Positions 1 through 32,000 of a stretch of 32,000 bases of DNA are shown here, one piece after another. Numbering within the stretch: position 1 is the first letter of the stretch; each line of letters opens with the position of its first letter. This DNA comes from Erysipelotrichaceae bacterium OH741_COT-311. GTDB taxonomy: Bacteria; Bacillota_I; Bacilli_A; Erysipelotrichales; Erysipelotrichaceae. The notes below the pieces were generated by a model. That model was not told the DNA's origin and did not search any database. It saw nothing but the letters and a program-made list of their open reading frames with translations. The DNA lies in assembly GCA_003858585.1 (NCBI GenBank), contig RQZE01000003.1, forward strand, positions 90,001-122,000. Reading direction: 5' to 3'. A program made the translations under genes and the position numbers.

Positions 1-1097
1 AATATGAATACAAAGTAATGGTAAATCCAGTAGAAACATTAAATCCGGGCGCCATGTTTGGCTATAATGGGATTACCTCTTTTACAAGTACCAATTACTA
101 TCAAACAACTAAGTTTATGCATGCATTAGGTTATGCAAGTAATGGGGTAAACAGTTATTTACAGAAGAGTTTTGTGGCTCCGATGGATTCCCTTTTATCA
201 ACAAAGTATTATATTTCAAGTCATAATTTAAGCAATCATAAACACCTAAAAAAAATTGATGAAGTAGAAAGAGGAGCTTATAAAGCCAATATCTATGAAA
301 ATAAAGAGGCATTAAGCCTAGGATTTGTAGCTAACCAGCGTATTTTAGAATATCAATATTACTACTATAATCCGATACGCAGCGTAAATTCTCTGTACCA
401 TCATTTATTAGATATGGATCAAAACCTTTTGGAGATACAACCAATTTCAAGTCAGGATCCAAATGTTACTATAAATGGAGACTACAGCTTTAAAATTGAA
501 AATCCGTTAAAGAGTGAATTAGAATCAATCATTCATGTAAAAATTAAACAAAAAGGACAAAGTTATATTTATATTGATTGTCGATCTGCTGAAAAAGTGC
601 AAGTTCAAGGGGTAAATCAATGGAGCGTTTCACCAAGAGAACCATACTTTATTGATAATTCGATTCGTAACGTTGGTGATGATGTAAAGGTTACGATTAA
701 AACCGAAAAAGATGTAAATGGTAATATCTTTGTTGTAACGTTAAATGAAGATGCGTATCAACAAGCTATTCAAAAACTAAAGCAACACCAACTACAAATT
801 GAGGTATACAAAGAAGATATGATTAAAGCCCATGTAGAATCTAATGGAGGAGTAGTATTTACCCGCATTCCATATGATAAAGGATGGAACGTGTATGTAG
901 AGGATCAGCCGGTAGAAACCTTTGCGATAGGAAAAGGGTTGTTAGGTTATCGAGTTCCTAGTGGACATGTAAAGATTAAAATGCAGTTTATCGCTTCCGG
1001 TTTAAAAGAAGGCTTATGGATTAGTGGTGGCAGTTTATGCATTGTTATACTCTTAGCTGCCTTACAATATAAGAAAAAGAAAATGTCTGGAGCTTAA
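1..1097 (+). CDS. YfhO-family polytopic membrane protein (GT-C-like extracytoplasmic glycosyltransferase), C-terminal part; 5' end outside window
   Basis: The frame of track ORF 18..1097 stays open upstream to base 3 (YEYKV precedes the first Met), so the gene starts outside the window. The tail PYDKGWNVYVEDQPVETFAIGKGLLGYRVPSGHVKIKMQFIASGLKEG, then a terminal TM helix and KKKK, parallels the tails of the two full-length YfhO-like ORFs here (IAYDDGWSVYVDHKKV..GFVGFYLPKGKHIIELKYRSSGFKES and IAYDAGWSLTINHQKQ..GFLGFDVLEGNHEIHLSFIPRGFLLG). Confidence 0.8.
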   Translation, partial: YEYKVMVNPVETLNPGAMFGYNGITSFTSTNYYQTTKFMHALGYASNGVNSYLQKSFVAPMDSLLSTKYYISSHNLSNHKHLKKIDEVERGAYKANIYENKEALSLGFVANQRILEYQYYYYNPIRSVNSLYHHLLDMDQNLLEIQPISSQDPNVTINGDYSFKIENPLKSELESIIHVKIKQKGQSYIYIDCRSAEKVQVQGVNQWSVSPREPYFIDNSIRNVGDDVKVTIKTEKDVNGNIFVVTLNEDAYQQAIQKLKQHQLQIEVYKEDMIKAHVESNGGVVFTRIPYDKGWNVYVEDQPVETFAIGKGLLGYRVPSGHVKIKMQFIASGLKEGLWISGGSLCIVILLAALQYKKKKMSGA

Positions 1098-1116
1098 GTT
1101 CCAGACATTTATTTTG
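1081..1116. terminator. Candidate bidirectional intrinsic terminator between convergent genes
   Basis: Perfect 11-bp inverted repeat AAATGTCTGGA (1081-1091) / TCCAGACATTT (1100-1110) with an 8-nt loop. ATTTT follows on the + strand and TCTTTTTCTT follows on the - strand. The hairpin overlaps the last codons of both CDSs. Confidence 0.6.
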
Positions 1117-1756
1117 CATAAAATTTATAGATATGGATTTTATCATCCTTTTTGATACACTCTACATAAGCACCTGTTTGAAAGTCTTTTGTCGAGAAAC
1201 CATTACCACTTTTATAAGTCCATTCTACATCAACATAGAAAATACGATATCCATCTTCGTCTAAGCCCATATCGGTAGAACCGATCACTTTCACTTCCGT
1301 AACTTCAGGCAAGTTTTCTTTTCCAAAATCTTTAATATAAAGTTCTAAATTTTTATAGTAACTATTAATCGCTTTTTCTCTTAAGTTAATTCTCGCTTCT
1401 GTTTGCCAGAATTGTGTCCCACCAATATCATTTTTAATGGATTTATTTGTTAGTGTAAAGAAATCAGCTACATAGTTTTGCGCTACTGATTCTGAAATCT
1501 TTTGCCAATCTTTCGTTTTAACCACATCTTTTAATTCTTCATATAGTTGTTTTTGGTAGTCTGTGGCATTTGCACGAATTGCGTAATACTCTTTATCTTC
1601 TTTTATCGTTACCACATCATGTTGACTTGTACTATCACTAGGTTTTTGTGTTAATATTTTATATCCTAAGAATACTAATACTAAAATTAATACAGGAATG
1701 GAAACAGCCAATATAAGGTTGATTACACTAACCTTTCTTCTTTGTTTTTTTACCAT
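1109..1756 (-). CDS. Hypothetical membrane-anchored protein (N-terminal basic stretch plus a single TM helix, soluble extracytoplasmic domain), function unknown
   Basis: 215-aa ORF. N-terminus MVKKQRRKVSVINLILAVSIPVLILVLVFLGY is a signal-anchor. GGAG (rc of 1763-1766) lies 6 nt upstream of the ATG. I recognise no family motif. Confidence 0.6.
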   Translation of the reverse strand: MVKKQRRKVSVINLILAVSIPVLILVLVFLGYKILTQKPSDSTSQHDVVTIKEDKEYYAIRANATDYQKQLYEELKDVVKTKDWQKISESVAQNYVADFFTLTNKSIKNDIGGTQFWQTEARINLREKAINSYYKNLELYIKDFGKENLPEVTEVKVIGSTDMGLDEDGYRIFYVDVEWTYKSGNGFSTKDFQTGAYVECIKKDDKIHIYKFYAK

Positions 1757-1784
1757 AAGATACTCCTTTTACTATACCTATAAT

Positions 1785-1813
1785 ATTATAAAGAAAATAG
1801 ATATAAATGACAA
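1785..1813 (-). promoter_or_regulatory. Candidate sigma-A promoter for the 1109..1756 gene
   Basis: On the - strand: TTGTCA (rc of 1808-1813), a 17-nt spacer, then TATAAT (rc of 1785-1790). This leaves a leader of about 20 nt that contains the GGAG RBS. Confidence 0.5.
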
Positions 1814-1826
1814 TAATAAATATAAT
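1798..1826 (+). promoter_or_regulatory. Candidate sigma-A promoter for the flippase-led operon
   Basis: TAGATA (1798-1803), a 17-nt spacer, then TATAAT (1821-1826). The -10 box is bracketed by the inverted repeat TGACAATA (1808-1815) / TATTGTCA (1832-1839). Confidence 0.4.
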
Positions 1827-1897
1827 TACGATATTGTCACTTATACATGAAAAAAAGCAATATAAATGATATAATACTAATGTTTATGGAGGCCCGT

Positions 1898-3418
1898 ATG
1901 CGAACTAAAAATTCTTTTTTAAATATGATTACAAATTTAGTTCCCAGTTTAATTATTCCAATCATTTCATTATTTAAACTGAGTTGGTTACTGAAGGTTT
2001 ATGGTGCCGATATTTATGGCATGAATATGTACTTAACACAAGTTATGGGCTATTTAAACTTAGTAGAAGGTGGCTTTGGTTTTGCCTTTGTACAAGCATT
2101 GTTTAAGCCTCTTGCAAAGGATGATAAAGAAACAGTAAAAGGATTGTATCATGGTGCAAGTTATATATTAAAAATGATTGGTTTAATCATTTTATTTTTA
2201 GGGATTCTTATCTACGTTATTTTGCCGTGGATCTTAAAAACAAGCATACCATTTTCTTTTGTGCGCATGGTATTTCTATTGATGATTTTACCGACCATTG
2301 TAGATTATTTTTTAATGGCTCCAACTTTTGTCATGATGGCAGATCAAAAAGAATATCATTTGAATATTATTCGTAAAACCATTCAGCTTTTACGTGCATT
2401 TACACATATCTTTATTATTTTAAATCGTTATAATTACTTGTATATTCCGCTTGTAGAAGCAATCTACATTGTAGTTCAGTCTTATATATGTCGTCGTTTT
2501 GTTATTAAACGTTACAGTTGGTTATTAGAGAAAGCTCCACGAAATCTATCGACGTTAGAAAGTGCAAAAAATTTATTTGCCCATCGTTTGGCAGGTGTTG
2601 TACTTTCAAGTACAGATACAATTTTATTAGGTGCTTTTATTGGTACGATTGCCAATACACTATATGGGAATTATATTTATATTACAGGTGAAATTCAAAA
2701 GATTTTAGAAAGTATTATTAATGCCCCTAAGGCAAGTATTGGAAATTTATTCGCAACCAATGATCAAAAAAGCTATGCAGTATTTAAAGAGTATTTTTCA
2801 TTTACAACTTTTATCGCAACCATTGTATGTATTCCATTGTTTATTACGATTAATAGCTTTGTTGAATTTTGGCAAAGTAAAGAAGTGGTATTGAGTTTAT
2901 CGGATGCGTTCTTATTTGCGGGTATTTTGTTTTTTGTCTTATCAAGGCAACCAATTATGAATGTTCGAGATACCAATGGCTTGTTTAGGGAGTCTAAAAA
3001 ATTCGCTTACTTAGAAGCTGTTTTAAATTTCAGTTTTTCTATTGTGGGTGTTTATTTCTTTGGTATTACAGGTGCTTTGTTTGTTACATTCTGTACTTAT
3101 CTAGCCTCTGATTTATTCATGAATTCACCTTTGGTATATCAATCCGTTTTGAAAAAGCCAATTAGGGAATACTACAGTATGTATCTATCAAAACTTATGA
3201 TTGCAATGTTTGTTGGTTTTTTTGCTTATCTTACATGGCAGTATCTGTTAAGCGTTCGTGTTGATAATTTATTGTTGTGGTTTATCTTTTCCGGATTGTT
3301 ATTTATACTGGTTAGTATAGTAATATCCATTATTTATTATCTATGTTTTAATGATTTTAGATTGTTTATTCAACGTATTTTAAAGCTTGTAAATGGAAAA
3401 GTGAAAGGAGCAAAATAG
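1898..3418 (+). CDS. Wzx-like oligosaccharide flippase (MOP / polysaccharide-biosynthesis-protein family)
   Basis: About 500 aa and hydrophobic throughout, with many predicted TM helices. N-terminus MRTKNSFLNMITNLVPSLIIPIISLF resembles Wzx N-termini. It is the first gene of a glycosyltransferase operon. The track ORF opens at 1847, but GGAGG (1888-1892) sits 5 nt before the ATG at 1898, which I prefer as the start. Confidence 0.7.
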   Translation: MRTKNSFLNMITNLVPSLIIPIISLFKLSWLLKVYGADIYGMNMYLTQVMGYLNLVEGGFGFAFVQALFKPLAKDDKETVKGLYHGASYILKMIGLIILFLGILIYVILPWILKTSIPFSFVRMVFLLMILPTIVDYFLMAPTFVMMADQKEYHLNIIRKTIQLLRAFTHIFIILNRYNYLYIPLVEAIYIVVQSYICRRFVIKRYSWLLEKAPRNLSTLESAKNLFAHRLAGVVLSSTDTILLGAFIGTIANTLYGNYIYITGEIQKILESIINAPKASIGNLFATNDQKSYAVFKEYFSFTTFIATIVCIPLFITINSFVEFWQSKEVVLSLSDAFLFAGILFFVLSRQPIMNVRDTNGLFRESKKFAYLEAVLNFSFSIVGVYFFGITGALFVTFCTYLASDLFMNSPLVYQSVLKKPIREYYSMYLSKLMIAMFVGFFAYLTWQYLLSVRVDNLLLWFIFSGLLFILVSIVISIIYYLCFNDFRLFIQRILKLVNGKVKGAK

Positions 3419-4545
3419 TGGTATACGATTATATTGTAATTGGAGCAGGAATCTATGGCATGTATTTTGCTAGTGAGATGGCTTTAAAGAAACCGGAAAG
3501 TAAAATTCTGATTTTGGAAAATGACAGTGAAGCTTTTGCACGAGCAACCTATATCAATCAAGCCCGTGTTCATATGGGTTATCATTATCCTCGCTCTTAT
3601 AGTACAGCGAATAAAAGCCATTATTATTTCCAACGTTTTGTAGATGATTTTGGTTTTTCAATTAAAAAAGATTTTGATAAAATTTATTCCATTAGCAATG
3701 ATTTCTCTTGGACAAATGCTGAACAATTTGAAAAGTTTTGCAAAGATAGCAACATACCTTGTAGCAAGGTGGATGCTTCTAAGTATTACAATACAAATGT
3801 TTGTAATAGTGCCTTTTTGACAAAAGAATATACGTTCGATGCTATGGAGATTAAAAAACATTATCTTGATTTTATTGCTAAACATCCTAATATTACAATT
3901 CTATATAATACAAATATTGATACGATTATAAAAAAAGAACCTTATTATGAACTCGCAACGAATCATGGTATCTATGAAAGTCCTTTTGTTTTAAATGCTA
4001 CGTATGCTAGTATTAATCAAATTTTAGAAAAAGCTGGCTTTGAACTGTTTAAGATTAAATATGAAATCTGTGAAGTTATTTTATGTGAAGTAGATGATGC
4101 TTTAAAGGATGTTGGCTTAACGATGATGGATGGACCATTCTTTTCTATTATGCCTTTTGGGTTAACCAATCTTCATTCACTTACCAGTGTAACCTTTACT
4201 CCGCAAATTACATGTTATGATTATTTGCCAAAATTTGAATGTCAAAAGCGAAGCAATGGTACATGTAGTGAAAAACAACTTGGAAACTGTAATACCTGTA
4301 TTGCAAAGCCTAAGAGTGCTTGGCCATACATGTCAAATCTTGCTCGTAAATATATGAATAAAGAGCTAGGCTTCCGCTATCATAGCTCACTATTTTCAAT
4401 TAAGCCAATCTTACAAAAGTCTGAGATTGATGATTCAAGACCGACTGTAATTAAAAAGTTTAGTGAAAATCCAACGTTTATAAGTGTGTTATCCGGTAAA
4501 ATTAATACAATCTATGATTTAAAAGAGGTGATTGATCGTGAATGA
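3418..4545 (+). CDS. FAD-dependent oxidoreductase, DAO-like (Rossmann GxGxxG type)
   Basis: N-terminus YDYIVIGAGIYGMYFA..ILILE is a dinucleotide-binding fold. It is followed by ATYINQARVHMGYHYPRSYSTA, which resembles the xSxxNSGVIHAGxYY block of DAO-family dehydrogenases. GTG start overlaps the upstream stop by 1 nt (ATAGTG). Contains a C-x7-C-x7-C-x2-C cluster. Confidence 0.7.
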   Translation: MVYDYIVIGAGIYGMYFASEMALKKPESKILILENDSEAFARATYINQARVHMGYHYPRSYSTANKSHYYFQRFVDDFGFSIKKDFDKIYSISNDFSWTNAEQFEKFCKDSNIPCSKVDASKYYNTNVCNSAFLTKEYTFDAMEIKKHYLDFIAKHPNITILYNTNIDTIIKKEPYYELATNHGIYESPFVLNATYASINQILEKAGFELFKIKYEICEVILCEVDDALKDVGLTMMDGPFFSIMPFGLTNLHSLTSVTFTPQITCYDYLPKFECQKRSNGTCSEKQLGNCNTCIAKPKSAWPYMSNLARKYMNKELGFRYHSSLFSIKPILQKSEIDDSRPTVIKKFSENPTFISVLSGKINTIYDLKEVIDRE

Positions 4546-5467
4546 TTTAGAAAAGAATTTTATAAGTGCTGTAGTGTATGTGCATAATCATGAAGATGTT
4601 ATTTTAAATTATTTAACTAGCATTGTTGCTTGTTTAAAACAGCATTTTGAAAACAGTGAAGTGATTGTTGTTAATGATGATAGTAGCGATCAAACGGTAA
4701 ATATTATCAAAAAGTTTAAACAAACAACTAGCGACATCTCCATTTCAATTATTCATCTTTCAAACTTTCATGGTGTTGAAGAAGCAATGATTGCAGGAAG
4801 TGACTTGGCGATTGGTGACTTTGTTTTTGAATTTGATAAATGCCATATCCCTTTAAATGAAACCATTATTATGGATGCATATTATAAGTGTTTACAAGGT
4901 AATGATGTCGTTTTTGTTTCTTCCAATAAAAAGGGACCAATGCTTGCCTCGGCGTTTTATCGTATTTTTAATAACAATGTTAATCAATATAAAATCTACA
5001 GTGATATCTTTAAAGTTGTTTCTCGTAGAGGTATTAATCGTATTAATTCTTTATATAAAAAAATACCATATCGTAAGGCTGTTTATGCAAATTGTGGCTT
5101 ACATACCGCACTGCTGACTTTTGATACGGATACCAGTTTAAATACATACAGTAAGGATGTCTTAAATTCTAATATTAAAGTTGGGATTACATCATTAATG
5201 TTATTTACCAATGTTGCTTTTAAAGTGGCTGCGATTATTACATTTTTTATGATGGTGGTTTCCTTATTGACGATTGTTTATGTTATTTATGACATTGTTC
5301 AATTTGGTGTCATTGGTAGTGGATGGGCAAGTTTAATGGCGTTTATGGCATTTAGTTTCTTTGCCGTATTTTTACTAATCACTATTATTTTAAAGTATTT
5401 AAGTATTATGTTAGATTTGAATTTTAAAAATCGTAAATATCTAATAGAAAGTATAGAGAAATTGTAA
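4538..5467 (+). CDS. Divergent GT2-family membrane-anchored glycosyltransferase-like protein (GtrB/ArnC architecture)
   Basis: VIVVNDDSSDQT and LSNFHGVEEAMIAGSDLAIGDFVFEFD align with the DDGSxDxT / SRNFGKEAA / DxD blocks of its neighbours. Two C-terminal TM helices are followed by NRKYLIESIEK. GAGG (4525-4528) favours GTG 4538 over the track start TTG 4532. The gene overlaps the upstream stop. Confidence 0.6.
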   Translation: MNDLEKNFISAVVYVHNHEDVILNYLTSIVACLKQHFENSEVIVVNDDSSDQTVNIIKKFKQTTSDISISIIHLSNFHGVEEAMIAGSDLAIGDFVFEFDKCHIPLNETIIMDAYYKCLQGNDVVFVSSNKKGPMLASAFYRIFNNNVNQYKIYSDIFKVVSRRGINRINSLYKKIPYRKAVYANCGLHTALLTFDTDTSLNTYSKDVLNSNIKVGITSLMLFTNVAFKVAAIITFFMMVVSLLTIVYVIYDIVQFGVIGSGWASLMAFMAFSFFAVFLLITIILKYLSIMLDLNFKNRKYLIESIEKL

Positions 5468-6402
5468 TGAAAAAGTGTTCAATCGTAATTCCAAGTTATA
5501 ATGTACAAGATAATATACCTCTTACATTTCAAGTAATTAAAAAGGATGTGTTAAAGGCGTATGATAAGGTTGAATTTGAAGTTATTTTTGTTGATGACGG
5601 TTCTTATGATCGTACATTTTCCGTATTAGAAGAATTAATTCAAGTAGAACCAAATGTAAAAGCCGTAAAACTATCACGTAACTTTGGAGAGTTTTATGCA
5701 GTATTGGCGGGTATGAGTGTTGCAAGTGGAGATTGCATTGCGGTTATTGGTTGTGATTTACAAGATCCTCCACATTTAATCTGCCCAATGATTGATTCAT
5801 GGTTAGAAGGAAATAAAGTTACTATTGCAGCACGTAGCTCACGTATTGAAGATAAATGGAAAACATTTTTAGCTGAAAGTTATTATAAATTATATCGATG
5901 GATTGTAAATAAAGATTATCCAAAACATGGGTTTGATTTCTTTGTGATTGATAAAAGTGTAAAAGATATTTTATTAAGTATGGATGAAAAGAATTCTAGT
6001 GTATATATTCAATTAATATGGACTGGTTTTCAGCCAAAGATTATCGAGTATGTTCGACAAGATCGTGAAGTTGGTACATCTATGTGGACCTATGGAAAAC
6101 GTATTAATTTATTTATTGATGCTTTTATCACTTTTTCTAATAAACCAATACGTTTTGTTAGTTTAATCGGCTATGTTACAAGCTTTATTTTTGGTCTTTT
6201 ATTGTTAGTGAGTGTAATAGGGAACTGGCTATCGCCATATTATGGCAATCCGTTTATGATGCTTGTATATTTAATTGTATTCTTATTTGGAATACTAATG
6301 AGTTCGATTGGACTTGTTGGTGAGTATGTGTATCGTGCTATGGAAAATGCACGTAATCGTCCATCATTTATTATTGATAAAATTATAGAAAAGGAGCAAT
6401 AA
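5467..6402 (+). CDS. GT2 polyprenyl-phosphate glycosyltransferase (GtrB/ArnC/CsbB-like)
   Basis: Motifs CSIVIPSYN, VIFVDDGSYDRT, KLSRNFGEFYAVLAG and GCDLQDPP. Two C-terminal TM helices end in IGLVGEYVYRAMENARNRPSFII, the characteristic GtrB-type tail. TAATG stop/start overlap with the upstream gene. Confidence 0.8.
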   Translation: MKKCSIVIPSYNVQDNIPLTFQVIKKDVLKAYDKVEFEVIFVDDGSYDRTFSVLEELIQVEPNVKAVKLSRNFGEFYAVLAGMSVASGDCIAVIGCDLQDPPHLICPMIDSWLEGNKVTIAARSSRIEDKWKTFLAESYYKLYRWIVNKDYPKHGFDFFVIDKSVKDILLSMDEKNSSVYIQLIWTGFQPKIIEYVRQDREVGTSMWTYGKRINLFIDAFITFSNKPIRFVSLIGYVTSFIFGLLLLVSVIGNWLSPYYGNPFMMLVYLIVFLFGILMSSIGLVGEYVYRAMENARNRPSFIIDKIIEKEQ

Positions 6403-6404
6403 TC

Positions 6405-7499
6405 ATGAATATTCCTAACAACAATATGCAACGTTTGTTTTCTAAGCATAAACAAGACTATATGAAGGTATTGGAGTCGGTACTTGATCGAGGTGTTTAT
6501 GTTTTAGGGGATGAAGTATCTACCTTTGAACGTAATTTTGCCAAGTACATTGGTACAAATTATTGTGTAGGAACAGCTAACTGTTTGGATTCTCTTTATT
6601 TAGCTTTTAGAATGATTGGTATACAAGAAGGGGATGAAGTCATTGTTCCGGCAAATACCTTTATCGCAACTGTGATGGGGATTAGTAAAAATAAAGGAAC
6701 ACCGATTTTCTGTGAACCGGATGAATTTTATAATATTGATCCAGCACGTATAGAAGCACTTATTACGCCAAAAACAAAAGCGATTTGTGTTGTCCATTTA
6801 TATGGACAAATTTGTTCTATGCCTCAGATTATGGAAATTGCCCGTAAACACAATTTATATGTTATTGAAGATGTAGCACAAGCACATGGGGCATCTATTA
6901 ATGGTAAGAAAGCCGGTTCTTGGGGTGATATTGGGTGCTTCAGCTTTTATCCAACGAAGAACTTGGGTGGTTTTGGTGATGGGGGATGTTTAACATTTAA
7001 TGATGAAACATATCTTGAACTGGCAAAATCGCTTCGCAATTATGGACGTATGGGCTTGTATCATTTCGTATATGAAGGTATTAATTCTCGTTTAGATGAA
7101 ATTCAAGCTGCCTTTTTAAATAAAAAATTAGAGCATTTTGATGAACTGCTGGAAGATCGTAAACGCATTGCAAAACGTTACCTAACAGAAATTAAAAATC
7201 CAAAAATTCAACTACCAAAAACGAAGTTTGAACTTGAAAGTCATATTTGGCATTTATTTGTTGTTGCAACGGAAAAACGTGATGAATTTAAAGAATACTT
7301 GCACCAACATGGTATAGGTACGATTATTCATTACCCGGAGCCACCACATTTATCAAAAACGTATGCATATTTAAATCATCAAGTAGGTGATTATCCAATT
7401 ACAGAGACGTATGCCAATACTATTTTATCGCTACCGTTTTATAATTATATGAGTGATGAAGAAATTGACTATGTAGTTAAGGTTATTAACGCATATTAA
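6405..7499 (+). CDS. DegT/DnrJ/EryC1/StrS-family PLP-dependent sugar aminotransferase
   Basis: Motifs DVAQAHGA and SFYPTKNLGGFGDGG (PLP-lysine block). Length 364 aa. AAGGAG RBS at 6388-6393. Confidence 0.85.
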   Translation: MNIPNNNMQRLFSKHKQDYMKVLESVLDRGVYVLGDEVSTFERNFAKYIGTNYCVGTANCLDSLYLAFRMIGIQEGDEVIVPANTFIATVMGISKNKGTPIFCEPDEFYNIDPARIEALITPKTKAICVVHLYGQICSMPQIMEIARKHNLYVIEDVAQAHGASINGKKAGSWGDIGCFSFYPTKNLGGFGDGGCLTFNDETYLELAKSLRNYGRMGLYHFVYEGINSRLDEIQAAFLNKKLEHFDELLEDRKRIAKRYLTEIKNPKIQLPKTKFELESHIWHLFVVATEKRDEFKEYLHQHGIGTIIHYPEPPHLSKTYAYLNHQVGDYPITETYANTILSLPFYNYMSDEEIDYVVKVINAY

Positions 7500-7524
7500 C
7501 TCCTTTTAAAAAGGGAGTTTTTTT
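7498..7524 (+). terminator. Rho-independent terminator
   Basis: AACTCCTTT (7498-7506) pairs with AAGGGAGTT (7511-7519), including one G-U pair, with a 4-nt loop. The stem runs into a T tract through 7524. It starts inside the stop codon of the aminotransferase gene. Confidence 0.75.
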
Positions 7525-7558
7525 AGTATAATAAAGTTTGTTATAAGTGGGTATAAAT

Positions 7559-7960
7559 ATGAACAAATTTTTAAAATACAAGGCTATTTTTATTTATATT
7601 GTATTTGGAGTCTTTACAACTCTTGTGAATTTTGCAGTTTATCACATCTTTACCAGAGTGATTCCTTTGCATATACAGCTTGCTAATGCAATCGCTTTTG
7701 TTTCGGCTGTCATGTTTGCATATGTTGTAAATAAACAATTTGTATTTGAACATAAAGACTATAAATTATCAACGATTCTAAAAGAACTATCCAAATTTTT
7801 CTCATTAAGAATATTGGGTTTAGTGTTTGAAGCTTTGGCACTACATATTTTTGTAACAATCTTACAGTTCCATGATGTTTTGGTAAAAGTCGTTGTTGCT
7901 ATATTTATTGTTGTGTTTAATTATATCATTAGTAAATTTTATGTTTTTAAGAAAGGGTGA
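7559..7960 (+). CDS. GtrA-family small membrane protein (putative lipid-linked sugar flippase component)
   Basis: 133 aa with 4 TM helices. Motifs FAYVVNKQFVFE and the C-terminal NYIISKFYVFKK are typical GtrA blocks. TATAAT at 7527-7532 lies just after the terminator. The track start 7547 (GTG) is less likely than ATG 7559. Confidence 0.8.
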   Translation: MNKFLKYKAIFIYIVFGVFTTLVNFAVYHIFTRVIPLHIQLANAIAFVSAVMFAYVVNKQFVFEHKDYKLSTILKELSKFFSLRILGLVFEALALHIFVTILQFHDVLVKVVVAIFIVVFNYIISKFYVFKKG

Positions 7961-7964
7961 GGGA

Positions 7965-8900
7965 ATGAGTGTTATTTCTATCGTAATACCAGCGTATAAT
8001 GAAGCTGAAAACATCCAAGAAATATATGAAAGAATTTCTAAAGAATTTTCAATGTTAAAGGAAGACTTTGAAGTTATTTTTGTGGATGATGGAAGTAAAG
8101 ATGAAACCTTCTTTAGAATTTCAACATTAACACTCAATCATAAAAATGTTATTGGTGTTAAATTTTCACGTAACTTTGGAAAAGAAGCTGCTATTTTTGC
8201 CGGACTTCATCAAGCAAGTGGCGATGCGACTATTGTCATGGATGCCGATATGCAACATCCTGTTACTTTACTTCATGATATGGTAGATAAATGGCAACAA
8301 GGGTATCTCATTGTAGAAGCTCGTAAAATGAAACGTCAAAATGAAAGTGCAATGTATCGTTTCTTTTCAAAACTGTTTTACAAAATATTAAATCGTATGG
8401 CTGGTATTGAGTTAAATAATCTATCTGATTTTAAGTTGTTAGATCGAAAAGCCTATCAAATGATTTCAAAGCTTACAGAAAAGCAAACCTTCTTTCGTGC
8501 TTTAAGTGGATGGATGGGTTATCGTACTTGTTTTATTGATTTTGAAGTAGCTGATCGTTTGCATGGTCAAACAAGTTGGTCGATGAAAGGTCTTTTTAAG
8601 TATGCCATCAATAACATTACGTCGTTTAGTTCATTGCCATTGCATTTGGTAACAGTAATGGGCTTTATCTTTTTTGTTTTCGCAATGCTTTTAGGGGTAC
8701 ATACCTTATATAACTATTTTGCAGGTGATGCGGTAAGTGGGTTTACGACTGTTATTTTAGTGTTGTTAATCTTGGGTGCTGTACTTATGACAGCTTTGGG
8801 AATTATTGGGCATTATTTGGCTAAAATTTATGATGAATTAAAAAATCGTCCTCGTTATATTATCGAAGAAATAAAAGGTGTAAACTATGGTGAAGATTAG
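7965..8900 (+). CDS. GT2 polyprenyl-phosphate glycosyltransferase (GtrB/CsbB-like)
   Basis: Motifs MSVISIVIPAYNEAENI, VIFVDDGSKDET, KFSRNFGKEAAIFAG and VMDADMQHP. The C-terminal TM pair ends LGIIGHYLAKIYDELKNRPRYIIEE. The upstream part of track ORF 7893.. overlaps GtrA and lacks an RBS. GTGAGGG lies before ATG 7965. Confidence 0.85.
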   Translation: MSVISIVIPAYNEAENIQEIYERISKEFSMLKEDFEVIFVDDGSKDETFFRISTLTLNHKNVIGVKFSRNFGKEAAIFAGLHQASGDATIVMDADMQHPVTLLHDMVDKWQQGYLIVEARKMKRQNESAMYRFFSKLFYKILNRMAGIELNNLSDFKLLDRKAYQMISKLTEKQTFFRALSGWMGYRTCFIDFEVADRLHGQTSWSMKGLFKYAINNITSFSSLPLHLVTVMGFIFFVFAMLLGVHTLYNYFAGDAVSGFTTVILVLLILGAVLMTALGIIGHYLAKIYDELKNRPRYIIEEIKGVNYGED

Positions 8901-9849
8901 TGTTATTGTTCCTGTTTATAATGTAGAACAATATTTAAGGACTTGTTTTGATTCTTTAGTGGTTCAAACCTTTAGGGATTTTGAAGTGATTGTTGTCAAT
9001 GATGGAACTAAAGATCAAAGTCAAATCATTATTGATGACTATGTGGCAAAAGATTCACGTTTTAAGAGTTATATAAAAGAAAATGGTGGCTTAAGCGATG
9101 CTCGTAATTATGGCATTGCAAAAGCAAGTGGAGAGTATTTCTTTTTCTTAGACAGTGATGATTCTTTAGTGGAACATGCATTGGAATTTCTTTATCAAAA
9201 AGCAATCATTAGTGAAAGTGATTTGGTGATATGTGGTTATCATGAATTAAAAGCAACAGGAATTTATGATGTAATATATCCACATGAACTAACGGCTGTT
9301 TCTTTAAAAAGTCATCCTGAAATTTTAAATGTACTTCCACATTGTGCATGGAATAAACTATATCACAAAGAACTTTTTGAAACCATTCGTTTTCCAAAAG
9401 GACTTTATTTTGAAGATAGTGGCACATCACCACTTATTTACTTAAAAGCAAAACGTATTAGTTATTTGCCCCTGCCTTTGGTTAACTACTTAGTAGATCG
9501 ACCAGGTAACATTACTACAACGGTAAGTCCTAAAATCTTAGATGTCATTGATAATTTAGAAATTGTGAATCAGTTTTATATACAAGAACATGTTTTCAAA
9601 GAGTATTATAAAGCTTTACGTTTATTTAATATTCGTTTAATTTATGATAACTTATGGAAATTAAAGTATACGAAAGAGAAAGCTTTTATTAAGAAGATGT
9701 TTGATCGTTGTTTTGCGCATTTAGATGTCTATTTTAAAGATTGGCGTAAAGATTCCTATTTCAAAAGTCATTCTTTGAAAGAATTTATTAGAAATGTTAT
9801 TTGCAGAAACAAGTACTTGTATGCATTAAGATTAAAAAAAGGAGAGTAA
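8887..9849 (+). CDS. GT2-family glycosyltransferase (soluble, repeat-unit type)
   Basis: Motifs ISVIVPVYNVEQYL, VIVVNDGTKDQS, ENGGLSDARNYG and GEYFFFLDSDD (DxD). Confidence 0.8.
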   Translation: MVKISVIVPVYNVEQYLRTCFDSLVVQTFRDFEVIVVNDGTKDQSQIIIDDYVAKDSRFKSYIKENGGLSDARNYGIAKASGEYFFFLDSDDSLVEHALEFLYQKAIISESDLVICGYHELKATGIYDVIYPHELTAVSLKSHPEILNVLPHCAWNKLYHKELFETIRFPKGLYFEDSGTSPLIYLKAKRISYLPLPLVNYLVDRPGNITTTVSPKILDVIDNLEIVNQFYIQEHVFKEYYKALRLFNIRLIYDNLWKLKYTKEKAFIKKMFDRCFAHLDVYFKDWRKDSYFKSHSLKEFIRNVICRNKYLYALRLKKGE

Positions 9850-9850
9850 T

Positions 9851-10837
9851 ATGGTGGAAGTTAGTATTTTATTACCGGTATACAATGGGGAATCCACCAT
9901 TGCGAGAACTTTACACTCCTTAATTCATCAAACCTATAAGGATATTGAAATAATTGTTGTGGATGATGGATCAACAGATCAAACAAAAAAGATTGTACAA
10001 GATATGAATGATGCACGTATCCGATATTTTTATAAAGAGAATGGTGGGATTGCATCTACTCGTAACTATGCAATATCCAAGGCAACTGGAACATATATTA
10101 GTTTTATTGATGCGGATGATTATATGGAGTTGGATACCATTGCTTCCTTAGTCAAAAAAGCCAAGGAAGATGATAGTGATATGGTGGTTTGTGAGTATCG
10201 TTTTGTTTACGAAGCACATCAGCAAGACATGCAGAGTTATGATTTTAAACCAATTTCACTGAAAGAAGATTCAAGTCTTTTATATCGCATTATGCCTCAG
10301 TTTTGGAATAAGTTAATAAAGCGTGAATGTTTCATGCAGTTAGATACAAGGTTTCCGGAAGGTCTTGTATTTGAGGATTTATATTTATTTGCTTGTATGA
10401 TTCCTTGGGTTAGAAAAGTTAGTAAATTAAATAAGGTACTTATAAATTATGTGCAATTGGAAGGTTCGATTATGTCCAATGCACGTAATATTAAACCAAC
10501 GATTTATGATTTTAGTAAGGTATGTTACGCTATCTATCAATATTATCAAAGCCATCATCTTATGCAGTATTCCTTAGAACTTGAAACTTTGTTTGTGTTA
10601 AATGCTCGTGAGTTGGTAGATGCGATATTTAAAAACAAAATGCTTGCAAAAGAAGATAAGATTAAGGTAATTACGGATTTATTATCTGTAGTAAATCAAT
10701 ATTATCCAAAGTGGTATCGCAATAAGGCATATCGAAGTGTATATCGTAAGGGTATGCTTTATAACTATAAGCGTTATATCATTGATTATTTATTAACATG
10801 TAATATACGTTTTGTTGTAACACACATAGTAAAGTAG
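9851..10837 (+). CDS. GT2-family glycosyltransferase (soluble)
   Basis: Motifs VSILLPVYNGESTI, IIVVDDGSTDQT, ENGGIASTRNYA and YISFIDADD. AGGAG RBS. Confidence 0.8.
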   Translation: MVEVSILLPVYNGESTIARTLHSLIHQTYKDIEIIVVDDGSTDQTKKIVQDMNDARIRYFYKENGGIASTRNYAISKATGTYISFIDADDYMELDTIASLVKKAKEDDSDMVVCEYRFVYEAHQQDMQSYDFKPISLKEDSSLLYRIMPQFWNKLIKRECFMQLDTRFPEGLVFEDLYLFACMIPWVRKVSKLNKVLINYVQLEGSIMSNARNIKPTIYDFSKVCYAIYQYYQSHHLMQYSLELETLFVLNARELVDAIFKNKMLAKEDKIKVITDLLSVVNQYYPKWYRNKAYRSVYRKGMLYNYKRYIIDYLLTCNIRFVVTHIVK

Positions 10838-10843
10838 GTATAT

Positions 10844-11806
10844 ATGAAATTAAGTGTAATTATTCCGATTTATAATGTAGAGGTATATCTACCGGCATGT
10901 TTGAATTGCTTAGTGAAACATCCTTGTCAAGATATTGAGTTTATATTGGTAAATGATGGATCATTGGATAATAGCGATAAGATTATGGAAGAATATGCTC
11001 GTAAAGATGCACGTTTCGTATTGTTGTTTAAAGAAAATGGCGGGTTAAGTGATGCTCGTAATTATGCTTTGCCATACGCTCAAGGAGAGTATTTATTTTT
11101 CTTAGACAGTGATGATCTTATTCGTGATGATGCGATTGATTTAATTTTAAAGGCGATTGAACAAGAACAAAGTGACTTGATTGTTTTTGATATGGAATTT
11201 TTCTGGGAAGATTCTGATCAAAGAAAACGTATACCGGGTATGGTAAAAAAAAGTGATCAAAGTGTTAAAAATCTTTTATTAGCTACTCCTTCCGCATGTA
11301 ATAAAGTTTTTAAAAAAGAATTTATTGTAAACAATCCATTTCCGAAAGGAATGTTTTATGAAGATTTAGCAAGTATCCCGATGAATTATCCACGATTAAA
11401 GAAGATTACATATATAGAAGAAGCTTTGTATCTGTATCGTCAACGTAGTGGTTCGATTATTTATACATTCAATGATAAGGCTTTAGATATTTTTGAATGT
11501 TTTCGTCGCATTTTAACGTTTTATAAACAACATGGTTATTTTCAGCAATATGCAGAAGAATTAGAGTTTTTAATGATTGAACATGTTCTTTTGTATGCAA
11601 ATCGTCGTTTTTTACATAGTAAACAAGCCTCTAACTACATCCATAAAAGTTATCAATTTTACAAACAATATTTCTATCATTATAAAAAAAATAAATATTA
11701 TTCTTTATTAAGTCATAATGATAGAGTATTTATACAGTTAGCTACTTCCAATGTTACACTATTGAAGGTTGTTGTAGCATTGAAGCAGTGGTTAAAAAGG
11801 AGTTAA
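10844..11806 (+). CDS. GT2-family glycosyltransferase (soluble), paralogue of 8887..9849
   Basis: Motifs LSVIIPIYNVEVYL, FILVNDGSLDNS, ENGGLSDARNYA and GEYLFFLDSDD. Same length (320 aa) as 8887..9849. Confidence 0.8.
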   Translation: MKLSVIIPIYNVEVYLPACLNCLVKHPCQDIEFILVNDGSLDNSDKIMEEYARKDARFVLLFKENGGLSDARNYALPYAQGEYLFFLDSDDLIRDDAIDLILKAIEQEQSDLIVFDMEFFWEDSDQRKRIPGMVKKSDQSVKNLLLATPSACNKVFKKEFIVNNPFPKGMFYEDLASIPMNYPRLKKITYIEEALYLYRQRSGSIIYTFNDKALDIFECFRRILTFYKQHGYFQQYAEELEFLMIEHVLLYANRRFLHSKQASNYIHKSYQFYKQYFYHYKKNKYYSLLSHNDRVFIQLATSNVTLLKVVVALKQWLKRS

Positions 11807-11807
11807 T

Positions 11808-12968
11808 ATGAAAAAACAAATCTTAATTGTCAATGATGAAATGGTTATGGGTGGTGTAGCTCGTGTTTTAAATAATATGTTAAAGTATTTAAATTACGAA
11901 AAATATGATATTGATGTATTAATTTTACACAAACATGGGGAATTACTAAAAGATATTGATTCTAGAGTTCGTGTGTTAGAAGAAGGAACATTTTTTCATG
12001 TGTGTGATCTCTCTTTGAAAGATGCACTTAAAAGTAAAAAAATAACATTGATAATTAAGAAATTATATTTTTTATTCTTGATGAAAAGTGGGCTTATTAA
12101 AAATGTTATTGCTCAAAAACGTAAGAGTATCTTAAAAAAGAAATACGATGTTGAAATTGCTTATAAAGAAGGCTTTTGTACCATCTTTACAGCTTATGGC
12201 GATAGTATAAAGAAAGTGAATTGGGTTCATGTAGATTATAAACAGCACAACTATTCTAAGCATCACATGAAGCTTATGAAAGATGCGTTAAGTAAGATAG
12301 ATGTTATGGTGACTTTAACAAAACAAGCTATGGATAGTTACAATGAAGTTTTTCAGATGCAACGTGATTTTTTCATTATTAATAATTTTATTGATGTTGA
12401 AAAGATAAAAAAACTGGCATTAGAACCTTATCAATATCCAACGGATGATTTTACGATTATTTCAATCGGGCGTTTGCATTTTCAAAAAGCTTATCCACGA
12501 ATAATGAATGTAATACAGCGTTTAAAAGAAGATGGACTTACATTTAAGGTGTACATTTTAGGTGATGGTCCAGATAAAGATACCTTATATCGTTTAATAA
12601 AGGAGTATCAAATACAAAATTATGTTGAAATCCTTGGCTTTGATAGCAATCCTTTTAAATACATTGCCAATGCAGATTTATTTTTATTACAATCGCTATA
12701 TGAAGGAGCACCAACGGTAATCTATGAAGCATTAACCGTGAATACAACTCCCATCTTATCTACAGATGTTTCTGGGGTTAAAGAGCAGTTAAACAATGGA
12801 GAATATGGTATGATTTGTAGTAATGATGAAGAAGGCTTATATACATCGTTAAAACAAATTCTAAAGGGTGAAATTGATTTAGAGCATTATAAAAAGACGA
12901 TGAAACAATATCGCAATACAAATGAAATTTCATTAAAACAAATAGAATCGATTTTTGATGAAGCATAA
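11808..12968 (+). CDS. GT4 (group 1) glycosyltransferase
   Basis: C-terminal GT-B motif with E-x7-E: LLQSLYEGAPTVIYEALTVNTTPILSTDVSG. Also ISIGRLHFQKAY. AGGAG RBS. Confidence 0.8.
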   Translation: MKKQILIVNDEMVMGGVARVLNNMLKYLNYEKYDIDVLILHKHGELLKDIDSRVRVLEEGTFFHVCDLSLKDALKSKKITLIIKKLYFLFLMKSGLIKNVIAQKRKSILKKKYDVEIAYKEGFCTIFTAYGDSIKKVNWVHVDYKQHNYSKHHMKLMKDALSKIDVMVTLTKQAMDSYNEVFQMQRDFFIINNFIDVEKIKKLALEPYQYPTDDFTIISIGRLHFQKAYPRIMNVIQRLKEDGLTFKVYILGDGPDKDTLYRLIKEYQIQNYVEILGFDSNPFKYIANADLFLLQSLYEGAPTVIYEALTVNTTPILSTDVSGVKEQLNNGEYGMICSNDEEGLYTSLKQILKGEIDLEHYKKTMKQYRNTNEISLKQIESIFDEA

Positions 12969-12987
12969 AGAAGGAGTATTCATAAAA

Positions 12988-14526
12988 ATGATGAACAGAT
13001 TAAAAAAACCAGAAGTCATGAAATATAGTTTAATGATTTTTATGATACTTCAACCAATTATAGAATTGGACTTGTATTTACAAGAATTTTATAATCAACT
13101 TTCTATTTTATCGTTATCGACATTAATACGTATAGTAGGAGTTGTATTGTTAGCTTTTTTAGCTCTTTTACAGAGTAAGCATTGGAAAAAAGAGTTTATA
13201 CTTTGGTCGCTTTATGGAGTTCTTTTAGCGATGTATACTTTCTTTCACTTTAAATATAGTCGAGATGCCATTGTACTATTACCACAAACCTATCAATGGG
13301 TTGGTAGTTTTGAATTAAAATATTTAATCTTTCTTGTACTTCCTTACTTACTGATGTATAGTATGCATCGAATAAAATTTAGCAAACAAGAAATCAATAC
13401 GATAGTGTTATTTGTTTCGATGTTTATTAGTCTAAATATTTTTATTTCTAATCTATTAGTAAGTTCTTATGGCAGTTATGGAAGTATTACTTATCAAAAT
13501 ATCTTTACGTGGTTTACCGATATTTATGCTAGTTATACTCCAAGAGAATTAACATCAATTGGTTTTTACTTTTTTGCCAATCCAATTGGTGGGTTATTAT
13601 TTATTTTATTTCCGTTATTAATCAAAGCGTTTTATGAAGAAAAAGCAAAGTGGCTTTATCTAGTAGCGATTGTTATACAAATGCTTACAATGTTTATGAT
13701 TGGTTCTAAAGTTGCCTCTTATGGGGTTGTTTTATGTTTATTAAGTGGAATTATCCTTAATCTTTTCTTTGTAATCATAAAACAGATTACATTACAAAAG
13801 ATGTTTATTATTTCTTTAATACTATTACTTTTTTCATCCATCATCATCTTGCCAAAGTCGCCAGCTTATGTAAATGCAAGTTTTGATTATGAAGATGAGT
13901 TTGGTTTTGCAAGTAATGAGCGTGATTTAAAAAATTCGTTAGAGGAATTAAGTAAGATTGAGGATGAAAAAGAGTATAAATATGCTTTGATTCATCGTTT
14001 AGAAACCATTTATATCTATTATTTAACATTTCCAAGAGAGTATTACGAGTATTATTATCCATACCAATATGATCCAGAATTTTATTTTGATGTATTAAGC
14101 TTACCATTTGAACAAAGAAAAGGTGGGCGTCAATTTCAAAGATACTTTATGACAGTGAAATTCAATGAATTAAAAAATCATGAAAAATATTTTGGTTTAG
14201 GGTATTCTAAGATGTCGCAAGGCGGAATTATTTTAGAGCAAGATTTCTTCCGTCAATACTATGTATTAGGTTCTTTAGGAGTTATTTTATTTACAGGACC
14301 ATATTTAATTATTTGGTTTGGGTTAGGAATTGTAATGTTGATTAAGATTAGAAACAAGAAGTATTTTAATTATGAAAATACAGTGTTATTCTTATCGTAT
14401 TCTTTAGCCATGATTACATCCTATTACAGTGGACATATTCTAGATGAACCAATCGTATCATTATTTATTGCTTGGATTGCAGGTATGTTATTTTCAAATT
14501 ATATGGAGGATCACCATGAAGCTTAG
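12988..14526 (+). CDS. Wzy / O-antigen-ligase-like polytopic membrane protein (putative polymerase)
   Basis: More than 10 TM helices, a large loop (about aa 300-420) and the block YFGLGYS..GGIILEQDFFRQYYVLGSLGVILF, which resembles the O-antigen-ligase domain. AAGGAG (12971-12976) precedes ATG 12988, so the track start 12955 is probably too early. Confidence 0.6.
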   Translation: MMNRLKKPEVMKYSLMIFMILQPIIELDLYLQEFYNQLSILSLSTLIRIVGVVLLAFLALLQSKHWKKEFILWSLYGVLLAMYTFFHFKYSRDAIVLLPQTYQWVGSFELKYLIFLVLPYLLMYSMHRIKFSKQEINTIVLFVSMFISLNIFISNLLVSSYGSYGSITYQNIFTWFTDIYASYTPRELTSIGFYFFANPIGGLLFILFPLLIKAFYEEKAKWLYLVAIVIQMLTMFMIGSKVASYGVVLCLLSGIILNLFFVIIKQITLQKMFIISLILLLFSSIIILPKSPAYVNASFDYEDEFGFASNERDLKNSLEELSKIEDEKEYKYALIHRLETIYIYYLTFPREYYEYYYPYQYDPEFYFDVLSLPFEQRKGGRQFQRYFMTVKFNELKNHEKYFGLGYSKMSQGGIILEQDFFRQYYVLGSLGVILFTGPYLIIWFGLGIVMLIKIRNKKYFNYENTVLFLSYSLAMITSYYSGHILDEPIVSLFIAWIAGMLFSNYMEDHHEA

Positions 14527-15484
14527 TATTATTGTACCTTGCTATAACAGTGAAAAATTTATTGCCAAAACTATGGATTCTTTATTAAAACAAACTTATC
14601 AGGAATTTAAAATTATTGCGATTGATGATGGTTCTAGCGACAATACACTAGATATTTTAAAAGAATATGCTCAAAAAGATGCAAGGGTACAGGTCTATTA
14701 TAAAGAAAATGGTGGGATTGCATCTGCTAGAAATTATGGGCTATCTTTGGTTGATACAGAGTATTTTGGCTTTTTAGATAGTGATGATTATGTCAAAGAC
14801 GATTGGCTAAAGGCAATGATGCAGAAGATAGAAGAAGATCAATCTGACCTTGTTGTTTGTGGATTTACATGGACATATACTTATAAAAAAAAGAAAGATT
14901 ATGTCACGTTAGAAGGACCATATAAACCAAAACAAGAAATGATGCTTCAACTGTTTGCAACGTTGTGGAATAAGATTTATCGAACACAATTTATTAAAGA
15001 GACAAGTTTACTTTTTCCGGATGGTTATCGCTATGAAGATGCTTCCTTTTTATATCGTTTAGTACCATTTGTAAGTAAGGTTTCTTTTGTAGAAAAACCC
15101 TATATCTTCTATGTGCAACATCCTGCTTCTATTACACATACGCACAATGAAAAAGTAAAAGATATGATTCATGTCTTTGAAGATATTTTAGCGTTTTATC
15201 ATCAAAAAAAGCTTTATGAAGAATACAAACAAGAATTAGAATATATATTTATACGCTTCTTTTTAGGTAATTCCTTTTTACGTAGTGTGCAAATCAAAGA
15301 CAAACCAGATCGTAAACTTACTTTAGATTTAAGTTTTAAGATTCTTCAAGATAATTTTCCAAATTGGAAAAAGAATTATTACTTAAATCATTTAGGTGGT
15401 TTAAAGAATATTTATTATAAGTTAGTGAATCGTTATAATTATTGGGTATTCGCCTCAATTTTTACATGTTTAAAACGAAAATAA
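14516..15484 (+). CDS. GT2-family glycosyltransferase (soluble), paralogue of 9851..10837
   Basis: Motifs MKLSIIVPCYNSEKFI, IIAIDDGSSDNT, ENGGIASARNYG and FGFLDSDD. GGAGG precedes ATG 14516. The 5' extension of the track ORF (14444) is just the tail of the upstream gene read in another frame. Confidence 0.8.
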   Translation: MKLSIIVPCYNSEKFIAKTMDSLLKQTYQEFKIIAIDDGSSDNTLDILKEYAQKDARVQVYYKENGGIASARNYGLSLVDTEYFGFLDSDDYVKDDWLKAMMQKIEEDQSDLVVCGFTWTYTYKKKKDYVTLEGPYKPKQEMMLQLFATLWNKIYRTQFIKETSLLFPDGYRYEDASFLYRLVPFVSKVSFVEKPYIFYVQHPASITHTHNEKVKDMIHVFEDILAFYHQKKLYEEYKQELEYIFIRFFLGNSFLRSVQIKDKPDRKLTLDLSFKILQDNFPNWKKNYYLNHLGGLKNIYYKLVNRYNYWVFASIFTCLKRK

Positions 15485-15491
15485 ACTGAAG

Positions 15492-15533
15492 CAACAATGC
15501 ATGCTATTTATAACAAGTGACATTGTTGTTTTT
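15492..15533 (+). terminator. Possible intrinsic terminator (weak)
   Basis: CAACAATG (15492-15499) pairs with CATTGTTG (15521-15528), followed by TTTTT. The 21-nt loop is unusually large. Confidence 0.4.
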
Positions 15534-16365
15534 ATATTATACATGATAATATTTGAGAATAAAGTTTTCTCATTTAAGGTATAAACATAGCATTTTGTAA
15601 AAAAAAGTTAAACAAGATAAAACTTCAAAGGAAGAAACACCCAAAAAAGGAATTGTAACGTTTATATCGGCAAAGAAAGAGCCATAATGAATGATATTTT
15701 AATGATGAACGGATAATACTTATTTAAAGGATATGAAAATAAATTAAAATATCTTTGATACATTCCAACAGGTATAAACGATTCTTAAGTTGGAATAAGT
15801 TATCCAACTAAAAGTTAATGAAGCATATCAATAATTAAAGTTAGCTGATGAGAAGTTAAATGATGTTTCTTTAAAGAAAAATAGAATTCAAAAGATGTAA
15901 GTGTTCATAAACGATAACACATATTATAGGTTTACATAGTGAAGTTGGAAATACAGAAAACTATTTAGACCATATTGCTGTAAATGGAATTGAGATATAT
16001 TTACTTGATCATCAATATAGTTAAAAGATAAAAATTCAAGGTAACATTTCATTCTTTAAGTTGTATGCTGTTCTTTATTAACGGATGAGTTGGTTGAGAA
16101 TCGTAAGTTTGCAATTCGTGGATTTATTAAGCAAACTAATAGAGTAACAATTGAAAATATACAATTTGTAGATATTAACATTGAAAATACAAATACAGGA
16201 GAAAGTTTATAGGACTTACATACTTTAAAAACTTGCTAAGCAACAAGTGCAAACAATTTCTTGATACATTGAAGTAAAGTTTTAAATAATCATATTTAAG
16301 ATTTTTTCTTAGAAGTATAAAATTAAGGTTATTTTGGTATTTTAGTCGAATTAATATAGTAAAAA

Positions 16366-16374
16366 TGCTATAAT
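16366..16374 (+). promoter_or_regulatory. Extended -10 promoter element (TGCTATAAT)
   Basis: TGnTATAAT at 16366-16374 with no good -35. It lies only 17 nt upstream of the likely TTG start at 16391, so the leader would be very short. The same 11-mer ATGCTATAATT recurs at 27488-27498. Confidence 0.35.
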
Positions 16375-16390
16375 TTTTAAGGTGATTTAT

Positions 16391-18904
16391 TTGCGTAATA
16401 AGAAGTATTATTTAGCTACCATCCTTATTGTATGTATGTTTTTTTCATGGTTCCTTCTTTTTAATGACGGCATTTTTTTATTTGAAGGAGATATGCTTAC
16501 AGAAGGGTATAATTACTATGTGAAATTACATCAACAATTAAAAACGGGTGGTTTTACTTTTTGGAATGCTAATAACGTTTTAGGTGCCAATCAATATGGT
16601 AATTTAACGTATTTTGGATTAACCAGTCCTTATACATATCTTATTTTATTAGTACCTCATAAATCGTGGATATTACCTATGATTTTAATTAGCAATCTAG
16701 TAAAATCGCTTGTCCTTGCAAGTGGAGTATATCTATGGATGTATAAGCTTTATAAATCGCATCAGGCAAGTTTTATTGCTGCCATTATGTTAACGTTTAG
16801 TGGTTTTGTTGTAACAAACTATAACAATGATGTTATGCTGGCACCTCTTTCCTTTATGCCTTTTGTACTTTACTATACAGAAGAGTTGATTCAAAGAAAA
16901 AAAATTAATTTTAAACTAAGTATCTTTTTCGGCTTAGTTGTTTGTGCTAATTATTATTTTGCATACTTATTCCTACCATTTTTAGCCATTTACGCACTTG
17001 CTCGAGCATGTACACGTTATGGCTTTAAGTATAAGTTGCTTTTTGAGTTGGCGTATAAATGGATATTGGCTGTCGTAGTAGGTTTATTATTATCTATGTT
17101 TGTTCTTTATCCAAGTTATTTAGCCTTACAGGGGAATCCAAGAGTTACGTCATGGAAAGATGTACCTTTATGGATTAATAAGTATCAAATCTATCGCTTT
17201 ATTACAGGTTTCTTTAATCCGATTAATGATTGGCGTTTAAATAACAATTATTTTATAAGTACAGCTGTTGATGCAGGAATTGGTTATAGTGGAGGTATGG
17301 CTGTATACAGTTTTGTTCTTTTACCAATTGCAGTAGTGTTACTTTTGCAAATGAAGCGTAGTAAGGAACAAATCGCTATTTTAATCATGTATGGCTTATA
17401 TATGCTTTTTGTATTCATGCCAGTTTTTTATGTTTTATTTAATTTATCATTGGAAAGTCGTTGGATGTTTCATTTGTACTTTATCCACGCTTTAACGATT
17501 GGTTATATCTTTACACATCAAAATGAAATTCATACACGTAACATCCTTTTAACTTTTGTTCTAGTTGTACTTGCAGTAATTATCTTTTTAGGAATTAGTC
17601 ATCATTATCACTTCATAGTAGAACCATGGGCTTTCAAGATTGTCTTACGCAATAGTCTAATTTTCATCTTAATAGCTGCATTATATATGGCATATTTTAA
17701 AAAACCAATGGAATGGCTTATCATAGGAATTCTTGTGTTAGAAGTGATATTTACAGGATACAATGTATTTTATAATGATGGAAATAAATTAGATCCTATG
17801 AGTAAAGAAGAAGTCCTTGCATTAAACTTAGATAATAGTAAAGTCTTTGATACGATTAAAGCACAAGATCAAGATTTCTATCGTATAGATATGCATAGTC
17901 TTGATCCGTTAAGTGAAAATGAATCGAATGCCTATGATTATCATAGTTTTGTTGGTTATACTTCGACATATAATTTTAATCAACAAGATTTCAATACAAA
18001 TCGTTTTAAATTATCTTATATGATGTATTTTTATCCGCAATCTGGAAAAGGATTATTAAAAGATTTATTAAGCAATAAATACTTTATTCAAAGACATCAA
18101 CACGAATATCCACTTTCACACTATGAAGAGATATTAAAAGAAGACACACTTACAGTATATAAAAATAAGAATTTTCTACCATTTGCTTATTGTAAACCGG
18201 GTATTATAAATAAGAAACAGTTTGATAAACTTCCAATCTTAATTCAGGATTATCTTTTGGTCAATACCAATGTCATTGAAGATGGAAAGAATAATTATGA
18301 AATGATTACGGAATTAACTTTATTAGAAGACTCTATTACAACAGGGAGTGAGTTAGATTTAAGTGGTTTTAATAAGGGGTATTTATATGTTACCTTTGAT
18401 GGTTCTATTAATGTTGGATATTCTATGAAAGATGCACAAGGAAAAGAGTTAAGTTTTGGGTATTTTACAAAAGAGTTTTCTTATGTGGGGATTCCAATTG
18501 TAGAGAATGCTGCAAGTATTTATTTTACGGTAGAAGGGTATGCTAAGGTATATTATGATGATTTTATGTGGTATGAACCTTGGTATCAAAAAACAAAAGA
18601 ATGTTCTATTAAAAGTGAAGCGGTAAGTTCTGATTATTTAAGAGGTAGCATCGAAGTACCAAGTGATCAACTACTGGCGACAACCATTGCTTATGATGAT
18701 GGATGGAGCGTATATGTGGATCATAAAAAAGTAAAGTCTTATAAGGTAAATAATGGTTTTGTTGGTTTTTATTTACCAAAGGGAAAACATATCATTGAAT
18801 TAAAATATCGTTCGAGTGGATTTAAAGAAAGTATTTTAATTAGTACTCTGACATTATCGTTTATCGTATTTTATTCATGGAGGAAAAGAAGATGCAGATC
18901 ATAA
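16391..18904 (+). CDS. YfhO-family polytopic membrane glycosyltransferase (GT-C-like)
   Basis: About 837 aa. The N-terminal half is multi-TM, followed by an extracytoplasmic domain. C-terminus is IAYDDGWSVYVDHKKVKSYKVNNGFVGFYLPKGKHIIELKYRSSGFKES plus a final TM helix. AAGGTGA (16379-16385) favours TTG 16391 over the track GTG 16382. Confidence 0.85.
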   Translation: MRNKKYYLATILIVCMFFSWFLLFNDGIFLFEGDMLTEGYNYYVKLHQQLKTGGFTFWNANNVLGANQYGNLTYFGLTSPYTYLILLVPHKSWILPMILISNLVKSLVLASGVYLWMYKLYKSHQASFIAAIMLTFSGFVVTNYNNDVMLAPLSFMPFVLYYTEELIQRKKINFKLSIFFGLVVCANYYFAYLFLPFLAIYALARACTRYGFKYKLLFELAYKWILAVVVGLLLSMFVLYPSYLALQGNPRVTSWKDVPLWINKYQIYRFITGFFNPINDWRLNNNYFISTAVDAGIGYSGGMAVYSFVLLPIAVVLLLQMKRSKEQIAILIMYGLYMLFVFMPVFYVLFNLSLESRWMFHLYFIHALTIGYIFTHQNEIHTRNILLTFVLVVLAVIIFLGISHHYHFIVEPWAFKIVLRNSLIFILIAALYMAYFKKPMEWLIIGILVLEVIFTGYNVFYNDGNKLDPMSKEEVLALNLDNSKVFDTIKAQDQDFYRIDMHSLDPLSENESNAYDYHSFVGYTSTYNFNQQDFNTNRFKLSYMMYFYPQSGKGLLKDLLSNKYFIQRHQHEYPLSHYEEILKEDTLTVYKNKNFLPFAYCKPGIINKKQFDKLPILIQDYLLVNTNVIEDGKNNYEMITELTLLEDSITTGSELDLSGFNKGYLYVTFDGSINVGYSMKDAQGKELSFGYFTKEFSYVGIPIVENAASIYFTVEGYAKVYYDDFMWYEPWYQKTKECSIKSEAVSSDYLRGSIEVPSDQLLATTIAYDDGWSVYVDHKKVKSYKVNNGFVGFYLPKGKHIIELKYRSSGFKESILISTLTLSFIVFYSWRKRRCRS

Positions 18905-20505
18905 AGAAACTTTCATTAGTATACATTAGCGTATTTTTCTATACCATTGTGATCCAAAGTGGTATGTTTCTTTTTGATTTACCTTTAACACCAATTTCTC
19001 TATATTTAGCCTTTTTAGTAACCATCTTAGTGGATTATCTGTGGAATAAAAAACTAGATCGTAATCTTGTGTATGCTTGTTTGATTCTTGTTGTTTTGAT
19101 GTTGGTAGGAAGTCTTTACTATAGTCATTTTAATGAAACAACTTATGATGGAGCATTTTATCATGGTAATGCCATGGTTAACATGCTAAAAGGATGGAAT
19201 CCACATCTACAAGCGGGTATGCATAAAATTACAAAAGTAACAATATGGAGTGACTTTTATCCGAAAGCAACTTGGATATTTGGGGCAGTTTTAATCAAAC
19301 AGTTTCATCATTTATCTGTTCCTATGATGATTCCAACACTATTTGCGATGGCAAGTAGTTTCTATACCTGTCAATTTGTCTATAAGAAGACACGTAATTT
19401 AGTAGTATCAAGTATGCTTGCTCTTGTGGTTTTTGTAAATCCAATCACTATTCAACAATTTCAAACCTATTATGTAGATGGTATTTTAGGTAATGTTTTA
19501 TTAATGTTAATTCTATTTGGACTAGAAGCAATTGATCACTACGATTTGAAACAAAATTACTATATTTTACTTATCTCAGTGATTTTAATTAATATTAAGT
19601 TTACCGGATTTGGTTTTGCAGGCATCATTAACTTTGCTATATGGTTATATTTTTTATTAAAGAATCGCAAAGCTGCCATAACTTATACTCTTTTTGGGAT
19701 AGTGATGTTAGCTATTGCGATTGGTATTGTTGGCTATTCACCATATTTTTATAATTTAACGACAGGAAAACATATCTTTTTTCCGGTTGCCGGGAAAGAG
19801 GCGATTGATGTCATTAACTATTTAATACCGGAACAGCTTTTTGGTAAAAATCCAATTTATAAATTATACTATTCTTTATTTCAAGGGAAAGGGCTACTTA
19901 AAAATCTTTTTGATGTATCTGTAAACCGTTATTATTTTTATGATGAACAAATAGGAGCCTTTGGTACCTTTTTCTTTCGTTTAGCAGTACTTTCAGGTAT
20001 GGGTTATCTTATTTATTTTAAAAAAGCCTTTCAAGAAAAAACGTATCATTTAGGTTATCTTTTGGTATTTATAGGGTTTGTTGTCACGATTTTGATTAAC
20101 TATAAACATATATGGTGGTTCCGTTATGCTCCACAAATTTGGCTTTTCCTTCCTTTAGGTATGTATTATCTCTTTTTGCATCCGAAAGGTAAGTATGTAG
20201 CGTATTTAATGTTTGTAGTTATTTTACTTCAAAATGTATTGATGTATTCTTATACCTTACGTACAAATTTTGATAGATCGAATTCTATTATGAGTTTTTA
20301 TAGAAAATACCAAAATAAAACCATTGATATTACCATTAAAAATTTTGATGATACAGAAATATATTGGTTTGATACTTATGAAGCTTATAGAGGAAAACAA
20401 TTTCATGTAGATATTCATGAAATACTACATGAAGGAGCTTACAGCGATGAATGTTATCACATGCATGTCTACAAAGTTTGTGTTGTAAGAGAGCTTAAAA
20501 ACTAG
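18892..20505 (+). CDS. Uncharacterised polytopic membrane protein (about 13 TM helices), possible GT-C-like transferase
   Basis: 537 aa from ATG 18892, with GGAGGA at 18879-18884. Overlaps the YfhO stop by 13 nt. Hydrophobic throughout, with an early loop NETTYDGAFYHGNAMVNMLKGWNP and a short soluble C-terminus. I recognise no family motif. Confidence 0.5.
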   Translation: MQIIKKLSLVYISVFFYTIVIQSGMFLFDLPLTPISLYLAFLVTILVDYLWNKKLDRNLVYACLILVVLMLVGSLYYSHFNETTYDGAFYHGNAMVNMLKGWNPHLQAGMHKITKVTIWSDFYPKATWIFGAVLIKQFHHLSVPMMIPTLFAMASSFYTCQFVYKKTRNLVVSSMLALVVFVNPITIQQFQTYYVDGILGNVLLMLILFGLEAIDHYDLKQNYYILLISVILINIKFTGFGFAGIINFAIWLYFLLKNRKAAITYTLFGIVMLAIAIGIVGYSPYFYNLTTGKHIFFPVAGKEAIDVINYLIPEQLFGKNPIYKLYYSLFQGKGLLKNLFDVSVNRYYFYDEQIGAFGTFFFRLAVLSGMGYLIYFKKAFQEKTYHLGYLLVFIGFVVTILINYKHIWWFRYAPQIWLFLPLGMYYLFLHPKGKYVAYLMFVVILLQNVLMYSYTLRTNFDRSNSIMSFYRKYQNKTIDITIKNFDDTEIYWFDTYEAYRGKQFHVDIHEILHEGAYSDECYHMHVYKVCVVRELKN

Positions 20506-20530
20506 TAAAATAAAAAAGAGGTTTTGGATT

Positions 20531-21382
20531 ATGAAATACATTAAATTAATGCGTATCAAACACTATATAAAAAATATTCTTTTTGTCTTTATACCGTTAA
20601 TTTTCTCAATGAATTTTATGAACGTAGATCTGGTATTAACATCAATTTATGCCTTTGTGGCATTTAGCTTTAGTGCATCGATTGTCTATATTGTAAATGA
20701 TATCTTTGATGCAGAAAAAGATCGTCAACATCCAAAGAAAAAACATCGTCCAATCGCAAGTGGTCAAGTGGGTATTCCTCAAGCAATTGCTTTAGTGTGT
20801 TTATTGGTAATTGTAATTGTAGCGATGGTCGTTACATGTTTAAACGTTAAAACAGGTATTATTATTCTTATCTATGTGATTATGAATTTAGCTTATTCCT
20901 TTAAGTTAAAGCATGTTGTTTTAGTGGATGTCTTAATCATAGCGATAGGATTTATATTACGTATTTATGCTGGTGCTTATGCGATTGAAGTAGCTGTTTC
21001 TGAGTGGCTACTATTAACAGCTTTTGCAGTTTCTTTATTTCTGGGTTTTGGGAAGCGTTATGGTGAAAAAGCTAAAATTCAAGATGGAAACACACGTAAA
21101 GTTCTATCACAATATGATTCAGAATCATTAAAAATCTTTATTGTCATTTCAATGACATTAACGATTGTATTTTATTCGTTATATACGATTTTAGGAAATT
21201 CTAATCTAACAAATTCTATTTTTACCATTCCTTTGGTTGTGATAGGGATGTTTCGCTATTATATGTTGTTGGAAGGTAACATTAATGATGGAGATCCAAC
21301 AGAAGTGATTTTAAACGATCGTATTATTCAAATAATCGTCGTGGCTTATGCAACATTAGTACTACTATTGATGGGAGTGTAA
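20531..21382 (+). CDS. UbiA-family prenyltransferase with polyprenyl-phosphate 5-phosphoribosyltransferase (DPPR-synthase, Rv3806c-like) signature
   Basis: NDIFDAEKDRQHPKKKHRPIASGQ (20696..20767) and GFGKRYGEK...RKVLSQYDSESL match my memory of the DPPR-synthase branch (NDxxDxxxDRxHPxKxxRPxAxG ... GKRxxE ... RKxLxxY). 283 aa, multi-TM. AGAGG RBS. Confidence 0.7.
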   Translation: MKYIKLMRIKHYIKNILFVFIPLIFSMNFMNVDLVLTSIYAFVAFSFSASIVYIVNDIFDAEKDRQHPKKKHRPIASGQVGIPQAIALVCLLVIVIVAMVVTCLNVKTGIIILIYVIMNLAYSFKLKHVVLVDVLIIAIGFILRIYAGAYAIEVAVSEWLLLTAFAVSLFLGFGKRYGEKAKIQDGNTRKVLSQYDSESLKIFIVISMTLTIVFYSLYTILGNSNLTNSIFTIPLVVIGMFRYYMLLEGNINDGDPTEVILNDRIIQIIVVAYATLVLLLMGV

Positions 21383-21383
21383 T

Positions 21384-22622
21384 ATGAGAAAAATAAATGT
21401 TCGCAATATCCTCTTCAGTCTTTTTTTTATACTAGCTATTATAACAGTTGGACTTCTTGTGATTTTAAAGAAACCTGAGGCAATATCATTTATTGAAAAT
21501 CGAGTGTTACACCATTTTAAAGAACCAACAGTAGAAACGGTTATGGATGGTAGTTTTCAAGAAAATACGGAACATTCCTTTGCAGATCAATTTCTCTATC
21601 GCAAAGAGCTATTTCAAATCATGGATAAAACCAATAATCTGCTAAGAGCGGCTATCCGTTTTGGTGTTGGTGAAGATTCTATGACGTTGGTAAGTATTAG
21701 TGATAATGGAATCTTTAAGGTTGGTCCACATGGGTCAACATTGGTTGAATTTCCATTTATGAAAACAGATGAACAGGATGCACAGTTAATGGCAAGAATC
21801 GATAACTATAATGCCATTGCTGAAAAATACCCTGATATTAAGTTTTATATTTATCGAGTAACAAATGCTAGAGATACAAATTGGTTTGATGAAGCGAATG
21901 AAATATGGTCTTCAGGAAGTCATTACAGTCAATGGTTACAGGATAATATTAATCCTGCTATTACATATCAAGAATTACAATTTGAAAACTATGAAAGTTA
22001 TAAAAAAGAAACGTATAAAACAGATCATCATTTAAATGTGTTTGGAAATTATCGTTTTTATGAAGAAATCATTGCTATGCTTCAAAAAGATTTTTCTTTA
22101 GAAAACCCTAAGGAGCCCATTGATATGTTTGAAGCTCCGGTAAAATTCTATGGCTCTTTAGTCAAGAAAGCAAACTTTAATTTTGATGATAAAGTATATG
22201 ATACTGTTTCTGATTTTGTTTATGAATTAGCGCCTTGTAAAGTTCAAGTAAATGGTGAAGAAGTAAAAGAGTTTGGTCGTCGTCAAGAATATATGAATCA
22301 TCAAAACATTGATGAGACAAAAGGGACAAATCACTACCGTGAGCTATTTGGAAAAGATTCATTTGAAGTCATTTATGAATGTGGAAATTCCAATGGGATA
22401 AATGCATTAATTATTTCTGATTCTTATACCAATGCGATAAAGCCTGTATTATCTTCACATTTTAATAAAGCCATCTATATTGATCCACGTCAACCTTCTT
22501 TAGATGGTGATTATTTCAATATGAAAAATTATATTGAACAACATAACATCAATCTTGTATTATTTGTAGGAAGTTATTATACCGTTTATATGGATGAACC
22601 ATATTTAATTGCTTATTATTAG
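21384..22622 (+). CDS. DHHW-family / AlgJ-AlgX-like membrane-anchored protein (putative extracytoplasmic O-acyltransferase component)
   Basis: N-terminal TM anchor. YKTDHHLNVFGNY (DHH at 22023..22031) and a later LIISDSYTNAIKP block resemble the D-x-H and Ser blocks of SGNH-like AlgJ/AlgX/PatB enzymes. Located upstream of an MBOAT gene. Confidence 0.7.
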   Translation: MRKINVRNILFSLFFILAIITVGLLVILKKPEAISFIENRVLHHFKEPTVETVMDGSFQENTEHSFADQFLYRKELFQIMDKTNNLLRAAIRFGVGEDSMTLVSISDNGIFKVGPHGSTLVEFPFMKTDEQDAQLMARIDNYNAIAEKYPDIKFYIYRVTNARDTNWFDEANEIWSSGSHYSQWLQDNINPAITYQELQFENYESYKKETYKTDHHLNVFGNYRFYEEIIAMLQKDFSLENPKEPIDMFEAPVKFYGSLVKKANFNFDDKVYDTVSDFVYELAPCKVQVNGEEVKEFGRRQEYMNHQNIDETKGTNHYRELFGKDSFEVIYECGNSNGINALIISDSYTNAIKPVLSSHFNKAIYIDPRQPSLDGDYFNMKNYIEQHNINLVLFVGSYYTVYMDEPYLIAYY

Positions 22623-22631
22623 GAGATAGTT

Positions 22632-23837
22632 GTGAGTAAACAAAGAAATTTAGTTTTTTCTATCTTATTTTGTGCTTTTCTTACATGTGTAGGTTTCTAT
22701 GTTATGTTTGTAAAGAAACCAACCAAACGTCTTAGTATGGATTTAAGAAATGCCGTAACCTTTATTAAACCCAGTGTTCAAAATGTAAAAGAAGGATTTT
22801 TTCAGGATACCTTTGAAAAAGCCTTTCAAGATCAATTTGTAAAACGTCAAACAATGATACAGGTCTATCGATTTATAGAACATCAATTGTATAAGGCATC
22901 TATGTTACAACCAAAGGATTATACATTGGTAAAAATTGGAAGTGATGTCTATACATTTAAGGCGAATGAAGATTATTTGGTAGGTTGGCCCATTGTCAAA
23001 AATGATGACTATCAACAAGGGATTGCATCCTTTAGTGAGAATGTGAATGCGATTTCCAAAGCTTATCCGGATGTTAATTTTTATGTGTATAAGCCATTTC
23101 GTATTACAGAGTCCAATTGGTTTGATAAGGATAATGGCTTTACATCTTATGGAACGTATTATAGAGATTTATTAAAGGCAAATTTACATAATCAAATTCT
23201 ATTTTTAGAAAATAAGATTGAAGACTTTGAAGAATATAAAAAATATTATTTTAAAACCGATCCACATTGGAATATTTATGGATCTTATGAAGGATATAAA
23301 GTGTTTTGTAATGCGTTAAATCATCATTATAAAGATATTACATGTCAACAATATGATAGTGAGTATATCTTTGAGGATTTTGCTTATTATGGTCAATATG
23401 GTCGCAATTCAAGCTATTTAACTTCACCAGATCAATTCATCGATTTAAATTTTAATCAGTTACCAGGTTATAAAACGTATGTCAACGGTGTTGAAAAAAA
23501 ATATGATCAAAAAGATGAGTTTAAAAAAGGGGAAGTCGAAGAATTCTTTTGGAGCTATATCTATAGTGTGTACCATGGAAATGATGAAGCTTTGGTTGAA
23601 TATCAAATGGATCAGCAAACAGGTCGAGTATTACTTTGTTTTGTGGATAGTTATTCAAGTCCAATTAAATTTCTTATTGCTTCACATTTCGATCATGCTT
23701 ATTTTGTTGATCCAAGAATTAATCCGGATTTTAATTTTAAAACCTTCATGGAAGAACATCGTGTAACCGATGTTATGTATATGGGCTTTTATGGTTCATT
23801 GTATCAAGATAAAAGTTATATCTTTGAAGAATATTAA
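22632..23837 (+). CDS. DHHW-family / AlgJ-AlgX-like membrane-anchored protein, paralogue of 21384..22622
   Basis: GTG start after AGGAG. N-terminal TM anchor. FKTDPHWNIYGSY (23259..23270) and CFVDSYSSPIKF. Architecture is collinear with the preceding gene. Confidence 0.7.
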   Translation: MSKQRNLVFSILFCAFLTCVGFYVMFVKKPTKRLSMDLRNAVTFIKPSVQNVKEGFFQDTFEKAFQDQFVKRQTMIQVYRFIEHQLYKASMLQPKDYTLVKIGSDVYTFKANEDYLVGWPIVKNDDYQQGIASFSENVNAISKAYPDVNFYVYKPFRITESNWFDKDNGFTSYGTYYRDLLKANLHNQILFLENKIEDFEEYKKYYFKTDPHWNIYGSYEGYKVFCNALNHHYKDITCQQYDSEYIFEDFAYYGQYGRNSSYLTSPDQFIDLNFNQLPGYKTYVNGVEKKYDQKDEFKKGEVEEFFWSYIYSVYHGNDEALVEYQMDQQTGRVLLCFVDSYSSPIKFLIASHFDHAYFVDPRINPDFNFKTFMEEHRVTDVMYMGFYGSLYQDKSYIFEEY

Positions 23838-23856
23838 TTAGGAAGGAGAAGAATTT

Positions 23857-25263
23857 ATGTTATTTAGTAGTTTAACATTTCTATTTGCGTTTTTACCACT
23901 TGTATTCATTATTTACTACATCATTCCTAATCGATACCTTCGTAATGTAGTACTGTTATTGTTTTCACTGGGGTTTTATTCATGGGGAGAGCCATCATAT
24001 ATTGTATTGATGTTATTTAGTTTAGTATTTAACTATAGCTTTGTATTAGTATTTGATTACTGTAAACATAAACATAATATCGTTTTAGCAAGAGTCATCT
24101 TTGTGCTCACTATTATGGTAAATTTAGGACTTTTGGGTTATTACAAATATGCTGCTTTCCTTATTGGGAATATTAATTTTATGTTTAAAACCAATTTACC
24201 ATTGGTGAAAGTGGCGTTACCGATAGGGATTAGTTTCTATACGTTCCAAATTTTAAGTTATGTCGTAGATGCATATTATGGAAAAGTAAAAGTACAAAAA
24301 GATTTTGTTTTATTAAGTACGTATGTAGCACTATTTCCACAACTGATTGCAGGACCAATTGTTCGTTATCAAACCATTGAAGATGAATTACTAAATCGTA
24401 AAGAAAACATCAATGATGTAGCCAACGGAATACGTCGCTTTATCATTGGGTTAGGAAAAAAAGTTATTTTGGCAAATCAAGCTGGTTTGATTGCAGATAC
24501 CATTATCAATCAAAGTAACTATGTAGGGTTTTCACTGGCTTGGGTAGGGATCTTGGCATACAGTTTGCAGATTTACTTTGATTTTAGTGGCTATAGTGAT
24601 ATGGCGATTGGTCTAGGAAAAGTCTTTGGTTTCCATTTCTTAGAAAACTTTAATTATCCCTATATTGCTTCAAGCATTACAGACTTCTGGCGCCGCTGGC
24701 ATATGTCTTTAAGCACATGGTTTAAAGACTATGTTTATATACCATTAGGTGGTAATCAAGTAAAAGCATATCGTTGGTATATCAATATCTTCATTGTTTG
24801 GTTTTTAACAGGTATGTGGCATGGTGCAACGTGGAACTTTATTATTTGGGGTTTATATTTCTGTATCATTTTGATTATTGAAAAGATTATCATGCTAAAA
24901 GTCCTTAAACATGTTCCAGATTTCTTCCGTCATATCTATGCTTTATTTTTTATTGTATTGGGTTGGGTTATTTTCCGAATTGAAGATCCAACAAAAATGA
25001 TACAGTATTTTAAAACACTATTTGGTATGAACGGGAACAATAGTATTAAGGCATTTTATCACTTAGAGATTGCTCACTTATTTCCATACTTACTTTTAGG
25101 TATGCTTGGTGCAACACCATTGGTAGGAGTTATTCTTAAGAAAATGAATAAACATACCCTTACAGGTATGTTGTTGGATGTATATTTATTAGGTGTCTTT
25201 GTAGTATGTATCATCTTCTTAGTAAATAGCTCTTATAATCCGTTTATCTACTTTAGATTTTAA
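23857..25263 (+). CDS. MBOAT-family membrane-bound O-acyltransferase (AlgI/DltB/PatA-like)
   Basis: Motifs ISFYTFQILSYVVDAYYGK, FPQLIAGPIVRY and FWRRWHMSLSTWFKDYVYIPLGGN (conserved His block). 468 aa, multi-TM. GGAAGGAG RBS. Confidence 0.9.
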   Translation: MLFSSLTFLFAFLPLVFIIYYIIPNRYLRNVVLLLFSLGFYSWGEPSYIVLMLFSLVFNYSFVLVFDYCKHKHNIVLARVIFVLTIMVNLGLLGYYKYAAFLIGNINFMFKTNLPLVKVALPIGISFYTFQILSYVVDAYYGKVKVQKDFVLLSTYVALFPQLIAGPIVRYQTIEDELLNRKENINDVANGIRRFIIGLGKKVILANQAGLIADTIINQSNYVGFSLAWVGILAYSLQIYFDFSGYSDMAIGLGKVFGFHFLENFNYPYIASSITDFWRRWHMSLSTWFKDYVYIPLGGNQVKAYRWYINIFIVWFLTGMWHGATWNFIIWGLYFCIILIIEKIIMLKVLKHVPDFFRHIYALFFIVLGWVIFRIEDPTKMIQYFKTLFGMNGNNSIKAFYHLEIAHLFPYLLLGMLGATPLVGVILKKMNKHTLTGMLLDVYLLGVFVVCIIFLVNSSYNPFIYFRF

Positions 25264-25264
25264 A

Positions 25265-25288
25265 GCGAATCATTGGATTCGTTTTTTT
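25265..25288 (+). terminator. Rho-independent terminator of the YfhO-UbiA-MBOAT operon
   Basis: CGAATC (25266-25271) pairs with GATTCG (25276-25281), loop ATTG, followed by T7 (25282-25288). It overlaps the last codons of the convergent - strand gene. Confidence 0.75.
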
Positions 25289-27405
25289 GTTTTATAAAGA
25301 ATAAAGATAAATACATTAAGACTTAAAAGAGATAAAATACTTCCAAGTAGGAATCCTCTTGGTATAAAGGAAAGATGAATTTCATGATTGCCTTCTAAAA
25401 CATCAAAACCTAAGAATCCCTGATCGTTTGTTATGGTTTGTTTTTGGTGATTGATGGTTAATGACCATCCGGCATCATAAGCAATCGGTAAGGTAATGTG
25501 CTTGGCTTTTGATGTTAGGGTTGCGTAAATATGATTATCTTTCAATTCACTTATTTCTAATGGGAATGGTTTAGCGCCATGGTCTATATAAATAGAATAG
25601 TCATTGATGTTTGTTAAAAATTCAAATTTACTATCTTTTGTTAAATCATACATTCCTTTACTATAACGAGGTTGTCCTAAACTAAAGTTTGGTTGTTTTA
25701 CCATATAGTACTTAAAACCTAGTTGACGTAACAGATCAATATCTTGAATATCTAATTGCCAAGTAGTCCATGTGATGTTTAGCTTATCTCTGATAAATGG
25801 AAGAATATCAAATTGATACAAGGAATCATACGTATAGGCAGATTTAAAATCATAGTAGAGATTTACATTAAATGGCATTGGAGCATTAACATCTGTATAA
25901 GGAATATATATACGGTAGAATTGATGTTTATTTTCCAAACCTTTGATATAGTCAATTGCTTTGTTATCTAGTGTTTGATCGAATTCAAATTTCTGAAAGT
26001 CCGGATAACGATGTAATGTTTTTCTAGCTCCATAGCTAACTTCAAATAGTAAAACACCAACTAACAGTAAATAACTATATTTGTGTTTCAAAGATAAAAG
26101 AATGGTATATAGGACAATGAAGCCTAAGGCTAGAAGTAATCCATTGTATTCCGGTTTTAAATGATCCCAAATAACATCATAACGTTTTATTGCATAAAAG
26201 CGTAAGCCAAGAATGATAATACTTAAAATACCTGCTGTTACATATAACCATTTTCTATTTATTGGTTGTTTTAAAACATACATAAGAGCAATAATCATAG
26301 AAGCGATATAGACCAATGTCCAACGGAAAGTTGGTTCTTTTAGACCATGCATCATACTTGCACCATACGGTGTTAATAGAAATATTAGTAAGATACCAAG
26401 TAAACTACTAAGAGCAATACGTTCTTTCTTATTCTTTAATAAAAGAACTTGTGGAAGTAATAATATGGTAAATACAGAGGAGTAAAGAGTTAATTGGTTG
26501 GTTGAATAGTCTGTTGTGTTAAATAACATATGGCCAAGTTCACTGACTTGATAAGGTGCTATAAAGAGTTTTACCAGCATATCAAAGTAGATAAAGGTTG
26601 GATTGTATTTTTTTGTTAAAAGGAAAGATCCGCTTATACGAGGTGATTTCACGAGGTGTAATATCGCTGGGATAATCATAAAGCTTGCCATAAGGACACC
26701 AAGAAGATAAAAACCAATCAGTATTAAAGTATCCATGACATAGTTCTTAAACTGAAATTCTTTTACCATGTAGTAACGAATTGTCCAGTAAAAAGTTAAG
26801 AAAATAGATGTTGTGAAGAAGAAGTAATAATTGGATAAAAGAAGCAGAAAGATAGAAAACGTAAACCATGTATACTTCTTGTTTATTAAAACAGATTCAA
26901 TCCCAATAAATAGTAAAGGTAGTAAGGTATGCCATATTAAAAACATTGGATGTTCCGCAAATAAAGTGGCCCATCCACAGAAGGTATATAGTAAAACACC
27001 AAGTATGCGATGCTTCAAAGAACATTGTAGTTGAATTAAAAAATGATTGAACAAAATTCCGGCTATCAAGAATTTTAAGATATAAGTAACTAGCATTGCC
27101 AAAATTAGGTGTGAACTTGGAAACAGTAAGGTGATATAACTAAAGGGATCTCCTAAAATATAGTAGGCTTTACTTGCCCAGAAGTTAGTACCTAAAAAGA
27201 AATTATGAGACCAAAAGGGAAGTTGTCCACTATGTAGTAAACGGTGAAAATCCTTATAAAAAAATAAATGTTGATACTGAAAGTCATAACCTAAAACAAA
27301 CTTAAGTTGTTTGGTTAAATATGGTAAAAATACTAGGACTACAGCTAAACATAAAATAGCGTACAGATATTTGTTTTCTATAAGATAGGTCTTAATTTTT
27401 TTCAT
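25270..27405 (-). CDS. YfhO-family polytopic membrane glycosyltransferase (GT-C-like)
   Basis: 711 aa. N-terminal multi-TM domain (..FWSHNFFLGTNFWASKAYYILGDPFSY..). C-terminus is IAYDAGWSLTINHQKQTITNDQGFLGFDVLEGNHEIHLSFIPRGFLLG plus a terminal TM helix and KKR. GGTGAT RBS before the ATG. Confidence 0.85.
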   Translation of the reverse strand: MKKIKTYLIENKYLYAILCLAVVLVFLPYLTKQLKFVLGYDFQYQHLFFYKDFHRLLHSGQLPFWSHNFFLGTNFWASKAYYILGDPFSYITLLFPSSHLILAMLVTYILKFLIAGILFNHFLIQLQCSLKHRILGVLLYTFCGWATLFAEHPMFLIWHTLLPLLFIGIESVLINKKYTWFTFSIFLLLLSNYYFFFTTSIFLTFYWTIRYYMVKEFQFKNYVMDTLILIGFYLLGVLMASFMIIPAILHLVKSPRISGSFLLTKKYNPTFIYFDMLVKLFIAPYQVSELGHMLFNTTDYSTNQLTLYSSVFTILLLPQVLLLKNKKERIALSSLLGILLIFLLTPYGASMMHGLKEPTFRWTLVYIASMIIALMYVLKQPINRKWLYVTAGILSIIILGLRFYAIKRYDVIWDHLKPEYNGLLLALGFIVLYTILLSLKHKYSYLLLVGVLLFEVSYGARKTLHRYPDFQKFEFDQTLDNKAIDYIKGLENKHQFYRIYIPYTDVNAPMPFNVNLYYDFKSAYTYDSLYQFDILPFIRDKLNITWTTWQLDIQDIDLLRQLGFKYYMVKQPNFSLGQPRYSKGMYDLTKDSKFEFLTNINDYSIYIDHGAKPFPLEISELKDNHIYATLTSKAKHITLPIAYDAGWSLTINHQKQTITNDQGFLGFDVLEGNHEIHLSFIPRGFLLGSILSLLSLNVFIFILYKTKKRIQ

Positions 27406-27488
27406 TTCATCACCAATATTACTATATCATAAATCATCATTTCTAAGTGACAAAGTTGTTATTAATGGGAATATAGTCATGAGAATTA

Positions 27489-27497
27489 TGCTATAAT
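27489..27497 (+). promoter_or_regulatory. Extended -10 promoter element (TGCTATAAT)
   Basis: TGnTATAAT at 27489-27497, 22 nt upstream of ATG 27520. GAGG (27507-27510) would fall within the short leader. Confidence 0.4.
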
Positions 27498-27519
27498 TAC
27501 TTGGATTGAGGTAAGCAGA

Positions 27520-29379
27520 ATGAAAAAGAAATTATTAAATCATGTGCATATTTTAGTGTTACCATTTTACTTTGTAATAAGTGATGCGTTAGTCCGCATG
27601 TTTGCAGGACTAAGGCTTTTTTCACCGCGTGCTATTGCGTTTTCTTATTTCATAGGCTTATTTTTTAGTAGTCTATCTTTATTGTTAAAAGAAAAAGGAC
27701 AAAAGATTTATTTGTCTATTGTTTTTGTTATTTCGACGTTAGTTGCGTTTAGTCAAAGTTTATACTTTAATTTTTATACTGACTTTTATTCTTTTAATAA
27801 GTTAAGTAATATCAAAGAGTTTTTAGCCGTAAAAGGGGAAACTAGCAAGGCATTTCATATGCAATATTTGCTTTATTTTGTACTGTTAGTGTTTATGATT
27901 GGATGGATTATAAAGATGCACGTTCCAATCCACAATAAAAAACATAAAATACAGCTTGTGTTAGGTTTCGTGCTTTTTGCATTGCTCGGGTATCACTCTG
28001 TTAAGTTCACATTTATAAATAATATGCTTGATTCTACTCAGGTGTATTTAACGGATGATTATTTATATAAGACGTTATATTCGCATCAAAAGGCTGTTGA
28101 GCGTTTTGGTGTCTTTACTCATGCCAATCGTGATTTATTGCGTATTGCAAAGACGTATCTTCAAAAAGCGGATCCAAAAGAGGTAAAAAGAATTGAAGAG
28201 TATTTTGCAAAACATCAACGTGAAAAACAGCATAACGCTATGACAGGCTTATTTGAAAATAAAAATATTGTCTTGATTTTAGCAGAAAGTTTAGACCCAT
28301 GGGGGATTCATCAAGAGATTACACCAACACTTTATAAGATGAAACAAGAAGGAATTTATTTTGAAAATTATTATGCACCAATGTTTAATGCAAGTACCAT
28401 TGATGCTGAATTTATGGTAAATACAGGCTTAGCACCTTCTTTGGAATCTGGTAATACAGCCTATGTCTTTAGTGGTAACACCTTTCCATTATCACTAGCA
28501 AATTTATTTAAGAAGAAGGGTTATAGCGCAAATAGTTATCACAATAGTATTGGTTCTTTTTATAATCGCTATCAGTTTCATGAAGCGCTTGGCTTTAGTG
28601 AGTTTTATGATTCCATCAAGTTAGACATTGAAACACCGAAAAACTTCGGTTATAACTGGGCACTTGATTACGATTTATTTGATAAGGCAAGTGACATTAT
28701 TTTAAAACAGTCTCGTCCTTTCTTTTCTTATTTAATTACGGTAAGTATGCATACTCCATATGATGAAAATCGAATTGCTTTAAAAAAGAATTATGAATAT
28801 GTATCAAAAATTTTACCAAATGAAGACAGTCAAATTATTTATTATTTAGCAGCTGGTAAAGACTTAGATGATGGATTGGAGTTATTCCAAAAAAGACTTG
28901 CAGAAGAAGGGATTTTAGATGATACGGTCTTTGTTGTTTTTGGAGATCATTATTCTTATGGTATGCATCATGATATTATTTGGACTTACGATTTAGATAC
29001 AAAAGGAGATTTTTATAATCTTAAGAAAGTTCCTTTATTAATCTGGACACCAAATATGCAAGGACAAAAGATTAGTGAAATTGCAGGGCAATTTGAAGTG
29101 TATCCAACCCTTGCGAATATGTTTAATTTGGAGTTTAATCCGACTTATAATTTTGGGAATGATATATTTAATGAAGATGAAAATATTGTTGTCTATGGTT
29201 CAAAGAGTATTTGGCGTGATAAAAACTTAGTGTATGATACAGGTAGCATTGGTGCTAAGTATGTAGAGGATGCGGATGAATCTTACATCTTTGAACGAAA
29301 TAGTTACGTGATTGAGCGTTTAAATATGTTTCAAAAAATCTTAGAACAAGATTACTTTAAGGAATTTAAGGGAGAATAA
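27520..29379 (+). CDS. LtaS-family (sulfatase / alkaline-phosphatase superfamily) membrane phospho-transferase, lipoteichoic-acid-synthase-like
   Basis: About 5 N-terminal TM helices followed by an extracytoplasmic domain. That domain carries IVLILAESLDPWG (metal Glu block), FNASTIDAEFMVNTGL (catalytic Thr block, cf. TxDAEF in LtaS) and VVFGDHYSYG (DH block). Confidence 0.75.
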   Translation: MKKKLLNHVHILVLPFYFVISDALVRMFAGLRLFSPRAIAFSYFIGLFFSSLSLLLKEKGQKIYLSIVFVISTLVAFSQSLYFNFYTDFYSFNKLSNIKEFLAVKGETSKAFHMQYLLYFVLLVFMIGWIIKMHVPIHNKKHKIQLVLGFVLFALLGYHSVKFTFINNMLDSTQVYLTDDYLYKTLYSHQKAVERFGVFTHANRDLLRIAKTYLQKADPKEVKRIEEYFAKHQREKQHNAMTGLFENKNIVLILAESLDPWGIHQEITPTLYKMKQEGIYFENYYAPMFNASTIDAEFMVNTGLAPSLESGNTAYVFSGNTFPLSLANLFKKKGYSANSYHNSIGSFYNRYQFHEALGFSEFYDSIKLDIETPKNFGYNWALDYDLFDKASDIILKQSRPFFSYLITVSMHTPYDENRIALKKNYEYVSKILPNEDSQIIYYLAAGKDLDDGLELFQKRLAEEGILDDTVFVVFGDHYSYGMHHDIIWTYDLDTKGDFYNLKKVPLLIWTPNMQGQKISEIAGQFEVYPTLANMFNLEFNPTYNFGNDIFNEDENIVVYGSKSIWRDKNLVYDTGSIGAKYVEDADESYIFERNSYVIERLNMFQKILEQDYFKEFKGE

Positions 29380-29380
29380 G

Positions 29381-30313
29381 ATGAAGAAGTTTAAACAGAT
29401 ATTATCACTTATTATTCTTATAGAAGTAGTTGTCATTGTTGTTATTTCTTTTGCAATTAAAGAAGATCGTAAAAAGAAACAAGCTGAACTGGCAAGTCTT
29501 TGGTTTAATCAATATCATGTAGTAGCCCATGCGATGGGCTCTATTGATCAGTATCCTTACACCAATTCTTTGGAGGCATTTTATGCCAATTATGAAAAAG
29601 GGACTCGTGTATTTGAGGTGGATTTTGGTTTAACAAGTGATCAACATTTAGTGCTGACACATGGCTGGCTCGAGCATAAACAGCAACGTTTAGGTATGTT
29701 GCAGGCAGATGCATTACCAATGAGTTTACAGGAATTTAAAGAGCAAAAGATCTATGGTCAATATACACCGTTGGATGTAAAGGACTTAATGAATCTCATG
29801 CATCAATATCCGGATATTTATGTCATTTTAGATTGGGGGAAACAGTTGGATTGGGATGAAGAGGCAAAAGTGGATCATATCTTTGATATTGAGCAATTAA
29901 TTGCGTTAAATCAACAACTAATCAATGAATTTAAGCAGGAAGATGAAACTTTATTACAACGTGTGATTCCTCAAATTTATTATGAAGATCATTATTATCG
30001 TTTGCATGAAGTATATCCATTTAAACATTACATTTATACATTATATAAAAATTACGATAAAACCAACGCACGTAAAGTAATGCAGTTTATTACTAAGAAT
30101 AAGATTGATGTGGTTACAAGTAATCTTTATGGGAAACAAGCTATGATTACTTCAGAAATAAAACGACAAATTAACTTAGATCGCACAACAAAGGCGTCGA
30201 TGGCAGTGTTTTTACATACGATTAATAACCTTGAAGAAGCTAAAAAATACATAGAAGAAGGATATAAAGGTATGTATAGTGATGGATTAAGTGAAGCGGA
30301 TATGAAGGAATAG
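29381..30313 (+). CDS. Membrane-anchored GDPD / PLC-like phosphodiesterase family protein
   Basis: N-terminal TM helix. VVAHAMGS..YTNSLEAFYANYEKGTRVFEVDFGLTSDQHLVLTHGW is collinear with the GDPD pattern (HRG..ENTLxAF..G.D.IExDV..T.D..vV.HD), but HAMG replaces HRG. Confidence 0.55.
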   Translation: MKKFKQILSLIILIEVVVIVVISFAIKEDRKKKQAELASLWFNQYHVVAHAMGSIDQYPYTNSLEAFYANYEKGTRVFEVDFGLTSDQHLVLTHGWLEHKQQRLGMLQADALPMSLQEFKEQKIYGQYTPLDVKDLMNLMHQYPDIYVILDWGKQLDWDEEAKVDHIFDIEQLIALNQQLINEFKQEDETLLQRVIPQIYYEDHYYRLHEVYPFKHYIYTLYKNYDKTNARKVMQFITKNKIDVVTSNLYGKQAMITSEIKRQINLDRTTKASMAVFLHTINNLEEAKKYIEEGYKGMYSDGLSEADMKE

Positions 30314-30321
30314 GTGATTGT

Positions 30322-31275
30322 ATGAATGTATATGATTTCGATAAAACCATCTATGATGGAGATAGTACCATAGATTTTTATGTGTTTAATGTAAAAAAAG
30401 ACTTACGTTTACTTCGTTTTTTTCCTAAGCAACTCTTTGGTCTTTTTAAGTATTTAGTATTAGGTGCAAGTAAAGAAACATTTAAAGAAGACTTTTATTG
30501 TTACTTAAAAGCGATTGATGTCAATACACGTGTGAAAGAGTTTTGGTCTTTGCATCAAAATAAGATCAAAACGTTTTATTGGAAGCAAAAGAAAGAGGAT
30601 GATGTCATTATCAGTGCTTCATCTGAATTTTTATTAAAACCTGTTATAGAAGTGTTAAAGGTACGTCTTATCGCATCCAAAAATAATCCTAAGACCGGAA
30701 AATTTGAGGGATTGAATTGCTATGGAAAGGAAAAAGTCCACCGTTTCCATCAAGAATATCAAGAAACGATAGATGAATTTTATTCAGATTCTTTCAGCGA
30801 TTTACCAATGAGTCAGTTAGCTATAAAAAGCTATATCGTTAAAAAAGAAGAAATTATACCTTGGGATGAGTATAAACCAAGTACCATTTCAAAGTGTAAG
30901 CAGATGTTTTTTTCCAAACAATTTATACAATTCCTGTTCATAGGTGTTATTAATACCATCAATGGCATTGCGTTTTCCTACTTATATTCTTTGTTTTTAA
31001 ATCCTAATATTGCTTTTATCTTTGGGTATCTTACTTCTTTAGGAATTGCCTATGTTTTAAATAGTACCTTAGTTTTTAAGCATTCATTATCTTTTCAAAC
31101 ATTAACAAAATTTGCGATTTCTTATATTCCTAATTTTATAATTCAAAATTTAGTAGTACTATTAGTATATAATGTTCTACATTTCCATAAATTGATTGCG
31201 TATGGTCTTGCGGCAATCTTGGGTATTCCTATTACATTTATCTTTCTTAAAATTTTTGCATTTAAAAAGCATTAG
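30322..31275 (+). CDS. Fusion protein: N-terminal HAD-superfamily phosphatase-like domain plus C-terminal GtrA-family 4-TM domain
   Basis: The N-terminus MNVYDFDKTIYDGDST carries the HAD motif I, DxDxT (30334..30348). From about aa 195 (nt ~30904) there are four TM helices with GtrA blocks AYVLNSTLVFKH and FIFLKIFAFKKH, comparable to FAYVVNKQFVFE / NYIISKFYVFKK in the stand-alone GtrA at 7559..7960. Confidence 0.7.
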   Translation: MNVYDFDKTIYDGDSTIDFYVFNVKKDLRLLRFFPKQLFGLFKYLVLGASKETFKEDFYCYLKAIDVNTRVKEFWSLHQNKIKTFYWKQKKEDDVIISASSEFLLKPVIEVLKVRLIASKNNPKTGKFEGLNCYGKEKVHRFHQEYQETIDEFYSDSFSDLPMSQLAIKSYIVKKEEIIPWDEYKPSTISKCKQMFFSKQFIQFLFIGVINTINGIAFSYLYSLFLNPNIAFIFGYLTSLGIAYVLNSTLVFKHSLSFQTLTKFAISYIPNFIIQNLVVLLVYNVLHFHKLIAYGLAAILGIPITFIFLKIFAFKKH

Positions 31276-31284
31276 GAGGTTATT

Positions 31285-32000
31285 ATGTTGTTATCGATAA
31301 TTGTTCCCTGTTATAACGAAGAACAAGTTGTAGCTTTGTTTTATCAAGAAGCCATTAAGCATATTTTAGCTTGTAACATGGACTATGAAATTCTTTTTGT
31401 TAATGATGGCTCTAAAGATCAAACACTACAAGAGTGTCTGAAATTAAAAGAAAAAGATCCTCATATTGTTGTTGTTGATTTCAGTCGCAACTTTGGAAAA
31501 GAAGCGGCGATGCTTGCCGGTCTAAGGGAGGCAAAAGGGGACTATGTAGTAATTATGGATAGTGATTTACAAGATCCTCCTTCTCTTTTACCTCAAATGG
31601 TAAATCTTTTAAATAGTGATACTTGTGACAGTGTGGCAACGTATCGAGTAAATCGTAAAGGTGAACCTTTGATTCGTTCGTTTTTTGCACGTTCTTTTTA
31701 CAAGCTCATTAATAAGTTTACAGAAGTAGAGATCGTAGATGGAGCACGTGATTATCGTATGATGAAACGTCAAATGGTCAATGCAATTATTGATTTACCG
31801 GAATATCAACGTTTTTCAAAAGGTATTTTTACGTGGGTTGGCTTTCGCAGTCAATACTTAGAATATGAAAATATTCAGCGGGTGGCAGGGGAAACCAAAT
31901 GGAGTTTCTTTAAGTTGGTGAAGTATGCCATTGAAGGTATTGTTGCTTATACAACAGCACCACTTCGTCTTGCGACAGTGATAGGTATCTTAATGTCCAT
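31285..32000 (+). CDS. GT2 polyprenyl-phosphate glycosyltransferase (GtrB/CsbB-like), 3' end outside window
   Basis: Not in the ORF track because no stop lies within the window. My own translation from ATG 31285 (GGAGG at 31275-31279) gives MLLSIIVPCYNEEQVV..ILFVNDGSKDQT..DFSRNFGKEAAMLAG..VIMDSDLQDPP..TKWSFFKLVKYAIEGIVAYTTAPLRLATVIG. Confidence 0.85.
   Translation, partial: MLLSIIVPCYNEEQVVALFYQEAIKHILACNMDYEILFVNDGSKDQTLQECLKLKEKDPHIVVVDFSRNFGKEAAMLAGLREAKGDYVVIMDSDLQDPPSLLPQMVNLLNSDTCDSVATYRVNRKGEPLIRSFFARSFYKLINKFTEVEIVDGARDYRMMKRQMVNAIIDLPEYQRFSKGIFTWVGFRSQYLEYENIQRVAGETKWSFFKLVKYAIEGIVAYTTAPLRLATVIGILMS

Follow-up and report, generated by a model that had tools for sequence, protein, structure and literature searches.

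Does a packed gene array in an Erysipelotrichaceae genome make a lipid-linked pentose from PRPP for the cell surface, and if so, which enzyme transfers it? The array lies in a 32,000-nucleotide stretch of Erysipelotrichaceae bacterium OH741_COT-311 (hereafter the window), and its first three genes encode a YfhO-type protein, a polytopic membrane protein that we call X and a UbiA homologue. Surface pentofuranoses of bacteria (Ribf, Araf and Xylf) are antigenic determinants foreign to the host. To our knowledge, extracytoplasmic pentofuranose addition was known mainly from mycobacteria until 2024. The PRPP-fed three-component scheme was established experimentally in that year, and loci from Gram-positive bacteria, among them Bacillus sp. 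NP157 and Rathayibacter, have already been listed as candidates (Kelly et al., 2024, PNAS; PMC11127046). The preliminary description of this DNA, which knew of no account of the combination in Firmicutes, is outdated on this point. What is new here compared with the 2024 system is that the transferase is likely a member of an unannotated membrane-protein family, X, and not the neighboring YfhO. We consider it probable, with some reserve, that UbiA, X and a HAD::GtrA fusion encoded downstream work as one system that adds pentofuranose outside the membrane, in the manner that Kelly et al. described.

Six tightly packed genes form the array

In the ORF listing, the array (16391..25263) consists of six tightly packed + strand genes at 16382/16391..18904 (YfhO), 18877/18892..20505 (X), 20531..21382 (UbiA), 21384..22622, 22632..23837 and 23857..25263. 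The YfhO gene has a TTG start at 16391 with AGGTG at 16380-16384, and an internal ATG at 18892 gives X a start that agrees with a 537-aa homologue (P0001). With these two starts, the junctions are a 13-nt overlap followed by gaps of 25, 1, 9 and 19 nt, exactly as the preliminary description had given them; if X begins at its first ATG (18877), it overlaps the YfhO gene by 28 nt. The last three genes encode a DHHW-family protein with a single N-terminal TM anchor (21384..22622, + strand; PF14286, 2.7e-6), its paralogue (22632..23837, + strand; 30% identity, E 7e-52) and a DltB/AlgI-like MBOAT membrane O-acyltransferase (23857..25263, + strand; PF03062, 9.2e-25; TIGR04091, 3e-44, below the cutoff of that model). 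The DHHW protein is presumed to be the extracytoplasmic partner of the MBOAT protein, and a DHHW gene is kept 3′ of UbiA in L003, L004, L007 and L008.

The UbiA homologue belongs to the phosphoribosyltransferase branch

The 283-aa UbiA protein (20531..21382, + strand; PF01040, 5e-24) contains both of the motifs from which it had first been assigned to the Rv3806c branch of the superfamily, and our sequence and structure comparisons support that assignment. Its best NCBIfam models are those for decaprenyl-phosphate phosphoribosyltransferase (228, 205 and 172 bits), whereas all NCBIfam models for UbiA prenyltransferases outside this activity score at most 51 bits. The scores fall slightly under the trusted cutoffs of two equivalog models (227.9 vs 234 for NF008977 and 205 vs 207 for NF008978), and a Brevibacillus UbiA from a cassette that includes X exceeds its cutoff (270 vs 234). 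The protein aligns over its full length with the structure of Rv3806c (8j8j, E 1.7e-42; residues 4-276 against 18-294) but matches the classical UbiA 4od4 only at E 5e-4. The predicted structure (pLDDT 91.5) gives TM-scores of 0.87 to 8j8j and 0.86 to 8j8k, and the next-best fold is DGGGP synthase at 0.70.

To compare substrate contacts, we used the residues of Rv3806c that contact Mg2+ or the ribose, 5′-phosphate and pyrophosphate of PRPP, of which the phosphoribose-binding ones are not conserved in ordinary UbiA proteins. In Rv3806c these are R22, K28, Y70, N73, D77, K87, R90, Q135, Y138, K143, Y157 and K208 (PMC10994848), and their equivalents here are R8, K14, Y53, N56, D60, K70, R73, N119, Y122, K127, F141 and K190. 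Ten of the 12 are identical and the other two are conservative changes (Q135 to N and Y157 to F). Among 36 members of the clade, none of the ten contacts from R8 to K127 varies and F141 almost never does; K190 appears in neither list. By sequence and by model, the UbiA homologue is thus a member of the polyprenyl-phosphate 5-phosphoribosyltransferase branch (PPPRS/DPPRS type) and not a quinone or heme prenyltransferase. Its most plausible role is to provide a GT-C enzyme outside the membrane with a lipid-linked pentofuranose donor.

X is an unannotated protein with a predicted GT-C fold

X (18877..20505, alternative start 18892; + strand) is a polytopic protein of 542 aa that neither Pfam nor NCBIfam recognizes and that matches no characterized family in sequence. 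An AF2 model of good quality (pLDDT 86.6, pTM 0.90) places it in the GT-C fold. In a Foldseek search of the PDB, the best 28 matches were all GT-C proteins (PglB, STT3, ArnT, AftA, Emb, PMT, ALG and the GPI-transamidase subunit PIG-U), with probabilities of at least 0.87 for all 28 and 0.99-1.00 for the best 17, and with TM-scores of 0.24-0.43; the scores to solved GT-C structures are modest (0.37-0.43). No Wzy, WaaL or transporter fold ranked above these matches. Weak PMT_2 matches are present in 6 of 42 members of the X family. Invariant residues of the family include D91 (in 42 sequences), Y95, D201, K241 and R416. D91 comes after the third N-terminal helix, in a loop that is predicted to face outward by the positive-inside rule; in this predicted topology, K/R-rich loops put the N-terminus and the loop at 58-61 inside the cell. 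On the model, D91 is the likely catalytic acid. The functional residues D31/Y35 and R349/Y350 published for ORF12 of C. youngae (GT136) resemble D91/Y95 and R416/Y417 of X, with a spacing of 318 vs 325 residues, a likeness drawn from those published ORF12 residues. X is unrelated to YfhO in sequence (hhalign probability 1.4%). On the basis of its modeled fold, we propose that X is a polyprenyl-phosphate-pentofuranose:glycan transferase.

X and UbiA are linked across many phyla

To see how X and UbiA genes are arranged elsewhere, we examined 80 genome loci seeded with X and 80 metagenome loci seeded with UbiA. A phosphoribosyltransferase-type UbiA gene is present in 46/80 X-seeded loci from many phyla, within 2.5 kb of X in 43 of them and within 100 bp in 23; in the window the distance is 25 nt. 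Of the 52 loci that extend at least 5 kb to each side of X, 35 have the linkage. It occurs in most subclades of X and in 5/5 loci of the subclade to which the window belongs. Other organisms carry complete cassettes: Brevibacillus has UbiA, an ArnE/F-like transporter, a divergent PAP2 and X; Solibacillus has UbiA, HAD::GtrA and X; and Paenibacillus has UbiA, an SMR-type transporter and X. X is present in only 3/80 UbiA-seeded loci, so UbiA has several partner families, of which X is one. In 34/80 X-seeded loci, the flanks examined contain no UbiA gene, and part of the X family may thus depend on other donors.

X, rather than YfhO, is the likely partner of UbiA

The YfhO-type protein (16391..18904, + strand; PF09586, 2.8e-69) is a bona fide GT-C glycosyltransferase whose gene runs into the start of X within one transcription unit, and systems with several GT-C enzymes have been reported (Kelly et al., 2024; PMC11127046). 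It could in principle transfer the lipid-linked (phospho)pentose made by UbiA, alone or with X, and the preliminary description had named YfhO and/or the adjacent polytopic protein as the transferase. We find this role for YfhO quite unlikely, since its linkage to the UbiA clade is not conserved. In phmmer searches with three YfhO seeds from the window, which a very divergent YfhO could escape, YfhO genes are found near X and UbiA only in the two closest relatives (L007 and L008), with none in the other 78 X-seeded loci and none in all 80 UbiA-seeded loci. The upstream YfhO is also missing from the otherwise syntenic Holdemania-like clusters L003, L004 and L008. Although the array itself contains no GT2 gene, as had been noted, four GT2 genes of the GtrB/ArnC/PgfS type are present in the window (4532.., 5467.., 7893.. 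and 31282..). Their products end in C-terminal TM helices, match four other polytopic candidates and can supply donors to the YfhO proteins of the window. The upstream YfhO is more likely to use a hexose-type C55-P-sugar made by one of these enzymes, and although it is co-transcribed with X, it is probably not part of the core of the pentose module. The two GT-C proteins may still share one donor, as the overlap of their genes allows. Of the pair named in the preliminary description, the polytopic protein thus stands as the better candidate, and the GT partner of UbiA is likely X.

That X is instead a polysaccharide polymerase, ligase or transporter, with the UbiA product used by an enzyme encoded elsewhere, would fit its lack of sequence relatives among characterized families, the X loci that have no UbiA nearby and the O-antigen-ligase-like gene found in many of the same clusters. 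The structural matches and the predicted position of the invariant Asp, in a loop that faces outward like that of GT-C enzymes, point away from such a role, and in the minimal cassettes of Brevibacillus and Solibacillus, which comprise only UbiA, a flippase, a phosphatase and X, X is the sole candidate transferase. We regard this reading as very unlikely. A third alternative concerns the donor, which might be epimerized before transfer by non-DprE enzymes encoded in or outside the window, so that the sugar would be arabinofuranose or xylofuranose. In the window, the gene for a DAO-type FAD oxidoreductase (3418..4545) overlaps a GT2 gene, and both are kept (524 and 224 bits) beside X-UbiA in Erysipelotrichaceae UBA8511, where they are accompanied by an SDR and a TIM-barrel epimerase-like gene. 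SDR epimerase genes also flank UbiA in 6 metagenome loci, and in C. youngae O2, Xylf is the product of an SDR. However, 14 kb separate the DAO gene from UbiA in the window, the gene is missing from the other 70-plus X loci, and no evidence connects it with a lipid-linked substrate. A domain search of window ORFs of at least 100 aa recovered no FAD_binding_4/ALO (DprE1) or SDR domain, in line with the absence of DprE1/DprE2 genes noted before. An epimerized donor is therefore rather unlikely, and with no epimerase recognized in the window, the sugar added is most likely ribofuranose.

A HAD::GtrA fusion may complete the pathway

Downstream of the array, the window encodes a fusion of a HAD-IB phosphatase and a GtrA domain (30322..31275, + strand; PF12710 and PF04138) with a DFDKT motif (DxDxT) at residues 5-9. 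Full-length homologues of this fusion lie directly beside UbiA in L012, L018, L080, L086, L125 and L144, and a HAD gene adjoins UbiA in 13/46 and 17/80 loci. HAD and GtrA occur both fused and as separate neighbors; the HAD domain shares 51% identity (2e-60) with a HAD-IB gene located between phosphoribosyltransferase and GtrA genes on the Lactococcus plasmid pF27D. The fusion has no match (E at most 0.001) to NF006088, the one HAD::UbiA fusion model in NCBIfam. From the linkage in other genomes, HAD::GtrA is the probable 5′-phosphatase and flippase for the UbiA product. Since the fusion is 9 kb from UbiA and a PgfS-type GT2 gene (31282..) directly follows it, the GtrA part could instead serve that GT2. 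A second GtrA gene is located at 7547..7960.

If UbiA, X and HAD::GtrA act together, UbiA would move ribose-5-phosphate from PRPP to polyprenyl phosphate, presumably C55-P, at the cytoplasmic face, as its homology and its conserved substrate-contact residues suggest. The HAD domain would then take off the 5′-phosphate, as the gene linkage implies, and the fused GtrA domain would flip polyprenyl-P-ribofuranose to the outer face, where X, by its modeled fold, would attach the pentofuranose to a glycopolymer of the wall or membrane. The LtaS-like, GDPD, MBOAT/DHHW and O-antigen-ligase-like genes that flank the locus favor a lipoteichoic-acid-like or wall polysaccharide as the acceptor.

Comparison with known systems

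The closest precedent is the ORF15/ORF14/ORF12 system of Citrobacter youngae O1/O2, with which the locus shares a UbiA-type polyprenyl-phosphate phosphoribosyltransferase predicted to use PRPP, a putative HAD 5′-phosphatase, a putative small flippase and a GT-C enzyme that would act outside the membrane; which pentose is added depends in such systems on optional epimerases (PMC11127046). In contrast to C. youngae, the HAD domain is fused here to the candidate flippase and not to UbiA, this flippase is GtrA-type and not ArnE/F-like, neither Pfam nor NCBIfam matches X, which also lacks a CBM-like annotation, and the host is a Firmicute without O antigen in which 9 kb separate HAD::GtrA from UbiA and X. 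With the mycobacterial decaprenyl-phosphoarabinose pathway (Rv3806c, Rv3807c, DprE1/E2, Rv3789 and Aft/Emb), the locus shares a full-length Rv3806c homologue with its PRPP contacts and, as proposed here, the logic of dephosphorylation, flipping and GT-C transfer. The phosphatase of the Brevibacillus cassette is PAP2-type, like Rv3807c, whereas the window has HAD instead. Unlike the mycobacterial pathway, the window has no DprE1/DprE2 and so gives no evidence for arabinose, X has no detectable sequence similarity to Aft or Emb proteins, and the carrier is presumably C55 and not C50.

The proposed architecture, with a lipid-linked monosaccharide donor, a GtrA-type flippase and a GT-C enzyme, is also that of the Firmicute CsbB/GtcA/YfhO and GtlA/GtlB systems, which glycosylate teichoic acids (PMC5836110, PMC8035078), and of PgfS/PgfM1/PgfM2 of S. 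mutans, and the window holds YfhO, GtrA and PgfS-type GT2 genes. The donor synthase proposed here is a PRPP-dependent UbiA, whereas CsbB/YfhO and GtlA/GtlB use a nucleotide-sugar-dependent GT2, and the conserved GT-C partner is X and not YfhO.

Implications

This locus and about 80 related loci suggest that a PRPP-fed route is common in Firmicutes, with carriers among gut Erysipelotrichaceae and Bacilli MAGs, Brevibacillus, Paenibacillus, Solibacillus and a Lactococcus EPS plasmid. They single out a specific unannotated GT-C family, X, as the transferase candidate and suggest a rule for annotation: a UbiA of the phosphoribosyltransferase branch, with HAD or PAP2, with GtrA or an ArnE/F-like protein, and with X. 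Tractable organisms are now at hand for the study of pentofuranosylated teichoic acids and wall polysaccharides. Clustered at 50% identity, the X family yields more than 4,000 representatives. More tentatively, X may found an unrecognized large GT family, distinct from GT136 and YfhO, whose members in Firmicutes and many other phyla would use polyprenyl-phosphate-pentofuranose donors to modify lipoteichoic-acid-like or wall polysaccharides, and HAD::GtrA would physically couple 5′-dephosphorylation of the lipid-linked sugar to flipping.

Boundaries of the array

Both boundaries that the preliminary description gave for the array were recovered. Upstream lies an ORF-free spacer of 906 nt (15485..16390, + strand), the presumed promoter region, which contains no ORF of at least 60 aa, has no Rfam match and includes promoter-like sites at 16261-16290 and 16296-16323 that are consensus matches only. 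At the other end, an intrinsic terminator (25262..25295, + strand) with a 10-pair stem (25262..25285) followed by the T-run TTTGTTTTAT closes the array. Because it overlaps the stop of a convergent YfhO gene (25270..27405, - strand), this terminator probably serves both directions.

Organization of the array and its flanks

The six + strand genes are tightly packed as the preliminary description had them: genes 1 and 2 overlap by 13 nt (TTG start at 16391, ATG at 18892), and the following gaps are 25, 1, 9 and 19 nt. Gene 1 (16391..18904) encodes a YfhO protein (Pfam, 2.8e-69), with AGGTG six bases 5' of its TTG start. Gene 2 (18877..20505, with an alternative ATG start at 18892) encodes a 542-aa polytopic protein, here called X, with zero matches in Pfam and NCBIfam. 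Gene 3 (20531..21382) is a UbiA gene and gene 6 (23857..25263) an MBOAT gene by Pfam and NCBIfam, and genes 4 and 5 (21384..22622 and 22632..23837) encode DHHW paralogues with 30% mutual identity. G+C content of the window is approximately 30%.

The spacer 5' of the array (15485..16390, 906 nt) contains zero ORFs of at least 60 aa, in agreement with its earlier description as ORF-free. An Rfam search of the window, spacer included, returned zero matches, so a riboswitch or RNA leader in the spacer is unsupported and we rejected it. The terminator that had been read at the end of the array is present (25262..25295); it consists of a 10-pair hairpin (25262..25285) followed by a T-run, starts at the MBOAT stop codon, and overlaps the last codons and stop of a convergent YfhO gene (25270..27405). 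Because the two stop codons are 6 nt apart, this one hairpin probably serves as terminator for both transcripts.

UbiA belongs to the phosphoribosyltransferase branch

When we compared the 283-aa UbiA protein with NCBIfam models, we found that it scores 228, 205 and 172 bits with those for decaprenyl-phosphate phosphoribosyltransferases, the top two slightly below their equivalog cutoffs (234 and 207), and at most 51 bits with every quinone, heme or lipid prenyltransferase model. Among PDB sequences, it matches the Mycobacterium tuberculosis phosphoribosyltransferase Rv3806c (8j8j) over its full length (E 1.7e-42), and the next family is 4od4 (5e-4). The residues of Rv3806c that contact Mg2+, ribose, 5'-phosphate and pyrophosphate have been catalogued from its structure, and the phosphoribose-binding residues are unconserved in ordinary UbiA enzymes (PMC10994848). 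In a HMMER alignment, R22, K28, Y70, N73, D77 and K87 of Rv3806c correspond to R8, K14, Y53, N56, D60 and K70 of the window protein, and R90, Q135, Y138, K143, Y157 and K208 correspond to R73, N119, Y122, K127, F141 and K190; 10 of the 12 contact residues are the same in both proteins, and the other two differ conservatively. Across 36 UbiA homologues, the contact residues from R8 to K127 are invariant and F141 is nearly so, with K190 in neither group. The AlphaFold model (pLDDT 91.5) superimposes on 8j8j with a TM-score of 0.87, as compared to 0.70 for the second-best fold. These data establish computationally that UbiA lies in the Rv3806c branch, as was first proposed from sequence motifs, and that its substrate contacts are conserved; on scores, contact residues and fold, we rejected a quinone, heme or archaeal-lipid prenyltransferase.

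X is predicted to have a GT-C fold and belongs to a large unannotated family

An X profile found zero matches among PDB sequences. A structural model of X built from 20 homologues (pLDDT 86.6, pTM 0.90) shows a predicted GT-C fold: all 28 of its best Foldseek PDB matches are GT-C proteins (PglB, STT3, ArnT, AftA, DPY19, EmbA/B/C, PMT, ALG3/9 and the GPI-transamidase subunit PIG-U), although TM-scores are modest even for the top matches (0.37-0.43). Among 42 diverse members of the family, D91, Y95, P189, Q194, D201, K241, P303, G363, W413, R416 and P419 are invariant, and D91 is predicted by the positive-inside rule to lie in an outward-facing loop. PMT_2 is matched weakly by 6 of these 42 members. 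We found no relation in hhalign comparisons of X with YfhO (probability 1.4%) or with the 523-aa polytopic protein encoded at 1847..3418.

The size of the X family becomes visible only by exhaustive profile search: a word-index search found 21-22 relatives, every one labelled "hypothetical", and the profile search found 4,034 representatives at 50% identity, 2,141 of them at 1e-30 or below. Since ten of ten sampled representatives had zero significant matches to Pfam glycosyltransferase families, the X family is both large and unannotated. An X protein 98% identical to that of the window is present in the metagenome-assembled genome (MAG) Erysipelotrichaceae bacterium S17M_Sa_23. A 754-aa member comes from a contig attributed to a methanogenic archaeon (L047, Methanobacteriaceae, 4060..6324), and a Melainabacteria MAG (L040) has a member of near-identical length; no UbiA gene was found near either, and binning error or horizontal transfer could explain these members.

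X rather than YfhO is the likely partner of UbiA

To identify loci containing X, we scanned with the X profile, keeping one genome per species, and searched six-frame ORFs of the best 80 of 406 loci with HMMs built for this analysis. Phosphoribosyltransferase-type UbiA is present in 46 of these 80 loci; its distance from X is at most 2.5 kb in 43 of them and at most 100 bp in 23. The flanking sequence covered shows none in the other 34 loci, and when the count is confined to the 52 loci whose flanks reach 5 kb or more on both sides, UbiA is present in 35. This linkage of UbiA and X is spread over most X subclades, including the window's own (5/5). As to the linkage of UbiA and YfhO, on which the preliminary description proposed a check, YfhO is found in only two of the 80 X-seeded loci, those of the two closest relatives (L007 and L008), and in none of 80 UbiA-seeded metagenome loci. 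Holdemania-like clusters (L003, L004 and L008) keep X, UbiA, DHHW, DHHW, MBOAT, YfhO (– strand), LtaS, GDPD and a HAD::GtrA fusion; the upstream YfhO of the array is missing from them. More compact cassettes occur in Brevibacillus (UbiA at 270 bits, above the NCBIfam cutoff, an ArnE/F-like small transporter, a divergent PAP2 and X), Paenibacillus validus (UbiA, an SMR-type transporter and X), Pelosinus (UbiA, PAP2 and X) and Solibacillus (UbiA, HAD::GtrA and X).

X is present in three of the 80 UbiA-seeded loci, where the other neighbors of UbiA are unannotated polytopic proteins, Acyl_transf_3, sulfatase-type genes and SDR epimerases. Thus, UbiA pairs with several GT-C families, of which X is one, and YfhO was not detected as a partner. 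A 462-aa polytopic protein beside UbiA on a Lactococcus plasmid is not of the X family; it recurs next to UbiA in two further loci (L033 and L144), which makes it a second unannotated candidate partner family.

The window itself has genes that could supply other donors for YfhO. Four GT2 genes of the GtrB/ArnC/PgfS type (4532..5467, 5467..6402, 7893..8900 and 31282..32000) each encode two C-terminal TM helices, and three of the four proteins match PgfS strongly. The polytopic candidates other than X are also four: three YfhO genes (18..1097, 16391..18904 and 25270..27405) and the gene for the 523-aa protein, which has approximately ten TM helices (1847..3418). Pairing these with the GT2 donors leaves UbiA and X one-to-one, an argument from parsimony rather than a demonstration. 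The 523-aa protein has zero Pfam and NCBIfam matches, its homologues adjoin ArnC-like GT2 genes in three loci (L014, L016 and L067), and it is possibly a further GT-C-like transferase that lacks annotation. The GT2 and polytopic genes, along with a GtrA gene (7547..7960) and one for a DegT aminotransferase (6405..7499), suggest that this single locus houses several decoration systems side by side, each using lipid-linked sugars.

A HAD::GtrA fusion as candidate phosphatase and flippase

A gene at 30322..31275 encodes a HAD-IB phosphatase fused to GtrA, with DFDKT at residues 5-9. Six of the seven full-length homologues in our collected loci lie directly beside UbiA, and HAD and GtrA are separate adjacent genes 3' of UbiA in L129, L163 and Lactococcus cremoris plasmid pF27D (NZ_CP068515.2, 7596..10715), where the order is the 462-aa polytopic protein, decaprenyl-phosphate phosphoribosyltransferase, HAD-IB and GtrA. 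The pF27D HAD is 51% identical to the window HAD domain (2e-60). On the basis of these neighborhoods and this likeness, we assigned HAD::GtrA as putative 5'-phosphatase and flippase for the UbiA product, with the caveat that a PgfS-type GT2 gene (31282.., 258 bits) lies immediately 3' of it in the window. A HAD gene is also adjacent to UbiA in 17 of the 80 UbiA-seeded metagenome loci. The pF27D cassette sits in the EPS cluster of a dairy plasmid. Proteins of approximately 690 aa that carry HAD-IB at the N terminus, followed by a long C-terminal region with no Pfam match (L025 7751..9838, L051, L052, L063 and L032) adjoin X and UbiA in several Bacilli MAGs and may be another type of phosphatase fusion.

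Proposed pathway, sugar and acceptor

In the proposed pathway, UbiA would act on PRPP and C55-P, the HAD domain would dephosphorylate the lipid-linked product, the GtrA domain would flip the lipid-linked sugar, and X would transfer it with D91 as catalytic residue. The general scheme of the preliminary description is thereby kept along with its UbiA assignment; YfhO as the transferase is probably wrong. The preliminary description knew of no report of this combination in Firmicutes, but the concept is not new: Kelly et al. (2024; PMC11127046) showed experimentally that alpha-pentofuranose side chains are added outside the cytoplasm by a system of this kind. There, the UbiA-type polyprenyl phosphoribose synthase carries a fused HAD phosphatase and works with a small flippase and with a GT-C enzyme, the founder of family GT136. 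Their uncharacterized candidate loci include Bacillus sp. NP157 and Rathayibacter (PMC11127046). The window differs in that HAD is fused to the flippase instead of UbiA, the genes are split, the setting is a Firmicute wall context (LtaS-like, GDPD, MBOAT/DHHW), and the transferase, X, is putatively of another family. The functional D-x3-Y and R-Y of ORF12, the GT136 enzyme, resemble the invariant D91/Y95 and R416/Y417 of X, a resemblance that serves as a lead only.

In the systems of Kelly et al., SDR yields Xylf and DprE1/E2 homologues yield Araf (PMC11127046). As noted before, DprE1 and DprE2 are absent from the window, and domain searches of its ORFs of 100 aa or more also found no SDR gene; the pentose is therefore assumed to be ribofuranose. 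A DAO-type FAD oxidoreductase gene (3418..4545) overlaps a GT2 gene (4532..5467), and in Erysipelotrichaceae UBA8511 (L001/L010, 3933..8560) both are strongly conserved (524 and 224 bits) and adjoin X and UbiA directly, accompanied by an SDR and a TIM-barrel epimerase-like (IolO-like) gene. Judged from gene content, this set could provide a non-DprE route for epimerizing a lipid-linked pentose. We rejected the oxidoreductase as a general DprE1 substitute, since its linkage to X and UbiA is found within Erysipelotrichaceae only.

LtaS-like (sulfatase-domain) genes directly adjoin X-family genes in several unrelated loci (L018, L039, L072 and L092), and LtaS-like and GDPD genes lie inside the conserved block of the window (27520..30313), which hints at a lipoteichoic-acid-like or glycerol-phosphate polymer as acceptor. 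Pentose addition and polymer O-acylation appear to travel together. The two DHHW genes and the MBOAT gene (21384..25263) lie downstream of the module in the window; in 11 metagenome loci (within L146-L166), UbiA has paired Acyl_transf_3 genes at its flanks, and some homologues of X carry a fused Acyl_transf_3 domain (P0016, 921 aa; P0178, 1062 aa).
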